Of a DNA stretch of 64,000 nucleotides, positions 1 to 64,000 are shown in pieces; position 1 is the first letter of the stretch, and every line of letters starts with the position of its first letter. The notes below the pieces were generated by a model. That model searched no databases. It was not told where the DNA came from and saw nothing but the letters and a program-made list of their open reading frames with translations. Source of the stretch: Escherichia phage BP32; sequence record OR906198.1. One strand, written 5' to 3'. The translations under genes and the position numbers were made by a program.

Positions 1-171
1 GCCGAGTGGTTTAGTAATTCAGGCGAACAGCAATTTAATGAAGCGTGGAACATGGGTGATATTAGTGGAATTTATCCTACAACAGAAATTTCTGTTCAGG
101 GATATGGCATTCATGAACCTATTCGTTTAGTTGAATATGATTTATGTACTGGTGAGGAAGTCAAATATGAT
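1..171 (+). CDS. hypothetical protein, 5-prime truncated at window edge
   Basis: frame 1 open from window start to TGA 169-171; stop overlaps next start (ATGA). Confidence 0.4.
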
Positions 172-433
172 TGAAGACATTAAGGGTTATAAGCCACATA
201 CTGAAGAGAAAATCGGTAAAGTGAATGCTATCAAAGACGCTGAAGTTCGTTTAGGACTTATCTTTGATGCTTTATATGATGAATTCTGGGAAGCACTAGA
301 TAATTGTGAAGACTGCGAACTCACAAAGAATTATGCTGAAAGCCTCGATCAGTTAACTATTGCTAAAACGAAACTCAAAGAAGCCAGTATGTGGGCTTGT
401 CGTGCTGTGTTCCAACCAGAGGAAAAATATTAA
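167..433 (+). CDS. vs.4: small early protein, candidate cyclic-oligonucleotide sponge (Acb2 / T4 Vs.4-like), 88 aa
   Basis: GAGGAAG RBS 8 nt upstream of ATG 167; position two ORFs upstream of regB as recalled for T4 vs.4; Tyr8 and Lys23 match my unverified recollection of Acb2 ligand-binding residues. Confidence 0.5.
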
Positions 434-711
434 TGGCTCAATTAAGCGCAGGGTTTGGTTATGAGTATTATACTGCCCCTCGTCGTGTATCTGTCGCTCC
501 TAAGAAAATTCAAAGTCTTGATGACTTCCAAGAAGTAGTCCGTAAAGCTTTCCAGGACTACGCACGTTATCTTAAAGAAGATTCACAGGACTGTCTCGAA
601 GAAGATGAAATTGCTTACTATGAGCAGCGTCTTGAACAGCTTAAAAACCTACATGAGGTTCGTGCAGAAGTTTCAAAGTCTATGAATAAATTGATTAGAT
701 TTAAAGAATAA
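433..711 (+). CDS. hypothetical early protein (vs.3 position), 92 aa
   Basis: ATG overlaps upstream stop (TAATG); GAGGAAAAA RBS; acidic protein. Confidence 0.55.
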
Positions 712-713
712 CT

Positions 714-743
714 GTTTACTTTTCCTCTTGACTGTGGTATAAT
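714..743 (+). promoter_or_regulatory. T4-type early promoter (GTTTAC, 17 bp, TATAAT)
   Basis: gtttacttttcctcttgactgtggtataat immediately upstream of regB. Confidence 0.7.
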
Positions 744-770
744 TTTTCTATCAGTTAAGAGGAGAATAAC

Positions 771-1232
771 ATGACTATCAACACAGAAGTTTTTATCCGT
801 CGAAATAAGCTCCGTCGTCACTTTGAGTCGGAGTTTCGTCAAATTAACAATGAGATTCGTGAGGCATCAAAAGCAGCAGGGGTCTCATCGTTTCATCTAA
901 AATATTCTCAGCATCTTCTTGATCGTGCAATTCAACGGGAGATTGATGAGACATATGTTTTTGAATTATTCCATAAAATAAAAGACCATGTTTTAGAAGT
1001 TAATGAATTTCTGAGTATGCCTCCGCGTCCTGACATTGATGAGGATTTTATTGATGGGGTTGAATATCGTCCTGGACGTTTAGAAATCACAGATGGAAAT
1101 CTTTGGCTTGGATTTACAGTTTGTAAACCTAATGAGAAGTTCAAAGACCCGTCACTTCAGTGCAGGATGGCAATCATCAACAGTCGTCGTTTACCAGGAA
1201 AGGCTTCTAAAGCAGTAATTAAAACTCAATGA
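771..1232 (+). CDS. regB: RegB sequence-specific endoribonuclease
   Basis: 153 aa as in T4 RegB; protein sequence recognised; AGAGGAGA RBS; own early promoter. Confidence 0.85.
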   Translation: MTINTEVFIRRNKLRRHFESEFRQINNEIREASKAAGVSSFHLKYSQHLLDRAIQREIDETYVFELFHKIKDHVLEVNEFLSMPPRPDIDEDFIDGVEYRPGRLEITDGNLWLGFTVCKPNEKFKDPSLQCRMAIINSRRLPGKASKAVIKTQ

Positions 1233-1239
1233 GGTAAGC

Positions 1240-1785
1240 ATGAGAAAAGCACTACTCGCTGGTCTATTGGCCATTTCTATGATGGCACATAGCTCCGAGC
1301 ATACTTTCAGTAATGTCCAACTCGATAACATGCGTTACGCGTATCAATTCGGGGAACAATTTTCTAAGGATGGAAAATATAAAACACACAAAAATATCCA
1401 CAAGAGCGGATTGGGTCATATAATGGCTGCTATTTTATGGCAAGAAAGCTCTGCCGGAGTTAATTTAAAATCTAAACCAAAGCATCATGCCTATGGAATG
1501 TTCCAAAATTATTTGCCTACTATGCGAGCAAGAGTTAAGGAACTTGGTTATAATATGACCGATGCTGAAATAAAAAGAATGTTGAATAAACGGTCCAATT
1601 CAGCTTCCTGGGCGTACATTGAACTTTCTTATTGGTTAAATATACATAAGGGCGATATAAGAAAGGCGATATCCTCTTATAATTCGGGATGGAATGTTAA
1701 AGCAGGTTCTAAATATGCTTCTGAAGTCCTAGAAAAGGCTAATTACCTTAAAAATAATAAACTTTTGGAAATAGTAAATGACTAA
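1240..1785 (+). CDS. secreted lytic-transglycosylase-like protein (SLT/lysozyme-like fold), vs.1 position
   Basis: N-terminal signal peptide; WQESSAG motif resembling the catalytic E-S motif of soluble lytic transglycosylases. Confidence 0.6.
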   Translation: MRKALLAGLLAISMMAHSSEHTFSNVQLDNMRYAYQFGEQFSKDGKYKTHKNIHKSGLGHIMAAILWQESSAGVNLKSKPKHHAYGMFQNYLPTMRARVKELGYNMTDAEIKRMLNKRSNSASWAYIELSYWLNIHKGDIRKAISSYNSGWNVKAGSKYASEVLEKANYLKNNKLLEIVND

Positions 1786-2119
1786 AATTTTGGTTTTATG
1801 TATAGGATTAATTTCATTTTCTGCGTTAGCAAATACATCATACACTGAAATTAGAGAGTATGTAAACCGTACTGCCGCGGATTATTGTGGGAAAAATAAA
1901 GCATGTCAAGCCGAATTTGCGCAGAAATTAATATATGCATATAAAGATGGAGAAAGAGATAAATCAAGTAGATACAAAAATGATACATTGTTAAAACGAT
2001 ATGCTAAAAAGTGGAATACCTTAGAATGTTCAGTTGCGGAGGAGAAAGATAAAGCCGCCTGTCATTCAATGGTTGACCGTTTGGTAGATTCTTATAATCG
2101 AGGATTGAGTACTAGATGA
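1778..2119 (+). CDS. hypothetical secreted protein (vs position)
   Basis: 113 aa ORF with N-terminal hydrophobic signal-like segment; ATG overlaps upstream stop. Confidence 0.5.
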   Translation: MTKILVLCIGLISFSALANTSYTEIREYVNRTAADYCGKNKACQAEFAQKLIYAYKDGERDKSSRYKNDTLLKRYAKKWNTLECSVAEEKDKAACHSMVDRLVDSYNRGLSTR

Positions 2120-2595
2120 TTGTAAAATATATCAAGGGCGATATTGTCGCCCTATTTCTTCAAGGTAATATTATTGCGCACGGGTGCAATTGTTTTCATA
2201 CAATGGGCTCTGGCGTAGCAGGTCAATTAGCAAGAGCCTATCCCAAAATTTTAGAAATAGATAAAACCACTACTGAGTACGGTTCTCGTGATAAATTAGG
2301 CGATATGTCTATTGTTTTTAAACATAATCCTACGGGATTTGGTATATGCTATAACTTGTATACGCAATACGAACCGGGTCCTAATCTTGATTATGGTGCT
2401 TTAGTAAACTGCATGATAGAATTAAATCTACAGGCAGAGACCCTTTTGTTTAAACCAGTAATTTATATTCCACGCATAGGTTGTGGTATTGCTGGTGGTG
2501 ATTGGGATAAGGTTTCTAAATTAATCGACATGTTTACTCCTGATATTGATTTAATAGTGGTGGATTATGAAAGTACATTACCCGCATCCGTTTGA
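2116..2595 (+). CDS. macrodomain protein (ADP-ribose binding/processing fold)
   Basis: GDI..(10)..IIAHGCNCFHTMGSGVAGQL and later IGCGIAGGDWDKV align by eye to the macrodomain NAAN...GGGV and G-x-G-x-G motifs. Confidence 0.6.
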   Translation: MIVKYIKGDIVALFLQGNIIAHGCNCFHTMGSGVAGQLARAYPKILEIDKTTTEYGSRDKLGDMSIVFKHNPTGFGICYNLYTQYEPGPNLDYGALVNCMIELNLQAETLLFKPVIYIPRIGCGIAGGDWDKVSKLIDMFTPDIDLIVVDYESTLPASV

Positions 2596-2779
2596 TCCTA
2601 AAAACAAAGTGGAAATTATTCGTCAATGGGAACGCATTTGCCGTACTAAATGTCCAATTAATAGTCCTCATGATGTAGATAAAGACTATATAGGAACATT
2701 CGTTGAATATACCTTTATTGATAAGAAAGGTCGTAAACAGCACGTAGAAGAATATTGCTTAAAGGTTACATGGTTATGA
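2567..2779 (+). CDS. hypothetical protein
   Basis: 70 aa ORF overlapping upstream gene end; no recognisable motif. Confidence 0.45.
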   Translation: MKVHYPHPFDPKNKVEIIRQWERICRTKCPINSPHDVDKDYIGTFVEYTFIDKKGRKQHVEEYCLKVTWL

Positions 2780-2982
2780 GCCAAACTAGTATTCTTAAAA
2801 ATGCTCATTGTGAAAAGTGTAAATGGCCGGTTGTTTTTGCTTTATGTAATGATGAAATGGCTTGTGATTTCGATTATTGGTGCTATTGTTCTAATAAAGG
2901 ATGCATCAATCATAAAGGTGAAGGATTTTATTCAGGATTTTATCCTTATCCTGATTTCGTTAAAGAAGGTAAACCAAAATGA
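2770..2982 (+). CDS. small Cys-rich protein, possible metal-binding
   Basis: AAGG RBS 7 nt upstream of ATG 2770; CxxC plus several further Cys in 70 aa. Confidence 0.5.
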   Translation: MVMSQTSILKNAHCEKCKWPVVFALCNDEMACDFDYWCYCSNKGCINHKGEGFYSGFYPYPDFVKEGKPK

Positions 2983-3155
2983 ATGATGATTTAAAATATC
3001 AATTATTACGTGAACTTGATGTTTTGATTGAACTTTCTGCACAAAAAGGATTTATAATTGGATCGGGTCAAAAAGACCCCAACGGTCATTCAATCGTAGC
3101 GGTTATGAATCAGAAACGAGTCATTTTAAAACTTTTGGGGATTGACATACTGTGA
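2979..3155 (+). CDS. hypothetical small protein (58 aa)
   Basis: ATGA start/stop overlap with upstream ORF; below the 60 aa cutoff of the ORF track. Confidence 0.4.
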   Translation: MNDDLKYQLLRELDVLIELSAQKGFIIGSGQKDPNGHSIVAVMNQKRVILKLLGIDIL

Positions 3156-3337
3156 GCCTAAGCAAAGAACAAAAAGATAAATTGTTTGAGCTTATCCATG
3201 AACTTCTAGATGAGCATACAGAAGCAAACACCTTTTATGATGAATACGGCCCGCTATCTCCCGAACAGCAGGAAGAATTTGCTGATCGGTTTGATAAGAA
3301 AGAAAATGAATTAATAGCTTATGTGAATACGCTTTAA
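3152..3337 (+). CDS. hypothetical acidic protein (61 aa), possible GTG start
   Basis: GTGA overlap with upstream stop; highly acidic. Confidence 0.4.
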   Translation: MSLSKEQKDKLFELIHELLDEHTEANTFYDEYGPLSPEQQEEFADRFDKKENELIAYVNTL

Positions 3338-3346
3338 GAAGGTGAT

Positions 3347-3928
3347 ATGGCGAGTTTAATTTTTACTTATGCAGCAATGAATGCTGGAAAATCTGCTTCT
3401 CTTTTGACTGCTGCGCATAATTATAAAGAACGTGGAATGAGTGTATTAGTTCTTAAGCCTGCTATTGATACTCGCGATTCTGTCTGTGAAGTCGTTTCTC
3501 GCATTGGAATTAAGCAGGAAGCGAATATTATTACGGATGATATGGATATTTTTGAGTTTTATAAATGGGCTGAAGCACAAAAAGATATTCATTGCGTATT
3601 TGTAGATGAAGCTCAGTTTTTAAAAACTGAACAGGTGCATCAATTAAGCCGAATTGTCGATACATATAATGTTCCTGTTATGGCTTATGGACTAAGGACT
3701 GATTTCGCTGGAAAATTATTTGAAGGTTCTAAAGAACTTTTGGCGATTGCAGATAAACTTATTGAACTAAAGGCAGTTTGTCATTGTGGTAAAAAAGCGA
3801 TTATGACAGCTCGATTAATGGAAGATGGAACACCAGTTAAAGAAGGTAATCAAATTTGTATTGGTGATGAAATTTATGTTTCTTTGTGTAGAAAACATTG
3901 GAATGAATTAACTAAAAAGCTCGGTTAG
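3347..3928 (+). CDS. tk: thymidine kinase
   Basis: 193 aa; P-loop NAGKSAS; C-terminal Cys cluster; sequence recognised as T4 Tk; AAGGTGA RBS. Confidence 0.97.
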   Translation: MASLIFTYAAMNAGKSASLLTAAHNYKERGMSVLVLKPAIDTRDSVCEVVSRIGIKQEANIITDDMDIFEFYKWAEAQKDIHCVFVDEAQFLKTEQVHQLSRIVDTYNVPVMAYGLRTDFAGKLFEGSKELLAIADKLIELKAVCHCGKKAIMTARLMEDGTPVKEGNQICIGDEIYVSLCRKHWNELTKKLG

Positions 3929-3937
3929 TGCAAAAGT

Positions 3938-3945
3938 TATAAATA
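3938..3945 (+). promoter_or_regulatory. T4 late-promoter consensus TATAAATA
   Basis: exact TATAAATA about 25 nt upstream of ATG 3971. Confidence 0.4.
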
Positions 3946-3970
3946 GGTTTATCTAACTAAAGGGGTATAT

Positions 3971-4183
3971 ATGCTACAATTAACTGAAAAGCAACTTCGC
4001 AATCTTACTGTTCTTCAATTAGATGAAATTCGTAGGGAAGTTGGAAATATCATTTCAGCTTTGCGTCGAGAAGTATCACTCAACCAATCTCCGGCAGACT
4101 ATACTAGATTGCGAAATTTTGAAAAATACCTTGATAAAGTTAAGGCCGTGCATCGGCATAAAGTAAATACAGGACAAAAATGA
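3971..4183 (+). CDS. hypothetical protein
   Basis: 70 aa; AAGGGG RBS. Confidence 0.55.
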
Positions 4184-4195
4184 TAGGAGGCCTTT

Positions 4196-4489
4196 ATGGC
4201 CTTAAAAGCAACGGCACTATTTGCCATGCTAGGATTAGCGTTTGCTTTATCTCCACCAATTGAAGCGAATGTCGATCCTCATTTTGATAAATTTATGGAA
4301 TCTGGTATTAGACATGTTTATATGCTTTTTGAAAATAAAAGCGTAGAATCATCTGAACAGTTCTATAGTTTTATGCGAACGACCTATAAAAATGACCCGT
4401 GCTCTTCCGATTTTGAATGTATAGAACGAGGCGCGGAGATGGCACAATCATACGCTAGAATTATGAACATTAAATTGGAGACTGAATGA
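4196..4489 (+). CDS. hypothetical secreted protein
   Basis: 97 aa with cleavable-looking signal peptide; GGAGG RBS. Confidence 0.6.
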   Translation: MALKATALFAMLGLAFALSPPIEANVDPHFDKFMESGIRHVYMLFENKSVESSEQFYSFMRTTYKNDPCSSDFECIERGAEMAQSYARIMNIKLETE

Positions 4490-4872
4490 AATTCAGCGAC
4501 TTTTCACAAAGTGGAAAACCTTCAAAGGCAGATGAATATTTAGGTTTATTAATGGCTGCGCAAGCTTATTTTCATTCTGCGCATTTTGAAACTAAAAGTT
4601 ATGCTAGACACAAAGCATACGATTTTATTTTCTCTGAGTTGCCAGATTTGATTGACAAATTTGGTGAGCAGTATTTGGGGTATTCTGGTAGAAAATACAC
4701 ACCTTCAATTCCAGATGCTAGTAAACTTCCTACCGACACAATTAAAATGATTGATCGTATACTAGACCAATCTAACAGCATTTATAAAGAAATGCCTCCA
4801 GCCATTCAAAGCACGATAGATGATATTACTGGGATGTTTTACCAGAGTAAATATCTTCTTTCCCTCGAATAA
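4486..4872 (+). CDS. hypothetical protein
   Basis: 128 aa; GGAG RBS; start overlaps upstream stop. Confidence 0.6.
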
Positions 4873-4876
4873 CATT

Positions 4877-4899
4877 AGTCTCCTTCGGGAGACTTTTTT
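4877..4899 (+). terminator. rho-independent terminator hairpin (TTCG loop)
   Basis: agtctcc-ttcg-ggagact followed by T6. Confidence 0.75.
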
Positions 4900-4909
4900 C
4901 ATTTTACCG

Positions 4910-4939
4910 GTTTACTTTCCATTTGAGCTGTGATACTAT
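4910..4939 (+). promoter_or_regulatory. T4-type early promoter
   Basis: gtttac...17-18 bp...tactat directly after the terminator. Confidence 0.6.
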
Positions 4940-4967
4940 ACAACCATCGGATAAAGAGGAGAACATC

Positions 4968-5156
4968 ATGAAAATTGAAGCACTCAATCAAGAAGGAAAT
5001 ATCTACGTCATCATTAATGGTGATTTTTTCGTCGACATGGATGAAGTTACTAGTGAAGAACTTGTAGAACTTCTTAAGAAACGTTATGATATGTGTGATG
5101 AAGCTGCAACTCACATGGCGTGTGCAATATTCTCTCTTTCATATGTGGTGGAATAA
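4968..5156 (+). CDS. hypothetical acidic protein (62 aa)
   Basis: AGAGGAGA RBS before ATG 4968. Confidence 0.6.
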
Positions 5157-5359
5157 TGATTAGTATTGAACAAGCAGATAAAATTAAAGAATTGGTAGCT
5201 TTAATTCGCAAAGCAGATGAGGAACTTAGTGACTTTGCTTGGTTTTCGTCAGGCATTGCAAATAAAGGTATTGAAGAATTTGAAGCTAAAGTTGATAATG
5301 CTGTAGAAGCTTTAGATATGTTTCTTGATGAAATTATCGATCACAATACGAGAGTTTAA
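5156..5359 (+). CDS. hypothetical protein (67 aa)
   Basis: TAATG overlap with upstream stop. Confidence 0.55.
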   Translation: MISIEQADKIKELVALIRKADEELSDFAWFSSGIANKGIEEFEAKVDNAVEALDMFLDEIIDHNTRV

Positions 5360-5361
5360 GT

Positions 5362-5556
5362 ATGCTGACACACGAACAGTTTGAAAAAATCATTAAATTA
5401 GCACGTGATGTTGAAATAGATTCATATCAATTAGCAGTTGAGCACTGTGAAGGATATTCATACGAAGGTATAGCAGCAGCTAAAAAGGATTTGGATAAAT
5501 CTAAAGCTAAGTTAGTTCAATATCTTGAAATGATTAGGTGGAATAATGAAAACTGA
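5362..5556 (+). CDS. hypothetical protein (64 aa)
   Basis: ORF track; compact spacing. Confidence 0.55.
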   Translation: MLTHEQFEKIIKLARDVEIDSYQLAVEHCEGYSYEGIAAAKKDLDKSKAKLVQYLEMIRWNNEN

Positions 5557-5719
5557 AAAGCAGATGTTTTTAATGAAGCTAATTGAAGAATATGCTAATG
5601 CAGTTTCTGACTATGAGTATTCTGCTCGGGAAAGAGGTACAGCTTTCGCAAAGGAAGAAATGAAAATCATGGTTGATGCTCACACAAAACTCCAGAATTT
5701 TATTGAAAACGTCATTTAA
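5546..5719 (+). CDS. hypothetical small protein (57 aa)
   Basis: AGGTGG RBS; overlaps upstream gene end in another frame. Confidence 0.45.
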   Translation: MKTEKQMFLMKLIEEYANAVSDYEYSARERGTAFAKEEMKIMVDAHTKLQNFIENVI

Positions 5720-5721
5720 TG

Positions 5722-5751
5722 GTTTACAAGTTGGCAAGGTTATGGTATAGT
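5722..5751 (+). promoter_or_regulatory. T4-type early promoter
   Basis: gtttacaagttggcaaggttatggtatagt. Confidence 0.65.
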
Positions 5752-5779
5752 AATCTTGTCAACTGTCAAGGAGAAGAGA

Positions 5780-5884
5780 ATGAAAGTTTTGTTTGTTGTG
5801 TATGTGATGATTCAATATAATTACCCAATGTTTACTTATAATCTGGTGAACAACATTATTGATATTATTCAAAGGAGTATGTAA
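5780..5884 (+). CDS. tiny hydrophobic peptide (34 aa)
   Basis: strong AAGGAGA RBS right after the early promoter. Confidence 0.35.
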   Translation: MKVLFVVYVMIQYNYPMFTYNLVNNIIDIIQRSM

Positions 5885-5886
5885 TT

Positions 5887-6441
5887 GTGAGTGAGTCGAA
5901 GAGAATCAATATGAAACGATTAGTATTAGAAGTTAGTCCGCTTTTTGGTGAATTGGCTATAGAAAAAGTAAATAACATGTATCGTTTGACGCAAGAAGAC
6001 GATATGCTATATTTTACGCCTAGTGAAATCATTCATTTAACCCAAATTGAATATCCTTATACCGATAAAATAGTAAGCATCAATGATGAGCATAAAATTC
6101 ATTTTTGTTCTTTATGCTCGGGATTTAGTATTAAAAGTGAGTCAATATGCTTATCAATTGATAATTGGGATAATTTTATAACTAAGATTAAATATTTTTA
6201 TTATTCTAATGAAAGGAAACATAGTTTAAAATGGTTTAAAAAATGTAATGCTATTATTACTAACACTTGCAATCAGAACGGTGAAACTATTTTAAACGTA
6301 TCAAAATGTTATGAAGATGGAGATGTCTTAACTATTCGTCAATCGGTAAATGATGTTAATGTTGTTGTATTAAACAAAGAAGAAGCTGTTTTATTAAAGA
6401 CTTATCTTGATTCTGTCATTCCAACTATGATTTCAAAGTGA
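5887..6441 (+). CDS. hypothetical protein, paralog A
   Basis: 184 aa; C-terminal segment similar to the next ORF; start uncertain (GTG 5887 or ATG 5911). Confidence 0.55.
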   Translation: MSESKRINMKRLVLEVSPLFGELAIEKVNNMYRLTQEDDMLYFTPSEIIHLTQIEYPYTDKIVSINDEHKIHFCSLCSGFSIKSESICLSIDNWDNFITKIKYFYYSNERKHSLKWFKKCNAIITNTCNQNGETILNVSKCYEDGDVLTIRQSVNDVNVVVLNKEEAVLLKTYLDSVIPTMISK

Positions 6442-6447
6442 GGAAAT

Positions 6448-6969
6448 ATGTTTATTTCAAGTGGAAGTGGTTTAATTCGTGTTGAATTTAAAAATGACAT
6501 CTTCCTTATTCAAGGAGATGATATTATTAAAATGAGTTATGACGAAATCAAGAAAATTTGTCACGCTCTTGAAAGTCATGGAAAGGAAAATGCTACTATC
6601 GATATAGGTGATTTATGGGTAACGCTTTATGAAGTATCCGAAGGATTTAACATTGAAGATGAAAATAACATTTTAGCTATTGATAAAAGGACCGATTTGT
6701 TTGATGTGTTAAAAGTTTATGAACAGTCAAACGGTGGAAGAAAAGCCGTATTGATTTATCAAAAACCGCATTCATGTGGAACTGCTTCAATCATTTCAAA
6801 TATTGAAGATGAAACTGATACCTATATGTGTGTTTTGAAAGCTGGTGGTGACCGTCATCCGGATTTTATTTCTATTCGTCAAAACAATGGAGAAATTTCA
6901 TTATCAAAATCAGAAGCTGAAGCTATGATTAAGTATTTAACAACTGTTACACCTTCAATGAAAGGATAA
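6448..6969 (+). CDS. hypothetical protein, paralog B
   Basis: 173 aa; C-terminus resembles that of the preceding ORF. Confidence 0.55.
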   Translation: MFISSGSGLIRVEFKNDIFLIQGDDIIKMSYDEIKKICHALESHGKENATIDIGDLWVTLYEVSEGFNIEDENNILAIDKRTDLFDVLKVYEQSNGGRKAVLIYQKPHSCGTASIISNIEDETDTYMCVLKAGGDRHPDFISIRQNNGEISLSKSEAEAMIKYLTTVTPSMKG

Positions 6970-6971
6970 TT

Positions 6972-7418
6972 ATGATTATTAATGAAAACTCTTGGCACGT
7001 TCGTATGCATGATTTCTTTTACTGGCAGCGTCCGAATTCTTTGTGTAAATATTTCTGGAAAATGGCGTGGACGTTCTTAGTTATCGGTGTTATTTGCACA
7101 TCGGGGCTATTAGGTAGTTGGGTGGTAGGACAAGCTATTTTAAGTCAATTTGGTGTTACAGGATTCTGGCTTCTACATGCAGGCGGAACCGTATTTGGTG
7201 TACTGATATTTGCTACGATTGTCATTATTGCAGTAGGTATAGCATATATTGTAGCTAAGATTTCAGGTTTATGGGAAGGAGTCAGGTATGATAGAGCGTG
7301 GAAGCGTCAACAAGACGAAGAAAACGGTATTGAACATCCTAAGAGTGTAATCGTTGAATACCTTAAAGCTAGTAAATCTAAAATCTGCCCTATGATAGAA
7401 TTTAAGGATGTTAAATGA
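6972..7418 (+). CDS. membrane protein (2-3 predicted TM helices)
   Basis: long hydrophobic stretches. Confidence 0.6.
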   Translation: MIINENSWHVRMHDFFYWQRPNSLCKYFWKMAWTFLVIGVICTSGLLGSWVVGQAILSQFGVTGFWLLHAGGTVFGVLIFATIVIIAVGIAYIVAKISGLWEGVRYDRAWKRQQDEENGIEHPKSVIVEYLKASKSKICPMIEFKDVK

Positions 7419-8425
7419 AAACAGTAATGAAAAGCTATTTTGGTAGTCATCTTTATGGAACTTCTACTCCAGAATCTGATGTAGATTTCAAAGAAATCTT
7501 TGTTCCTCCTGCTCGCGACATTCTTATCGGAAATGTTAAAGAGCATATGAGTAAAAACACTAACAACACATCATCTAAAAACACTAAAGATGATATTGAC
7601 CATGAACTATACAGTCTTAAGTATTTCTTTAAATTAGCAGCAGATGGTGAAACTGTAGCATTGGATATGCTCCATACTCCACCTGAACTGGTAGTTAAAT
7701 CTGATTTGCCTGATGTATGGAAGTTTATTCAAGACAATCGTTCTCGTTTTTATACGACTAACATGAAATCCTATTTAGGATATGTCCGCAAGCAAGCTTC
7801 TAAATACGGTGTCAAGGGTTCTCGTTTGGCTGCATTGCGTGATGTATTGAAAGTAGTTAATCAAATCCCTGATCAGTGGGTTGATTATCAAGAAGACGGT
7901 TCCATTAAGCAACGTCGTACTAAAGTTGAAGATATTAAGCATCGTCTTCCAGAGAACGAGTTCTGTGAATGGGTGTTCCATAATCACGAGAAAACAGGCC
8001 CGCAAACGTTCTATACTGTGTTGGGTCGTAAATATCAGACAACGCTTTCTCTTATTGAGCTTAAGCAGTCACTGAACAAATTAGATGCTGAATACGGCGA
8101 ACGTGCTCGTAAGGCTGAAGCGAATGAGGGCATTGACTGGAAAGCTCTTAGTCATGCTTGCCGTGGTGGACTCCAACTATTGGAAATTTACAAAACTGGT
8201 GATTTGGTTTATCCACTCCAAGATGCTCCATTTATTCTCGACGTGAAGTTGGGTAAACATCCATTTAAAACTGTTCAAGAGTTTTTGGAAGATGTGGTCG
8301 ATCAAGTAGAAGCAGCATCCATTGAAGCTTCTAAGAACGGTATGCAGCAAAAAGTAGACATGAGTTTCTGGGATGACTTCCTTGAGAGGGTTTATCTTGA
8401 AAACCACCGAAGTTATTATAAATGA
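7415..8425 (+). CDS. nucleotidyltransferase-fold protein (Pol-beta superfamily motif)
   Basis: N-terminal FGSHLYGTSTPESDVDF fits the hG[GS]x(9-13)DxD signature; 336 aa. Confidence 0.55.
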   Translation: MKTVMKSYFGSHLYGTSTPESDVDFKEIFVPPARDILIGNVKEHMSKNTNNTSSKNTKDDIDHELYSLKYFFKLAADGETVALDMLHTPPELVVKSDLPDVWKFIQDNRSRFYTTNMKSYLGYVRKQASKYGVKGSRLAALRDVLKVVNQIPDQWVDYQEDGSIKQRRTKVEDIKHRLPENEFCEWVFHNHEKTGPQTFYTVLGRKYQTTLSLIELKQSLNKLDAEYGERARKAEANEGIDWKALSHACRGGLQLLEIYKTGDLVYPLQDAPFILDVKLGKHPFKTVQEFLEDVVDQVEAASIEASKNGMQQKVDMSFWDDFLERVYLENHRSYYK

Positions 8426-8428
8426 TAA

Positions 8429-8452
8429 GGGAGCCTTCGGGCTCCCTTTTTT
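8429..8452 (+). terminator. rho-independent terminator (TTCG loop)
   Basis: gggagcc-ttcg-ggctccc followed by T6. Confidence 0.8.
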
Positions 8453-8476
8453 ATTTCAAAAATTTTTCATAAAACT

Positions 8477-8506
8477 GTTTACAAGCATAAAGCTTTATGG
8501 TACTAT
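8477..8506 (+). promoter_or_regulatory. T4-type early promoter with conserved leader
   Basis: gtttac...17 bp...tactat; leader to ATG 8541 nearly identical to the one at 35241-35291. Confidence 0.65.
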
Positions 8507-8540
8507 ACAACTATCAACTGATACGGATTTGGAGAATAAA

Positions 8541-9509
8541 ATGAAAACTGTAACTATCAATAAAGGTATCTACTTCGGTAAAGAAATCTCTGGAACTTTT
8601 GAGCTCTTAGGCGAATGGTTCCCAGATAATGCTCCGGTAGATGCACAAGGAGATGGTAAAGTTTTTGTTGAAATTGACGGTAAACGTCGCGGTGTTTGGG
8701 TTTACAAATCAGATATTTCATATGATGGTGTAAAAGTTGAAGAAGTTAAAGAATCATATGAAGATATGAAAACCCGCATTAATAAAAGATTTAATGTTAT
8801 GGGAATGATGACGAATGGTATTATTAATGGAAATATTCGTTCATTAATTATCTCTGGCGCAGCAGGTATTGGTAAAACGTATTCTTTAGATAAAGCTTTA
8901 AATAAAGCAAATGATATTGGATACATTGAATATAAAAGCATTAATGGTAAAATCTCTGGTATTGGTCTTTATGAGCAGCTTTGGAATAATCGTGAAGAGA
9001 ACTCTGTCCTTTTGATTGATGATGTGGATGTTTTCTCTGATATGGACATTCTTAATCTTCTGAAAGCTGCTCTGGACACTGGAGAGACCCGTAAAGTCTG
9101 CTGGAGCACTGCATCTTCTTACTTAGAAGAAAAAGGCATTGACCGTGAGTTTGAATTTAAAGGAACGATTGTTTTTATCACAAACGTTGATATTGACCGC
9201 GAATTAGACCGTGGTACTAAACTTGCCCCACACTTACAAGCATTAGTGTCCCGCTCAGTTTATTTAGATTTGGGTGTTCACACTAATGAAGAAATTATGG
9301 TCAGGGTTGAAGATGTTATTCTTTCAACCGACATGATGCAAAAGCGCGGTCTTTCTGATGAAGAAACTTATAAAGCATTATCATGGATGAAAGTTAATGT
9401 TAATCGTTTACGCAATGTTTCACTGCGTACTGCTCTTTATCTTGCTGACTTTATTATGACCGACAAAAACGGTTGGGAAGAAATTGCTGAGGTTACTCTT
9501 CTGAAATAA
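8541..9509 (+). CDS. AAA+ ATPase (Walker A/B)
   Basis: Walker A GAAGIGKTY, Walker B LLIDDVD; GGAGA RBS; the listed start at 8373 was rejected because it reads through the terminator and promoter. Confidence 0.7.
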   Translation: MKTVTINKGIYFGKEISGTFELLGEWFPDNAPVDAQGDGKVFVEIDGKRRGVWVYKSDISYDGVKVEEVKESYEDMKTRINKRFNVMGMMTNGIINGNIRSLIISGAAGIGKTYSLDKALNKANDIGYIEYKSINGKISGIGLYEQLWNNREENSVLLIDDVDVFSDMDILNLLKAALDTGETRKVCWSTASSYLEEKGIDREFEFKGTIVFITNVDIDRELDRGTKLAPHLQALVSRSVYLDLGVHTNEEIMVRVEDVILSTDMMQKRGLSDEETYKALSWMKVNVNRLRNVSLRTALYLADFIMTDKNGWEEIAEVTLLK

Positions 9510-9610
9510 TTCATAAGAGGACTTCTATGACAAAAAGGCAGTTCAGAAATAGATTATATGGACTGCCATTAAAAAGATGACTAGAATTAAACTGGTGAAT
9601 GGAGGTAGTG

Positions 9611-9913
9611 ATGTTATACTCAAAGGCTCGTGAAATTTACGAAACTAAAATTAAAGAAGCAGTATTTCAATTCGCAACGACAATGCGATGGACAAATGAC
9701 TGGGAGTATTCAAAAAATCATAAGAAGCCCATGGTGACAAGAAAGGCTCATATGTTAGTGTTAATAGACCGTGAGCAGATTAAAGCCCGAGAAGCCCTCC
9801 AGAATCATAAAAAGGCTGCCTTTGAATGGTTTATGGATAATACTGCTCCTGAGACTAAGAAAGCGGTAAGTGCATGGTTCAGTGGAAAAAATTGTGAAAG
9901 AAGTTTCTTTTAG
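9611..9913 (+). CDS. hypothetical protein (100 aa)
   Basis: GGAGG RBS 5 nt upstream of ATG 9611. Confidence 0.55.
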   Translation: MLYSKAREIYETKIKEAVFQFATTMRWTNDWEYSKNHKKPMVTRKAHMLVLIDREQIKAREALQNHKKAAFEWFMDNTAPETKKAVSAWFSGKNCERSFF

Positions 9914-9915
9914 TT

Positions 9916-9945
9916 GTTTACAAGACTGTTCCTCTGTGGTACTAT
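9916..9945 (+). promoter_or_regulatory. T4-type early promoter with conserved leader
   Basis: near-identical copy of 63098-63157. Confidence 0.65.
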
Positions 9946-9973
9946 ACAACTATCAACTACGGAGGAACAGAAA

Positions 9974-10501
9974 ATGAACGCTAAAGATATTTTCAACTTG
10001 GTAAATTACAACGATGGTAAATTTAAATCTGAAGCACAAAGCAAGTTCTTTAACGACATCTCAATCGGAGGTGAAATCACTGTTGATGGAGGACAAATTT
10101 ACAAATCCCGTTGGAATTGGATCGTTATTATTGATGAGATCGGTATTGTAGAAATTTACAAGAATACGAATAAAAATAGTACATTACACTGGTCTCGTGA
10201 TACTAACGAACAGTACAAAAAGGATAAAGCATCTAAATTATCTCGTGTAACTCAAGAAGATATTGAGTTCATCAAGAAAGATATTTTAATGTATGATAAC
10301 TTAATTGCTGAAGAGCAAGCTGTTATTGATAAATTTGACGAGATTAAAGCTTCTCGTGAAATTCCTGATTTTATGAAAGAATCAGTAAATGAACGATACA
10401 CTCTCATTTCAGAGCGTATTGAAACTTACAAAAAGCAAAGAGCTGAACGCCAAAATACTCTTCGGAAGTTTGAAGAACGGTTAAAGACGGTACTCGCATA
10501 A
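9974..10501 (+). CDS. hypothetical protein with C-terminal coiled coil
   Basis: GGAGG RBS; 175 aa. Confidence 0.6.
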   Translation: MNAKDIFNLVNYNDGKFKSEAQSKFFNDISIGGEITVDGGQIYKSRWNWIVIIDEIGIVEIYKNTNKNSTLHWSRDTNEQYKKDKASKLSRVTQEDIEFIKKDILMYDNLIAEEQAVIDKFDEIKASREIPDFMKESVNERYTLISERIETYKKQRAERQNTLRKFEERLKTVLA

Positions 10502-10556
10502 CCGCTTTATACCAAGGATGGTATAATGGTTCTAAGCCCTTTTAATTGAGATTATT

Positions 10557-10964
10557 ATGAAACAGCTGATAATTAAAAGATTGAATTTATTGATATGTTG
10601 TTTATGTGTAGTAGTTGCATATGGTTATTACGCAATTAATGATTATATGCATTATAAAGATTATGATGTTACTGTAGTTAATACCATTACAGGAACACAA
10701 GGAAAAGGGTCTAGTTTATCGTTTATTGCCGTATATGAACTCAAAGACGGTTATAGATTTAGTGAATATATTTCACCAGAGATGTATTCGTCAATAGAAA
10801 AAGGTGATAATATTACTGTAAGTTTACGTCCTTTCGACGTAAAACAGACATTGTTTGATAATATTGTTTGGTTCTTTGGAATGGTATTAGTTCAATCTGT
10901 GTGTGGTGCTTATATAGTCTTTTCCATCATATTCTGTGTATTTAGTAAAATTGAAATTGAGTGA
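10557..10964 (+). CDS. membrane protein (N- and C-terminal TM helices)
   Basis: hydrophobic segments flanking a soluble domain. Confidence 0.55.
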   Translation: MKQLIIKRLNLLICCLCVVVAYGYYAINDYMHYKDYDVTVVNTITGTQGKGSSLSFIAVYELKDGYRFSEYISPEMYSSIEKGDNITVSLRPFDVKQTLFDNIVWFFGMVLVQSVCGAYIVFSIIFCVFSKIEIE

Positions 10965-10971
10965 GGAAAAT

Positions 10972-11859
10972 ATGTCAGTCGTAATTAATAATGTCAATGC
11001 AGTAATTAAATCTTTAGTTAATAAAAAATCAAATGAATGGACTGTACTTCAACACGACGAGTCAGATAAATTTTTTCATAAATTTAACCCAGTACTAAAT
11101 TTAAATGTTATTGATAAAGATGTTCACGCCGAAATTTTAGATAAGTTTAAAGTTGATATTGGATTTGGATTAGAAAAACATTTACAACGAACAAACGGGT
11201 CTGGAATGCTTTTATCTAATCGCATCATGAAAGCCCTTAATAAAATTGGAGCGTTGTCTCGCATTAACGCGAGTGAAATTCTTCGCAATTATAATAAAGG
11301 ATATGACCTTTATGGTCGACTAATGCCGAAATTATCATTTGACCAAATGATCGCAGATTTGTGGGAAAATCAACGACGATTATTAGCATTAGGCGCTCGA
11401 TTAGCTAAAGGTCTAGATAAACAAATGATTTTTAAAACTAATAATACAGAAGACCTTAAATGCTTTAAATTTAGTACTCGTGGAGATGATTATTACGTCA
11501 GAGCTCGCTCTACAGATTATGTTAATATGGGGCATCATCTCTGTTTAGCTTTTGAAATTTTAAAAGAAGCTGGAACATTAGAATATGTGTCTGGTGCTAA
11601 ATGTCCGATTGGTTCAAGTTGTATTTTAATTTATCGCCCGGATGAATCCAGTTCAACTAAATTGCCTACAAAACCTGTACCAGTTCATAGTAATGAAAAA
11701 CATTCTGAACAAATTGATTATTTTAATAAGCAAATTGAAGAGCTGAATATTTCTATTCAACAATATGACGATGAAATCTTTAGACTATCCGGATTGAGTA
11801 GTAAAGCTAAATCTGAACGTGAAAAATTAATTAAAATTGTTGATTTACTTAAATCTTAA
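10972..11859 (+). CDS. hypothetical protein, paralog family member 1 (C-terminal coiled coil)
   Basis: GAGGAAAA RBS; 295 aa; shares central region and coiled-coil tail with the next three ORFs. Confidence 0.6.
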   Translation: MSVVINNVNAVIKSLVNKKSNEWTVLQHDESDKFFHKFNPVLNLNVIDKDVHAEILDKFKVDIGFGLEKHLQRTNGSGMLLSNRIMKALNKIGALSRINASEILRNYNKGYDLYGRLMPKLSFDQMIADLWENQRRLLALGARLAKGLDKQMIFKTNNTEDLKCFKFSTRGDDYYVRARSTDYVNMGHHLCLAFEILKEAGTLEYVSGAKCPIGSSCILIYRPDESSSTKLPTKPVPVHSNEKHSEQIDYFNKQIEELNISIQQYDDEIFRLSGLSSKAKSEREKLIKIVDLLKS

Positions 11860-11867
11860 GGAACACC

Positions 11868-12896
11868 ATGAAAACTCGTTCTCAAATTGAAGATATGGTT
11901 CGTAATGCCAGTTATACTCGTGATGTTATGACATTTTTGTGTGAAAATAATTTAGACCTTAATAAAGTTAATTGTTCCATTCACGCCTTTAAACATCTGA
12001 ATAGCAGTGAATGGGTGCGTAATTTTAGCGAAGCAGGGTATATTACACAAATGACGGCTCGTGAGCAGCTCACTGATTTCTGTAAAACTATCGATTATAA
12101 AAATCCTCTATTTGTTCAAGGCGTTGGTCAAAGTAAGGTCGATTTATCATCTGGATTTTTTAATCCAAATCATTATCGTATTGAATGGAGATTTATTGCT
12201 CTGTTCCGCAAGCAACTAAAACAAATTTTATCAACTGCGAGTCGATTAAAAGGTTCTGATATTAACTTAAAGAATCTGAAATTTGATGGTTATACTCTTC
12301 AGATGGAAGTAAGACCATTAAAAGAAAATAATAGAACTGCACGAATTAGCTTTAAACCTAATACAAAAAATTCTCTTTCAATTTGTGAATGCCTTAAATC
12401 GCAGTTGACAGAAGCATTTAAGTATATGGATGTTGTTGCTGCTGTCCAGTCTAAGATTTCACAGCGTTTCGAACTATTTAAATTAGACACAACAACATAT
12501 AAACTTGATATGATCGTTTCATTTAAATACGATTTTTTGAGAAAGGACGAAGTCACACAAGAGAAAAAGCAGGAAGTGCAAGATAACTTAAATTTAAATT
12601 TATCCAATTACTCATCAAACGATCCTAAATTTTGGATGTATAGTTCAGGTAATAAAGATGCATGGAAATTCAATAAAGTGAATTTTCTTCCTATTGAAAA
12701 TCCGAGTCTTAAACCTGTTGAAAAATGGCATGCAGATGCGATTGAAAAGTCTATCAAGGCAGTAGATGATGAACTCGTTAAAGCAACTAATGAAGTGTTA
12801 GAAGCTGAAAAGATGCTAGAAAAAGCTCAAGAAAAAGTCAAAAATCTCACGAAGCAACGTTCTAAACTGAACAATGCACTAAATGCACTGAACTAG
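11868..12896 (+). CDS. hypothetical protein, paralog family member 2
   Basis: 342 aa; AAGGA RBS; coiled-coil C-terminus. Confidence 0.6.
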   Translation: MKTRSQIEDMVRNASYTRDVMTFLCENNLDLNKVNCSIHAFKHLNSSEWVRNFSEAGYITQMTAREQLTDFCKTIDYKNPLFVQGVGQSKVDLSSGFFNPNHYRIEWRFIALFRKQLKQILSTASRLKGSDINLKNLKFDGYTLQMEVRPLKENNRTARISFKPNTKNSLSICECLKSQLTEAFKYMDVVAAVQSKISQRFELFKLDTTTYKLDMIVSFKYDFLRKDEVTQEKKQEVQDNLNLNLSNYSSNDPKFWMYSSGNKDAWKFNKVNFLPIENPSLKPVEKWHADAIEKSIKAVDDELVKATNEVLEAEKMLEKAQEKVKNLTKQRSKLNNALNALN

Positions 12897-12925
12897 TTTA
12901 CTTTACCACAGGGATGTGGTATAAT
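12896..12925 (+). promoter_or_regulatory. T4-type early promoter
   Basis: gtttactttaccacagggatgtggtataat; one mismatch from the promoter at 58099. Confidence 0.7.
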
Positions 12926-12953
12926 GTTCTTACTTTCTACTGAGGAGATTAAT

Positions 12954-13955
12954 ATGACTCGTAACGAATATATCAAATCATTCAATAGCGTTATTGATGA
13001 TAAAGCTATACCGATGTTTGGCCAAAATAGCGTTCTTTCTATTATCAATCAATGGCTCAATAGTGTTGATGCAGGTATTGTTTCTTCTACTAAATTTATT
13101 CATGAAATTCGTAAAATTTCTAGTCGTGTAGATAAAGATGTTATCAAGAAAACCTTTAAAGAGTCTCGTCTTCTTTCATATTTGGTTAATCGGGATATTC
13201 TTGGTAATTTTGGGAAAGAAATTAAACGAACCAAAGATGTAGTAGGATATAATTGGTTCGGTGATGTTAATACTTATCATCTTAATACTAAAGAAGACCC
13301 TGAGAATATTTTTACTCGTCGTTGGGTTAGTGAATTTAGGAGTTTTACGAAGCAAATTCTAAAATCAGCTTCTAAATTATGTTATGGCGATTATCGTCAA
13401 ATTCATCCCTTAGCTGATGATATGATTATAGCAGAAGAATATGAGCTTGATAAAAACAAAGTAGCTATTTTTATTAATTACAGATTTTTTACACCAGAAA
13501 CTAACCAAAGGAATATTAATAAATTTTTCTCAATTGCTAGCACTATAACTCGTCAATTAGAGACTGCACTACTTTGTATGGAAACGGTAGAAAATATTCA
13601 TACTTATCCTTTTAAGAATATGTGCGGCTGGGAAGGATATAAAATTGTAGTTAGTCTTCGTGAAGTGAAATGTGCTTATTCACCGACTGATAAAGAAATT
13701 TACCAACAAAAATGCGAAGAAATTGTGAATACTCCTAAAGAAGAAACTACCCTTGAGGAACTAATGGAATGTCTTGATGATTCGCCTGAACCGGTAGAAA
13801 TTCGTCCAGAAGTTATTGCATTAGAAAAAGCTTATAAAGAAGTTTTAGAAATTTCTAATAAAGCGCAGAAAGAATATGAGAAGGCTAAAAGGATTTGGGA
13901 AGAATCTGTTAATCGCTTGGATCGTCTTGAACAAGCTTTACAGTTAATTAAGTAA
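12954..13955 (+). CDS. hypothetical protein, paralog family member 3
   Basis: GAGGAG RBS; 333 aa; FRSFTKQILKSASKL resembles FRKQLKQILSTASRL of member 2. Confidence 0.6.
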   Translation: MTRNEYIKSFNSVIDDKAIPMFGQNSVLSIINQWLNSVDAGIVSSTKFIHEIRKISSRVDKDVIKKTFKESRLLSYLVNRDILGNFGKEIKRTKDVVGYNWFGDVNTYHLNTKEDPENIFTRRWVSEFRSFTKQILKSASKLCYGDYRQIHPLADDMIIAEEYELDKNKVAIFINYRFFTPETNQRNINKFFSIASTITRQLETALLCMETVENIHTYPFKNMCGWEGYKIVVSLREVKCAYSPTDKEIYQQKCEEIVNTPKEETTLEELMECLDDSPEPVEIRPEVIALEKAYKEVLEISNKAQKEYEKAKRIWEESVNRLDRLEQALQLIK

Positions 13956-14007
13956 TTTAAAGCCAAGGATGGCTCGGAGTATAAATCATTAACTAAGTGA
14001 GAAGAAC

Positions 14008-14937
14008 ATGAAAACTCGTAAACATTATATTGATTATTTTGACAGTCTTATTACTAAACATCGTAATTATCAGATCGGGCACAGAGCAGTAATCAATAAT
14101 ATTCTTCGTGATTTCCTTCAATATGTTGGCCAGGAAAATCATATCTGTAAAGATACTCAAAACGCTTATTCTCATTCGTTGGGCAATTTGCTTCAATGGT
14201 TTAAACGTTCTCGTCTGTTATCTTCTACTGTAGCTAGTGATAACATTAAAAACTTTATGAAGCCGAGCTTCATTAAATCTGCGACATCTATAACCGATTT
14301 GGTTGAATTTACTATTGTTAACGATGTTAAAAAGACCCATTTGGCTGATTGGTTATCTACCATTCCTGAAACTAAATTTGCTGATAAATTCGCTTGTCAA
14401 TTCAATGACCAAGTGAATATGCTTTTTAAGCATGCTCGTAAACTATTTACCGCGGGTGATGACCGTACAAATACAGTTCATGTTAAGGACTGGGTTATTG
14501 CTGATGAAGTAACACACAAGCCAGGTGGTTCATCAGTATTAATTAATATCCAGGTTCCTTATTATTACTCACGTAATCTCGGCACCATGACAGCTAGAGA
14601 AATTAATAAGCATAACAAAACTATTCGTTCGTTGTCTTATAAACTCTGCACGATGGTGGAGATGATGGACGTAGTGGAAATGTATGACGAAACCGAAGAT
14701 AATGGTTCAATGTTATACAGTTCACGCATTCTAATTAAACTGAAGAACCCTAATACGTATAAGCCAGTTGTAAAAGAACCTAAAATAGAAAAGGTTGATA
14801 ACTTGAGCGAAGAACGTGAATACCTCAAATCTCGACTAGTTGAAGTTGAAGCTCAGATTGCCGAACACACTAAATTGTTAAAAGCTCTTAATGCAAAAGC
14901 AAATGGTTTACGTAATGCTATTGAGGTATTGAAATGA
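14008..14937 (+). CDS. hypothetical protein, paralog family member 4
   Basis: 309 aa; N-terminus MKTRKHY resembles member 2; coiled-coil C-terminus. Confidence 0.6.
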   Translation: MKTRKHYIDYFDSLITKHRNYQIGHRAVINNILRDFLQYVGQENHICKDTQNAYSHSLGNLLQWFKRSRLLSSTVASDNIKNFMKPSFIKSATSITDLVEFTIVNDVKKTHLADWLSTIPETKFADKFACQFNDQVNMLFKHARKLFTAGDDRTNTVHVKDWVIADEVTHKPGGSSVLINIQVPYYYSRNLGTMTAREINKHNKTIRSLSYKLCTMVEMMDVVEMYDETEDNGSMLYSSRILIKLKNPNTYKPVVKEPKIEKVDNLSEEREYLKSRLVEVEAQIAEHTKLLKALNAKANGLRNAIEVLK

Positions 14938-15251
14938 AAAAGCGTCTATTAGAAGATATTGCAGCTTCAAGTAATTCCAGTCTAATTAAAATTATTATGG
15001 CTGGTGAAGAAGACGATTTAGAAATGCGTGGAAAGATTCATGGTTGTGACGATCTAGACTTTAAACCTCCTGCTTGGGATGCCATTATGGCTATGGTTGA
15101 ACGCCGCGAAAGGGCTTCTAAGAATGTTCCGAACTGCCCAAAATGTGGTACTAAACAGGTCCAATTGGTCAATTGGCATAAACCAGAACTTGAATATAAA
15201 TGTCGTCATTGCAAACACCGATTTAACCGAGAAGAAAATGCCCAAGCGTAA
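14934..15251 (+). CDS. zinc-ribbon protein
   Basis: C-terminal CPKCG...(14)...CRHCKH; 105 aa. Confidence 0.55.
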
Positions 15252-15480
15252 AGAATATATGGAGATTGCTGAAAAAGCAGTCCGTGAATTAGCAATAGCT
15301 TATTATAATGAACACGGTAAATTTCCTGATAGATATAGCGTTCTTAAATCTGCTTTAACTCGTTCATATAAAAATATGCTATCAGAAGTAAGTGATATTA
15401 TATACAAACATAAAGAACAAACGGGCCAAAGTCTTGATTATGACGAGACTTTTAAACAAGTACTAGGAATTAAGGAATAA
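15238..15480 (+). CDS. hypothetical protein; start uncertain
   Basis: in-frame ATGs at 15238 and 15259; weak RBS. Confidence 0.4.
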
Positions 15481-15481
15481 T

Positions 15482-15745
15482 ATGTTTAAAGTATATGGTT
15501 ATGATAGCAACATCCACAAATGTGTGTATTGCGATAATGCAAAACGTCTTTTGACTGTGAAGAAACAGCCGTTTGAATTTATCAACATTATGCCGGAAAA
15601 AGGTGTTTTTGATGATGAGAAAATTGCTGAACTTCTGACTAAACTAGGTCGTGACACTCAAATCGGATTGACGATGCCTCAGGTATTTGCTCCTGATGGA
15701 AGTCATATTGGTGGATTTGACCAATTGCGGGAATACTTTAAATGA
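15482..15745 (+). CDS. nrdC: thioredoxin/glutaredoxin for ribonucleotide reductase
   Basis: 87 aa; CVYC active site; sequence recognised as T4 NrdC. Confidence 0.95.
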   Translation: MFKVYGYDSNIHKCVYCDNAKRLLTVKKQPFEFINIMPEKGVFDDEKIAELLTKLGRDTQIGLTMPQVFAPDGSHIGGFDQLREYFK

Positions 15746-15957
15746 TGCTCGAAGGAACTGATTATATCCATGACTACCGCGGAAGCGCGGTATATGTGGG
15801 TGATGAGGTTGCAGTTTATTATGGGTATGGAACTTTGATGACAGCAAAGGTTATTCAAATTAAAAATGGCCGTGCTAAACTCGAAGTTTATTATTCTAAT
15901 GGTGAAAAGTCTATTTCTAAATGGAAATACGGCGATTGTATGGTCAAATTGGGGTAA
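15742..15957 (+). CDS. hypothetical protein (71 aa)
   Basis: ORF track; start overlaps nrdC stop. Confidence 0.5.
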   Translation: MMLEGTDYIHDYRGSAVYVGDEVAVYYGYGTLMTAKVIQIKNGRAKLEVYYSNGEKSISKWKYGDCMVKLG

Positions 15958-15959
15958 AT

Positions 15960-16130
15960 ATGATTTACGATATTAGTGTATCAAGAACTCCGTCAATGGT
16001 TACTATTCCAGCTGAAGAATTAGATCGTCTTCAGAAAATTGAAGAACTTCTTTGGGAAATTGAATCTGATTTGCCATCAGGATTAGAATCCTGGATTGAT
16101 TATGAAGAACTTAATAAATTGCGAAATTAA
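15960..16130 (+). CDS. hypothetical small protein (56 aa)
   Basis: in-frame ATG with GGGG RBS. Confidence 0.4.
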   Translation: MIYDISVSRTPSMVTIPAEELDRLQKIEELLWEIESDLPSGLESWIDYEELNKLRN

Positions 16131-16140
16131 GTGGTGACAA

Positions 16141-16461
16141 ATGACTATTGAAAATAAATTAGATGTTGATGCAGTTCTGAGTGAAATCATCGAAGACCAT
16201 GATGCATTTTCAGAAAACTATGATTTCGATTTTTCGGATTATCTTAAACCTGTCGAAATAGAAGACTGGGTACAAGATGGCAAATGCCAATATCGGCAGT
16301 GTGTTTATTTTAGCCCAAAACATAATGTACATGTTTCCGTAAATGAATGCCGTTCAGGTTCTTACCATTCTGACTGGTATTATGCAGTTCCGACTGTTGA
16401 ATTAGTCGAGCCCCGTGAACGTGTAGTAACTCAGACAATACGAGAATGGATTACGCTATAA
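16141..16461 (+). CDS. hypothetical acidic protein
   Basis: 106 aa ORF. Confidence 0.5.
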   Translation: MTIENKLDVDAVLSEIIEDHDAFSENYDFDFSDYLKPVEIEDWVQDGKCQYRQCVYFSPKHNVHVSVNECRSGSYHSDWYYAVPTVELVEPRERVVTQTIREWITL

Positions 16462-16584
16462 AACCTTGGTGGGCGGCTAGATGGGAAACAGTAGAGCCAG
16501 AGCCGGAAGAACCGGTTTACACTGATGAAGAAACAGTATATAATGAACCAACGATAAATGACTTAATTGATATGGAGATGGGAC

Positions 16585-17031
16585 ATGATTACAGTAGATA
16601 AGTGGTTTAGAATTAATCGTGCTGATAAAGGGCTGTGTAATTACTGGCCGGAACTTAGTGCAGGTACTGTCTTTAAAGTTCGTGAACTCGCAAAAGAATG
16701 CGAAGATGATATAGAACCTGATACTGGAATTATTGAAATTGAACTTTCTGATGGAAAGATTATTAACATCTATGATAAGCCAATTACGTATTGGTGCTTA
16801 TGGAATACTGAATCAGTAGAAAATGGCGAAATTGAAGAAGTTGTAGAACGAGCTGATCAAGCTCTTCATAAACCTAAAGCTGGATTTCAGGGTGAACGCA
16901 TTTCATATGCATTATCTAAATCGGCGTTGAAAAAAGATATTGATGATTATGAAGGAAATTTGATGCAAGCTGCGGCAGAATATATTGAATGGCTTGAAAC
17001 TCAAATTTCTTTTTCTGACCGAGCGTTTTAA
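16585..17031 (+). CDS. hypothetical protein (148 aa)
   Basis: GGAG RBS before ATG 16585; the listed TTG start at 16567 is less likely. Confidence 0.5.
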   Translation: MITVDKWFRINRADKGLCNYWPELSAGTVFKVRELAKECEDDIEPDTGIIEIELSDGKIINIYDKPITYWCLWNTESVENGEIEEVVERADQALHKPKAGFQGERISYALSKSALKKDIDDYEGNLMQAAAEYIEWLETQISFSDRAF

Positions 17032-17049
17032 TACTTGAAAATAATAAAT

Positions 17050-17077
17050 ACCCTTATCTATTTAAGGTAAGGGTTTT
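17050..17077 (+). promoter_or_regulatory. stem-loop overlapping the gene 49 ribosome-binding region
   Basis: acccttA ... Taagggt inverted repeat followed by TTTT, 3 nt before ATG 17081. Confidence 0.45.
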
Positions 17078-17080
17078 ATT

Positions 17081-17554
17081 ATGTTATTGACTGGCAAATT
17101 ATACAAAGAAGAAAAACAAAAATTTTATAATGCGCAAAATGGTAAATGCTTAATTTGCCAACGAGAACTAAATCCTGATGTTCAAGCTAATCACCTCGAC
17201 CATGACCATGAATTAAATGGACCAAAAGCAGGAAAGGTACGTGGATTGCTCTGTAATCTCTGCAATGCTGCGGAAGGTCAAATGAAGCATAAATTTAATC
17301 GTTCTGGCTTAAAGGGACAAGGTGTTGATTATCTTGAATGGTTAGAAAATTTACTTACTTATTTAAAATCCGATTACACCCAAAATAATATTCACCCTAA
17401 CTTCGTTGGAGATAAATCAAAGGAATTTTCTCGTTTAGGAAAAGAGGAAATGATGGCTGAGATGCTTCAAAGAGGATTTGAATATAATGAATCTGACACT
17501 AAAACACAATTAATAGCTTCATTTAAGAAGCAGCTTAGAAAGAGTTTAAAATGA
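17081..17554 (+). CDS. 49: endonuclease VII (Holliday junction resolvase)
   Basis: 157 aa; sequence recognised; Cys cluster and HLDHDHE motif. Confidence 0.95.
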   Translation: MLLTGKLYKEEKQKFYNAQNGKCLICQRELNPDVQANHLDHDHELNGPKAGKVRGLLCNLCNAAEGQMKHKFNRSGLKGQGVDYLEWLENLLTYLKSDYTQNNIHPNFVGDKSKEFSRLGKEEMMAEMLQRGFEYNESDTKTQLIASFKKQLRKSLK

Positions 17555-19368
17555 CAATTGAAAAAGAAATTGAAGGATTAATTCATAAAACTAATAAAGA
17601 CCTTTTGAACGAGAATGCTAATAAAGATTCTCGTGTTTTTCCAACTCAACGGGACCTTATGGCTGGTATTGTGTCTAAACACATTGCCAAAAATATGGTC
17701 CCGTCTTTTATTATGAAAGCGCATGAAAGCGGAATTATTCATTTCCATGATATTGATTATTCCCCTGCTCTTCCATTTACTAATTGCTGTTTAGTAGATT
17801 TAAAAGGAATGCTTGAGAACGGATTTAAGCTCGGTAATGCACAGATTGAAACTCCTAAATCAATCGGCGTTGCTACTGCAATTATGGCGCAAATTACTGC
17901 ACAGGTTGCTTCCCATCAATATGGTGGAACGACTTTTGCGAATGTAGACAAAGTACTTTCTCCTTATGTTAAACGCACCTATGCAAAACATATTGAAGAT
18001 GCAGAAAAATGGCAAATCGCTGATGCGCTGAATTACGCCCAGTCTAAAACAGAAAAAGACGTATACGATGCATTCCAAGCTTATGAATATGAAGTAAATA
18101 CTCTCTTTAGTTCAAACGGACAAACGCCCTTTGTAACAATTACATTTGGCACGGGAACTGACTGGACTGAACGAATGATTCAGAAAGCAATTCTGAAAAA
18201 TCGTATCAAAGGTCTTGGTCGTGATGGGATAACTCCTATTTTCCCTAAGCTTGTTATGTTCGTTGAAGAGGGTGTTAATCTTTATAAAGACGATCCGAAC
18301 TATGATATTAAGCAGCTTGCTCTAGAGTGTGCAAGTAAAAGAATGTATCCTGACATCATTTCGGCTAAGAACAATAAAGCTATCACAGGTTCATCTATTC
18401 CTGTTTCTCCAATGGGTTGCCGCAGTTTCTTAAGTGTATGGAAAGATTCGACTGGTAATGAAATTCTTGATGGACGTAATAATCTTGGCGTTGTAACACT
18501 GAATCTTCCTCGTATTGCGTTAGATTCTTATATTGGAACACAGTTCAATGAACAGAAATTTGCCGAATTGTTCAATGAACGAATGGATTTATGTTTTGAA
18601 GCTTTGATGTGTAGAATCAGTTCCTTAAAAGGAGTTAAAGCTACTGTTGCTCCTATTCTTTACCAAGAAGGTGCATTCGGGGTTCGTCTTAAACCTGATG
18701 ACGATATAATTGAGTTATTTAAAAACGGTAGAAGTTCAGTGTCCCTAGGATACATTGGTATTCACGAATTGAATATTCTTGTCGGTCGTGATATTGGACA
18801 AGAAATTTTAACTAAAATGAATACTCATCTTAAACAATGGACTGAAAGAACCGGATTTGCTTTTAGTTTATATTCTACTCCTGCTGAAAACCTGTGCTAT
18901 CGCTTCTGTAAACTTGATACCGAAAAATATGGAAGTGTAAAAGATGTTACCGATAAAGGCTGGTACACTAACAGTTTCCACGTTTCAGTAGAAGAAAATA
19001 TTACTCCGTTTGAAAAGATTTCTCGCGAAGCACCGTATCATTTCATTGCGACAGGTGGTCACATTTCTTATGTTGAACTTCCTGATATGAAAAATAACCT
19101 AAAAGGTCTTGAGGCTGTATGGGATTATGCTGCACAACATTTAGATTATTTTGGTGTTAATATGCCAGTAGATAAATGTTTTACATGCGGAAGTACCCAT
19201 GAAATGACTCCTACTGAAAACGGATTTGTTTGTTCTATTTGTGGAGAAACTGATCCTAAAAAGATGAACACAATAAGAAGAACATGTGGCTATTTGGGAA
19301 ATCCGAATGAACGCGGATTTAATCTTGGCAAAAATAAAGAAATCATGCATAGGGTTAAACACCAATGA
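17551..19368 (+). CDS. nrdD: anaerobic ribonucleoside-triphosphate reductase
   Basis: 605 aa contiguous ORF; C-terminal Cys cluster and glycyl-radical-type tail RTCGYLGN. Confidence 0.97.
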   Translation: MTIEKEIEGLIHKTNKDLLNENANKDSRVFPTQRDLMAGIVSKHIAKNMVPSFIMKAHESGIIHFHDIDYSPALPFTNCCLVDLKGMLENGFKLGNAQIETPKSIGVATAIMAQITAQVASHQYGGTTFANVDKVLSPYVKRTYAKHIEDAEKWQIADALNYAQSKTEKDVYDAFQAYEYEVNTLFSSNGQTPFVTITFGTGTDWTERMIQKAILKNRIKGLGRDGITPIFPKLVMFVEEGVNLYKDDPNYDIKQLALECASKRMYPDIISAKNNKAITGSSIPVSPMGCRSFLSVWKDSTGNEILDGRNNLGVVTLNLPRIALDSYIGTQFNEQKFAELFNERMDLCFEALMCRISSLKGVKATVAPILYQEGAFGVRLKPDDDIIELFKNGRSSVSLGYIGIHELNILVGRDIGQEILTKMNTHLKQWTERTGFAFSLYSTPAENLCYRFCKLDTEKYGSVKDVTDKGWYTNSFHVSVEENITPFEKISREAPYHFIATGGHISYVELPDMKNNLKGLEAVWDYAAQHLDYFGVNMPVDKCFTCGSTHEMTPTENGFVCSICGETDPKKMNTIRRTCGYLGNPNERGFNLGKNKEIMHRVKHQ

Positions 19369-19835
19369 ATTATGATAGATTTTATCCTTGCGATTTTGTG
19401 AATGGCCCTGGATGCAGGGTCGTTCTTTTCGTTACAGGTTGTTTGCATAAATGCGAAGGGTGTTATAATAAATCAACGTGGAATGCTAGAAATGGCGTTC
19501 CATTCACTGGTGAAACACTGGAACAATTAATTGAATGTTTGAATAATGATTATATAGAAGGATTAACTATAACTGGAGGAGACCCTCTTTATCCTGATAA
19601 TCGAGATGTTGTTCATTGCATTGTTCAAACAGTAAAAAATCTTTATCCAAATAAAAGCATTTGGTTGTGGACAGGATATAAATTTGAAGATATTAAACAA
19701 CTAGAAATGCTTAAATATGTTGATGTTATTATTGATGGGAAGTATGAGAAAAATCTTCCGACCAAAAAGCTGTGGCGAGGTTCAGATAATCAGCGACTTT
19801 GGTCAAATACCGATGGGGTGTGGAAACATGATTAA
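19365..19835 (+). CDS. nrdG: anaerobic RNR activating protein (radical SAM)
   Basis: 156 aa; Cys-rich N-terminus (CLHKCEGC). Confidence 0.93.
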   Translation: MNYDRFYPCDFVNGPGCRVVLFVTGCLHKCEGCYNKSTWNARNGVPFTGETLEQLIECLNNDYIEGLTITGGDPLYPDNRDVVHCIVQTVKNLYPNKSIWLWTGYKFEDIKQLEMLKYVDVIIDGKYEKNLPTKKLWRGSDNQRLWSNTDGVWKHD

Positions 19836-19949
19836 ATTGAATTATATTATGGACACTATAAATGATATGATTTTTCATTTTGGTCCAGAATTTTATTCGC
19901 AGTATAGTTTAGTACTTATCAATGCTTGGTTAATCAATTAAGGGTAAAT

Positions 19950-20162
19950 ATGTATAAATTTCGTAAAGGTTTAGCTGATTTTCTTACAACCGTAACGTTC
20001 TTTTTGTTTATGGCAGTTGGAGCTATTTTCCTTATTCCTTTTATTGCTATATTTTTCGTGATTAGTTTGATTTCTCCAGAAAAAGGACTATCTTCTAGCG
20101 AATTCAATGAGCGTCTGGATAAAATTACTAACAAGCTGAATGCTGCTCTTAGTAAGGAATAG
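19950..20162 (+). CDS. small membrane protein
   Basis: AAGGG RBS; hydrophobic core. Confidence 0.5.
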   Translation: MYKFRKGLADFLTTVTFFLFMAVGAIFLIPFIAIFFVISLISPEKGLSSSEFNERLDKITNKLNAALSKE

Positions 20163-20164
20163 TT

Positions 20165-20473
20165 GTGAAACAAAACAAGATTGAAGTCTATGGAATTCCA
20201 GATGAAGTAGGTCGTTGTCCTGGATGTCAATCAGTTACAAAACTTCTAAAGGAGCTCAATGCTCCTTTTACTTTCTATAAAGTTCTTACAAATAATGGTA
20301 AGATTGAGTATGATCGTCCACTGATTGTATCTCTTGCTAAACGAGCTGGATTCACATCTCTTAACATTCGTTATCCAGTCATTTTCATCAATGATTCTAG
20401 ACAAAAGAACATTAAACACTTCAAAGAAACTCTCATTTCACTTGGATATGATAGAGATATCATAGAAGATTAA
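20165..20473 (+). CDS. nrdH: glutaredoxin-like redoxin (NrdH-like)
   Basis: CPGC motif in a thioredoxin-fold sized protein (102 aa); GTG start; position next to nrdG. Confidence 0.6.
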   Translation: MKQNKIEVYGIPDEVGRCPGCQSVTKLLKELNAPFTFYKVLTNNGKIEYDRPLIVSLAKRAGFTSLNIRYPVIFINDSRQKNIKHFKETLISLGYDRDIIED

Positions 20474-20477
20474 GATG

Positions 20478-20499
20478 GGCCCTCTGGGCCTTTCTTTCT
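20478..20499 (+). terminator. terminator-like GC hairpin
   Basis: ggccc-tct-gggcc followed by a T-rich run. Confidence 0.45.
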
Positions 20500-20571
20500 C
20501 ACATTCTGTATATTACCATTCTAAGCTATCGTTCCCTTCTTATCATTCCCTAAAATAATTTTCACAAAGTT

Positions 20572-20601
20572 GTTTACAAGAAGTTTAAACTGTGGTATTA
20601 T
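20572..20601 (+). promoter_or_regulatory. T4-type early promoter
   Basis: gtttacaagaagtttaaactgtggtattat. Confidence 0.7.
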
Positions 20602-20631
20602 TAACATATGAATTGCCTTTGAGGATTTGAT

Positions 20632-20814
20632 ATGGTTGTGGTTGATAAAGAAATTAAAAAGGGACAATATTATTTTATTAATGGTAATGTTGTTCGTGTT
20701 ACTTATGTAAACGGTTTTGAAGTTTATTATCTTATACTCAAGTTACATAAACAGATGATTTGTGATCGTGCTGTATTTAGTTCAGTTGCTAAGGAAATTA
20801 AACTCCATGGGTAA
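20632..20814 (+). CDS. hypothetical protein (60 aa)
   Basis: GAGGA RBS. Confidence 0.5.
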   Translation: MVVVDKEIKKGQYYFINGNVVRVTYVNGFEVYYLILKLHKQMICDRAVFSSVAKEIKLHG

Positions 20815-21100
20815 AACGTATCGTCGTAAAGATTTAAAAGTACGTGATTATGACTATTTCGGAAAGCGTAAAGCTCCTGATGGTGTAAGTCATAAAGATA
20901 TGGTTGAAAACATTTTTCGCTCTGATAAATGGCGTAGAATGAAAGGCATTGATTCAGAAGTTAAAGATGAGTTAAATCGTCAATTGCGTGGTGAAGTAAG
21001 AAAGTTGAAAAAATCAGTTTACATTGACGATGATTTTGATTACAATACTTCTCAACGAGTTGCTAAGCGTAAATCAAACGAGTGCTATCGTTACAGCTGA
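20807..21100 (+). CDS. hypothetical basic protein (97 aa)
   Basis: AAGGA RBS before ATG 20807. Confidence 0.55.
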   Translation: MGKTYRRKDLKVRDYDYFGKRKAPDGVSHKDMVENIFRSDKWRRMKGIDSEVKDELNRQLRGEVRKLKKSVYIDDDFDYNTSQRVAKRKSNECYRYS

Positions 21101-21107
21101 GGAAAAT

Positions 21108-21239
21108 ATGAATATCAAACGCATGCTTTTTAAACAAGGATTATACACTTTAAATATTGCTCCAAAAGGCGATACGACCAAGTGGTCAGTAAATGACTGG
21201 ATTAAATTCATTGATGAAAACGGTAACTGGAAAATTTAA
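21108..21239 (+). CDS. hypothetical small protein (43 aa)
   Basis: GAGGAAAA RBS. Confidence 0.4.
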   Translation: MNIKRMLFKQGLYTLNIAPKGDTTKWSVNDWIKFIDENGNWKI

Positions 21240-21440
21240 ATGAATCCTGAATCTAAATTATCACAACGAATTGCCGAAGCTCGTCGTCAGTTCTTTGAAA
21301 ATATGATAGCCCAAGGTATTGATGACGAAGTTTTTCTGAACTGGTTTTGGAATCACAAATATTCAAGCTGTTCAGGGGCAATATTAATATCAGCCGCAAT
21401 GATGTATGAAGGCTGGAAAGGTGCCAAACAGTTTAGCTAA
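21240..21440 (+). CDS. hypothetical protein (66 aa)
   Basis: ORF track. Confidence 0.5.
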   Translation: MNPESKLSQRIAEARRQFFENMIAQGIDDEVFLNWFWNHKYSSCSGAILISAAMMYEGWKGAKQFS

Positions 21441-21457
21441 GGGCTTCGGCCCTTTTT
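21441..21457 (+). terminator. rho-independent terminator (GCTTCGGC hairpin)
   Basis: gggc-ttcg-gccc followed by T5. Confidence 0.75.
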
Positions 21458-21492
21458 GGATAATAAAATTTTAACGCAATTGAGGATAATGT

Positions 21493-21819
21493 ATGACTAT
21501 TCAAATTAAAAACGCCATCAATTCTTATGCATATGATAAAGTAGTTTCTCTGCTAGAAAAAGGCGATATTGTAACTCCTCAAATTTTGGATAAATGGGAA
21601 AAAGAGCTTCATCAGACGATGAAACAGAATGATCAGAAGATTGGACGAAATACTGTCCGTGAATTGATGGTTCAATATATCTTGTCAGAATTTGATGTTA
21701 AAGCTTTTGGTGTAGAATCTAAAGCTTATCAAAAGCATGAAATTTCTGATAAAACTATTCGTCGTATGAAAAATCAACGCAAGAAAAAATTTGCTGATCT
21801 GAAAATTACTAAGGTATGA
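21493..21819 (+). CDS. hypothetical protein (108 aa)
   Basis: GAGGA RBS. Confidence 0.55.
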   Translation: MTIQIKNAINSYAYDKVVSLLEKGDIVTPQILDKWEKELHQTMKQNDQKIGRNTVRELMVQYILSEFDVKAFGVESKAYQKHEISDKTIRRMKNQRKKKFADLKITKV

Positions 21820-21821
21820 AT

Positions 21822-22037
21822 ATGAATGAAGCTCTTATTAACGATTTGCGTCTTGCCGGATATGAAGTAAATACTAATGGCATTGGTTTAACTCAAATTG
21901 AAGGAAACGGATTCATCCTTGAGTATGAATTTAGCCAATGGTGGTTATATGCTAATTATGGCGAATTAATTGAATATGTCGATCAATTTGATTCACTAGA
22001 TGCAGCTCTTGAAGCGGCTAAGTTGATGAATACATGA
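21822..22037 (+). CDS. hypothetical protein (71 aa)
   Basis: AAGG RBS 8 nt upstream. Confidence 0.5.
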   Translation: MNEALINDLRLAGYEVNTNGIGLTQIEGNGFILEYEFSQWWLYANYGELIEYVDQFDSLDAALEAAKLMNT

Positions 22038-22303
22038 AATTTATTAATATTTCTATTACTATTGAAAATTATGGAATTTTCTATGTTGACCAATATATGA
22101 AAATTTCATTTTTCCCAAATAAGACTGGTGTTGGATATTGGGAAAGCCATGTTTCTGAATTAAATGAAAGTGAATATGTTAGCACACATGAAAAGTTTTT
22201 AGACTTTTTATATCATGCTGATTTAACTAGTCATTACATAGATATTCATGAATTTAAAAAGATGATGGAGAAAGTGTTCCAAGCATACTGTTTACTTAGA
22301 TAA
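22034..22303 (+). CDS. hypothetical protein (89 aa)
   Basis: ORF track. Confidence 0.5.
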   Translation: MKFINISITIENYGIFYVDQYMKISFFPNKTGVGYWESHVSELNESEYVSTHEKFLDFLYHADLTSHYIDIHEFKKMMEKVFQAYCLLR

Positions 22304-22381
22304 CTGATATCCTCTATGCTTTAAGATAGATCTTCAAATATTATGATATAATAGATCTATGAATTGAGCTAAGAGGTGAAA

Positions 22382-22939
22382 ATGTCAGAAACTAAGCCTA
22401 AATATAATTACGTAAACAATAAAGAGCTTTTACAAGCTATTATTGATTGGAAAACAGAATTAGCAAATAATAAAGACCCAAATAAAGTAGTTCGTCAGAA
22501 TGATACTATCGGATTAGCCATTATGCTTATTGCAGAAGGCTTATCTAAACGTTTCAACTTTTCAGGATACACCCAGTCTTGGAAACAAGAAATGATTGCA
22601 GATGGTATAGAAGCTTCTATTAAGGGGCTTCATAATTTTGACGAAACGAAATATAAAAACCCACATGCATATATAACTCAAGCTTGTTTTAATGCATTCG
22701 TCCAACGTATTAAAAAAGAACGTAAGGAAGTTGCAAAGAAATATAGTTACTTCGTTCACAATGTCTATGACAGTCGTGACGACGATATGGTTGCGTTAGT
22801 AGATGAAACTTTTATTCAAGACATTTACGATAAAATGACGCATTACGAAGAATCAACCTATAGAACACTAGGGGCTGAAAAGAAAAGTGTTGTAGACGAT
22901 TCTCCTAGTTTGGATTTTTTATATGAGGCTAACGATTAA
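22382..22939 (+). CDS. 55: late transcription sigma factor gp55
   Basis: sequence recognised ([17 protein letters not shown]...); AGAGGTGA RBS. Confidence 0.95.
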
Positions 22940-23141
22940 CCTCTCCGGATTCTTGGAAGAAATACCCGAAGTTGAAGCTATTCCCTATTTACTTAAAATG
23001 TATCTCAGGGAAGTTTTAGCTCTTGACATTGATATTGATCCAGAAAATCCGTATGATACCGCTTTTAAATCTAATGGTGTAGAATTAAACTATCGGTATC
23101 ATTTAACAGATGATGATTTTTATTTTATATTAGAGAAATAA
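22923..23141 (+). CDS. hypothetical protein (72 aa)
   Basis: ORF track; overlaps end of gene 55. Confidence 0.4.
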
Positions 23142-23142
23142 T

Positions 23143-23460
23143 ATGACTGATAAACCCGAAATTAATGATGAAGTGGAAAAGCTTATTTCTTCTATTGAAG
23201 AAAAGAACCGTCTTGAAGCAGAAAGAAAAGCAAATAAGTTATTGTCTAAAAATAAACGCGAACTGAACCGTCTTTATAAACACGCTCAAATTGCAGCTGA
23301 AAACAATAATTTTGCTCAATACGAATATGCTATCAAGAAAAGTCGGGATATTCTAAAACAGCCATATAATGATGAACTCATTAGTATTCTTTGGAAGACT
23401 ACTAGATCACAGATTGAGGATATGATTGATGCTTACACACGTAAAATTCAAGCGTCTTAA
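23143..23460 (+). CDS. hypothetical coiled-coil protein (105 aa)
   Basis: ORF track. Confidence 0.5.
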   Translation: MTDKPEINDEVEKLISSIEEKNRLEAERKANKLLSKNKRELNRLYKHAQIAAENNNFAQYEYAIKKSRDILKQPYNDELISILWKTTRSQIEDMIDAYTRKIQAS

Positions 23461-23632
23461 AATTAATGCAGGATTTACTGAATCTTTGAATGGTCATCTT
23501 TGTGTGAAAATTTCTGAAAAAGAATACCATGATAGTTCAATTAAAGAAGTTAATCCTCCTATTGTAAGAGCAGACCCTAATATGAAAGTGTGGGTTGATT
23601 CTTATCAAGTCAAAAAATGGTGGCAACTGTGA
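23426..23632 (+). CDS. hypothetical protein (68 aa)
   Basis: ORF track; overlaps upstream ORF. Confidence 0.35.
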   Translation: MMLTHVKFKRLKINAGFTESLNGHLCVKISEKEYHDSSIKEVNPPIVRADPNMKVWVDSYQVKKWWQL

Positions 23633-23635
23633 AAG

Positions 23636-23809
23636 ATGAACACCCAGACTTCTGAAATAGATTATAATAAAATTCGTTCCTCTAAAGTAGAAATGATGAG
23701 ACGTTTTAAAGAGTCTCATGATAAAGCTAAAGCAGAAGGAACTATAACATATAAGCGTATAAAATTTAGAAGCTCTAATGAGCCTCTGTATGGCGTATTA
23801 TGTGGATAG
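23636..23809 (+). CDS. hypothetical small protein (57 aa)
   Basis: in-frame ATG after the upstream stop; weak RBS. Confidence 0.3.
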   Translation: MNTQTSEIDYNKIRSSKVEMMRRFKESHDKAKAEGTITYKRIKFRSSNEPLYGVLCG

Positions 23810-23826
23810 GAGCCTCGGCTCCTATA
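23808..23826 (+). terminator. terminator-like hairpin
   Basis: aggagcc-tcg-ggctcct; weak T-run. Confidence 0.35.
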
Positions 23827-23875
23827 TTGCTTTATAAATTTTTGGTAAAATAAACCAAAACAATGAGGATATTAA

Positions 23876-25078
23876 ATGAAAGTATGCATTTTTATGGCTC
23901 GAGGTCTTGAAGGTTGTGGTGTAACTAAATTTTCTCTTGAGCAACGTGATTGGTTTATTAAAAATGGTCATGAAGTAACTTTGGTTTATGCTAAAGATAA
24001 ATCATTTACTCGTAATTGCGCGCATGATTATAAGTCATTTTCAATTCCAGTTTTATTGGCAAAAGAATACGATAAAACACTTAAGCTGGTAAATGATTGT
24101 GATATTCTAATTATCAATTCAGTTCCTGCTACTTCAGTAGAAGAAGACACTATTAATAACTATAAAAAAATTATTGATAACATTAAACCTTCGGTTCGTG
24201 TTGTAGTTTATCAGCATGACCATTCTTCTCTTTCTTTGCGCCGAAATTTGGGATTAGAAGAAACTGTTCGTCGAGCTGATGTTATTTTTAGCCATTCTGA
24301 TAATGGTGATTTTAATAAAGTTCTGATGAAAGAATGGTATCCGGAAACTGTTTCTCTGTTTGATGATATTGAAGAAGCACCGACCGTATATAACTTTCAG
24401 CCTCCTATGGATATTGCGAAGGTTCGATCAACCTACTGGAAAGATGTTTCTGAAATTAACATGAATATCAACCGTTGGATTGGTCGTACTACTACATGGA
24501 AAGGCTTTTATCAGATGTTTGATTTTCACGAAAAACATCTTAAACCTGCAGGACTAAGTACTATTATGGAAGGTCTGGAACGTTCTCCAGCTTTCATTCC
24601 TATTAAAGAAAAAGGAATTCCATACGAGTATTATCGTCTTCATCAAGTAGACCAAATTAAAATTGCTCCTAATTTGCCGACGCAAATTCTCGACCGTTAT
24701 GTAAATAGCGAAATGCTTGAACGCATGAGTAAATCCGGATTTGGTTATCAGCTGAGTAAGTTGGACAAAAAATATCTACAACGTTCTTTAGAATATACTC
24801 ATCTCGAGCTTGGTGCATGTGGAACAATTCCGGTATTTTGGAAATCTACGGGCGAAAATTTAAAATTCCGTGTTGATAACACTCCGTTAATTTCTCATGA
24901 TAGCGGTATCGTTTGGTTTGATGAAAATGACATGGAATCAACATTTGAACGTATTAAAGAACTGTCATCTGACCGAGCTCTTTATGACCGCGAACGTGAA
25001 AAAGCTTATGAATTTTTGTATCAGCATCAAGATTCAAGCTTCTGCTTTAAAGAACAGTTTGACATTATTACAAAATAA
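23876..25078 (+). CDS. a-gt: DNA alpha-glucosyltransferase
   Basis: 400 aa; sequence recognised as T-even alpha-gt. Confidence 0.95.
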   Translation: MKVCIFMARGLEGCGVTKFSLEQRDWFIKNGHEVTLVYAKDKSFTRNCAHDYKSFSIPVLLAKEYDKTLKLVNDCDILIINSVPATSVEEDTINNYKKIIDNIKPSVRVVVYQHDHSSLSLRRNLGLEETVRRADVIFSHSDNGDFNKVLMKEWYPETVSLFDDIEEAPTVYNFQPPMDIAKVRSTYWKDVSEINMNINRWIGRTTTWKGFYQMFDFHEKHLKPAGLSTIMEGLERSPAFIPIKEKGIPYEYYRLHQVDQIKIAPNLPTQILDRYVNSEMLERMSKSGFGYQLSKLDKKYLQRSLEYTHLELGACGTIPVFWKSTGENLKFRVDNTPLISHDSGIVWFDENDMESTFERIKELSSDRALYDREREKAYEFLYQHQDSSFCFKEQFDIITK

Positions 25079-25079
25079 A

Positions 25080-25094
25080 GGGCTTCGGCCCTTT
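25080..25094 (+). terminator. terminator-like GCTTCGGC hairpin
   Basis: gggc-ttcg-gccc with a short T-run. Confidence 0.5.
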
Positions 25095-25254
25095 AGCTTT
25101 ATACGGAGTTTGATATAATGATATTCCTTGGATATGTGATACTTTTTCTAGCGTTTTATCTATTCACTAGAGCATGTTGGATTGGGTTCTTTAGCACCCC
25201 AGATGGATTTATTTCAATAATTTTATTTTGCATTTCAATGACGGTTCTTGATAT

Positions 25255-25878
25255 ATGAAAAAATATATAACTTATTTAACAATATATAGTGGAGATAAAC
25301 TTCCTCCTTTTTATATTGGATCTACATCTTTAGATAGGCATTTAGCCGGATATCATGGATCAGTTTTATCTAAAAAGTATAAGAAAATTTATAATGAAGA
25401 ACTTTCAAATAACCCACATTTATTTGATTCATGCATTTTAGATGAATTTGATACGCGCGAAGAAGCTATTAAATGCGAGCTATATTATCAACGTTTGCAT
25501 GATGCGGTTAAAAATCCATTATTCTTTAATATGTCATATGCTGCTCCAAAAGGTTCATTTGGAAGAGATATTAAAGGACAAAATCATCCATTATATGGTT
25601 CTCATAATTGTAAAGGAAACATACATTCACATGACCCATTAACAGGAAAATCTGCCTTTTTACCGTATATTCCAGAAGGTTATGTAAAAGGAAGGTCAAA
25701 TAAATTTAAAGCTTCATCACATAATAAAGGTAAAAAATGGTATAATAACGGAGTTAAGCAAATGTTATGTCATGAACCTCCTGGTCCTGAATGGACAAAG
25801 GGAAAAATTAAAGAACTAGTTTCAAAAGCAGCTAAATTAGGATGGAAAAGACACCATGAAAATACTAAACTTGGGTGA
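25255..25878 (+). CDS. GIY-YIG family homing-endonuclease-like protein (Seg/I-TevI-like)
   Basis: YLTIY...(8)...FYIGSTS, then R..H, then FDSCILDEF...E aligning by eye with the I-TevI catalytic domain; 207 aa. Confidence 0.7.
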   Translation: MKKYITYLTIYSGDKLPPFYIGSTSLDRHLAGYHGSVLSKKYKKIYNEELSNNPHLFDSCILDEFDTREEAIKCELYYQRLHDAVKNPLFFNMSYAAPKGSFGRDIKGQNHPLYGSHNCKGNIHSHDPLTGKSAFLPYIPEGYVKGRSNKFKASSHNKGKKWYNNGVKQMLCHEPPGPEWTKGKIKELVSKAAKLGWKRHHENTKLG

Positions 25879-26875
25879 TTGGCATTTAGGCGTTAAAGCT
25901 GATGATGAGTGGATTCGCGGTATTCAAATTGATGGAATTAAGCAAGCGATAGAATATTCTAAGAAAAATGGAATTACGGTATGGATTCAATACGGTGATA
26001 TTTTTGATGTACGAAAAGCGATCACGCATAAAACTATGGAGTTTGCTCGTGAAATAGTTCAAATGCTTGATGGCGCTGGAATCACATTACATACTATTGT
26101 AGGAAATCACGATCTCCACTATAAAAATGTAATGCATCCAAACGCTTCTACTGAGCTTTTGGCTAAATATCCTAATGTTAAAGTATATGATAAGCCTACT
26201 ACAGTAGATTTTGACGGATGTTTGATTGATTTAATTCCTTGGATGTGTGAAGAAAATACTGGTGAAATTCTTGAACACATCAAAACTTCATCTGCTTCTT
26301 TTTGTGTTGGTCACTGGGAGCTGAATGGATTTTATTTTTATAAAGGAATGAAATCTCACGGTCTTGAACCTGATTTCCTTAAGACTTATAAAGAGGTTTG
26401 GTCTGGTCACTTCCATACTATCTCTGAGGCTGCTAACGTCAAATATATTGGGACACCATGGACACTAACTGCAGGTGACGAGAATGACCCTCGCGGGTTC
26501 TGGATGTTTGATACAGAAACAGAACGAATGGAATTTATTCCAAACAACACTACCTGGCATCGTCGAATTCAATATCCATTTAAGGGAAAAATTGACTATA
26601 AAGATTTTACAAATCTATCAGTACGTGTTATAGTAACTGAGGTAGACAAAAATCTGACGAAGTTCGAATCTGAACTAGAAAAAGTTGTGCATTCATTACG
26701 AGTTGTGTCAAAGATTGATAACTCTGTTGAGTCAGATGATAGTGAAGAAGTTGAAGTTCAATCTCTTCAGACGTTGATGGAAGAATATATTAATGCAATT
26801 CCAGACATCACTGATTCTGATCGCGAAGCACTTATTCAATATGCAAATCAGTTATATGTAGAGGCAACACAATGA
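25856..26875 (+). CDS. 47: recombination endonuclease subunit (Mre11-like)
   Basis: 339 aa; phosphoesterase motifs GDWHLG, GDIFD, GNHD. Confidence 0.95.
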   Translation: MKILNLGDWHLGVKADDEWIRGIQIDGIKQAIEYSKKNGITVWIQYGDIFDVRKAITHKTMEFAREIVQMLDGAGITLHTIVGNHDLHYKNVMHPNASTELLAKYPNVKVYDKPTTVDFDGCLIDLIPWMCEENTGEILEHIKTSSASFCVGHWELNGFYFYKGMKSHGLEPDFLKTYKEVWSGHFHTISEAANVKYIGTPWTLTAGDENDPRGFWMFDTETERMEFIPNNTTWHRRIQYPFKGKIDYKDFTNLSVRVIVTEVDKNLTKFESELEKVVHSLRVVSKIDNSVESDDSEEVEVQSLQTLMEEYINAIPDITDSDREALIQYANQLYVEATQ

Positions 26876-27135
26876 CTTTTGATGAATTTAAAAATGTTAT
26901 GATGAGTCAGCATTTTGAATGCGAAGTAAAAGATGATATTGGGCATAAAGAAATTATTGAATATTGGTTTGAACCGTTAGAGGTTGAAGATAATTGTATT
27001 AAAAAGGTTACGGTCTGCACTGACTGGGCTGTATCTTTTAACTTCAACATTTTAGATAATGACACACCTAAATCATTACAAGATATGGCTGTATCTTGTA
27101 TTAAGGATGCATACTGTGAAGTTTTCGACATTTGA
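26872..27135 (+). CDS. hypothetical protein (87 aa)
   Basis: ORF track. Confidence 0.5.
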   Translation: MTFDEFKNVMMSQHFECEVKDDIGHKEIIEYWFEPLEVEDNCIKKVTVCTDWAVSFNFNILDNDTPKSLQDMAVSCIKDAYCEVFDI

Positions 27136-27322
27136 CATTAACGATGAATTCATAGCAAATATTGATTACACCGAAGAAGATTCTAGATATGTTGGAATAA
27201 TTTATATCACATCAAAAGCAGCACAAGGTGTTGTTTGCATGGCTGAATTTGATGAATACTTTTTAGATTATGATGATATGATAGAATGGTCTAAAAGATA
27301 CATTAAAAGGAATCTTTTGTGA
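27107..27322 (+). CDS. hypothetical protein; start uncertain (ATG 27107 or GTG 27116)
   Basis: ORF track; AAGGA precedes. Confidence 0.35.
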   Translation: MHTVKFSTFDINDEFIANIDYTEEDSRYVGIIYITSKAAQGVVCMAEFDEYFLDYDDMIEWSKRYIKRNLL

Positions 27323-29001
27323 AGAATTTTAAACTAAACCGAGTTAGGTATCAAAATATAATGTCAGTAGGTGGAAATCCTATTGACATTCAATTAGATA
27401 AGGTTCAAAAAACTCTTATTACTGGACGAAATGGTGGTGGTAAGTCTACTATGTTAGAAGCCATCACATTTGGGCTTTTTGGCAAGCCATTTCGTGATGT
27501 AAAGAAAGGTCAATTAATAAACAGCACAAATAAGAAAGAGCTTTTAGTTGAACTGTGGATGGAATATGATGAGAAAAAGTACTATATCAAAAGAGGACAA
27601 AAACCAAATGTTTTCGAAATCACCGTTAACGGTACACGTCTTAATGAATCTGCCAGCAGTAAAGATTTCCAAGCAGAATTTGAACAGCTTATCGGAATGT
27701 CATACGCCAGTTTCAAACAGATCGTCGTACTCGGCACGGCTGGATATACCCCTTTTATGGGCCTATCCACTCCTGCAAGAAGAAAACTCGTCGAAGACCT
27801 GCTCGAGGTAGGAACATTAGCTGAAATGGATAAGCTTAATAAAGCACTAATACGTGAATTAAATTCACAAAACCAAGTGCTTGATGTTAAAAAAGATAGT
27901 ATTATCCAACAAATTAAAATATATAATGATAATGTTGAACGCCAGAAAAAATTGTCTGGTGACAATCTTACTCGTCTGCAGAATATGTATGATGATTTGG
28001 CAAAGGAAGCTAGAACGCTAAAATCGGAAATAGAAGAAGCTAATGAAAGATTAGTTAATATTGTTTTAGATGAAGACCCGACTGATGCATTTAATAAAAT
28101 CGGTCAAGAAGCATTTTTAATTAAATCAAAAATTGACTCGTATAATAAAGTCATTAATATGTATCACGAAGGTGGATTATGTCCAACCTGTTTGTCACAA
28201 TTAAGTTCCGGTGATAAAGTTGTTTCTAAAATTAAAGATAAAGTTTCTGAATGCACCCATTCGTTTGAACAGCTTTCAACACATCGTGATAATTTAAAAG
28301 TTCTTGTTGATGAATACCGAGATAATATTAAAACCCAGCAGACGTTGGCGAATGATATTCGCAATAAAAAGCAATCCTTAATCACGACAGTAGATAAAGC
28401 TAAAAAGGTTAAAGCGGCTATAGAAAAAGCATCATCCGAGTTTATTGACCATGCTGATGAAATAGCACTGCTTCAAGAAGAACTTGATAAAATTGTTAAG
28501 ACAAAAACTAATTTAGTAATGGAAAAATACCATAGAGGAATTTTGACTGATATGCTCAAAGATTCTGGTATTAAAGGTGCTATTATTAAAAAGTACATTC
28601 CATTATTTAATAAGCAAATTAACCATTATCTTAAAATAATGGAAGCGGATTATGTGTTTACATTAGATGAAGAATTTAATGAGACAATTAAATCCCGTGG
28701 TCGTGAAGATTTTAGTTATGCTTCATTTAGTGAAGGTGAAAAAGCACGAATTGATATTGCTCTTTTATTTACTTGGCGTGATATTGCTTCTATCGTATCT
28801 GGGGTTAGTATTAGTACATTAATTCTTGATGAAGTGTTTGACGGGTCATTTGATGCCGAAGGTATTAAAGGTGTAGCTAATATTATAAATTCAATGAAAA
28901 ATACTAATGTTTTTATAATTTCGCATAAAGACCATGACCCGCAAGAATATGGTCAACATCTTCAAATGAAGAAAGTTGGTCGATTTACTGTAATGGTTTA
29001 A
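27319..29001 (+). CDS. 46: recombination endonuclease subunit (Rad50-like ATPase)
   Basis: 560 aa; Walker A GRNGGGKST; long coiled coil; CxxC hook; GTG start. Confidence 0.95.
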   Translation: MKNFKLNRVRYQNIMSVGGNPIDIQLDKVQKTLITGRNGGGKSTMLEAITFGLFGKPFRDVKKGQLINSTNKKELLVELWMEYDEKKYYIKRGQKPNVFEITVNGTRLNESASSKDFQAEFEQLIGMSYASFKQIVVLGTAGYTPFMGLSTPARRKLVEDLLEVGTLAEMDKLNKALIRELNSQNQVLDVKKDSIIQQIKIYNDNVERQKKLSGDNLTRLQNMYDDLAKEARTLKSEIEEANERLVNIVLDEDPTDAFNKIGQEAFLIKSKIDSYNKVINMYHEGGLCPTCLSQLSSGDKVVSKIKDKVSECTHSFEQLSTHRDNLKVLVDEYRDNIKTQQTLANDIRNKKQSLITTVDKAKKVKAAIEKASSEFIDHADEIALLQEELDKIVKTKTNLVMEKYHRGILTDMLKDSGIKGAIIKKYIPLFNKQINHYLKIMEADYVFTLDEEFNETIKSRGREDFSYASFSEGEKARIDIALLFTWRDIASIVSGVSISTLILDEVFDGSFDAEGIKGVANIINSMKNTNVFIISHKDHDPQEYGQHLQMKKVGRFTVMV

Positions 29002-29056
29002 TTTATAAGAGATTATGCTTTAATTTATTAGAGTATAATCTCTATGGAGGAAAAAC

Positions 29057-29245
29057 ATGGAATATTCAACTGGACAGCATCTATTAACTATTCCTGAAAT
29101 AAAACGATATATTCTGAGAAATAATTTTTCTAATGAAGAGCATATAGTTACTGAATCTATGCTTAAGAATGCATTTAAAGCAGAATATACGAAAATAATG
29201 TCCAACAGAAATGAAGCTTGGACTGTTACTGATTATTATGACTAA
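29057..29245 (+). CDS. hypothetical protein (45.2 position, 62 aa)
   Basis: GGAGGAAAA RBS; size and position between 46 and rpbA. Confidence 0.6.
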   Translation: MEYSTGQHLLTIPEIKRYILRNNFSNEEHIVTESMLKNAFKAEYTKIMSNRNEAWTVTDYYD

Positions 29246-29254
29246 AGGTGTATT

Positions 29255-29644
29255 ATGACTAAAATTACTGTGAATTATACTGTTGATGTAAAAGATATTC
29301 AGCCAAAACACGTGCGTTCTGAATCAAATCCACAAAACCAAAATAAAATTCGTCGAGCATGGGTTTTGTCTCTTTCTGATAACGCGATGGAAGTTATTCA
29401 GAACAAAATTAAATCTGCACCTGCTCGTCATGCGTATTATGAAGCTATCGATCGTGAAGTGAGTGATAAATGGATTGAACTGATGCGCAAACATACGACA
29501 GAATCTCTAAACGCTGGTGCTAAATTTATTATGACTTCATGTGGTGAACGCCTTGAAGATGATTATTGCGGTAATGCAGATGAACGTCTAATTGTTGCTG
29601 CTCAAATTGTTGCGGAAACAATTGCTGCTGATTTTAATCGTTAA
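29255..29644 (+). CDS. rpbA: RNA polymerase binding protein
   Basis: 129 aa immediately upstream of gene 45. Confidence 0.8.
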
Positions 29645-29668
29645 TTGCTTTATTAAATTAGTTATAAA
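29643..29668 (+). promoter_or_regulatory. candidate middle promoter (MotA box TGCTTTA plus -10)
   Basis: aattgcttta then about 11 bp then tataaa upstream of gene 45. Confidence 0.35.
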
Positions 29669-29699
29669 ATTAAATCTCATTTGAATTGAAGGAAATTAC

Positions 29700-30386
29700 A
29701 TGAAACTGTCTAAAGATACTACTGCTCTGCTTAAAAATTTCGCTACTATTAACTCTGGTATTATGCTTAAATCCGGTCAATTTATTATGACTCGCGCGGT
29801 TAATGGTACAACTTATGCGGAAGCAAATATTTCTGACACTATTGATTTTGATGTAGCAATTTACGATTTGAACGGTTTTCTCGGTATTCTGTCTCTAGTT
29901 AATGATGATGCAGAAATTTCCCAGTCAGAAGATGGTAATATTAAAATTGCTGATGCCCGTTCAACAATTTTTTGGCCAGCAGCCGATCCGAGTACAGTAG
30001 TTGCTCCTAATAAACCAATTCCATTCCCGGTAGCATCTGTTGTTACTGAAATTAAAGCTGAAGACCTTCAACAGCTATTGCGTGTATCTCGTGGTCTGCA
30101 GATTGATACAATTGCTATCACAGTAAAAGAAGGTAAAATCGTAATTAACGGTTTTAATAAAGTAGAAGATTCTGCTTTGACTCGTGTTAAATATTCTTTG
30201 ACTCTTGGTGATTATGATGGTGAAAATACATTTAATTTCATTATCAATATGGCAAATATGAAAATGCAACCAGGAAATTATAAACTGCTGCTCTGGGCAA
30301 AAGGTAAACAAGGCGCTGCTAAATTTGAAGGTGAACATGCGAATTATGTAGTAGCTCTTGAAGCTGATTCTACCCACGACTTTTAA
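29700..30386 (+). CDS. 45: sliding clamp
   Basis: 228 aa; sequence recognised. Confidence 0.95.
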   Translation: MKLSKDTTALLKNFATINSGIMLKSGQFIMTRAVNGTTYAEANISDTIDFDVAIYDLNGFLGILSLVNDDAEISQSEDGNIKIADARSTIFWPAADPSTVVAPNKPIPFPVASVVTEIKAEDLQQLLRVSRGLQIDTIAITVKEGKIVINGFNKVEDSALTRVKYSLTLGDYDGENTFNFIINMANMKMQPGNYKLLLWAKGKQGAAKFEGEHANYVVALEADSTHDF

Positions 30387-30387
30387 T

Positions 30388-30406
30388 AAAGGGCTTCGGC
30401 CCTTTA
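30388..30406 (+). terminator. rho-independent terminator (GCTTCGGC hairpin)
   Basis: aaagggc-ttcg-gcccttt. Confidence 0.65.
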
Positions 30407-30437
30407 TAATTTACACTAAAACTTGAATGAGGAAATT

Positions 30438-31397
30438 ATGATTACTGTAAATGAAAAAGAACACATTCTTGAACAGAAATATCGTCCATCTACTATCGAT
30501 GAATGTATTCTTCCCGCCTTTGATAAAGAAACCTTTAAATCTATTACAAGTAAAGGTAAGATTCCACATATTATTCTTCATTCTCCTTCTCCAGGAACAG
30601 GTAAAACAACCGTAGCAAAAGCATTGTGTCATGATGTAAATGCTGATATGATGTTTGTGAATGGCTCAGATTGTAAAATTGATTTCGTTCGCGGTCCTTT
30701 GACCAATTTTGCTAGCGCAGCTTCATTTGATGGTCGTCAAAAAGTAATCGTTATTGATGAATTTGACCGTTCAGGGTTAGCAGAGTCTCAGCGACATCTT
30801 CGTTCCTTTATGGAAGCTTATAGTTCAAACTGTAGTATTATTATTACTGCTAACAATATTGATGGTATTATTAAACCACTTCAGTCACGCTGTCGAGTTA
30901 TTACATTCGGTCAACCGACCGATGAAGATAAAATTGAAATGATGAAGCAGATGATTCGTCGATTGACTGAAATCTGTAAGCATGAAGGAATTGCTATAGC
31001 TGATATGAAAGTTGTAGCAGCTTTGGTTAAAAAGAATTTTCCTGATTTTCGTAAAACTATTGGTGAGCTCGATAGTTATTCATCTAAAGGTGTTTTGGAT
31101 GCTGGTATTTTATCACTGGTTACTAACGATCGTGGTGCTATTGATGATGTTCTTGAATCTCTCAAAAATAAAGATGTTAAACAGCTCAGAGCTTTAGCAC
31201 CAAAATATGCAGCTGATTATTCGTGGTTCGTAGGTAAACTTGCCGAAGAAATCTATACACGTGTAACTCCACAGAGTATTATTCGTATGTATGAAATTGT
31301 TGGTGAAAATAACCAGTATCATGGAATTGCGGCTAATACGGAATTACATTTAGCATATCTTTTCATTCAATTGGCATGCGAAATGCAGTGGAAGTGA
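30438..31397 (+). CDS. 44: clamp loader large subunit
   Basis: 319 aa from ATG 30438 (GAGGAAA RBS); Walker [11 protein letters not shown]. Confidence 0.97.
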
Positions 31398-31398
31398 T

Positions 31399-31962
31399 AT
31401 GAGCTTATTTGAAGATGATATTCAATTAAACGAGCATCAAGTTGCTTGGTATTCAAAAGATTGGACAGCTGTCCAATCTGCTGCTGATTCTTTTAAAGAA
31501 AAAGTTGAAAATGAATTTTTTGAAATAATTGGAGCTATCAATAATAAAATTAAATGCTCTATTGCTCAAAAAGATTATTCAAAATACATGGTTGAGAATG
31601 CATTATCACAATTTCCGGAGTGCATGCCAGCTGTATATGCTATGAATTTAATTGGATCAGGTTTAAGCGATGAAGCCCATTTTAATTATCTGATGGCTGC
31701 TGTTCCTCGGGGTAAAAGATATGGTAAATGGGCAAAACTGGTTGAAGATTCTACCGAAGTATTGATTATTAAGTTACTTGCTAAGCGGTATCAAGTTAAT
31801 ACAAATGATGCAATTAACTATAAATCAATTCTTACTAAAAATGGAAAACTTCCTTTAGTATTAAAAGAACTAAAAGGTTTAGTCACGGATGATTTTTTGA
31901 AAGAAGTGACTAAGAATGTAAAAGAACAGAAACAACTCAAAAAACTAGCATTGGAATGGTAA
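31399..31962 (+). CDS. 62: clamp loader small subunit
   Basis: 187 aa; position between 44 and regA. Confidence 0.9.
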
Positions 31963-31963
31963 A

Positions 31964-32332
31964 ATGATTGAAATTACTCTTAAAAAACCTGAAGATTTTC
32001 TGAAAGTAAAAGAAACCTTGACTCGTATGGGAATTGCTAATAATAAAGATAAAGTTCTGTATCAGTCCTGCCACATTCTTCAGAAAAAAGGACTATACTA
32101 TATCGTTCATTTTAAAGAAATGCTTCGTATGGATGGTCGTCAAGTTGAAATGACAGAAGAAGATGAAGTTCGTCGTGATTCGATTGCATGGCTGTTAGAA
32201 GATTGGGGACTGATTGAAATCGCTCCCGGTCAAAGAACTTTTATGAAAGATTTAACTAATAACTTCCGAGTTATTTCTTTTAAGCAAAAACATGAATGGA
32301 AACTCGTTCCTAAATATACGATTGGTAATTAA
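31964..32332 (+). CDS. regA: translational repressor RegA
   Basis: 122 aa; sequence recognised. Confidence 0.9.
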   Translation: MIEITLKKPEDFLKVKETLTRMGIANNKDKVLYQSCHILQKKGLYYIVHFKEMLRMDGRQVEMTEEDEVRRDSIAWLLEDWGLIEIAPGQRTFMKDLTNNFRVISFKQKHEWKLVPKYTIGN

Positions 32333-32336
32333 GCAA

Positions 32337-32356
32337 GGGGCTTCGGCCCCTTATTT
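32337..32356 (+). terminator. rho-independent terminator (GCTTCGGC hairpin)
   Basis: ggggc-ttcg-gcccc followed by ttattt. Confidence 0.7.
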
Positions 32357-32373
32357 GGAGTATAATATATCAA

Positions 32374-32410
32374 GAGCCTAATAACTCGGGCTATAAACTA
32401 AGGAATATCT
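32374..32410 (+). promoter_or_regulatory. gene 43 translational operator (gp43 autoregulatory RNA hairpin)
   Basis: agagcctaataactcgggctataaactaaggaatatct directly before ATG 32411; matches my recollection of the T4 operator. Confidence 0.6.
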
Positions 32411-35107
32411 ATGAAAGAATTTTATATCTCTATTGAAACAGTCGGAAATAGCATTGTTGAACGTTATATTGATGAAAATGGAAAGGAACGTACTCGTGAA
32501 GTAGAATATCTTCCGACTATGTTTAGGCATTGTAAGGAAGAGTCAAAATACAAAGACATTTATGGTAAAAATTGCGCTCCTCAAAAATTTCCATCAATGA
32601 AAGATGCCCGAGATTGGATGAAACGAATGGAAGACATCGGTCTCGAAGCTCTTGGTATGAACGATTTTAAACTCGCTTATATCAGTGATACATATGGTTC
32701 AGAAATTGTTTATGACCGAAAATTTGTTCGTGTAGCTAACTGTGACATTGAGGTTACTGGTGATAAATTTCCTGACCCAATGAAAGCAGAATATGAAATT
32801 GATGCTATCACACATTATGATTCAATTGACGACCGTTTTTACGTCTTTGATTTGTTGAATTCAATGTACGGTTCAGTATCAAAATGGGATGCAAAGTTAG
32901 CTGCTAAGCTTGACTGTGAAGGTGGTGATGAAGTTCCTCAAGAAATTCTTGACCGAGTAATTTATATGCCATTTGATAATGAGCGTGATATGCTCATGGA
33001 ATATATTAATCTCTGGGAACAGAAACGACCTGCTATTTTTACCGGTTGGAATATTGAGGGATTTGACGTTCCGTATATCATGAATCGTGTTAAAATGGTT
33101 CTCGGTGAACGTAGTATGAAACGCTTCTCTCCAATCGGTCGAGTAAAATCTAAACTAATTCAAAATATGTACGGTAGCAAAGAAATTTATTCTATTGATG
33201 GCGTATCTATTCTTGATTATTTAGATTTGTACAAGAAATTCGCATTTACTAATTTGCCATCGTTCTCTTTGGAATCAGTTGCTCAGCATGAAACCAAAAA
33301 AGGTAAATTACCGTACGATGGTCCTATTAATAAACTTCGTGAGACTAATCATCAACGATACATTAGTTATAACATCATTGACGTAGAATCAGTTCAAGCA
33401 ATTGATAAAATTCGTGGGTTTATCGATCTAGTTTTAAGTATGTCTTATTATGCTAAAATGCCTTTTTCTGGTGTAATGAGTCCTATTAAAACTTGGGATG
33501 CTATTATTTTTAACTCACTGAAAGGTGAACATAAGGTTATTCCTCAACAAGGTTCGCACGTTAAACAAAGTTTTCCAGGTGCATTTGTGTTTGAACCTAA
33601 ACCGATTGCTCGTCGATACATTATGAGTTTTGACTTGACGTCTCTGTATCCTAGCATTATTCGTCAGGTTAACATTAGTCCTGAGACTATTCGTGGACAG
33701 TTTAAAGTTCATCCAATTCATGAATATATCGCAGGAACAGCTCCTAAGCCAAGTGATGAATATTCTTGTTCTCCGAATGGATGGATGTATGATAAGCATC
33801 AAGAAGGTATCATTCCAAAGGAAATCGCTAAAGTATTTTTCCAGCGTAAAGATTGGAAAAAGAAAATGTTCGCTGAAGAAATGAATGCCGAAGCTATTAA
33901 AAAGATTATTATGAAAGGTGCAGGGTCTTGTTCAACTAAACCAGAAGTTGAACGATATGTTAAGTTCAATGATGATTTCTTAAACGAATTATCGAATTAC
34001 ACTGAATCTGTTCTTAATAGTCTGATCGAAGAATGTGAAAAAGCAGCTACACTTGCTAACACAAATCAGCTGAACCGTAAAATTCTTATTAACAGTCTTT
34101 ATGGTGCTCTTGGTAACATTCATTTCCGCTATTATGATTTGCGAAATGCTACTGCTATCACAATTTTTGGTCAAGTTGGTATTCAGTGGATTGCTCGTAA
34201 AATTAATGAATATCTGAATAAAGTATGTGGAACTGATGGTGAAGATTTCATCGCAGCAGGTGATACTGATTCGGTATATGTTTGTGTAGATAAAGTAATT
34301 GAAAAAGTAGGTCTTGACCGCTTTAAAGAACAAAATGATTTAGTTGAATTCATGAATCAGTTCGGTAAGAAAAAGATGGAACCTATGATTGATGTTGCAT
34401 ATCGTGAGTTATGTGATTATATGAATAACCGCGAGCATCTGATGCATATGGACCGTGAAGCTATTTCTTGTCCTCCGCTTGGTTCAAAGGGTGTTGGTGG
34501 ATTTTGGAAAGCGAAAAAGCGTTATGCTCTGAACGTTTATGATATGGAAGATAAGCGATTTGCTGAACCGCATCTAAAAATCATGGGTATGGAAACTCAA
34601 CAGAGCTCAACACCAAAAGCAGTACAAGAAGCTCTCGAAGAAAGTATTCGTCGTATTCTTCAGGAAGGTGAAGAGTCTGTCCAAGAATACTACAAGAACT
34701 TTGAGAAAGAATATCGTCAACTTGACTATAAAGTTATTGCTGAAGTAAAAACTGCGAACGATATAGCGAAATATGATGATAAAGGTTGGCCAGGATTTAA
34801 ATGCCCGTTCCACATTCGTGGGGTGCTAACTTATCGTCGAGCTGTTAATGGTTTAGGTGTAGCTCCAATTTTGGATGGAAATAAGGTAATGGTTCTTCCA
34901 TTACGTGAAGGAAATCCATTTGGTGATAAGTGCATTGCTTGGCCGTCGGGTACGGAACTTCCAAAAGAAATTCGTTCTGATGTACTGTCTTGGATTGACT
35001 ACTCAACTTTGTTCCAAAAATCGTTTGTTAAACCGCTTGCGGGCATGTGTGAATCGGCAGGTATGGACTATGAGGAAAAAGCTTCGTTAGACTTCCTGTT
35101 TGGCTGA
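32411..35107 (+). CDS. 43: DNA polymerase (family B)
   Basis: 898 aa; exonuclease and polymerase motifs (DTDS); sequence recognised. Confidence 0.98.
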   Translation: MKEFYISIETVGNSIVERYIDENGKERTREVEYLPTMFRHCKEESKYKDIYGKNCAPQKFPSMKDARDWMKRMEDIGLEALGMNDFKLAYISDTYGSEIVYDRKFVRVANCDIEVTGDKFPDPMKAEYEIDAITHYDSIDDRFYVFDLLNSMYGSVSKWDAKLAAKLDCEGGDEVPQEILDRVIYMPFDNERDMLMEYINLWEQKRPAIFTGWNIEGFDVPYIMNRVKMVLGERSMKRFSPIGRVKSKLIQNMYGSKEIYSIDGVSILDYLDLYKKFAFTNLPSFSLESVAQHETKKGKLPYDGPINKLRETNHQRYISYNIIDVESVQAIDKIRGFIDLVLSMSYYAKMPFSGVMSPIKTWDAIIFNSLKGEHKVIPQQGSHVKQSFPGAFVFEPKPIARRYIMSFDLTSLYPSIIRQVNISPETIRGQFKVHPIHEYIAGTAPKPSDEYSCSPNGWMYDKHQEGIIPKEIAKVFFQRKDWKKKMFAEEMNAEAIKKIIMKGAGSCSTKPEVERYVKFNDDFLNELSNYTESVLNSLIEECEKAATLANTNQLNRKILINSLYGALGNIHFRYYDLRNATAITIFGQVGIQWIARKINEYLNKVCGTDGEDFIAAGDTDSVYVCVDKVIEKVGLDRFKEQNDLVEFMNQFGKKKMEPMIDVAYRELCDYMNNREHLMHMDREAISCPPLGSKGVGGFWKAKKRYALNVYDMEDKRFAEPHLKIMGMETQQSSTPKAVQEALEESIRRILQEGEESVQEYYKNFEKEYRQLDYKVIAEVKTANDIAKYDDKGWPGFKCPFHIRGVLTYRRAVNGLGVAPILDGNKVMVLPLREGNPFGDKCIAWPSGTELPKEIRSDVLSWIDYSTLFQKSFVKPLAGMCESAGMDYEEKASLDFLFG

Positions 35108-35120
35108 TAGAATAAATCTA

Positions 35121-35141
35121 GGGACCTCCGGGTCCCTTTTT
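35121..35141 (+). terminator. rho-independent terminator
   Basis: gggacc-tccg-ggtccc followed by T5. Confidence 0.8.
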
Positions 35142-35224
35142 CATACAAGTAATATAAATCTATACTTAGGAAAAATAGATGATTCTGGGCCCTTTGAATT
35201 CATTAAAAATTTTTTCACAAAATG

Positions 35225-35254
35225 GTTTACATCCCGGTTCCTTTATGGTACTAT
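35225..35254 (+). promoter_or_regulatory. T4-type early promoter with conserved leader
   Basis: gtttac...17 bp...tactat; leader nearly identical to 8492-8543. Confidence 0.65.
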
Positions 35255-35288
35255 ATAACTATCAACTGATACGGATTTGGAGAATGAA

Positions 35289-35669
35289 ATGAAAATCGCT
35301 ATTTTGGTTATTGCATTGGGTCTTACTGGTTGTGTAGCTCAAGGACCAGTAGTAAATCAGTCTGATGTAGGAAAAATTGTAAACTGTTCAAGCAAATTTT
35401 ATAATCCTAATGTTAAGTGTTATAAAGAAGCTCCAAAACAGACAGTAGAACAAATGCAGGCGAATTTTGACGAAGCTATTCGTCCAGATGAATCTGCCCA
35501 AGCATATCGTAATTCAGATGTAATTACACGCGAAGAAAAAATTGAAAGCTACTGCGCTGAACTTTGGGCTAATTGGGCTAATAATTACCAATGGCGTACT
35601 GGTAAAAATGCTCCGATGGAGTATGTAGTGAATTCTTATAATTCATGTGTAAAAAATTTGACTAAGTGA
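35289..35669 (+). CDS. predicted lipoprotein
   Basis: signal peptide with lipobox LTGC; GGAGA RBS; 126 aa. Confidence 0.6.
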   Translation: MKIAILVIALGLTGCVAQGPVVNQSDVGKIVNCSSKFYNPNVKCYKEAPKQTVEQMQANFDEAIRPDESAQAYRNSDVITREEKIESYCAELWANWANNYQWRTGKNAPMEYVVNSYNSCVKNLTK

Positions 35670-35676
35670 GGAAAAC

Positions 35677-35928
35677 ATGGAAACTTTAGTAGCAGGTTCA
35701 ATTTTTATGGTTTTAGTTTCAGGCGTGTTGGCTATTATTATATACATGCTTCCATGGTTCATCGCCTTGATGCGTGGGTCAAAATCGACAGTAGGAATCT
35801 TTTTTACATCTTTACTGTTTAACTGGTCAATCATTGGTTGGTTTATTACATTTATTTGGTCAATTGCGGGTGAAACCAAAAAGTCTGCACAGCCAAATCA
35901 AGTAATTATCATCAGAGAGAAGGAATGA
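35677..35928 (+). CDS. imm: immunity to superinfection membrane protein
   Basis: 83 aa, two TM helices; position between 43 and 42. Confidence 0.8.
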   Translation: METLVAGSIFMVLVSGVLAIIIYMLPWFIALMRGSKSTVGIFFTSLLFNWSIIGWFITFIWSIAGETKKSAQPNQVIIIREKE

Positions 35929-36074
35929 AAAGCAAAATTATAGCAGTGTTGCTTTTAATCTTGATGATTATAATAAGTATATACTATAGTGTAACGGTTC
36001 CTTGCATGATTCCAACTATTATTTTAGGTTGGGGTTTATTACTGTTACAAGTTAAATATGAATGTATCAATTGA
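35925..36074 (+). CDS. small hydrophobic peptide (49 aa)
   Basis: ATGA overlap with imm stop; below the ORF track cutoff. Confidence 0.4.
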   Translation: MKSKIIAVLLLILMIIISIYYSVTVPCMIPTIILGWGLLLLQVKYECIN

Positions 36075-36081
36075 GGTTTAA

Positions 36082-36822
36082 ATGATTAGTGACTCTATGA
36101 CAGTTGAAGAAATCCGTCTTCATTTGGGGCTTGCATTAAAAGAAAAAGATTTCGTAGTTGATAAAACTGGTGTTAAAACTATTGAAATTATTGGCGCATC
36201 ATTTGTAGCAGATGAACCGTTTATTTTTGGCGCTCTTAATGATGAATACATTCAGCGTGAACTTGAATGGTATAAATCTAAGAGCTTGTTTGTTAAAGAT
36301 ATTCCAGGTGAAACACCAAAGATTTGGCAGCAGGTAGCATCTTCTAAAGGCGAAATTAACTCGAATTATGGTTGGGCTATCTGGTCAGAAGATAACTATG
36401 CTCAGTATGATATGTGTTTAGCTGAACTTGGTCAAAATCCTGATTCTCGGCGTGGTATCATGATTTATACTCGTCCATCCATGCAGTTTGACTACAACAA
36501 AGATGGTATGTCAGATTTCATGTGTACGAATACAGTACAGTATCTGATTCGTGATAAGAAAGTCAATGCAGTAGTTAACATGCGCTCAAATGACGTGGTC
36601 TTCGGATTCCGCAATGATTATGCGTGGCAAAAATACGTACTAGATAAATTAGTATCTGATTTGAATGCAGGTGATTCAACTCGTCAGTATAAAGCAGGTT
36701 CCATTATATGGAATGTCGGAAGCCTTCACGTGTATTCTCGTCATTTTTATTTGGTCGACCATTGGTGGAAAACTGGCGAAACTCATATTGCGAAAAAAGA
36801 TTATAATGGTGAGTGGAAATGA
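36082..36822 (+). CDS. 42: dCMP hydroxymethylase
   Basis: 246 aa; thymidylate-synthase-like fold; sequence recognised. Confidence 0.95.
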   Translation: MISDSMTVEEIRLHLGLALKEKDFVVDKTGVKTIEIIGASFVADEPFIFGALNDEYIQRELEWYKSKSLFVKDIPGETPKIWQQVASSKGEINSNYGWAIWSEDNYAQYDMCLAELGQNPDSRRGIMIYTRPSMQFDYNKDGMSDFMCTNTVQYLIRDKKVNAVVNMRSNDVVFGFRNDYAWQKYVLDKLVSDLNAGDSTRQYKAGSIIWNVGSLHVYSRHFYLVDHWWKTGETHIAKKDYNGEWK

Positions 36823-37661
36823 TTCAATTCGTAATTCCAAGCTATCAACGTGTAGGGGCAGTTTCTGCCCTTGATATGTTTCCATCTGATTATGAACCAC
36901 ATATTGTAGTACGTGAACATGAAGAAAAAGCTTATTATGACGCTTACGGGTCTAGAGCTAAAATTATAACTATTCCTGATGATGTCAATGGAATTGCTGG
37001 TACTCGTAAAGCGATTACTGATATGTATGCAGGTCAGCGAATTTGGATGATTGATGATGATACTACTATTCGTATGAGTTCAATGCGAAAGAAAGATGAT
37101 CGTCGCTGCGTAGATAAAATTAATCAGTTAACTCGTGAACAATTCTATGAATTGATTCAATACGTTGAAGATGCCATGGATTGCGGGTATTATCACGGTC
37201 ATGCTCGTTTACCTATTTTTAAAATTACTTCATCTTGGGGTAATTATCGTGAAAATTCATATGGATTCACGAATACATGGTATGACCTTGGAAAACTTAC
37301 AACAGAACAAATTGGGTATGGAAAAATTGATTTATGCGAAGATATGTATGCATTTCTCAATTTAATTAATCAAGGTTATCCGCATTTGGCCTTGTTCAAA
37401 TATCTGGTTGTATCCGGAAAAGCACAGGCTCCCGGTGGATGCAGCTCAATTCGTAGTAATTCTAAGCATAATAGAGCTCTTGAGCAAATCAATAAAGAGT
37501 TTCCAGAGCAAGCTCGTTGGAAAACTTCTAATATTGAAAAACGAAAATCATTAGGTGAAGAAGACGAGCCATTAAAGGTTCTTCGCATGTGTGTTTCGCG
37601 CAAAGAAAAGTCAGAAGCGTTTCATAAGTTTAATGCTATTCATCCAATAGCAGTTGATTAA
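36819..37661 (+). CDS. GT-A-like glycosyltransferase at the beta-gt locus (not T4 beta-gt; possibly a T2/T6-type beta-glucosyl-HMC-alpha-glucosyltransferase)
   Basis: 280 aa with DDD motif (WMIDDDTT); sits between 42 and uvsX; sequence unlike T4 beta-gt as I recall it. Confidence 0.55.
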   Translation: MIQFVIPSYQRVGAVSALDMFPSDYEPHIVVREHEEKAYYDAYGSRAKIITIPDDVNGIAGTRKAITDMYAGQRIWMIDDDTTIRMSSMRKKDDRRCVDKINQLTREQFYELIQYVEDAMDCGYYHGHARLPIFKITSSWGNYRENSYGFTNTWYDLGKLTTEQIGYGKIDLCEDMYAFLNLINQGYPHLALFKYLVVSGKAQAPGGCSSIRSNSKHNRALEQINKEFPEQARWKTSNIEKRKSLGEEDEPLKVLRMCVSRKEKSEAFHKFNAIHPIAVD

Positions 37662-37738
37662 TGCCTAAATTTATTGTGTTATAATTACCCTATCTTTAAC
37701 CAGTGAGGAAAATATAATGATGCCTATGGAAAAAATGA

Positions 37739-38920
37739 ATGTCTATTGCAGATTTAAAATCCCGTTTGATTAAAGCTTCCACTTCTAAAATGACTGCTGA
37801 ACTGACTACATCTAAATTCTTTAATGAAAAGGATGTAATCCGTACAAAAATTCCAATGCTCAATATCGCTATTTCCGGCGCGATTGATGGTGGTATGCAG
37901 TCTGGTTTAACCATTTTTGCAGGTCCTTCTAAACACTTTAAATCAAATATGTCTTTGACTATGGTTGCGGCGTATTTGAACAAATATCCTGATGCGGTTT
38001 GTCTATTTTATGATAGCGAATTTGGTATTACTCCAGCTTATTTGCGATCCATGGGAGTTGACCCGGAACGAGTAATTCATACACCAATCCAGTCAGTTGA
38101 ACAACTGAAAATTGATATGGTGAATCAGCTTGAAGCTATTGAGCGCGGTGAAAAAGTTATTGTATTCATCGACTCAATCGGTAATATGGCTTCTAAGAAA
38201 GAAACGGAAGATGCCTTGAATGAAAAATCTGTGGCAGATATGACTCGTGCTAAATCACTGAAGTCATTATTCCGTATTGTTACTCCTTATTTTAGTATTA
38301 AAAACATTCCATGTGTTGCGGTTAACCATACAATTGAAACAATTGAAATGTTTAGTAAAACCGTGATGACAGGTGGTACAGGCGTAATGTATTCGGCTGA
38401 TACTGTATTCATTATCGGTAAGCGTCAGATTAAAGATGGTTCTGATCTTCAGGGGTATCAATTTGTTCTAAATGTAGAAAAATCTCGTACCGTCAAAGAA
38501 AAAAGTAAATTCTTTATTGATGTTAAATTTGACGGTGGTATCGATCCTTATTCTGGATTGTTAGATATGGCTCTTGAATTAGGATTTGTAGTAAAACCTA
38601 AAAATGGTTGGTATGCTCGTGAATTTCTTGACGAAGAAACCGGCGAGATGATTCGCGAAGAAAAATCTTGGCGCGCAAAAGATACCAATTGCACTACATT
38701 CTGGGGTCCTTTATTTAAGCATCAACCATTCCGAGATGCTATTAAACGTGCTTATCAGTTAGGTGCTATTGATAGTAATGAAATTGTTGAAGCTGAAGTC
38801 GACGAATTGATTAACTCAAAGGTTGAAAAATTTAAATCTCCAGAAAGTAAAAGTAAATCAGCAGCTGATTTAGAAACTGACCTAGAACAGTTAAGTGGTA
38901 TGGAAGAATTTAATGAATAA
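37739..38920 (+). CDS. uvsX: RecA-like recombinase UvsX
   Basis: 393 aa; Walker A GPSKHFKS; sequence recognised. Confidence 0.97.
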   Translation: MSIADLKSRLIKASTSKMTAELTTSKFFNEKDVIRTKIPMLNIAISGAIDGGMQSGLTIFAGPSKHFKSNMSLTMVAAYLNKYPDAVCLFYDSEFGITPAYLRSMGVDPERVIHTPIQSVEQLKIDMVNQLEAIERGEKVIVFIDSIGNMASKKETEDALNEKSVADMTRAKSLKSLFRIVTPYFSIKNIPCVAVNHTIETIEMFSKTVMTGGTGVMYSADTVFIIGKRQIKDGSDLQGYQFVLNVEKSRTVKEKSKFFIDVKFDGGIDPYSGLLDMALELGFVVKPKNGWYAREFLDEETGEMIREEKSWRAKDTNCTTFWGPLFKHQPFRDAIKRAYQLGAIDSNEIVEAEVDELINSKVEKFKSPESKSKSAADLETDLEQLSGMEEFNE

Positions 38921-39251
38921 AGATGATTTAGATTTAGAAATTATCGATGAATCCCCCTCTTCGGAGGGGGAAGAAGAAAGAAAAGAACGTCTTTTTAATG
39001 AATCTCTTAAGATAATTAAATCTGCCATGGAAAATGTTATCCAGGAGATTGTCATTAAACTAGAAGATGGTTCTACACACATTGTGTATGTGACAAAATT
39101 AGATTGGGTTGATGGAAAAGTCGTAATGGACTTTGCTGTTCTTGACCAAGAAAGAAAAGCTGAGTTAGCTCCTCATGTAGAAAAATGTATTACAATGCAA
39201 CTACAAGATGCATTTAATAAAAGGTCAAAGAAAAAATTTAAATTCTTTTAA
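38913..39251 (+). CDS. 40: gp40 head assembly protein
   Basis: ATG overlaps uvsX stop; position between uvsX and 41. Confidence 0.7.
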   Translation: MNKDDLDLEIIDESPSSEGEEERKERLFNESLKIIKSAMENVIQEIVIKLEDGSTHIVYVTKLDWVDGKVVMDFAVLDQERKAELAPHVEKCITMQLQDAFNKRSKKKFKFF

Positions 39252-39260
39252 GGAGTAAGT

Positions 39261-40688
39261 GTGGTAGAAATTATTCTTTCTCATCTCATATTTGATCAAG
39301 CTTATTTTTCAAAAGTTTGGCCATATATGGATTCAGAATATTTTGAAAGTGGTCCAGCTAAAAATACATTCAAATTAATTAAATCTCATGTTAATGAGTA
39401 CCATAGCGTTCCATCTATTAATGCGTTAAATGTTGCATTAGAAAATAGTTCATTTACTGAAACAGAATATTCTGGTGTAAAAACACTTATTTCAAAACTA
39501 ACCGATTCTCCGGAAGACCACAGCTGGTTAGTAAAAGAAACAGAAAAATATGTTCAGCAAAGGGCGATGTTTAATGCTACGTCTAAAATAATTGAAATTC
39601 AAACTAATGCTGAGCTTCCTCCGGAAAAACGAAATAAGAAAATGCCAGATGTAGGTGCTATTCCTGACATCATGCGCCAAGCATTATCAATTTCATTTGA
39701 TAGCTACGTTGGTCATGATTGGATGGATGACTACGAAGCACGTTGGCTATCTTATATGAATAAAGCTCGTAAGGTTCCATTTAAACTCAAAATTCTAAAT
39801 AAAATTACTAAAGGCGGAGCTGAAACTGGAACACTGAACGTTTTAATGGCTGGTGTTAACGTCGGTAAGTCATTAGGTCTGTGTTCATTAGCAGCAGATT
39901 ATTTGCAGCTCGGACATAATGTTCTTTACATTTCCATGGAAATGGCAGAAGAAGTTTGTGCTAAGCGTATTGATGCTAATATGCTTGATGTTTCTCTTGA
40001 TGACATTGATGATGGGCATATTTCTTACGCTGAATATAAAGGAAAAATGGAAAAATGGCGTGAGAAATCTACTCTTGGACGTTTAATCGTTAAACAGTAT
40101 CCTACTGGTGGAGCAGACGCTAATACATTTCGGTCGCTTTTAAATGAATTAAAGCTCAAGAAGAATTTTGTTCCAACAATCATTATTGTTGACTATCTAG
40201 GTATTTGTAAATCTTGCCGCATCAGAGTTTATTCAGAAAATAGTTACACAACTGTTAAAGCTATCGCAGAAGAATTACGTGCTCTGGCTGTTGAAACCGA
40301 AACTGTTCTTTGGACTGCAGCACAGGTTGGTAAACAAGCTTGGGATTCTTCTGATGTTAACATGAGCGATATTGCAGAATCTGCCGGTCTTCCAGCAACA
40401 GCCGATTTTATGCTTGCGGTCATTGAAACCGAGGAGTTAGCAGCTGCTGAACAACAACTCATTAAGCAAATCAAATCACGATATGGTGATAAGAATAAAT
40501 GGAATAAGTTTTTGATGGGTGTTCAAAAAGGAAATCAGAAATGGGTAGAAATTGAACAAGATTCTACTCCAACTGAAGTGAACGAAGTGGCAGGTTCACA
40601 GCAGATTCAAGCTGAGCAGAATCGCTATCAAAGAAACGAATCCGCTCGAGCTCAGTTAGATGCTTTGGCAAATGAATTAAAATTTTAG
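39261..40688 (+). CDS. 41: replicative DNA helicase (DnaB-like)
   Basis: 475 aa; Walker A GVNVGKS; GTG start; sequence recognised. Confidence 0.97.
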   Translation: MVEIILSHLIFDQAYFSKVWPYMDSEYFESGPAKNTFKLIKSHVNEYHSVPSINALNVALENSSFTETEYSGVKTLISKLTDSPEDHSWLVKETEKYVQQRAMFNATSKIIEIQTNAELPPEKRNKKMPDVGAIPDIMRQALSISFDSYVGHDWMDDYEARWLSYMNKARKVPFKLKILNKITKGGAETGTLNVLMAGVNVGKSLGLCSLAADYLQLGHNVLYISMEMAEEVCAKRIDANMLDVSLDDIDDGHISYAEYKGKMEKWREKSTLGRLIVKQYPTGGADANTFRSLLNELKLKKNFVPTIIIVDYLGICKSCRIRVYSENSYTTVKAIAEELRALAVETETVLWTAAQVGKQAWDSSDVNMSDIAESAGLPATADFMLAVIETEELAAAEQQLIKQIKSRYGDKNKWNKFLMGVQKGNQKWVEIEQDSTPTEVNEVAGSQQIQAEQNRYQRNESARAQLDALANELKF

Positions 40689-40717
40689 TTTACAAGCTGA
40701 CAAGACTATGGTATAGT
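40688..40717 (+). promoter_or_regulatory. T4-type early promoter with inverted repeat around the -10
   Basis: gtttacaagctgacaagactatggtatagtagtcttg; caagact/agtcttg inverted repeat. Confidence 0.65.
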
Positions 40718-40747
40718 AGTCTTGTTGGTTAAATTGGGGAAATTATT

Positions 40748-40939
40748 ATGGAATTAGCAAAGATTGTTTTTATTGGCTGGTTTGAAAATGGTAATATGTT
40801 TACCAAAGAAATCACTATGGATGTGTCTGATAAAGATCAAATTCTATGGGTCACTTCACAACTTGCTGAAGTTAATAAAGCTTTAGTTAAAGCATTTGTT
40901 AATGATAAAAAAGTTTTTGAATCTGATTGGCGAGGGTAA
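40748..40939 (+). CDS. small early protein, Dmd-like by position and size (candidate antitoxin against RnlA/LsoA-type toxins)
   Basis: 63 aa, first ORF downstream of gene 41 with its own early promoter; identity not verified. Confidence 0.4.
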   Translation: MELAKIVFIGWFENGNMFTKEITMDVSDKDQILWVTSQLAEVNKALVKAFVNDKKVFESDWRG

Positions 40940-40940
40940 T

Positions 40941-41183
40941 ATGCATACGGTTTTATTTAAACCTACTCCGTATAATGTTAGGAAAAATACTCAATTCAAA
41001 GCACTTGTTGCAGATACGTGGGAATTGGTGTTAGATATTCCAGCAGAAGAAAGTCCTCCATTTGGTCGAGTGGAATTTATTAAGTTTGCTGTGCGCCCTA
41101 CGAAGCGACAGATTCGTCAATGCAAAAGATACTTTCGTAAAATCGTCAAGTTAGAGAAACAGTTATTGATGCTAGTAAAATAG
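40941..41183 (+). CDS. hypothetical basic protein (80 aa)
   Basis: GAGGGTAA RBS. Confidence 0.5.
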   Translation: MHTVLFKPTPYNVRKNTQFKALVADTWELVLDIPAEESPPFGRVEFIKFAVRPTKRQIRQCKRYFRKIVKLEKQLLMLVK

Positions 41184-41185
41184 TA

Positions 41186-41215
41186 GTTTACAAGCTGATA
41201 GAGTTGTGTTATAGT
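41186..41215 (+). promoter_or_regulatory. T4-type early promoter with 10 bp inverted repeat
   Basis: gtttac...tatagt; agctgataga ... tctatcagct. Confidence 0.65.
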
Positions 41216-41246
41216 AATTCTATCAGCTAATCGCGGAGAAAAGAAA

Positions 41247-41501
41247 ATGATGCTAGTTAATAGAGAATATCAGTTTAAATCAGAAGAAGATTTGGAAAAA
41301 TTCGCAAGTGGTTGTGAACTGAATAGACGCACAGCTAAAGTCATAGGATTAAAACCCTTTACAGTTCTAGATTGTGAAGTTTCTAAATTCCGCAGAGGGT
41401 GTTCTATTAGCGGTCATGCTCTGGTTGATGGGAACACATTTTTCTTTGTTTTTAGCGTCAGAGAACTTTTATTGATTAACGAACTTGAGGAAATAAAATA
41501 G
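41247..41501 (+). CDS. hypothetical protein (84 aa)
   Basis: GGAGAAAA RBS. Confidence 0.55.
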   Translation: MMLVNREYQFKSEEDLEKFASGCELNRRTAKVIGLKPFTVLDCEVSKFRRGCSISGHALVDGNTFFFVFSVRELLLINELEEIK

Positions 41502-41558
41502 TTTACTTTTGTTGGAAATTGAGATACTATATAAACATAAACTACTGAGGAGATTATC

Positions 41559-41852
41559 ATGAAAAAATTTGTTTTTGCTGCAATTTTTGCTTTGGCTTCT
41601 TGTACTGCTCAGCCTGCTATGGCGGGTTATGATAAAGATTTGTGCGAATGGTCTATGACTGCAGATCAGACTGAGGTTGAAACTCAGATTGAAGCAGATA
41701 TTATGAATATCGTTGAGCGTGATCGCCCTGAAATGAAAGCTGAAGTACAAAAACAGCTTAAGTCTGGTGGTGTAATGCAGTATAATTACGTTTTGTATTG
41801 CGATAAAAACTTCAATAATAAAAATATCATCGCTGAAGTGGTAGGTGAATAA
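41559..41852 (+). CDS. sp: periplasmic protein Spackle (inhibits tail lysozyme; superinfection exclusion)
   Basis: 97 aa with signal peptide; sequence and size match my recollection of T4 Sp. Confidence 0.75.
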   Translation: MKKFVFAAIFALASCTAQPAMAGYDKDLCEWSMTADQTEVETQIEADIMNIVERDRPEMKAEVQKQLKSGGVMQYNYVLYCDKNFNNKNIIAEVVGE

Positions 41853-41864
41853 TTAGAGGTTAAT

Positions 41865-42029
41865 ATGAAAACATATAAAGAATTTATCAAAGAAGATATG
41901 GTCGCTGGAGATTCAGGTGGTAATCCTGAAAATATCTCTACTGGAACAACATCAGGTGCTGTAGTAAATAAAGGCCCTGAACAGATTCCTAAAAAGAAAA
42001 AAGAGGAATCTAAAGAAAAAGAAGAGTAA
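41865..42029 (+). CDS. hypothetical small protein (54 aa)
   Basis: AGAGG RBS; Lys/Glu-rich tail. Confidence 0.4.
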   Translation: MKTYKEFIKEDMVAGDSGGNPENISTGTTSGAVVNKGPEQIPKKKKEESKEKEE

Positions 42030-42031
42030 AA

Positions 42032-43060
42032 ATGTCATCAATACCTTGGATTGATAATGAGTTTGCATATCGTGCATTAGCTCATTTACCTAAATTCACA
42101 CAAGTAAATAATAGTTCAACTTTTAAATTACGGTTTAGATGCCCTGTTTGTGGAGATTCAAAAACCGACCAAAATAAAGCCCGTGGATGGTATTACGGTG
42201 ATAATAATGAAGGAAATATTCATTGTTATAACTGCAACTATCATGCACCAATCGGAATATATTTAAAGGAGTTTGAACCCGATTTATATCGTGAGTATAT
42301 CTTTGAAATAAGAAAAGAAAAAGGTAAAAGTCGTCCAGTAGAAAAACCTAAAGAACTTCCTAAACAACCTGAGAAGAAAATAATTAAATCTCTTCCGTCA
42401 TGCATTAGATTAGATAAACTGGCGGAAGACCATCCAATTATAAAATACGTAAAAGCTCGCTGTATTCCAAAGGATAAATGGAAATATCTTTGGTTTACAA
42501 CCGAATGGCCTAAATTAGTTAATAGCATAGCACCAGGAACATACAAAAAGGAAATACCTGAGTCTCGTCTTGTTATTCCAATTTATAATGCTAATGGAAA
42601 AGCCGAGTCTTTTCAAGGACGTGCATTAAAGAAAGATGCTCCTCAAAAATATATCACCATCAAAGCTTATCCTGAGGCAACAAAAATCTATGGAGTTGAA
42701 CGAGTTAAAGATGGTGATGTATATGTTCTAGAAGGACCTATAGATTCACTTTTTATTGAAAATGGTATAGCTATTACAGGTGGTCAATTAGACCTAGAAA
42801 TTGTTCCATTTAAAGATAGACGTGTATGGGTTTTAGATAATGAACCTCGTCACCCTGATACTATTAAACGAATGACTAAATTAGTTGATGCAGGAGAAAG
42901 GGTTATGTTTTGGGATAAATCTCCCTGGAAATCAAAAGATGTTAATGATATGATTAGAAAGGAAGGTGCAACCCCTGAACAAATTATGGAATATATGAAA
43001 AATAATATTGCCCAAGGGTTGATGGCTAAAATGCGGCTATCTAAATATGCTAAGATTTAA
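42032..43060 (+). CDS. 61: DNA primase
   Basis: 342 aa; zinc-binding motif CPVCGDSK; Toprim-like region. Confidence 0.93.
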   Translation: MSSIPWIDNEFAYRALAHLPKFTQVNNSSTFKLRFRCPVCGDSKTDQNKARGWYYGDNNEGNIHCYNCNYHAPIGIYLKEFEPDLYREYIFEIRKEKGKSRPVEKPKELPKQPEKKIIKSLPSCIRLDKLAEDHPIIKYVKARCIPKDKWKYLWFTTEWPKLVNSIAPGTYKKEIPESRLVIPIYNANGKAESFQGRALKKDAPQKYITIKAYPEATKIYGVERVKDGDVYVLEGPIDSLFIENGIAITGGQLDLEIVPFKDRRVWVLDNEPRHPDTIKRMTKLVDAGERVMFWDKSPWKSKDVNDMIRKEGATPEQIMEYMKNNIAQGLMAKMRLSKYAKI

Positions 43061-43257
43061 ATTAACCCAACTAAAGCAAATGCTAAATCTACGAATGTAT
43101 CAAGAGTAATTACTGGAATACTAACGCCATGAGCAATAGCAACTGGCGATAAAACAAAATTCCAAAGTAAAATTCCTATCATAGCAGAAATAGTAAAAGC
43201 TATACGTTTTTTATTACCTTTGATGGCATTAACAAGTGCCATTAATTTTTGTACCAT
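43057..43257 (-). CDS. small membrane protein on the opposite strand (66 aa, 2 TM)
   Basis: only minus-strand ORF lying in an intergenic gap; AAGGAGG RBS 8 nt upstream; ATAAATA late-promoter-like element upstream. Confidence 0.5.
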   Translation of the reverse strand: MVQKLMALVNAIKGNKKRIAFTISAMIGILLWNFVLSPVAIAHGVSIPVITLDTFVDLAFALVGLI

Positions 43258-43306
43258 GCGTCGTCCTCCTTTAAATTAAATATTTATCGCAAATTTTACA
43301 AAATTT

Positions 43307-43336
43307 GTTTACTTTCTCAGCTTGTTGTGGTATTAT
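43307..43336 (+). promoter_or_regulatory. T4-type early promoter
   Basis: gtttactttctcagcttgttgtggtattat. Confidence 0.65.
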
Positions 43337-43361
43337 AAAATAAACTGCTGAGGATAATATA

Positions 43362-44701
<1,340 letters not shown>

Positions 44702-44702
44702 C

Positions 44703-44725
44703 TGCTTATATTCAAATGATATAAT
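44703..44725 (+). promoter_or_regulatory. candidate middle promoter (MotA box TGCTT plus -10 TATAAT)
   Basis: ctgcttata then 12 bp then tataat upstream of gene 56. Confidence 0.4.
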
Positions 44726-44759
44726 TATTTAACTTATTAATGAATTGAAAGGAAAAATA

Positions 44760-45278
44760 ATGGCTTACTTTAATGAATGTTCACAACTGATTGAAGGCGC
44801 TGATAAAGCTCAAAACGAATACTGGGATATTCTCGGTGATGAAAAAGACCCGCTGCAGGTTATGCTTGATATGCAGAAATCTTTACAGGTTCGTTTAGCT
44901 AAAGATAAACCTGAATATAACCGTCATCCTGATGATTTGGCTACTGCTGGTGAAGTTGTTGATTGGCTACGTAATCAGAAAGATTATATTGACGATGAAT
45001 TCCGTGAACTTCTGACATCTCTTGGCGGTATGAGCAATGGCGAAAAAGATGCATCTGCTGTATGGAAGCCTTGGAAAGCTCAACACGGTGAACGCCGCGA
45101 AACTCTAATTACTGATTTGTCTCCACAAGACCAGTTGGAAATTAAATTCGAAATGATTGATATTCTTCATTTCGTTCTGAACATGTTCCAAGGTCTTGGT
45201 CTTACGGCTGAAGAAATCTTTAAACTTTATTATCTGAAAAATGCTGAAAACTTCGCTCGTCAAGACCGAGGTTATTAA
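44760..45278 (+). CDS. 56: dCTP pyrophosphatase (dCTPase/dUTPase)
   Basis: sequence recognised; AAGGAAA RBS before ATG 44760. Confidence 0.93.
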   Translation: MAYFNECSQLIEGADKAQNEYWDILGDEKDPLQVMLDMQKSLQVRLAKDKPEYNRHPDDLATAGEVVDWLRNQKDYIDDEFRELLTSLGGMSNGEKDASAVWKPWKAQHGERRETLITDLSPQDQLEIKFEMIDILHFVLNMFQGLGLTAEEIFKLYYLKNAENFARQDRGY

Positions 45279-45322
45279 TAGCTCGTTTATTTAAACGACG
45301 ACTTAAAAGCCGTGAGAATTAT

Positions 45323-45330
45323 TATAAATA
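45323..45330 (+). promoter_or_regulatory. late promoter TATAAATA
   Basis: exact consensus about 30 nt upstream of soc. Confidence 0.6.
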
Positions 45331-45360
45331 ATCATGTAATTTAAATAAAAGGAGAATTAC

Positions 45361-45606
45361 ATGGCTAGTACTCGCGGTTATGTTAATATCAAAACATTTG
45401 AGCAGAAATTAGATGGAAATAAGAAAATTGAAGGAAAGGAAATTTCAGTAGCTTTCCCTCTTTATTCTGACGTTCACAAAATTTCTGGCGCTCATTACCA
45501 GACATTCCCTTCAGAAAAAGCAGCATATACTACTGTATATGAAGAAAATCAGCGTACTGAATGGATTGCTGCAAACGAAGATTTGTGGAAAGTAACTGGC
45601 GGTTAA
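45361..45606 (+). CDS. soc: small outer capsid protein
   Basis: 81 aa; sequence recognised. Confidence 0.93.
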   Translation: MASTRGYVNIKTFEQKLDGNKKIEGKEISVAFPLYSDVHKISGAHYQTFPSEKAAYTTVYEENQRTEWIAANEDLWKVTGG

Positions 45607-45614
45607 TAATTCAA

Positions 45615-45638
45615 GGACTTCTTCGGGAGTCCTTTTTT
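45615..45638 (+). terminator. rho-independent terminator
   Basis: ggacttc-ttcg-ggagtcc followed by T6. Confidence 0.8.
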
Positions 45639-45648
45639 CATTTAAACG

Positions 45649-45678
45649 GTTTACTTTCCAAAATGAGTATGGTATAAT
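45649..45678 (+). promoter_or_regulatory. T4-type early promoter
   Basis: gtttactttccaaaatgagtatggtataat. Confidence 0.7.
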
Positions 45679-45704
45679 AGAATTATCTTATAGAGGAGAG
45701 CGCT

Positions 45705-45911
45705 ATGTTAAATCGTTGGATTAAACCAAATGAAGATTTAGATATTATCATTTCACGACATGTAATGAAGAAATATGAACTACAGCCATGGTCTACAGAA
45801 GTTGTTGTGCATTCATTTATGATGTACGCAGATGGTTCTGTCGAATTTAACGCAGAGATTCGATATGATTATGGTGAGAAGCAAGTTGAATTCAAGAGAG
45901 GCTTTTTGTAA
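45705..45911 (+). CDS. hypothetical protein (68 aa)
   Basis: AGAGGAGAG RBS. Confidence 0.55.
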   Translation: MLNRWIKPNEDLDIIISRHVMKKYELQPWSTEVVVHSFMMYADGSVEFNAEIRYDYGEKQVEFKRGFL

Positions 45912-46252
45912 TGTTTATCTTTAATTGGTTTAAAAATTTCTTTACAGATTTTTTCTCTACAGCTCCTGGAGAAGGTGTAGTTCCTATTTCAAACGACTAC
46001 CTTCCTTTAACTGTAGTTGAATATGTTTATATGGGAGATGGAACAGTAGAAGCAGTTACTATGACTTATGAAGAAGCCCAAGAATATTATAAAAATCCTT
46101 GGCGCTGGTCAACACCTACTACATCATCTAATACACAGAATACACAGTCTAGTTCTGATTCATATGACACTAATGTTCCTGTTCATGTATGGACGGGCGA
46201 TTCGTGTGGAAGTTCTTGTGATTCTAGTTGTTCATCTACATCTTGTGATTGA
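45911..46252 (+). CDS. hypothetical protein with Cys/Ser/Asp-rich C-terminal tail
   Basis: 113 aa ending [18 protein letters not shown]. Confidence 0.5.
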
Positions 46253-46260
46253 GGAAAATT

Positions 46261-46746
46261 ATGGAAGCGATTTTGTTTGAAATGTATATTAGCAGTAATA
46301 GCATGTCGTTTGCTAAAGATGTTCCAATTACCGTAGCAGTAATGATTGATAAAAGATATGATAATAGCATGTATCTAGTAGAAGATTTTATTTCAATGCC
46401 AGTTCCAGAAGATGTTGAAATAAAACTTAAAAAGATCGGAATTATTGAAACTGTACGAAATTCTCCATTTATGTCAATTCAAGCATTTACTAAATCTAAC
46501 TATATTGATGTTGCTGAAGCATATTATAACAATAAACCGCTGCCATTATATTCATATGATTCAATATATGACTGGAAAATAGATAAGGGAAATAAATTTA
46601 TAATTACGGAAGAAAATGCGCTATCATATTTTATTACTTCTTTATGGAATAATTTAAATCCAAATTTGCTAAAAATTCATAAATTTGATGATGCTCCTAC
46701 TGTTGTTTTAGGTAAAATAAATGAAAGTTCTGAAGAAAATGTTTGA
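46261..46746 (+). CDS. hypothetical protein (161 aa)
   Basis: GAGGAAAA RBS. Confidence 0.55.
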
Positions 46747-46924
46747 ATGGTTCAGTAGACCAAACTCAATGTACATTGATGATGGTTGGGTTGAACAAGC
46801 AAATAAAGAAATGCAGAACGAATCGGAAGAATGGATGAAATCAATGATTAGTGCTGAGAAAGAAAAGAAATTAGAACGCTCAGCTCTTAAATTGATGAGA
46901 GACATCTATGGGGATAAATCATGA
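46721..46924 (+). CDS. hypothetical protein (67 aa)
   Basis: ORF track. Confidence 0.4.
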
Positions 46925-47085
46925 ACAGAGATATGACGTTAGAAGAGGCCAAGGCTAAAGCAAATGAAGCATTGGATTTGCTTCTTAAAATTGGCAGTAA
47001 AATGATGGAAGAAAATGAGAAATATATCCAGGAAAACAAAATTCTTGACGGTCCATTAGTAGGCAAAAGGAAATCACATGATTGA
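46921..47085 (+). CDS. hypothetical small protein (54 aa)
   Basis: ATGA overlap; GGGGA RBS. Confidence 0.4.
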
Positions 47086-47548
47086 AGTAGCAAAACATTA
47101 TTCAATAGAATTTATGTCTAAAGAAGGTAAATCAGTAAATACGCTTGACAAAAAGTGCTCATTAATTATTCCTTTGGCAGAAAATCCGGATATTTTAATT
47201 AAAGATATAAAAGAAAGAAAATATCCAGAAAATGTTATCCTAATTATAAAGCATACTGAAGATATTTTGCAGAATACTGATTCACCATTTTCTTCTTCTG
47301 AGGCTTTAACTATCAAAGGCTATAAAAGAGCTCATGAATATGGTCTTTTTAGCCTGTTTGAAGATGATAAGGTTAAATTAGCGAGTCAACCTTTTAAAAG
47401 TAAAACATTCATTATTGAAGATATTAAAGATATAAATGCATTTGTTAAGATGGTCTGGGCTCATTTTGATGTTGGACTACGCTGGAGAATGTCCGAAGAA
47501 GAAAGAAAGACTATTGAAACTAATCGTTATTTTGGTTTTTATCGCTAG
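47078..47548 (+). CDS. hypothetical protein (156 aa)
   Basis: AAGGAAA RBS. Confidence 0.55.
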
Positions 47549-47556
47549 GAATTAAT

Positions 47557-47739
47557 ATGGATTTATTTGAGATGTTAGAAGATAATCATTCTACGAATAT
47601 CCAGAATGATTCTAGTGATTATAAGAAAGAATACCGTATAGTATTACAGAATTATGGAATTGAAGCCCCAGATGCTCTTCTAGAAGAACTAGCTTCATAC
47701 CATCTTGACCCTCCGCCCTGGGCTCCCTGGGCAAAATAA
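47557..47739 (+). CDS. hypothetical acidic protein (60 aa)
   Basis: AGGA RBS. Confidence 0.5.
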   Translation: MDLFEMLEDNHSTNIQNDSSDYKKEYRIVLQNYGIEAPDALLEELASYHLDPPPWAPWAK

Positions 47740-47750
47740 TTCAAAAAGTT

Positions 47751-47780
47751 GTTTACTTTCCTTTCTAACGATGATATGAT
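47751..47780 (+). promoter_or_regulatory. T4-type early promoter
   Basis: gtttactttcctttctaacgatgatatgat. Confidence 0.55.
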
Positions 47781-47806
47781 AGCTTCTGAAGTATATGGAG
47801 GCTATC

Positions 47807-48430
47807 ATGATTATTAATCTTGCAGATGTTGAACAGTTATCTATAAAAGCTGAAAGCGTTGATTTTCAATATGATATGTATAAAAAGGTCTGTGAAAAAT
47901 TTACTGACTTTGAACAGTCAGTTCTTTGGCAATGTATGGAAGCCAAAAAGAATGAAGCTCTTCACCGGCAATTGAATAAAATCGTTAAAAAGCATTTAAC
48001 TAAATCACCTTATCAGCTATATCGTGGTATATCAAAATCGACAAAAGAGCTCATTAAAGATTTACAAGTCGGAGAAGTGTTTTCAACGAACAGAGTAGAT
48101 TCATTTACTACTAGTTTGCACACAGCATGTGGTTTTTCTTATGTTGAGTATTTCACTGAAATAATATTTCGCTTAAAAACTGATAAAGCTTTTAATTATT
48201 CTGACCATATCAGCGATATTATACTTTCTTCTCCTAATACTGAGTTTAAGTATACATATGAAGATACTGATGGATTAGATTCAGAACGTACTGATAACTT
48301 AATGATGATTGTGCGTGAACAAGAATGGATGATTCCAATTGGAAAGTATAAAATAACTTCTATTTCAAAAGAAAAATTACACGATTCATTTGGAACATTT
48401 AAAGTGTATGATATTGAGGTAGTTGAATGA
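47807..48430 (+). CDS. modB: ADP-ribosyltransferase (R-S-ExE type)
   Basis: 207 aa from ATG 47807 (GGAGG RBS); motifs R (LYRG), STS-like (FTTSLH), ExE (REQEWMIP). Confidence 0.75.
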   Translation: MIINLADVEQLSIKAESVDFQYDMYKKVCEKFTDFEQSVLWQCMEAKKNEALHRQLNKIVKKHLTKSPYQLYRGISKSTKELIKDLQVGEVFSTNRVDSFTTSLHTACGFSYVEYFTEIIFRLKTDKAFNYSDHISDIILSSPNTEFKYTYEDTDGLDSERTDNLMMIVREQEWMIPIGKYKITSISKEKLHDSFGTFKVYDIEVVE

Positions 48431-49029
48431 AATATTCAGCAATGCAATTAAAAGATTTTAAAATCAAATCAATGGATGCATCGGTGCGTGCTTCTATTCG
48501 TGAAGAATTACTTTCTGAAGGATTTAATTTATCTGAAATTGAACTTTTAATTCATTGTATTACTAATAAGCCAGACGATCATTCTTGGTTAAATGAAATA
48601 ATCAAATCTCGTTTGGTTCCAAACGATAAACCTCTTTGGAGAGGTGTTCCAGTTGAGACTAAGCAGGTGTTAAATCAAGGAATTGATATTATTACATTTG
48701 ATAAAGTAGTATCAGCTTCATATGATAAAAATATAGCTCTACATTTTGCTTCTGGATTAGAATACAACACACAAGTTATTTTTGAATTCAAAGCTCCTAT
48801 GGTATTTAATTTCCAGGAGTATGCTATAAAAGCTCTACGTTGTAAAGAATATAGTCCAAGTTTTAAGTTTCCAGATAGCCATCGCTATCGTAATATGGAA
48901 TTAGTTTCAGATGAACAAGAAGTAATGATACCAGCTGGAAGTGTATTTAGAATTGCGGATAGATATGAGTATAAAAAGTATTCAACATACACTATCTATA
49001 CTCTTGACTTTGAAGGATTTAATCTATAA
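48427..49029 (+). CDS. modA: ADP-ribosyltransferase (R-S-ExE type)
   Basis: 200 aa paralog of the preceding gene; motifs LWRG, SASY, DEQEVMIP. Confidence 0.75.
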   Translation: MKYSAMQLKDFKIKSMDASVRASIREELLSEGFNLSEIELLIHCITNKPDDHSWLNEIIKSRLVPNDKPLWRGVPVETKQVLNQGIDIITFDKVVSASYDKNIALHFASGLEYNTQVIFEFKAPMVFNFQEYAIKALRCKEYSPSFKFPDSHRYRNMELVSDEQEVMIPAGSVFRIADRYEYKKYSTYTIYTLDFEGFNL

Positions 49030-49084
49030 TGGAAGGACTTAGATTCATTATACCATGAAAGTTTTAAAGCATTTTCATAAAGTT

Positions 49085-49114
49085 GTTTACAAGCTGAAGT
49101 AAAAATGATATAGT
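49085..49114 (+). promoter_or_regulatory. T4-type early promoter
   Basis: gtttacaagctgaagtaaaaatgatatagt. Confidence 0.65.
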
Positions 49115-49144
49115 ATAAGTAGTTAACCCGTCCGTGAGAAAAAT

Positions 49145-49891
49145 ATGAAACTGACTAATAATCAAATTCGTAAAATTAAACGTCGTCTAGAGCATACTCA
49201 GGCATCTGCTAAAAGACGTTCTAAAGATTTTAACTTAGACTTTAATTACATTAAAAATATTTTAGATCAGAAAGTTTGCGCTTACTCGGGAGAACCTTTT
49301 GATAATCGTATTGAAGGAGAGAAATTATCATTAGAACGTTTTGATAATAACGTTGGATACATTAAAGGGAATGTTATTGCAGTAAAGAAAAAGTATAATA
49401 CATTTCGTTCTGATTATACTTTAGAAGAGTTGATTGAAAAGCGTGATTTATTTGCTTTGCGAATTGGTCGTTCATCTGCGAAAAAAGTTCATAAACTAAA
49501 TTTAGATGAAAAGAAATGGGCTAAAATCAAAAAGACTTATAATCAAATTAAATCTATACAGAAAAAACGTGAAAACCGAATTGAGCACATTTCTCAGCTT
49601 TCTAAATCAAAACAAACTTCTGACGTTAAGCTAACGATTATAGCACTTAAAGCTCGTATTGATGGTTCTCGTATAGCAGAAGGTGCTGAAGTTGTTAAAT
49701 TGAACGTTCTTCTTAAAGGCTCGGATTGGAAAACTGTGAAAAAGTTGTCAGAAGCAGAAATGCAATATGATATGTGTGATAAAATTATTCAAGGTATAGA
49801 GCGGTATCAAAACTTGTCTTTTATTGATAAACTTAAACTGAAAAGAGGATACCCGCTAAATTGTTCAATTTTTAAACTTATCCGAGGATAA
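49145..49891 (+). CDS. hypothetical basic protein (248 aa), Srd position
   Basis: position between modA and dda; identity not verified. Confidence 0.5.
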   Translation: MKLTNNQIRKIKRRLEHTQASAKRRSKDFNLDFNYIKNILDQKVCAYSGEPFDNRIEGEKLSLERFDNNVGYIKGNVIAVKKKYNTFRSDYTLEELIEKRDLFALRIGRSSAKKVHKLNLDEKKWAKIKKTYNQIKSIQKKRENRIEHISQLSKSKQTSDVKLTIIALKARIDGSRIAEGAEVVKLNVLLKGSDWKTVKKLSEAEMQYDMCDKIIQGIERYQNLSFIDKLKLKRGYPLNCSIFKLIRG

Positions 49892-49892
49892 T

Positions 49893-50204
49893 ATGTTTTA
49901 TGTATATGCGATAGTGTATAGAGATAAAGATGGATTTGCGGTGCCTGTTCCTCTTGATGAACATCGCCCTGCTGTATTTTTTGAAAGGGAGATTGCTGAT
50001 AAAGTATTTACAACTCTTAAAGAGCAGTATCAACTAGCTTTAGGTATGGGAATTCCGAGATTAGTTGAGACTCCACGTAAGTTTTGGTTTAATAAAATAG
50101 AAGTTAAACATGTTAAGCCTGATGTAGACACACAAAGATTATATCGGCGAATTTTAGATACTGGGCGTATTGTTAGTATACCAATTGCAGGGAATTTACG
50201 ATGA
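49893..50204 (+). CDS. hypothetical protein (dda.1 position, 103 aa)
   Basis: ORF track; directly upstream of dda. Confidence 0.55.
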   Translation: MFYVYAIVYRDKDGFAVPVPLDEHRPAVFFEREIADKVFTTLKEQYQLALGMGIPRLVETPRKFWFNKIEVKHVKPDVDTQRLYRRILDTGRIVSIPIAGNLR

Positions 50205-51520
50205 CATTTGATGATTTGACCGAAGGCCAGAAAAATGCCTTTAACATTGTTATGAGGGCTATTAAAGAAAAGAAACACCATGTAACTATTAATGGACCTG
50301 CTGGTACTGGTAAGACTACTCTTACTAAGTTCATCATTGAAGCTTTAATATCTACAGGCGAAACTGGAATTATTTTAGCAGCTCCTACACATGCAGCTAA
50401 AAAGATTCTTTCAAAACTATCGGGGAAAGAAGCGAGTACTATTCACAGTATTCTCAAAATTAACCCAGTAACATACGAAGAAAACGTTCTTTTTGAACAA
50501 AAAGAAGTACCGGATTTAGCTAAATGCAGGGTATTAATCTGCGACGAAGTGTCAATGTATGATAGAAAGCTATTTAAAATTCTGCTTTCAACTATCCCGC
50601 CGTGGTGTACTATAATTGGAATAGGCGATAATAAGCAAATTAGACCTGTTGACCCAGGAGAAAACACTGCTTATATCAGTCCGTTCTTTACGCACAAAGA
50701 CTTTTATCAGTGTGAACTCACCGAAGTTAAACGCAGTAATGCTCCTATTATTGATGTAGCTACTGATGTTCGTAACGGTAAGTGGATTTATGATAAAATT
50801 ATTGATGGGCATGGAGTACGTGGATTTACTGGTGATACCGCTTTACGCGATTTTATGGTAAATTATTTTTCAATCGTAAAATCACTAGATGATTTGTTTG
50901 AAAATCGTGTAATGGCATTTACGAATAAATCTGTTGATAAGTTGAATAGCATTATTCGCAAAAAGATTTTTGAAACCGATAAAGATTTTATCGTTGGTGA
51001 AATTATTGTAATGCAGGAACCATTAATTAAAACATATAAAATTGATGGAAAGCCTGTGTCAGAAATTATTTTTAATAACGGACAATTAGTTCGTATTATA
51101 GAAGCAGAGTATACATCAACATTTGTTAAAGCTCGTGGTGTTCCTGGAGAATATCTAATTCGTCATTGGGATTTAACAGTAGAAACTTACGGCGATGATG
51201 AATATTATCGTGAAAAGATTAAAATAATTTCATCTGATGAAGAGCTGTATAAGTTTAACTTATTTTTAGGTAAAACGGCAGAAACTTATAAAAATTGGAA
51301 TAAAGGCGGAAAAGCTCCGTGGAGCGATTTTTGGGATGCTAAATCACAGTTTAGTAAAGTGAAAGCACTTCCTGCGTCAACATTCCATAAAGCTCAGGGC
51401 ATGTCTGTAGATCGTGCTTTCATCTATACACCTTGTATTCATTATGCAGATGCTGAACTAGCACAGCAGCTTCTTTATGTTGGTGTAACACGTGGTCGTT
51501 ATGATGTGTTTTATGTATGA
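50201..51520 (+). CDS. dda: SF1 DNA helicase Dda
   Basis: 439 aa; Walker A GPAGTGKTT; Walker B ICDEVSM. Confidence 0.93.
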   Translation: MTFDDLTEGQKNAFNIVMRAIKEKKHHVTINGPAGTGKTTLTKFIIEALISTGETGIILAAPTHAAKKILSKLSGKEASTIHSILKINPVTYEENVLFEQKEVPDLAKCRVLICDEVSMYDRKLFKILLSTIPPWCTIIGIGDNKQIRPVDPGENTAYISPFFTHKDFYQCELTEVKRSNAPIIDVATDVRNGKWIYDKIIDGHGVRGFTGDTALRDFMVNYFSIVKSLDDLFENRVMAFTNKSVDKLNSIIRKKIFETDKDFIVGEIIVMQEPLIKTYKIDGKPVSEIIFNNGQLVRIIEAEYTSTFVKARGVPGEYLIRHWDLTVETYGDDEYYREKIKIISSDEELYKFNLFLGKTAETYKNWNKGGKAPWSDFWDAKSQFSKVKALPASTFHKAQGMSVDRAFIYTPCIHYADAELAQQLLYVGVTRGRYDVFYV

Positions 51521-51526
51521 TTAAAT

Positions 51527-51787
51527 TTGAGGAAGCTATTCGTGGAAATAACTAAAGACCAGTTTTATCTACTTCAAGATAAAGTGAGCGAAATATATGA
51601 AATAGCTTATAGTAAAAATCGCAAAAACGTGAAAATTGAATCAGGCAAGTTAATGCTTCAATTGGAAGAAATCGAACGAGATTTGATTGCGTTAGAATTC
51701 TTTTGCGGTGAAGTGAAAACTGTCACAATCAGTGATTATGTTTTAGGTGAAATTAGCCATCTTTATAAGGCGATTATTAATGATTGA
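51527..51787 (+). CDS. hypothetical protein (86 aa), paralog of next ORF
   Basis: similar LEEI..D...F motif to the downstream ORF. Confidence 0.5.
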   Translation: MRKLFVEITKDQFYLLQDKVSEIYEIAYSKNRKNVKIESGKLMLQLEEIERDLIALEFFCGEVKTVTISDYVLGEISHLYKAIIND

Positions 51788-52022
51788 ATTAAGTTTACAT
51801 CAGTTTAAATCTCTTATGACAAATGTTAAAGCTGTCATTGAGGAAAATCCAGGACCTGATAATGTTACTATTCGCGAAAAAGCTTCAAAGATAGTATACA
51901 GTCTTGAAGAGATACAAAAAGATATTGAATCTATGGCAAAATTTATTGATGAGCCCATTAATAAAGTTTATATCCAAGATTATACTGTAGGTCAAATTCG
52001 CGATTTAGCAAGGAAAATTTAA
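51780..52022 (+). CDS. hypothetical protein (80 aa), paralog of previous ORF
   Basis: AAGG RBS before ATG 51780. Confidence 0.5.
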   Translation: MIELSLHQFKSLMTNVKAVIEENPGPDNVTIREKASKIVYSLEEIQKDIESMAKFIDEPINKVYIQDYTVGQIRDLARKI

Positions 52023-52705
52023 TGTTTGATTTTATTATAGATTTTGAAACAATGGGAAGTGGTGAAAAGGCAGCTGTTATTGATTTGGCTGTTATTGCCT
52101 TTGACCCTAATCCAGAAGTAGTTGAAACATTCGATGAATTAGTTTCGCGCGGCATTAAAATCAAATTTGATTTAAAAAGTCAAAAAGGACATCGTCTTTT
52201 TACTAAAAGCACTATCGAATGGTGGAAAAATCAGTCTCCTGAAGCTCGAAAAAATATTGCACCGTCAGATGAAGATGTAAGCACTATCGATGGTATTGTA
52301 AAATTTAATGATTACATCAATGCACATAACATCGATCCTTGGAAATCTCAAGGCTGGTGCCGTGGAATGTCGTTTGATTTTCCAATTTTAGTCGATCTCA
52401 TTCGCGATATTCAACGTCTTAATGGCGTTTCTGAGAATGAACTTGACACATTTAAGTTAGAACCGTGTAAATTCTGGAATCAGCGTGATATTCGTACCAG
52501 AATTGAAGCACTTCTCCTTGTTCGTGATATGACCACGTGTCCTCTTCCAAAAGGAACTTTAGATGGATTCGTTGCACATGATTCTATTCATGACTGTGCG
52601 AAAGACATCCTGATGATGAAGTATGCTTTGCGATATGCTATGGGTCTTGAAGATGCTCCGTCAGAGGAAGAGTGCGATCCTCTATCTCTTCCAACAAAAC
52701 GATAA
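52022..52705 (+). CDS. dexA: exonuclease A (DnaQ-like 3-5 exonuclease)
   Basis: 227 aa; DFET motif; sequence recognised. Confidence 0.9.
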   Translation: MFDFIIDFETMGSGEKAAVIDLAVIAFDPNPEVVETFDELVSRGIKIKFDLKSQKGHRLFTKSTIEWWKNQSPEARKNIAPSDEDVSTIDGIVKFNDYINAHNIDPWKSQGWCRGMSFDFPILVDLIRDIQRLNGVSENELDTFKLEPCKFWNQRDIRTRIEALLLVRDMTTCPLPKGTLDGFVAHDSIHDCAKDILMMKYALRYAMGLEDAPSEEECDPLSLPTKR

Positions 52706-52711
52706 AAAGTT

Positions 52712-52741
52712 GTTTACTTCCTCGGTTAGTTGTGGTATTAT
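52712..52741 (+). promoter_or_regulatory. T4-type early promoter
   Basis: gtttacttcctcggttagttgtggtattat. Confidence 0.7.
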
Positions 52742-52768
52742 AACACCATAGCTACTGAGGATAATAAA

Positions 52769-53269
52769 ATGAAAATTTATCGTGTTGAATCATCTTTTAG
52801 TATTCTTAATTGTGAAGATGCTATAACAATACGTCGAAATCTTTGTGTTCAAATAACGCCATACAGGAGTATAATAGATTCATGGAGCGAAGAGTGGTTA
52901 TTACACGTAGGTTATGACAGACCTAATTTTATGCATCATAGCGATGATAATAAAAGAATTCCTTTACCACACGAAGATAAACTATTAGTTAAAAACGCTA
53001 ATATAGTAATTAATACTAAGTTCAAGAAAGATTATGTTGGAGTAGAATATCATATTCCAGGATGGTTTATAGCTCTTTATCATTTTGCTTTCGCTAGTGA
53101 ATATGATATGATGAGATGGTTCACACGAGAAGAGCGGGAAGAATTATCTTCTAAAGGATTTTATCTCGCTGTATACGAAGTTTCTGAAGATGAAGTTATC
53201 ATTGGCGGGCACCAAGTAATGTTCCGCAAATCGCATGCTGAACTCATAGATTTTATTGAAATGAGATAA
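52769..53269 (+). CDS. hypothetical protein (166 aa; motB.2 position)
   Basis: GAGGA RBS. Confidence 0.55.
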   Translation: MKIYRVESSFSILNCEDAITIRRNLCVQITPYRSIIDSWSEEWLLHVGYDRPNFMHHSDDNKRIPLPHEDKLLVKNANIVINTKFKKDYVGVEYHIPGWFIALYHFAFASEYDMMRWFTREEREELSSKGFYLAVYEVSEDEVIIGGHQVMFRKSHAELIDFIEMR

Positions 53270-53271
53270 TT

Positions 53272-53814
53272 ATGAAATTTAATTATAATCCTGAATACAT
53301 ACCAAATCCGGTAGCTAAACTGATTGATTTTGATGTTGTAAGCACTTATGTATGCCCTGTTAAACCACTGGAAATTAAGGAACCTACTATGACTACCGCT
53401 ATTGAAATCGGCAAAACCTACAAACTGGTTGAACCTGAAATTAAAACTAATGCCTTGATTTCCGGCCATAAAACTCTGACTGATGTTTTTGGCGAAGGCG
53501 AATTTACTGTTGAAGACTTTGAAAAAAGTAAATGGTTTACTAAATCTTATATTGTACACGGTCGTCGTTTAGACAATAACAAAATAGAGAAAATCCTGGT
53601 TTATGAAGCAGAGTTCATCCTGTTCCAAGAAGTTGAAGAACAAGACCCTACAGACCTTCTAACTCGTGCGGTAGCTATCAAGACTCCATTTATTTCAGTC
53701 TGTGGTTGGGTAACAGACCAGTGGATTGAAGATGGTGTTGAACTTCTGAACGTTGTTCATGCAGGTGATTTTAGTGTAGTACCTCGTAGTGCGGTGGTAG
53801 CTATTTTGAATTAA
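53272..53814 (+). CDS. MotB-like paralog (180 aa)
   Basis: C-terminal VTDQWIEDGVELLNVV resembles ITDQWVEDGVKLYNVV of the next gene. Confidence 0.55.
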   Translation: MKFNYNPEYIPNPVAKLIDFDVVSTYVCPVKPLEIKEPTMTTAIEIGKTYKLVEPEIKTNALISGHKTLTDVFGEGEFTVEDFEKSKWFTKSYIVHGRRLDNNKIEKILVYEAEFILFQEVEEQDPTDLLTRAVAIKTPFISVCGWVTDQWIEDGVELLNVVHAGDFSVVPRSAVVAILN

Positions 53815-53816
53815 TA

Positions 53817-53846
53817 GTTTACAAACTCTTGGGACCAGAGTATAAT
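53817..53846 (+). promoter_or_regulatory. T4-type early promoter with inverted repeat around the -10
   Basis: gtttac...tataat; ggacc/ggtcc flank the -10. Confidence 0.65.
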
Positions 53847-53890
53847 GGTCCTGTGGAGTATAAAATCTTTTTAACAAGTGAGAGATAACT

Positions 53891-54379
53891 ATGATTATTA
53901 ATATTGGTGAAATTGCTCGTGTATCTGATAAATCCCGTTCTAAAGCAGCAGGAAAATTGGTTGAAATTGTAAGCATTCAGCTTAAACGTGGTGTTAAAGA
54001 CGAAGATTCTGAAGTAAAAGTGCGTATCATTCCTAAAGATGGAAAGTCTAAACCTCAGTTTGGCTATGTTCGTGCGAAATTTCTTGAATCTGCGTTTTTG
54101 AAAGCTGTTCCTGCTAAAGGAATTGAAACGATTGATACTTCGCATGTAGGTGTAGACTTTAAGTGGAAACTCGGTCAGGCTATTAAGTTCATTGCTCCCT
54201 GTGAATTTAAATTTATCAAAGATGATGGTGTGGCTGTTTATACTCGCGCTATGTGCGCATACATTACCGATCAGTGGGTAGAAGACGGTGTTAAGCTGTA
54301 TAATGTGGTATTTTTAGGAACATACAAAGTCATTCCTGAAAGCTGGATTAAACACTATAGCAAAGCTCTCTATGCATAA
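53891..54379 (+). CDS. motB: MotB (modifier of transcription)
   Basis: 162 aa as recalled for T4 MotB; position between dexA and the gene 39 region. Confidence 0.6.
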   Translation: MIINIGEIARVSDKSRSKAAGKLVEIVSIQLKRGVKDEDSEVKVRIIPKDGKSKPQFGYVRAKFLESAFLKAVPAKGIETIDTSHVGVDFKWKLGQAIKFIAPCEFKFIKDDGVAVYTRAMCAYITDQWVEDGVKLYNVVFLGTYKVIPESWIKHYSKALYA

Positions 54380-54404
54380 AGTTTAAAATTTTTTCATAAA
54401 ACTA

Positions 54405-54433
54405 TATACATCAGTAGTTGATTATGGTACTAT
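54405..54433 (+). promoter_or_regulatory. early-promoter-like element inside an 11 bp perfect inverted repeat
   Basis: cagtagttgat-tatggtactatatcaat-atcaactactg; -35 is the variant TATACA. Confidence 0.5.
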
Positions 54434-54476
54434 ATCAATATCAACTACTGATACAGAAAACAACTTGGAGAATAAA

Positions 54477-54746
54477 ATGGAAAACTTAATTATCATCGAA
54501 CAATCTTTCAACGATTATGGTATGGCTTACGGTTATCGTGCGATAATGGAAGATTCTCGTGGATGTGTTATCGATATTGCTGAATGTAAAGATTTACTGC
54601 AGCTTTTGAAGATTGTTCGTAAAAATTGGGATTGTGAAAACATTAAAGTTCGTGTTGTAACGGAAGAAGAAACTGTTTTTCATGATGTAAAATTTGCCAA
54701 AGGTGCTGCTACTATTCTGAAACGCATCGCTCCACTGTTCAATTAA
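54477..54746 (+). CDS. hypothetical protein (89 aa)
   Basis: GGAGA RBS. Confidence 0.55.
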   Translation: MENLIIIEQSFNDYGMAYGYRAIMEDSRGCVIDIAECKDLLQLLKIVRKNWDCENIKVRVVTEEETVFHDVKFAKGAATILKRIAPLFN

Positions 54747-54759
54747 TGAGGAAATTGTA

Positions 54760-54975
54760 ATGAAACGTAAAACTGTTCAGAATTGCACTAATGACGAATT
54801 TGAAGATGTATTATTTGATCCAGATTTGGTAGTGGTTCAAAAGGAACATACTGTTAAGTTTACTCACTTGACTTCGGTTTATGTGTATGAAAAGGTTGGT
54901 GATAAACAACCAATTTACGGTGTATTTCGTGAAATTACTGAAGATGGCACAACTTACTGGAAGGAAATTTATTAA
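54760..54975 (+). CDS. hypothetical protein (71 aa; Cef position)
   Basis: GAGGAAA RBS; size matches my recollection of T4 Cef; not verified. Confidence 0.45.
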
Positions 54976-55394
54976 TGGCTATTAAATTTGAAGTTAATAA
55001 ATGGTATCAATTTAAAAATAAACAAGCTCAAGAAAATTTTATTAAAGACCATACTGATAACGGAATCTATGCACGACGTTTAGGTATAGAACCTTTTAAA
55101 ATTTTAGATGTTGACTATTACGGGCGTCCTACTAAAATTGTGACATCTACTGGCACAATTGGATATTCAACATGTGGTACAGTCATTGACGAAAACTTTA
55201 TCTGGCTCTCTACTAACGAAGCTGAGTTCTTTGATGAAGTTGAAAATCCATACCAGGCTGCTGAAGAACAAGAGCAGGAAGAGCAAGAACAAATAGAAGA
55301 TTTCACAGAATTCCCGGTAATGAAAGTTACTATTGAAAATAATGAACAGGCATGGTCCTTGTATCAGATGTTGAAAGCACACTTTAAGGAATAA
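54975..55394 (+). CDS. hypothetical protein with acidic EQ-repeat (139 aa; GoF position)
   Basis: ATG overlaps upstream stop; [10 protein letters not shown] low-complexity segment. Confidence 0.5.
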
Positions 55395-55396
55395 TT

Positions 55397-55573
55397 ATGC
55401 CAATGTATGATTATAAATGCCAATCCGAAGATTGTGGGCATGAATATGAAAAAATTAAAAAGATTTCTGAACGAGAAAATGATGTTTGCCCTAAATGTCA
55501 TCGTTTGTCTACTCGTCGGCCTTCTGCTCCTAAGCATGTGAATGGTGGATTTTACGACTTACTTAAAGGGTAA
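55397..55573 (+). CDS. small zinc-ribbon protein (58 aa)
   Basis: two CxxC pairs (CQSEDCG ... CPKC); AAGGA RBS. Confidence 0.45.
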   Translation: MPMYDYKCQSEDCGHEYEKIKKISERENDVCPKCHRLSTRRPSAPKHVNGGFYDLLKG

Positions 55574-55575
55574 TT

Positions 55576-55947
55576 ATGTTTAAAATCGGTAAGAAATATC
55601 GTGTTCGCGAAGGTGAAGAAAAGAAATATCTACTTTCTTCTATTTATAGGAATAGTTCTATTAATACTGTAATATCTACAAGCGAATTTATCGTTGAAGA
55701 TATGAAAGGTCATAATGTTACAATGATTAGTACAGCATCTGGAAATGATGGAAAAATTCTTCACAGCTTTCAGAGTAATGTTCTAATTTATGATGAAGAA
55801 TTTGACTTCTTCGAAGAAGTTACAGAAGATTTTGATTTTGGATGCACCATCACTATGAAATCTGGTGACCCTCTTTCATTTACGGTTAAAGATGAAAGAA
55901 GTCGCTTGAGAATTATTAGTCTTCTTCAAGCCATTAAATTTGAGTGA
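55576..55947 (+). CDS. hypothetical protein (123 aa)
   Basis: ORF track. Confidence 0.55.
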   Translation: MFKIGKKYRVREGEEKKYLLSSIYRNSSINTVISTSEFIVEDMKGHNVTMISTASGNDGKILHSFQSNVLIYDEEFDFFEEVTEDFDFGCTITMKSGDPLSFTVKDERSRLRIISLLQAIKFE

Positions 55948-55951
55948 AATT

Positions 55952-56212
55952 ATGAAATATGTTAATCGTTCTATCGCGGCATTAGTATTAGCAGTATCTT
56001 TAGTAGGATGTACTGATGCTGATAATGCAACCAAAGTTTTGTCTTCAAGTGGGTTTACTAATATTGAAATCACTGGATACAATTGGTTTGGTTGCTCTGA
56101 AAATGATTTCCAACACACTGGATTTCGTGCTATTGGACCTACTGGGCAGAAAGTAGAAGGAACCGTGTGTTCTGGTCTATTCTTCAAGGATTCGACTATC
56201 CGTTTTAAATAA
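55952..56212 (+). CDS. predicted lipoprotein (86 aa)
   Basis: signal peptide with lipobox LVGC. Confidence 0.55.
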   Translation: MKYVNRSIAALVLAVSLVGCTDADNATKVLSSSGFTNIEITGYNWFGCSENDFQHTGFRAIGPTGQKVEGTVCSGLFFKDSTIRFK

Positions 56213-56229
56213 AAGGCCTTCGGGCCTTT
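56213..56229 (+). terminator. terminator-like hairpin (GCCTTCGGGC)
   Basis: aaggcc-ttcg-ggcctt followed by ttt. Confidence 0.55.
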
Positions 56230-56281
56230 AGCTTTATGATTACTGGAGTATAATATTCCCGAAACCAAACGAGGATAAGTG

Positions 56282-58099
56282 ATGATTAAGAATGAAATTA
56301 AAATTCTGAGCGATATTGAACATATCAAAAAGCGTAGCGGCATGTACATTGGCTCTTCCGCTAATGAAATGCATGAGCGCTTTCTGTTTGGTAAATGGGA
56401 AAGTGTTCAGTATGTACCTGGTCTTGTTAAGCTTATTGATGAAATTATTGATAACTCAGTAGATGAAGGTATTCGTACTAAGTTTAAATTCGCAAATAAA
56501 ATTAATGTTACTATCAAAAACAATCAAGTAACAGTTGAAGATAACGGTCGTGGTATTCCACAAGCGATGGTTAAAACACCTACTGGTGAAGAAATTCCTG
56601 GTCCAGTTGCTGCCTGGACTATTCCAAAAGCAGGTGGTAACTTTGGTGATGATAAAGAACGCGTCACCGGTGGTATGAATGGTGTTGGTTCTAGTTTAAC
56701 TAACATTTTTTCTGTGATGTTTGTCGGTGAAACCGGCGATGGTCAAAATAATATTGTAGTTCGTTGTTCAAATGGCATGGAAAATAAATCGTGGGAAACT
56801 ATTCCTGGAAAATGGAAAGGAACTCGCGTTACTTTCATTCCCGATTTTATGTCATTTGAAACTAATGAGCTATCTCAGGTTTATCTTGACATTACACTAG
56901 ATCGTCTCCAGACACTTGCGGTAGTTTATCCTGATATTCAATTTACCTTTAACGGTAAAAAGGTTCAGGGTAATTTTAAGAAATATGCACGCCAATATGA
57001 TGAACACGCTATCGTTCAAGAACAAGAAAATTGTTCTATTGCGGTTGGTCGTTCACCTGATGGTTTTCGTCAATTAACATACGTCAATAACATTCATACT
57101 AAGAATGGTGGCCATCACATTGACTGCGTTATGGATGATATTTGTGAAGACCTTATTCCACAAATCAAACGTAAATTCAAAATTGATGTAACTAAAGCAC
57201 GTGTCAAAGAATGTTTGACTATCGTTATGTTTGTTCGTGATATGAAAAACATGCGATTTGATTCTCAAACTAAAGAGCGTCTGACTTCTCCATTTGGTGA
57301 AATCCGTAGTCATATTCAGCTTGATGCTAAAAAGATTTCACGTGCTATTTTGAATAATGAAGCAATTTTAATGCCAATCATTGAAGCTGCCTTGGCTCGT
57401 AAATTGGCGGCAGAAAAAGCAGCAGAAACTAAAGCAGCTAAAAAGGCCTCTAAAGCTAAGGTTCATAAACACATTAAAGCGAATCTTTGCGGTAAAGATG
57501 CTGACACTACTCTTTTCTTGACTGAGGGTGATTCTGCTATCGGATATCTTATTGATGTTCGTGATAAAGAACTTCATGGTGGTTATCCATTACGCGGTAA
57601 AGTTCTTAACAGCTGGGGTATGTCATATGCTGATATGCTTAAAAACAAAGAACTGTTTGATATTTGCGCAATCACTGGATTAGTTCTTGGCGAAAAAGCT
57701 GAAAACTTGAATTATCATAATATTGCTATTATGACCGATGCTGATCATGATGGTCTAGGAAGCATTTATCCTTCTCTGCTCGGATTTTTTAGTAATTGGC
57801 CAGAACTGTTTGAACAAGGAAGAATTCGCTTTGTCAAAACTCCTGTAATCATCGCTCAGGTCGGTAAAAAACAAGAATGGTTTTATACAGTCGCTGAATA
57901 TGAGAGTGCCAAAGATGCTCTACCTAAACATAGCATCCGTTATATTAAGGGGCTTGGCTCTTTGGAAAAATCTGAATATCGCGAGATGATTCAAAACCCA
58001 GTATATGATGTTGTTAAACTTCCTGAGAATTGGAAAGAGCTTTTTGAAATGCTCATGGGAGATAATGCTGACCTTCGTAAAGAATGGATGAGCCAGTAG
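56282..58099 (+). CDS. 39: DNA topoisomerase II large (GyrB-like) subunit, uninterrupted
   Basis: 605 aa; ATPase and Toprim domains (TDADHDG); C-terminal region matches what T4 encodes separately as gp60. Confidence 0.95.
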   Translation: MIKNEIKILSDIEHIKKRSGMYIGSSANEMHERFLFGKWESVQYVPGLVKLIDEIIDNSVDEGIRTKFKFANKINVTIKNNQVTVEDNGRGIPQAMVKTPTGEEIPGPVAAWTIPKAGGNFGDDKERVTGGMNGVGSSLTNIFSVMFVGETGDGQNNIVVRCSNGMENKSWETIPGKWKGTRVTFIPDFMSFETNELSQVYLDITLDRLQTLAVVYPDIQFTFNGKKVQGNFKKYARQYDEHAIVQEQENCSIAVGRSPDGFRQLTYVNNIHTKNGGHHIDCVMDDICEDLIPQIKRKFKIDVTKARVKECLTIVMFVRDMKNMRFDSQTKERLTSPFGEIRSHIQLDAKKISRAILNNEAILMPIIEAALARKLAAEKAAETKAAKKASKAKVHKHIKANLCGKDADTTLFLTEGDSAIGYLIDVRDKELHGGYPLRGKVLNSWGMSYADMLKNKELFDICAITGLVLGEKAENLNYHNIAIMTDADHDGLGSIYPSLLGFFSNWPELFEQGRIRFVKTPVIIAQVGKKQEWFYTVAEYESAKDALPKHSIRYIKGLGSLEKSEYREMIQNPVYDVVKLPENWKELFEMLMGDNADLRKEWMSQ

Positions 58100-58128
58100 T
58101 TTACTTTACCACAAGGATGTGGTATAAT
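58099..58128 (+). promoter_or_regulatory. T4-type early promoter
   Basis: gtttactttaccacaaggatgtggtataat; one mismatch from the copy at 12896. Confidence 0.7.
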
Positions 58129-58153
58129 TAATTGGGCAAATGAGGATATTGAA

Positions 58154-58357
58154 ATGAAATCATATAGAGTAAATTTAGAACTTTTTGATAAAGCAGTTCA
58201 TCGAGAATATAGAATCATTCAACGCTTTTTCGATATGGGAGAAGCCGAAGAGTTTAAAAACCGCTTTAAGGATATTAGAGATAAAATTCAATCTGACACC
58301 GCAACTAAAGATGAACTACTAGAAGTTGCTGAAGTTATTAAACGCAATATGAATTAA
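58154..58357 (+). CDS. hypothetical protein (rIIA.1 position, 67 aa)
   Basis: GAGGA RBS. Confidence 0.55.
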
Positions 58358-58367
58358 TGAGGAAATT

Positions 58368-60545
58368 ATGATTATCACCACTGAAAAAGAAACAATTCTT
58401 GGTAATGGTTCTAAATCAAAAGCATTTAGCATCACAGCATCTCCTAAAGTATTTAAAATTCTATCATCTGATTTGTACACAAACAAGATTCGCGCAGTAG
58501 TCCGTGAATTGATTACCAACATGATTGATGCCCATGCTCTTAATGGAAATCCTGAAAAATTTATCATACAAGTTCCAGGACGATTAGATCCGCGATTTGT
58601 TTGTCGAGATTTTGGTCCGGGTATGAGCGATTTTGATATTCAGGGTGATGATAATTCTCCTGGGTTGTATAATTCATACTTCAGTTCATCTAAGGCTGAA
58701 TCCAACGATTTCATTGGCGGATTTGGTTTAGGTTCTAAATCTCCGTTTAGTTATACTGATACATTTAGTATTACTTCGTACCATAAAGGTGAAATTCGCG
58801 GTTATGTAGCTTACATGGATGGTGACGGTCCGCAAATTAAACCTACATTCGTAAAAGAAATGGGTCCAAATGATAAAACTGGTATTGAAATCGTAGTTCC
58901 AGTTGAAGAAAAAGATTTTAGAAACTTTGCTTATGAAGTTTCTTATATCATGCGACCATTCAAAGATTTAGCTATCATTAACGGTCTTGACCGCGAAATT
59001 GATTATTTTCCGGATTTTGATGACTATTACGGTGTAAATCCAGAAAGATACTGGCCAGATCGTGGTGGATTGTATGCTATCTATGGCGGCATTGTTTATC
59101 CTATCGAAGGTGTTATTAGAGATCGTAACTGGTTAAGCATCCGCAATGAAGTGAATTATATTAAGTTTCCAATGGGTTCACTTGATATTGCTCCATCGCG
59201 TGAGGCTCTTTCACTAGATGATCGTACTCGTAAAAATATTATTGAGCGTGTTAAAGAGCTCAGTGAGAAGGCATTTAATGAAGATGTAAAACGATTTAAA
59301 GAATCTACATCTCCTCGTCATACATACCGTGAATTGATGAAGATGGGATATTCTGCTCGAGATTATATGATTAGCAATTCGGTCAAATTCACGACTAAAA
59401 ATCTGTCATATAAAAAGATGCAAAGCATGTTTGAACCTGACAGTAAGTTATGTAATGCAGGAGTTGTGTATGAAGTAAATCTTGACCCTCGACTGAAACG
59501 CATTAAGCAAAGCCATGAAACTTCAGCCGTTGCATCAAGTTATCGTCTGTTTGGTATTAACACAACAAAAATTAATATCGTTATTGATAATATTAAAAAC
59601 CGCGTTAATATTGTCCGTGGATTAGCACGTGCATTAGATGATAGCGAATTTAATAACACCTTAAATATTCATCACAATGAGCGTCTTCTGTTTATTAATC
59701 CGGAAGTAGAATCACAGATTGATTTACTCCCTGATATTATGGCAATGTTTGAAAGTGATGAAGTTAACATTCATTATTTGTCAGAAATTGAAGCTTTAGT
59801 TAAAAGTTATATTCCAAAGGCAGTAAAAAGTACAGCTCCTCGTCCTAAAACTGCCACTGCATTTAAGTTTGAAATTAAAGACGGGCGTTGGGAAAAAGAG
59901 GAATTGTTTACGCTCACATCAGAAGCAGATGAAATTACTGGTTATGTAGCATACATGCATCGTTCTGATATTTTCTCTATGGATGGTACTACATCGCTTT
60001 GTCATCCATCTACGAATATTTTGATTCGTATGGCTAATCTTATTGGCATTAATGAATTTTATGTTATTCGTCCGCTTTTGCAGAAAAAGGTAAAAGAACT
60101 TGGTCAGTGCCAATGTATTTTTGAAACTTTGCGTGATTTATATGTAGATGCTTTTGATGATGTAGATTATGATAAGTATGTAGGTTATTCAAGTTCAGCT
60201 AAACGATATATTGATAAAATTATTAAGTATCCTGAACTAGATTTTATGATGAAGTACTTCAGTGTAGATGAAGTTTCTGAAGAATATACACGACTCGCTA
60301 ATATGGTTAGTTCATTACAGGGTGTATATTTCAACGGTGGAAAAGATACCATCGGTCATGACATCTGGACAGTAACTAATCTTTTTGATGTATTATCAAA
60401 TAATGCTTCAAAAAACAGTGATAAAATGGTTGCTGAGTTTACCAAGAAATTCCGTATTGTTTCCGACTTCATCGGTTATCGCAACTCTTTAAGTGATGAT
60501 GAAGTTTCCCAAATCGCTAAAACTATGAAGGCCCTTGCGGCCTAA
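58368..60545 (+). CDS. rIIA: rIIA membrane-associated protein
   Basis: 725 aa; GyrB/Hsp90-like ATPase N-terminus; sequence recognised. Confidence 0.95.
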
Positions 60546-60556
60546 TAAGGAAAATT

Positions 60557-61495
60557 ATGTACAATATTAAATGCCTGACCAAAAACGAACAAGCTGAAAT
60601 TGTCAAACTGTATTCAAGTGGTAATTATACCCAGCAGGAATTGGCTGATTGGCAAGGTGTATCGGTTGACACAATCCGTCGTGTTTTGAAAAATGCTGAA
60701 GAAGTTGAGCGCTCCAAAGTTACCATTAGCGGTGACATTACAGTTGAAGTTAAGAGTGATGTAGCTATTGCTCCAGTTGCTAAATCTGACATTATTTGGA
60801 ATGCATCTAAAAAATTCATTTCAATTACTGTTGATGGCGTAACTTATAACGCAACTCCTAATACTCATTCAAACTTCCAGGAAATTCTTAATCTGCTTGT
60901 TGCAGATAAATTGGAAGAAGCGGCACAAAAAATTAATGTTCGTCGCGCTGTTGAAAAATATATTTCCGGTGATGTTCGAATTGAAGGTGGAAGCCTGTTC
61001 TATCAAAATATTGAATTGCGGTCTGGTTTAGTTGATCGTATTCTTGATTCGATGGAAAAAGGTGAAAACTTTGAATTTTATTTTCCGTTCTTGGAAAATC
61101 TGCTGGAAAACCCAAGCCAAAAAGCAGTATCTCGACTCTTTGATTTCTTGGTAGCAAACGATATTGAAATTACAGAAGACGGCTACTTCTATGCTTGGAA
61201 AGTAGTTCGCAGCAATTACTTTGACTGTCACTCAAATACCTTTGATAACAGTCCTGGTAAAGTAGTTAAAATGCCACGTACTCGTGTGAATGACGATGAT
61301 ACACAAACTTGTTCTCGTGGTCTGCATGTGTGTTCTAAATCTTATATTCGTCACTTTGGCAGTTCAACCAGCCGAGTTGTAAAAGTTAAAGTACATCCTC
61401 GCGATGTAGTATCAATTCCAATTGATTACAACGATGCTAAAATGCGTACCTGCCAATACGAAGTAGTTGAAGACGTTACTGAACAATTTAAATAA
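60557..61495 (+). CDS. rIIB: rIIB protein
   Basis: 312 aa immediately downstream of rIIA. Confidence 0.9.
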   Translation: MYNIKCLTKNEQAEIVKLYSSGNYTQQELADWQGVSVDTIRRVLKNAEEVERSKVTISGDITVEVKSDVAIAPVAKSDIIWNASKKFISITVDGVTYNATPNTHSNFQEILNLLVADKLEEAAQKINVRRAVEKYISGDVRIEGGSLFYQNIELRSGLVDRILDSMEKGENFEFYFPFLENLLENPSQKAVSRLFDFLVANDIEITEDGYFYAWKVVRSNYFDCHSNTFDNSPGKVVKMPRTRVNDDDTQTCSRGLHVCSKSYIRHFGSSTSRVVKVKVHPRDVVSIPIDYNDAKMRTCQYEVVEDVTEQFK

Positions 61496-61508
61496 GGGCT
61501 TCGGCCCT
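61496..61508 (+). promoter_or_regulatory. GCTTCGGC hairpin without T-run (RNA stability or processing element)
   Basis: gggc-ttcg-gccc right after the rIIB stop. Confidence 0.35.
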
Positions 61509-61523
61509 TAACTAAGGAAAATT

Positions 61524-61718
61524 ATGTTAGGTTATCAAGCACGAGTAAAAGAAGAATACGATCAATTAATGCTCAAAATTAATGCACTGAGCAAATTTTT
61601 AGAAAGCACAAAGTTTCTAACTATTAATGAAGTTGAACAAGAATTGCTGCTTTCACAGTTTATCTCAATGAAATCTTACGCAGATTGTTTAGAGAAAAGA
61701 ATTGCACAATTCAAATAA
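61524..61718 (+). CDS. hypothetical protein (64 aa)
   Basis: AAGGAAA RBS. Confidence 0.5.
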   Translation: MLGYQARVKEEYDQLMLKINALSKFLESTKFLTINEVEQELLLSQFISMKSYADCLEKRIAQFK

Positions 61719-61720
61719 TT

Positions 61721-61740
61721 AAGGGGCTTCGGCCCTTTTG
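61721..61740 (+). terminator. rho-independent terminator (GCTTCGGC hairpin)
   Basis: ggggc-ttcg-gccc followed by tttt. Confidence 0.65.
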
Positions 61741-61754
61741 TTTTAAGGAAAATT

Positions 61755-62081
61755 ATGATTTATTGTATGAATATCGGTGATTCCGACATAAAAGAAATTT
61801 CTCTACACGGTAATCATCACGCTAATATTGTGTACTGCAATAAATTCGAGTTTGGACATGAAAAACTTGGAGTTCTTTACTGCAATGATGTTATAGTCAT
61901 GGATAAAAAGAATCTCGATGAACTTGATCGTAATTCTTTAGATGAAAATGATCGAATTTATTATGGTACTCTTAAAGTATATAACGCTTATCTTAGTGGT
62001 AAAAAGGAAAGTCTAAATGCAGAAAACGAATCCAGGTTTACAGAGACTATTTCAGATTCCGACATTTACCCTATCGAATAG
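61755..62081 (+). CDS. hypothetical protein (108 aa)
   Basis: AAGGAAA RBS. Confidence 0.55.
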   Translation: MIYCMNIGDSDIKEISLHGNHHANIVYCNKFEFGHEKLGVLYCNDVIVMDKKNLDELDRNSLDENDRIYYGTLKVYNAYLSGKKESLNAENESRFTETISDSDIYPIE

Positions 62082-62574
62082 TGACTTGACTAGTGAAATG
62101 AAGGTCAAAATTGCTGATACAGCAAGATACTCTTTAAAACAAAACCCGAACCAGGATAAAGCAGAAGTTATCGAAAGATGCCGTATCGCTGTGTACGCAG
62201 AGTTTTTTGTAGCAGATTGGCTAAGCGGGTATGTCAACAAAGGCCAAGAGGATGTTAATGATCCGTATACATACGCATGGGATGTATTGGCACATCCAAA
62301 ATACTGCGGGCTTCGTGTAGAAGTTAAGACACATCAAACTGACTCACGTTGGATTTCGGTAACAACAGGATGCAGCGGAGAGTATCCATACGGTTCTGGA
62401 ATAAATCTAGGGCCCATTCTGAATCATCAAGTCGCTGACTGTATAATTATATTCAACACTAAAGAAATTCATCCAGGTGTCATCCAGTACACTCCGAAGT
62501 TCATCGGTGATAGAGAAGACCTTCGTAAGGTTGTAAGAAAAAGCAACTACAACGGATGGTATCTTTCTATTTAA
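62017..62574 (+). CDS. denB: endonuclease IV (cytosine-DNA-specific), assigned by position and size
   Basis: 185 aa as recalled for T4 DenB; located downstream of rIIB; start overlaps upstream ORF by 65 nt. Confidence 0.55.
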   Translation: MQKTNPGLQRLFQIPTFTLSNSDLTSEMKVKIADTARYSLKQNPNQDKAEVIERCRIAVYAEFFVADWLSGYVNKGQEDVNDPYTYAWDVLAHPKYCGLRVEVKTHQTDSRWISVTTGCSGEYPYGSGINLGPILNHQVADCIIIFNTKEIHPGVIQYTPKFIGDREDLRKVVRKSNYNGWYLSI

Positions 62575-62591
62575 AAAATTTTCACAAAACA

Positions 62592-62621
62592 GTTTACATA
62601 CCACAAGGACCGTGGTACTAT
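62592..62621 (+). promoter_or_regulatory. T4-type early promoter with conserved leader
   Basis: gtttacataccacaaggaccgtggtactat. Confidence 0.65.
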
Positions 62622-62648
62622 ACAACTATCAGCTACGGAGGAGTAAAA

Positions 62649-62912
62649 ATGAAATTTAAATTTTATTACGCTAAACATAAAATAACTGATGAGTTTGTGT
62701 CAGTTGAATATTCTAGCGACGATGAAGGTATGATTTATACTCGCTTGGGACTATCGCATTGGGAGTCTGATACGCCTTATTTTTCAACTCCCGAAGAAAT
62801 TACACGCTTAGTTAATGGTCATATGAATGACCACTGGAATGTAATTCTTTCAGATAGTCTTAAAGCGGCTATTAATAGTAATGAAATGAAAATCGCTGAG
62901 ATTGAACTATGA
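62649..62912 (+). CDS. hypothetical protein (87 aa)
   Basis: GGAGGAG RBS. Confidence 0.55.
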   Translation: MKFKFYYAKHKITDEFVSVEYSSDDEGMIYTRLGLSHWESDTPYFSTPEEITRLVNGHMNDHWNVILSDSLKAAINSNEMKIAEIEL

Positions 62913-63097
62913 GTTCATTGTGGTGGTGTTTCGTTTGGTTAATTAGTATTCCATTAATTTGTTTAACATTTACTTTTATGATGAGGTTATTATGAAAATT
63001 TTAAATTCTGTACTTATTGCTTGTGCGTGGTGGGTTGCGCAAGTTTCGGCAGTAGTGATTGGTATTCACATTTATTACGAATATTTTTAAAAAAGTT

Positions 63098-63127
63098 GTT
63101 TACAAGACTGTTCCTCTGTGGTATTAT
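63098..63127 (+). promoter_or_regulatory. T4-type early promoter with conserved leader
   Basis: near-identical copy of 9916-9976. Confidence 0.65.
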
Positions 63128-63154
63128 TACCCTATCAACTACGGAGGAACAGAA

Positions 63155-63268
63155 ATGAAAAAGATTGTTAAAGCTATATGGAATGTAGTTATAATACTAG
63201 TAGTTTTGAGTATATTCCCAATCGTTTTAATGATTGATGTATTAAACGCTTACTTTGGATTTATATGA
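63155..63268 (+). CDS. tiny membrane peptide (37 aa)
   Basis: GGAGG RBS; hydrophobic. Confidence 0.4.
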   Translation: MKKIVKAIWNVVIILVVLSIFPIVLMIDVLNAYFGFI

Positions 63269-63275
63269 GGAAAAT

Positions 63276-63473
63276 ATGAAGCGTAAACGCAGTGCTTTTA
63301 CATTTATTGAATGGTTTTTCGATAATATTTTTCCAGCTTTATTCATTTTCATGCTGATTTTCGCCTTAGGTTCAGTTGTAGTTGGAATCTATTTGATGGC
63401 AGTTGTCGGAATGGATATTCACCAAAATGGTTTGAAATCTGTGGTTGAAACAATTTGGAATGGTGTAAAATGA
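63276..63473 (+). CDS. small membrane protein (65 aa)
   Basis: GAGGAAAA RBS; 2 TM helices. Confidence 0.5.
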   Translation: MKRKRSAFTFIEWFFDNIFPALFIFMLIFALGSVVVGIYLMAVVGMDIHQNGLKSVVETIWNGVK

Positions 63474-63588
63474 TGAATTTGCTGAGCGGTTGGTTTTATA
63501 TTCTCATGTTTTACATTGGCGCAAATTTCCCATATTGGATGGGATGGTCAACAACTGCATTTGGATTTTATACTCCTTGAGGTGAATT

Positions 63589-63804
63589 ATGAAAATTTTT
63601 AAAGATGTAAAAGTTGGTGAAATTTTCTGTTTAGATAATGGTGATCAGTTAATTCGTATTTCGCCTCTTAAGAGCACCAGCGAGAAAATGACAGTTAATG
63701 CTACTTTAGCAAATAACAGTAATGAACGTTTCTGTATTGAAAATGATACTGAAACTTATACTGTAGAAGAGTTTTGGGAATTGAGCGTCGACTGCGACGA
63801 TTAA
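63589..63804 (+). CDS. hypothetical protein (71 aa)
   Basis: GAGGTGA RBS. Confidence 0.55.
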   Translation: MKIFKDVKVGEIFCLDNGDQLIRISPLKSTSEKMTVNATLANNSNERFCIENDTETYTVEEFWELSVDCDD

Positions 63805-63863
63805 TTTATCGGCCGTGTGTATTCATGCGGCCTTGGAGTAGAAAATAATTAGAGGAAATTAAA

Positions 63864-64000
63864 ATGAAATATATGACTGTTACTGATCTGAATAATGCAG
63901 GTGCTACTGTTATTGGTACAATCAAGGGCGGTGAATGGGTTTTTGGAACTCCGCATAAAGACATTTTGTCTAAACCTGGATTTTACTTTTTAGTGAGCAA
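63864..64000 (+). CDS. ndd: nucleoid disruption protein, 3-prime truncated at window edge
   Basis: N-terminus [25 protein letters not shown] recognised; AGAGGAAA RBS. Confidence 0.85.

Follow-up and report, generated by a model that had tools for sequence, protein, structure and literature searches.

The window, that is, the whole stretch of 64,000 nucleotides analysed here, belongs to a T-even phage of the genus Tequatrovirus. Around gene 39, the genes run in the order 39.2, a 123-aa ORF, 39.1, 39, rIIA.1, rIIA and rIIB, as in T6. The product of rIIA.1 matched the Pfam family T4_RIIA1 (E 2e-33), and rIIA and rIIB encode proteins of 725 and 312 aa, respectively. Gene 52 begins ~3.2 kb past the end of rIIB in T6 and, by synteny, lies beyond position 64000 here. 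The 2.4 kb around gene 39 had matches in 537 phage records, mostly with 95–99% identity. For the last 25 kb of the window, the best matches (phages GEP001 and LYE-01) reached ~97%, and no record of the searched collection is therefore identical to this phage.

In the ORF listing of the window, the frame assigned to gene 39 appears on the + strand at 56279..58099, with 606 aa and a GTG start. This GTG was dropped in favour of the ATG at 56282, located one codon downstream and giving a product of 605 aa, on the basis of the Shine-Dalgarno spacing and of the match to the start used by T4, T2 and T6. The ATG begins 6 nt after a GAGGA sequence (56271-56275), and gp39 of the three phages has the same start (MIKNEIK...). 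The original prediction of a continuous 605-aa frame with these limits was confirmed, and the peptide that it quoted, TDADHDGLGSIYPSLLGFFSNWPELFEQGRIRFVK...KEWMSQ, was found in the ORF. On the opposite strand the ORFs do not exceed 79 aa, and a run of 605 stop-free codons at ~35% G+C would be far beyond chance. The protein matched phrog_543 of the PHROG collection with E 1.6e-295. The coordinates of the gene and its features are collected in Table 1.

Table 1. Gene 39 of the window, its motifs and flanking signals, and the segments aligned with T4
Feature	Position in window	Strand	Description
Upstream expression signals	56227..56275	+	TATAAT (56250-56255) after AGCTTTA; GAGGA (56271-56275); read from the sequence
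Gene 39, unsplit T2/T6 type	56282..58099 (stop codon included)	+	605-aa large (GyrB-like) subunit of the phage type IIA topoisomerase
GHKL ATPase motifs	56441..56695	+	N-box EIIDNSVDE, residues 54-62; G1 DNGRGIP, 87-93; G2 GGMNGVGSS, 130-138
QTK loop of the transducer domain	57263..57283	+	SQTKERL, residues 328-334
Toprim core	57521..57754	+	TEGDSA, residues 414-419 (conserved Glu), to TDADHDG, 485-491; domain split in T4
Intact 64-nt parental segment	57700..57763	+	Replaced by the MobA element in T4 and RB55; reported to hold the T2 MobA nick site
Homologue of the T4 take-off/landing site	57752..57757	+	Gly491 GGT followed directly by Leu492 CTA; no UAG, no 50-nt gap
Segment aligned with T4 5661-3911	55950-57699		94.5% DNA identity (blastn)
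Segment aligned with T4 2899-2854	57708-57753		78% DNA identity (blastn)
Segment aligned with T4 2793-2057	57764-58500		98.0% DNA identity (blastn)

The domains follow one another along this single chain. Pfam HATPase_c covers residues 47–149 (E 1.9e-09, above cut-off), DNA_gyraseB covers residues 250–384 (E 1.5e-13), and TOPRIM_C covers residues 519–604. The acidic cluster DADHD (DxD) occupies residues 486–490, within the stretch DADHDGLGS, which begins at residue 486 (nt 57737). The Toprim model itself was not reported in the Pfam scan of the protein; the region is identical to the Toprim of the solved T6 enzyme. The presence of the GHKL, transducer and Toprim plus tail regions places the product among the B-type subunits of type IIA topoisomerases (GyrB/ParE/gp39). 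With the GyrB/ParE equivalog models it scored 234 bits against a cut-off of 740, and gp39 is thus considered a distinct phage subfamily. One 605-aa chain carries the GHKL ATPase, the transducer, the whole Toprim domain and the C-terminal tail, with no need for recoding. It would dimerise and pair with gp52, the GyrA-like cleavage subunit, in an A2B2 ATP-dependent type IIA topoisomerase and, judging by homology to the solved T6 enzyme, this enzyme would relax DNA during phage replication.

Upstream of the gene, the AGCTTTA that precedes the TATAAT resembles a MotA box, and the two may form a putative promoter; a simple sigma-70 scan of the window did not list the TATAAT site. Right after the 39.1 stop codon, adjoining these signals, lies a hairpin (GGCCTTCGGGCC, ~56214-56225, +) with a perfect GGCC-UUCG-GGCC tetraloop, ~25 nt upstream of the TATAAT. 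Placed between 39.1 and 39, it could act in termination or in RNA stability; a simple terminator scan did not list it (the T-run of 5 is absent).

The two small ORFs that precede gene 39 deserve a separate description. The gp39.1 homologue (55952..56212, +) has 86 aa, as in T6, and shows a lipoprotein-like signal (…AALVLAVSLVGC, lipobox-like LVGC). The T4 reference annotation of 39.1 has only 65 aa and would lack this N-terminus. In T6, gp39.1 is annotated as an XRE regulator, a role for which the sequence gives no hint; Pfam, PADLOC and NCBIfam returned no match for the homologue, and only phrog_902 was hit. The 123-aa ORF between 39.2 and 39.1 (55576..55947, +) belongs to phrog_622, of unknown function, with a weak goF-like N-terminus (E 6e-07). 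T6 has it at 4600-4971, but in T4 the two blastn segments adjoin each other and the ORF is missing.

The alignment with T4 showed that the ORF covers two T4 proteins. Residues 1–473 correspond to T4 gp39 1–473 with 98% identity, and residues 472–605 to T4 gp60 27–160 with 96% identity, both without gaps (blastp). The T4 split falls within the Toprim domain, and the bypass comes directly after the DxDxD-G motif. The insertion point is located after Ala473, which ends at 57700, and the blastn breakpoints against both T4 and RB55 are 57699/57700 and 57763/57764. Gly491 occupies 57752-57754, and the next 9 nt (CTA GGA AGC) end at 57763. Between 3911 and 2899, T4 presents ~1 kb with no counterpart in the window, which consists of the tail of gene 39 (43 codons), the mobA pseudogene, 60.1 and the beginning of gene 60 (30 codons); in addition, T4 carries the further 50 nt. 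In RB55, the element encoding an intact 272-aa MobA has 1106 nt (1516-2621 of the compared RB55 segment) and replaces 57700-57763 of the window. No extra DNA was found between 57699 and 57764 of the window in the alignments with T4 and RB55. The MobA element has not entered this allele, and its 64-nt target segment is therefore intact. This segment differs from T2 at 2/64 positions and is 78% identical to homR, the copy that the element itself carries.

At the position of the bypass, the multiple alignment gave GAT GGT CTA GGA AGC for the window, T2 and T6. The T4 codons are GAT GGA, then the gap (TAGCCTTCGGGCTATC...ATTGGA), then TTA GGT TCT, and the 50 nt are missing from the other three sequences exactly at the T4 bypass. 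Alignment with T4 genes 39 and 60 and with gene 39 of T2 and T6 revealed no stop, frameshift or insertion in the window. No match to a 24-nt pattern drawn from the start of the T4 gap, comprising the take-off GGA, the UAG and the stem-loop, was obtained in the 64 kb with up to 3 mismatches. The RNA fold around the site showed no stable take-off hairpin (MFE -8.9 kcal/mol, z +1.33); the T4 sequence at the same site folds into the known one. A tblastn search of the 64-kb window with the intact MobA of RB55 returned a best E of 0.79, with no homologue or remnant.

The absence of the bypass and of the endonuclease insertion, both of them proposed in the original prediction, was thus borne out. The locus has a single collinear ORF of ~605 codons and a parental segment in the 55–75 nt range, as in the unsplit T2/T6 form (parental Topo2L). 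It lacks the features of the T4-type split 39/60 arrangement with its MobA-bypass cassette, namely the ORF of the HNH endonuclease MobA (intact or as a remnant) with the two extensions, and the 50-nt gap with its take-off GGA, adjacent UAG, stem-loop and landing GGA. Then, the ORF is almost certainly the Tequatrovirus gene 39 in its unsplit parental Topo2L form, free of the MobA element and translated conventionally, and none of the results obtained speaks against this reading.

The frame could seem continuous and still be a pseudogene or a chimera created by assembly, but nothing was found in favour of this explanation, and it is effectively refuted by the comparison with other phages. The genes 39 of the window, T2 and T6 all have 1818 nt, and the catalytic motifs are all intact. 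Relative to T6 there are 79 nucleotide differences, 78 synonymous and one non-synonymous, which correspond to dS 0.238, dN 0.0007 and dN/dS ~0.003. With this 78:1 ratio, the frame is under intense purifying selection and the gene is clearly functional. The same junction is also contiguous in 984 phage records, as revealed by a 181-nt probe (57640-57820) in which the insertion point and the bypass point are both included. With this probe, the joining limit does not reach the length of the insert, which was the reason for its choice; a record was considered contiguous when at least 80% of the probe matched in one place.

In all, the probe matched 1042 phage records, and among the contiguous ones (984/1042) there are distant T4-like phages with Klebsiella and Acinetobacter as hosts. 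The T4 cassette was present in only 43 records. Thus, the unsplit gene 39 is the rule and T4 is the exception. Another count, in which 495 of the 537 records matching the 2.4 kb region had at least 80% coverage, was rejected as a frequency of the unsplit form, since pieces up to 1.7 kb apart were joined in it and T4-type genomes were possibly counted. That gene 39 is unsplit in T2 and T6 was already known in the 1980s–90s.

Work from 2011 reportedly established the MobA/bypass cassette as a mobile insertion; the primary paper on MobA homing is that of Bonocora et al. (2011). The published element has 1097–1106 nt and deletes 64 nt of the parental gene, and the homR that it carries is only 67–81% identical to the parental sequence (bioRxiv 10.1101/2022.08.31.505936). 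Its 5′ insertion point was placed at residues 466–473 and its 3′ end just past G491, with 9 additional nt in clade 1 (bioRxiv 10.1101/2022.08.31.505936). The breakpoints and sizes measured here reproduce this anatomy (bioRxiv 10.1101/2022.08.31.505936, section 6). When T2 is the partner in a mixed infection, MobA reportedly transfers to it both the split and the 50-nt gap, and the gap then protects the gene from further nicking (bioRxiv 10.1101/2022.08.31.505936; also PMC2988022). By analogy with what was reported for T2, the allele of the window would be expected to serve as a MobA homing substrate in a mixed infection.

It may be asked whether the gene has stayed unsplit through resistance to MobA, with substitutions in the target or other features of the phage making it a poor nicking substrate. 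Within the 64-nt segment, the window has ACC and GAT where T2 and T6 have ACT and GAC, and such an escape could be sought in these two synonymous differences. However, the far more divergent polymorphisms of homR reportedly did not block nicking, which was blocked only by the 50-nt insert (bioRxiv 10.1101/2022.08.31.505936). Two silent changes are therefore unlikely to protect the site, and we regard resistance as a highly improbable reason for the unsplit state. If true, this would be a natural case in which a target site has escaped its free-standing homing endonuclease.

As for the direction of change, the homing endonuclease has been described as entering gene 39 in an ancestor of T4 (PMC5009743), and the unsplit gene has been termed ancestral (bioRxiv 10.1101/2022.08.31.505936; PMC5009743). 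This polarity agrees with the unbroken Toprim of the cellular and eukaryotic relatives and with the predominance of the unsplit form among T4-like phages. The original prediction had also regarded the arrangement as ancestral, a claim supported by the literature, by the collinearity with GyrB/ParE and topoisomerase II, and by that same predominance. The identity to T4 is 98.0% on the 3′ side of the MobA site (57764..58500) and 94.5% on the 5′ side (55950..57699), which indicates that gene 39 is a recombinational mosaic relative to T4. This mosaicism could also be expected if the lineage had once possessed the MobA/bypass cassette and regained the unsplit gene by recombination with a cassette-free phage or by precise loss, so that the arrangement would be derived. 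T-even phages recombine freely, and a survey includes cassette-bearing and cassette-free genomes that are 96–99% identical within Topo2L (bioRxiv 10.1101/2022.08.31.505936). On the other hand, no remnants of the C-terminal or N-terminal extensions were found at the insertion site, and the 64-nt segment is of the parental type, with far more similarity to T2 than to homR. Secondary restoration is then considered quite improbable. A naive allele that replaced the gene would produce the very same state, so restored and unbroken inheritance are indistinguishable by this route, and the present anatomy is the same in either case.

The phage is not devoid of mobile endonuclease genes. Between a-gt and gene 47, an ORF of 207 aa (25255..25878, +) contains a GIY-YIG motif, for which Pfam gave E 9e-4, slightly short of the cut-off. 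The ORF runs at its end into gene 47, which starts at 25856, and T6 has no counterpart there, as seen by a gap in the blastn map. This ORF looks like a free-standing endonuclease of the seg homing type, so mobile endonuclease genes are present in this phage even though MobA is missing. In the Rfam and tRNA scans of the window (1..64000) nothing reached the threshold, and the nrdD region thus has no group I intron of the T4 kind (I-TevII).

Another ORF, of 186 aa (43362..43922, +), ends exactly at the start of dam (43922..44701; Pfam MethyltransfD12, E 1e-50). It showed a weak match to the core of DpnII-type (GATC) restriction endonucleases (PADLOC REase_II, E 4.8e-05); with Pfam DpnII the match was below the cut-off (E 0.002) and restricted to profile positions 152–233 of 278, and neither PDB nor NCBIfam gave a match. 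A total of 163 phage records, that of T2 among them, contain the ORF, almost always under a hypothetical label; in some T4-type phages, no more than its last 28 codons are left. As to its origin, it might be what is left of the restriction-modification system from which the phage dam derives, or a miniature nuclease of that system.

Taken together, these results support an adjustment of the original prediction in weight only: the unsplit gene is a common and already described state, and not a notable one. In fact, an unsplit gene 39 is ordinary, and full descriptions of it exist for T2, T6 and many more T4-like phages. The value of the locus is limited to that of another cassette-free reference allele, which bears out to the nucleotide the published boundaries of the element (1106 nt in exchange for 64 nt, and 9 nt more beyond the landing codon). 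The gene is also an example of how very strongly purifying selection acts on gp39.

In comparison with T4, the enzyme is the same over the shared parts: its catalytic motifs do not differ, and in both phages the gene is flanked by 39.1 and rIIA.1. However, T4 gp39 has a C-terminal extension of 43 aa and gp60 an N-terminal extension of 30 aa, and both are absent from the window, as are the ~1.0-kb element, the homR that takes the place of the 64 parental nt, and the 50-nt gap together with the take-off hairpin. The T2 gene 39 (AP018813 2447-4264) encodes 605 aa, 603 of them identical, with differences at F70L and T173D. T2 is the recipient used experimentally for MobA homing, and it shares the parental 64-nt segment and the synteny from 39.2 and 39.1 to 39, rIIA.1, rIIA and rIIB, but its small ORF upstream of 39.1 is different.

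The phage enzyme relaxes DNA and is not known to supercoil it. The closest solved relative is T6 gp39 (YP_010067157.1; PDB 8ylu, chain 8ylu_C, and related entries), also with 605 aa, which differs only at Q526H and shares the domain order and the gene neighbourhood, including the 123-aa ORF between 39.2 and 39.1. The nucleotide identity between the two genes is only 95.65%, with nearly all differences synonymous, and the phage is therefore a different Tequatrovirus and not T6. Structures, assays and relaxation activity of the T6 topoisomerase have been published, and the phage topoisomerase has no GyrA C-terminal domain (PMC11461880). From the 604/605 identity, ATP-dependent relaxation would be the predicted activity of the enzyme described here. 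Beyond phages, cellular GyrB/ParE are collinear with gp39 from end to end (query 4-604 against positions 13-630 of the GyrB model), and human TOP2A/B 10-603, the N-terminal half of eukaryotic topoisomerase II, is also collinear with it; in both groups, the Toprim domain is unbroken.

Follow-up and report, generated by a model that had tools for sequence, protein, structure and literature searches.

Small inner-membrane peptides of 20–65 aa consisting of a single helix are known from bacteria, where the regulators AcrZ, MgrB, MgtS and CydX bind larger membrane proteins and the type I toxins Ibs, Ldr and Hok damage the membrane directly. Phages, too, encode small inner-membrane or periplasmic proteins, among them Imm and Sp of T4, which are made early, and gp15 of HK97. 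T4 also stimulates phosphatidylglycerol synthesis of its host, an effect which to our knowledge has been unexplained since the late 1960s. In the T4 deletion sa-delta-9, which takes out 52.1, ac, stp, ndd, ndd.1–6 and denB, phospholipid synthesis is no longer stimulated and the phage yield drops by half (PMC6071114). This stimulation is the only phenotype mapped to the interval in T4.

The small genes located there are not new, as T4 annotation has carried them for decades as “hypothetical predicted membrane proteins”. Their T4 transcripts are classed as early (PMC9697503, Table S2). Promoter-early stem-loop (PeSL) cassettes of T4-type phages have been described by Arbiol et al. (2010; PMC2839356) and Comeau et al. 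(2014; PMC4122927).

Results

Correspondence of the cluster to T4 ndd.2–ndd.6

The window analyzed comprises 64,000 nt of Escherichia phage BP32 (OR906198.1), and the genes treated here lie near its right end (Table 1). This end of the window is that of a T4-like Tequatrovirus, showing 94–98% identity to 491 Tequatrovirus records (up to 97.4%). The five plus-strand ORFs which a first-pass annotation had proposed between denB and ndd exist, and the coordinates of four agree; the first, of 28 aa, lies one base upstream of the interval given for it (62910–62996). Judged by sequence, they correspond one-to-one to the T4 genes ndd.6, ndd.5, ndd.4, ndd.3 plus ndd.2a, and ndd.2. From denB to ndd, the genes follow each other in the same order and on the same strand in T4 and in the annotated Tequatrovirus records compared, and each peptide matches its own PHROG family (E-values of 2e-16 to 3e-30). 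With T4 (NC_000866, T4p270–T4p275), the cluster has position, order, strand and early-promoter context in common, at 89–100% amino acid identity.

Table 1. Features of the interval from denB to ndd in phage BP32 (window coordinates).
Feature	Position	Strand	Remarks
denB, endonuclease IV, 185 aa	62017–62574	+	ORF; matching records annotate DenB-like DNA endonuclease IV; left boundary
Early sigma-70-type promoter 1	62593–62621	+	TTTACA-17-TACTAT, TG-extended; before orfA, ndd.6, ndd.5
orfA, 87 aa, soluble	62649–62912	+	ORF and PHROG match (phrog_2390); RB69ORF270c-like
ndd.6 homolog, 28 aa	62909–62995	+	phrog_8851; one hydrophobic core; ORF, PHROG, alignment, tblastn
ndd.5 homolog, 32 aa	62992–63090	+	phrog_5011; one hydrophobic core; ORF, PHROG, alignment, tblastn
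Early promoter 2	63099–63127	+	TTTACA-17-TATTAT, extended −10; −35 at 63099–63104, −10 at 63122–63127
PeSL-type cassette	63099–63152	+	promoter 2 plus 15-bp stem, 63108–63122 pairing with 63138–63152
ndd.4 homolog, 37 aa	63155–63268	+	phrog_3098; basic N-terminus, then one predicted transmembrane segment
DUF7248 protein, 65 aa	63276–63473	+	phrog_2401; Pfam match; T4 ndd.3 plus ndd.2a
ndd.2 homolog	63470–63580	+	phrog_4135; 36 aa from 63470, 35 aa from conserved ATG 63473
ndd.1, 71 aa, soluble	63589–63804	+	last gene of second early unit
Two hairpins	63780–63805 and 63811–63832	+	end of ndd.1 and just 3′ of it; z = −2.7
ndd, nucleoid disruption protein, 5′ part	63864–64000	+	right boundary; continues past window end

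Three differences from T4 were found. First, the 65-aa gene is intact in the window, whereas a 1-nt gap splits it into ndd.3 and ndd.2a in T4; the two T4 entries are one DUF7248 gene, split only in the reference sequence, which is a new detail. Second, the window contains orfA before ndd.6, a gene absent from T4, which retains just its last 8 codons. Third, the upstream ATG behind the annotated 42-aa Ndd.4 is specific to T4 and absent from the window; the conserved ndd.4 start yields 37 aa, likewise a new detail. For ndd.2, the second ATG is probably the true start.

The 65-aa protein matches Pfam DUF7248 (PF23906) with 71.9 bits (gathering threshold 27 bits; E-value of 4.4e-20) over model positions 4–57 of 58. 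It shows the traits of this family, i.e., a basic N-terminus, a single transmembrane segment, here predicted as one long helix, and the motif [EQ]xGLKS[VI]VExIW[NE]G, present as the conserved C-terminal NGLKSVVETIWNG; the order of transmembrane segment and GLKSVVExIWxG motif is that expected of DUF7248. Since no function is assigned to DUF7248, membership gives no mechanistic explanation. Besides the PHROG families, Pfam families exist for at least two members of the cluster, the DUF7248 protein and ndd.4. The structure prediction for the neighboring ndd.1 is of low confidence (pLDDT 49.6).

As had been supposed, most of the genes are in practice below ORF-calling thresholds. Of 15 annotated Tequatrovirus records, 3 list ndd.6, 10 list ndd.4 and 12 list ndd.2. 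The labels “outer membrane protein”, “periplasmic protein” and “naphthalene 1,2-dioxygenase” given to cluster genes have no basis. The first-pass annotation, for its part, missed that T4 already lists the cluster as ndd.2–ndd.6. A literature search for ndd.2a, the other ndd.N gene names, DUF7248 and the locus tags found no paper on these genes.

Coding evidence

The comparative set was taken from GenBank phage records, since a search of IMG/VR for related loci gave just 5 loci. Conservation of the reading frames in related phages had been named in advance as a check that could refute the genes; about 493 Tequatrovirus genomes have kept every one of the five frames, and the frames are undisrupted in ~99% of ~500 genomes. 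In tblastn searches with the five peptides, full-length copies were found in 493/494, 493/493, 603/603, 515/518 and 647/658 matching records. Among 22 aligned genomes, variable sites number 20/7/50 at codon positions 1, 2 and 3, respectively (chi-square, P = 6e-9), and pN/pS is 0.07 for DUF7248, 0.10 for ndd.5, 0.10 for ndd.2 and 0.20 for ndd.6, compared to about 0.5–5.5 or not computable values in shifted frames. The value of 0.63 for ndd.4 is based on 6 variable sites, which are too few substitutions for the test. mRNA folding was considered as the cause of the missing synonymous change in ndd.4 and rejected, as z = −1.15 is an ordinary value.

Indels within ndd.6 and at the ndd.4 start keep the frame, and within the genus the amino acid sequences hardly vary. 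In other genera, protein homologs are recognizable at 40–61% identity, where the DNA is unalignable except for part of ndd.4. The comparative sequence data show that the five ORFs are real genes which encode proteins and are held under purifying selection.

Predicted membrane character and topology

The products are very small and hydrophobic. The best 19-residue Kyte–Doolittle window of four peptides reaches 2.18–3.05. Among the ATG ORFs of 25–70 aa in all six frames of the whole window, 8% reach at least 2.1, so that the chance of finding at least four of five ORFs at this level is P about 2e-4. The maximum for ndd.2 is 1.17; this peptide has no charged residue at all, and F, W and Y make up 12 of its 35 residues. 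With its weak hydrophobic core, it may not cross the membrane but lie at its interface.

The peptides had been proposed to be mostly single- or double-pass; four clear hydrophobic cores fit mostly single-pass peptides, but none looks double-pass. A double-pass 65-aa protein was ruled out, since its hydrophobic stretch is modeled as one continuous helix: the AlphaFold model shows a short N-terminal helix followed by one long helix (pLDDT 80). Moreover, Shigella phage Sf25 carries a natural ndd.4::DUF7248 fusion, which retains only a single transmembrane segment together with the C-terminal motif.

Summed over 22 DUF7248 members, the net charge is +66 on the N-side and −57 on the C-side. By the positive-inside rule, ndd.4, ndd.5 and DUF7248 would have their N-terminus inside and their C-terminus outside, and by its hydrophobicity each peptide would form a single-pass helix in the host cytoplasmic membrane. 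Both insertion and topology are predicted here from hydrophobicity and the positive-inside rule only.

Transcriptional and translational signals

Several genes of the cluster had been described as lying behind early promoters with strong ribosome binding sites. Early units are indeed suggested by the promoter consensus, yet there are two promoters for the five genes. Promoter 1 would drive orfA, ndd.6 and ndd.5, and the PeSL-type cassette would drive ndd.4, DUF7248, ndd.2 and ndd.1. A “predicted early promoter” is annotated at the position of promoter 1 in the record of Yersinia phage fPS-65; gene content beside promoter 1 differs among phages, and a stem located there (62586–62660) is insignificant (z = −0.7).

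The second promoter resembles the described PeSL cassettes: a sigma-70-like promoter, a stem-loop over spacer and −10, a Shine–Dalgarno sequence and a start codon (ATG 63155) follow each other, the element is repeated elsewhere in the genome (a near-identical copy of ~62 nt is found at 9912–9977), and it adjoins small genes of variable presence. Its stem (dG of −23.2 kcal/mol, z = −4.9) couples the promoter spacer with the Shine–Dalgarno sequence of ndd.4. It differs from PeSL in that the Shine–Dalgarno sequence itself forms the 3′ arm; consequently, read-through transcripts would mask the ribosome binding site of ndd.4.

Recognizable Shine–Dalgarno sequences precede ndd.4 (GGAGG), the 65-aa gene (GAGGAAAA) and ndd.5 (GAGG), but none was found for ndd.6 and ndd.2, which start on stop/start overlaps (ATGA and ATGATG, respectively). 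The stop of orfA overlaps the ndd.6 start in this way, the ndd.6 stop the ndd.5 start (ATGA), and the stop of the 65-aa gene the ndd.2 start, an arrangement by which ribosomes would be handed over from gene to gene. The hairpins at the end of ndd.1 may, judged from their position and folding, act as an attenuator before ndd.

Expression and dispensability in T4

Transcription in the first minutes of infection has been demonstrated for T4, and the promoter consensus suggests the same for BP32. In shotgun proteomics of T4, ndd.1 protein was detected as early, but no ndd.2–ndd.6 product was detected (Class_P = NA; PMC9697503). Such an outcome is expected for hydrophobic peptides of 28–65 aa. A Ribo-seq study of T4-infected cells was not found in the literature. 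Translation of ndd.2–ndd.6 is thus predicted from sequence conservation.

Every one of the genes ndd.2–ndd.6 was scored “Not Fit” by CRISPRi-ART in T4 (PMC11879866) and “Non-essential” by HIDEN-SEQ, so that all are dispensable in the laboratory. Within the published T4 knockdown and transposon-insertion conditions consulted, no phenotype was recorded for ndd.2–ndd.6. Natural loss of ndd.2 occurs in phages slur02 and SP21535.

Distribution across T4-like genera

Other T4-like genera carry other combinations of these genes, namely ndd.4, DUF7248 and ndd.1 in Gaprivervirus, an ndd.4-like gene and DUF7248 in Winklervirus, ndd.4 and ndd.2 in Marfavirus, and orfA, ndd.6, an unrelated 36-aa peptide and ndd.1 in Mosigvirus. 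As far as sequence comparison shows, the peptides assort independently between genera, which is a new detail. The member with the widest distribution is ndd.4, and ndd.4 and DUF7248 are the oldest pair.

Discussion

The peptides most likely play an accessory part in modulating the inner membrane of the host. Each would be a separate, dispensable and condition-specific factor which binds or perturbs a component of the host envelope, and no obligate complex among them would be formed. The bacterial small membrane regulators and type I toxins serve here as a comparison of functional class only, as they have no homology to the cluster. We consider it quite probable that the identity of the cluster as the T4 ndd.2–ndd.6 set and this general model hold together.

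The envelope process most plausibly affected would be the stimulation of phospholipid and phosphatidylglycerol synthesis after infection. However, the interval deleted in sa-delta-9 comprises 13 annotated genes, so that the lipid phenotype is not assignable to these five, and a link between cluster peptides and phage-stimulated lipid synthesis is unlikely. That T4 stimulates phosphatidylglycerol synthesis by means of one of the five peptides is a hypothesis, albeit a less exotic one than the mimicry discussed below.

Alternatively, the peptides could neutralize membrane-associated abortive-infection or other defenses which are missing from laboratory strains, just as the neighboring rIIA/rIIB counter RexAB. 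Strong conservation of genes which are non-essential on K-12 or B would fit such a counter-defense, as would the location in a hyperplastic region adjoining the host-interaction genes rIIB, stp and ac, and the change of peptide combination from genus to genus, typical of arms-race genes. On the other hand, the invariance within the genus is unlike that of fast-evolving anti-defense proteins, and the HIDEN-SEQ defense-system screens name none of the genes as conditionally required, with no mention in the main text and q = 1.0 in the one comparison consulted. No relation emerged from PADLOC and NCBIfam models either, which gave only a chance-level KwaA match for ndd.4 (E-value of 0.008, 13.8 bits). 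A counter-defense role is possible, but we would not expect it.

Superinfection exclusion, which the first-pass annotation had proposed next to host takeover, appears improbable. Here one or several peptides, especially DUF7248, would act from the inner membrane to keep out the DNA of secondary or competing phages, as T4 Imm and HK97 gp15 do. Early expression and the predicted inner-membrane location are compatible with it, and the tail NGLKSVVETIWNG of DUF7248, which would be periplasmic, resembles a tape-measure repeat unit, e.g., GMKSVVETIWQG in P0016 and NGVKTVVETVWNG in P0020. Indeed, a narrow DUF7248 profile matched tape-measure proteins among 1.8 billion proteins with E-values of 1.6e-6 to 3e-4. 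However, with the broader 22-member profile these matches faded (E-values of 0.3–2.4, high bias scores), so that the resemblance is one of a short motif only. Furthermore, imm and sp already explain exclusion in T4, and we know of no exclusion phenotype for ndd.x genes. Imm/Sp families were absent among the Pfam and PHROG matches; Imm, Sp and HK97 gp15 have no sequence similarity to the cluster peptides, and Imm, with 83 aa, has two transmembrane segments, unlike the peptides described here, which are predicted to be single-pass. It is very improbable that the conserved, probably periplasmic tail mimics one tape-measure repeat and that DUF7248, anchored early in infection in the inner membrane, thereby disturbs the membrane channel built by the tape-measure proteins of competing phages; if true, superinfection exclusion across phages would have gained a novel mechanism.

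Finally, the idea that the ORFs arose by chance in AT-rich DNA and that the interval matters as regulatory or recombination DNA alone could draw on its PeSL-type cassettes, on the T-rich strand, where 15% of plus-strand ORFs of 25–70 aa are hydrophobic, and on the missing proteomic detection in T4, but it is already contradicted by the comparative sequence data, i.e., third-position variation, low pN/pS in the annotated frames only, intact frames and homologs beyond DNA alignability, as well as by an Rfam search of 62400–64000, which gave no match, and has next to no probability.

The result carries small weight as a discovery; its practical value lies in the correction of inherited annotations and in a narrowed question. 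Around 100 small early genes of T4 are without known function, and for their study the present five stand out as truly constrained; all five lie inside the one interval that has to be present for the phage to induce phospholipid synthesis.

Gene Identity and Coding Constraint

The final 2 kb of the window are 90-97.4% identical to 497 phage records, nearly all from Tequatrovirus (T4-like phages infecting Escherichia, Shigella, Yersinia, and Salmonella); early transcription follows the + strand. The small-ORF cluster reported between denB and ndd in the first-pass annotation was confirmed by the ORF coordinates, with the first ORF corrected by one base. In a three-way alignment, the five ORFs map exactly to ndd.6, ndd.5, ndd.4, ndd.3 plus ndd.2a, and ndd.2 of the T4 reference, in which the annotated order is denB, ndd.6, ndd.5, ndd.4, ndd.3, ndd.2a, ndd.2, ndd.1, ndd. 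Because of this exact fit onto annotated genes, the cluster is a rediscovery; T4 annotation has long held these genes as "hypothetical predicted membrane proteins". Product names without basis have spread through matching records, such as 'naphthalene 1,2-dioxygenase' on ndd.4 and ndd.1, or 'outer membrane protein' and 'periplasmic protein' on single-helix peptides.

Coordinates of the features discussed (window positions unless a retrieved phage locus, L, is named) and full-length hits per matching record in tblastn searches of 50,697 phage records with each peptide as query
Feature	Position	Strand	Size	Full-length/matching
Hairpin-RBS unit, copy 1	61496-61526
denB.1-like ORF	61524-61718		64 aa
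Hairpin-RBS unit, copy 2	61724-61757
Promoter-like site 1	62593-62621
orfA	62649-62912		87 aa
ndd.6	62909-62995	+	28 aa	647/658
ndd.5	62992-63090	+	32 aa	493/493
Putative PeSL cassette	63094-63157		~62 nt
Near-identical cassette copy	9912-9977		~62 nt
Promoter-like site 2	63099-63127
Stem, 5' arm (promoter spacer)	63108-63122		15 bp
Stem, 3' arm (Shine-Dalgarno region)	63138-63152		15 bp
ndd.4	63155-63268	+	37 aa	603/603
65-aa DUF7248 gene	63276-63473	+	65 aa	493/494
'ndd.3' in T4 reference	L002 (NC_000866) 2049-2129		26 aa
'ndd.2a' in T4 reference	L002 (NC_000866) 1933-2055		40 aa
ndd.2	63470-63580	+	36 aa	515/518
ndd.6 homologue in LH01	L031 1601-1687		28 aa

All five frames are retained in an alignment of the interval from the window and 21 related genomes (22 in total). 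Of the 77 variable sites within the frames, 20, 7, and 50 lie at first, second, and third codon positions, respectively (P = 6e-9). The 65-aa gene has a pN/pS of 0.07, ndd.5 and ndd.2 of 0.10 each, and ndd.6 of 0.20, compared to approximately 0.5-5.5, or not computable, in the two shifted frames; the value of 0.63 for ndd.4 derives from just six variable sites and is, hence, uninformative. In-frame indels add a Trp to ndd.6 of PD112 and Met-Lys at the start of ndd.4 of phage FN. ndd.2 is frameshifted in slur02 and lost its start through a 12-nt deletion in SP21535, and in one metagenomic contig two extra nucleotides are inserted at the end of ndd.6. The first-pass annotation had taken a lack of frame conservation in related phages as evidence against its reading; the frames are clearly kept, both across the relatives and in the tblastn records. 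That the ORFs are non-coding and arose by chance is contradicted by these comparative data and extremely improbable.

Only two variable third positions occur in the 37 codons of ndd.4 across 22 genomes (P ~3e-4 versus its neighbours), a scarcity of synonymous change for which no RNA structure or Rfam family accounts. ndd.4 is also the sole part of the cluster with DNA-level alignability to Gaprivervirus.

Hydrophobicity and Predicted Topology

Four of the five peptides reach a 19-residue Kyte-Doolittle maximum of 2.18-3.05. Only 8% of short ATG ORFs in all six frames of the window are equally hydrophobic, and the chance of four in five consecutive ORFs being so is P ~2e-4. The proposed hydrophobic character holds as a strong core for these four and weakly for ndd.2 (maximum just 1.17), which has no charged residues and 12 aromatic residues among 35.

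DUF7248 (PF23906), the family of the 65-aa protein, has a basic N-side, a single transmembrane segment, and a C-side that is acidic and contains the motif [EQ]xGLKS[VI]VExIW[NE]G; summed net charges are +66 and −57, respectively (n = 22 members). Based on this asymmetry, an N-in, C-out orientation is predicted. The AlphaFold model of the 65-aa protein (pLDDT 80) consists of a short N-terminal helix followed by a single long helix. A 62-aa protein of Shigella phage Sf25 (P0007) is a natural in-frame fusion of the ndd.4 transmembrane segment with the C-terminal half of DUF7248, which fits a shared membrane orientation of both.

An exhaustive profile search found only 27 representative DUF7248 proteins among 1.8 billion, and all those traced to their source lie in phage contexts. 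The search also surfaced tape-measure proteins (P0012, P0016, P0020, P0025); the C-terminal motif NGLKSVVETIWNG (63420-63470) resembles a tape-measure repeat unit, e.g., GMKSVVETIWQG in P0016. With a narrow profile the match reaches significance, but the broad family profile gave E-values of 0.3-2.4 with high compositional bias. A relationship was not upheld; the likeness is treated as a motif-level curiosity, and it is also the most novel, if very improbable, reading of the tail.

Distribution Beyond Tequatrovirus

Small hydrophobic ORFs occupy the denB-ndd slot in each T4-like genus examined, in differing combinations: orfA, ndd.4, DUF7248, and ndd.1 in Gaprivervirus (VR7, SP18); an ndd.4-like 40-aa peptide and DUF7248 in Winklervirus (Serratia phage CHI14); orfA, an ndd.6 homologue, an unrelated 36-aa peptide, and ndd.1 in Mosigvirus (LH01); ndd.4-like and ndd.2-like peptides in Marfavirus (Klebsiella phage P545). 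Since the combinations differ between genera, the peptides appear to behave as independent modules, not as subunits of one complex. The ndd.6 homologue of LH01 (50% identity) is missing from the GenBank annotation; it shares an ATGA with the stop codon of the orfA homologue, as in the window.

Expression Signals

The early promoters suggested for several of the genes correspond to two promoter-like sites with extended −10 for five genes. Strong ribosome binding sites were likewise suggested; Shine-Dalgarno sequences are present on ndd.4, the 65-aa gene, and ndd.5. ndd.6 and ndd.2 begin instead at stop/start overlaps (ATGA, ATGATG), which almost all relatives in the 22-member alignment retain.

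Gene content adjoining promoter 1 varies, with two ORFs in ime09 and one, orfA (a soluble protein), in the window. In T4 (L002), RB3 (L011), and RB32 (L013), orfA is reduced to its last eight codons, forming a mini-ORF (MKIAEIEL or a close variant) whose stop still overlaps the ndd.6 start (window 62886-62912). The persistence of this overlap where orfA is absent suggests that ndd.6 relies on translational coupling, perhaps obligatorily. In T4, the endpoints of the orfA deletion lie within AAATGAAA-type microhomology. Among otherwise 95%-identical Tequatrovirus genomes, three or more strongly divergent alleles of orfA occur (pS 0.49), a local mosaic adjoining promoter 1.

Upstream of ndd.4, the spacer of promoter 2 pairs with the Shine-Dalgarno region (−23.2 kcal/mol, z = −4.9), and substitutions at paired positions in relatives preserve pairing. 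A near-identical copy of this element precedes another gene 53 kb away. We consider the element a putative promoter-early stem-loop (PeSL) cassette, described as a gene-shuffling vehicle in T4-type hyperplastic regions (Arbiol et al.; Comeau et al.). Transcripts from promoter 2 would lack the 5' stem arm, leaving ndd.4 translatable, and in read-through transcripts from upstream the ribosome binding site would be masked, since the 3' arm is the Shine-Dalgarno sequence itself.

A GC-rich hairpin (GGGCTTCGGCCC) followed by TAAGGAAAATTATG occurs in two copies exactly 228-231 nt apart, which flank the denB.1-like ORF and may form a repeated terminator-plus-RBS unit.

Corrections to the T4 Annotation

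At codon 2 of the 65-aa gene, the T4 reference is the only sequence to lack one base (ATGAA-CGT). The missing G is present and the frame intact in T4 strain 147, in another assembly of T4 (OZ035787), and in all other phages compared; a further T4 record, OL964735, encodes the full protein, and the ndd.3 length of 82 nt in the T4 annotation of the HIDEN-SEQ study agrees with the intact frame. As the gap is unique to the reference, "ndd.3" and "ndd.2a" are pieces of one gene, now Pfam DUF7248. T4 Ndd.4 is annotated with 42 aa, using an ATG made by a T4-specific C-to-T change within the Shine-Dalgarno sequence; from the conserved start, the predicted protein has 37 aa (site 63138-63157). Since the first ATG of ndd.2 (63470-63475 region) is ATA in five phages, its start is likely the second ATG (63473).

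Experimental Record and Proposed Role

Early transcription of ndd.2 to ndd.6 has been shown for T4, where the transcripts are classed as early; shotgun proteomics detected Ndd and Ndd.1, but not the ndd.2 to ndd.6 proteins (PMC9697503 Table S2). Knockdown using dCas13d scored ndd.2 to ndd.6 each as "Not Fit" (PMC11879866), and transposon mutagenesis as "Non-essential", with nearly all sites tolerating insertions (bioRxiv 10.1101/2025.11.20.689424). The genome-reduced mutant T4_583L (MZ375356, L024) lacks most of the ndd.6-ndd.3 stretch and carries a chimeric 43-aa ORF of the ndd.5 N-terminus and the DUF7248 C-terminus; its viability shows that the interval is deletable. With the sa-delta-9 deletion, which takes out 52.1, ac, stp, ndd, ndd.1-6, and denB, phage yield drops by half and host phospholipid synthesis, above all that of phosphatidylglycerol, is no longer stimulated; the authors of that study describe the ndd.1-ndd.6 products as unknown and several genes of the region as predicted membrane proteins (PMC6071114).

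The first-pass annotation read the cluster as membrane peptides for host takeover or superinfection exclusion. This interpretation is supported in part. Gene identity, coding constraint, and hydrophobic character of the five peptides were demonstrated. Counter-defence by such peptides is conceivable but unlikely, and superinfection exclusion we regard as decidedly improbable. As the most likely mechanism, we rather propose that each peptide would insert into the inner membrane of the host a few minutes into infection and may act alone on some host envelope component, with a benefit that would appear only in conditions that laboratory culture does not mimic.

The cluster is already known and of low interest except for the annotation corrections and the question of function. 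Regarding the latter, a tentative and rather unlikely link of the peptides to the lipid-synthesis stimulation lost in sa-delta-9 is proposed, as this is the only mapped phenotype fitting early inner-membrane peptides.
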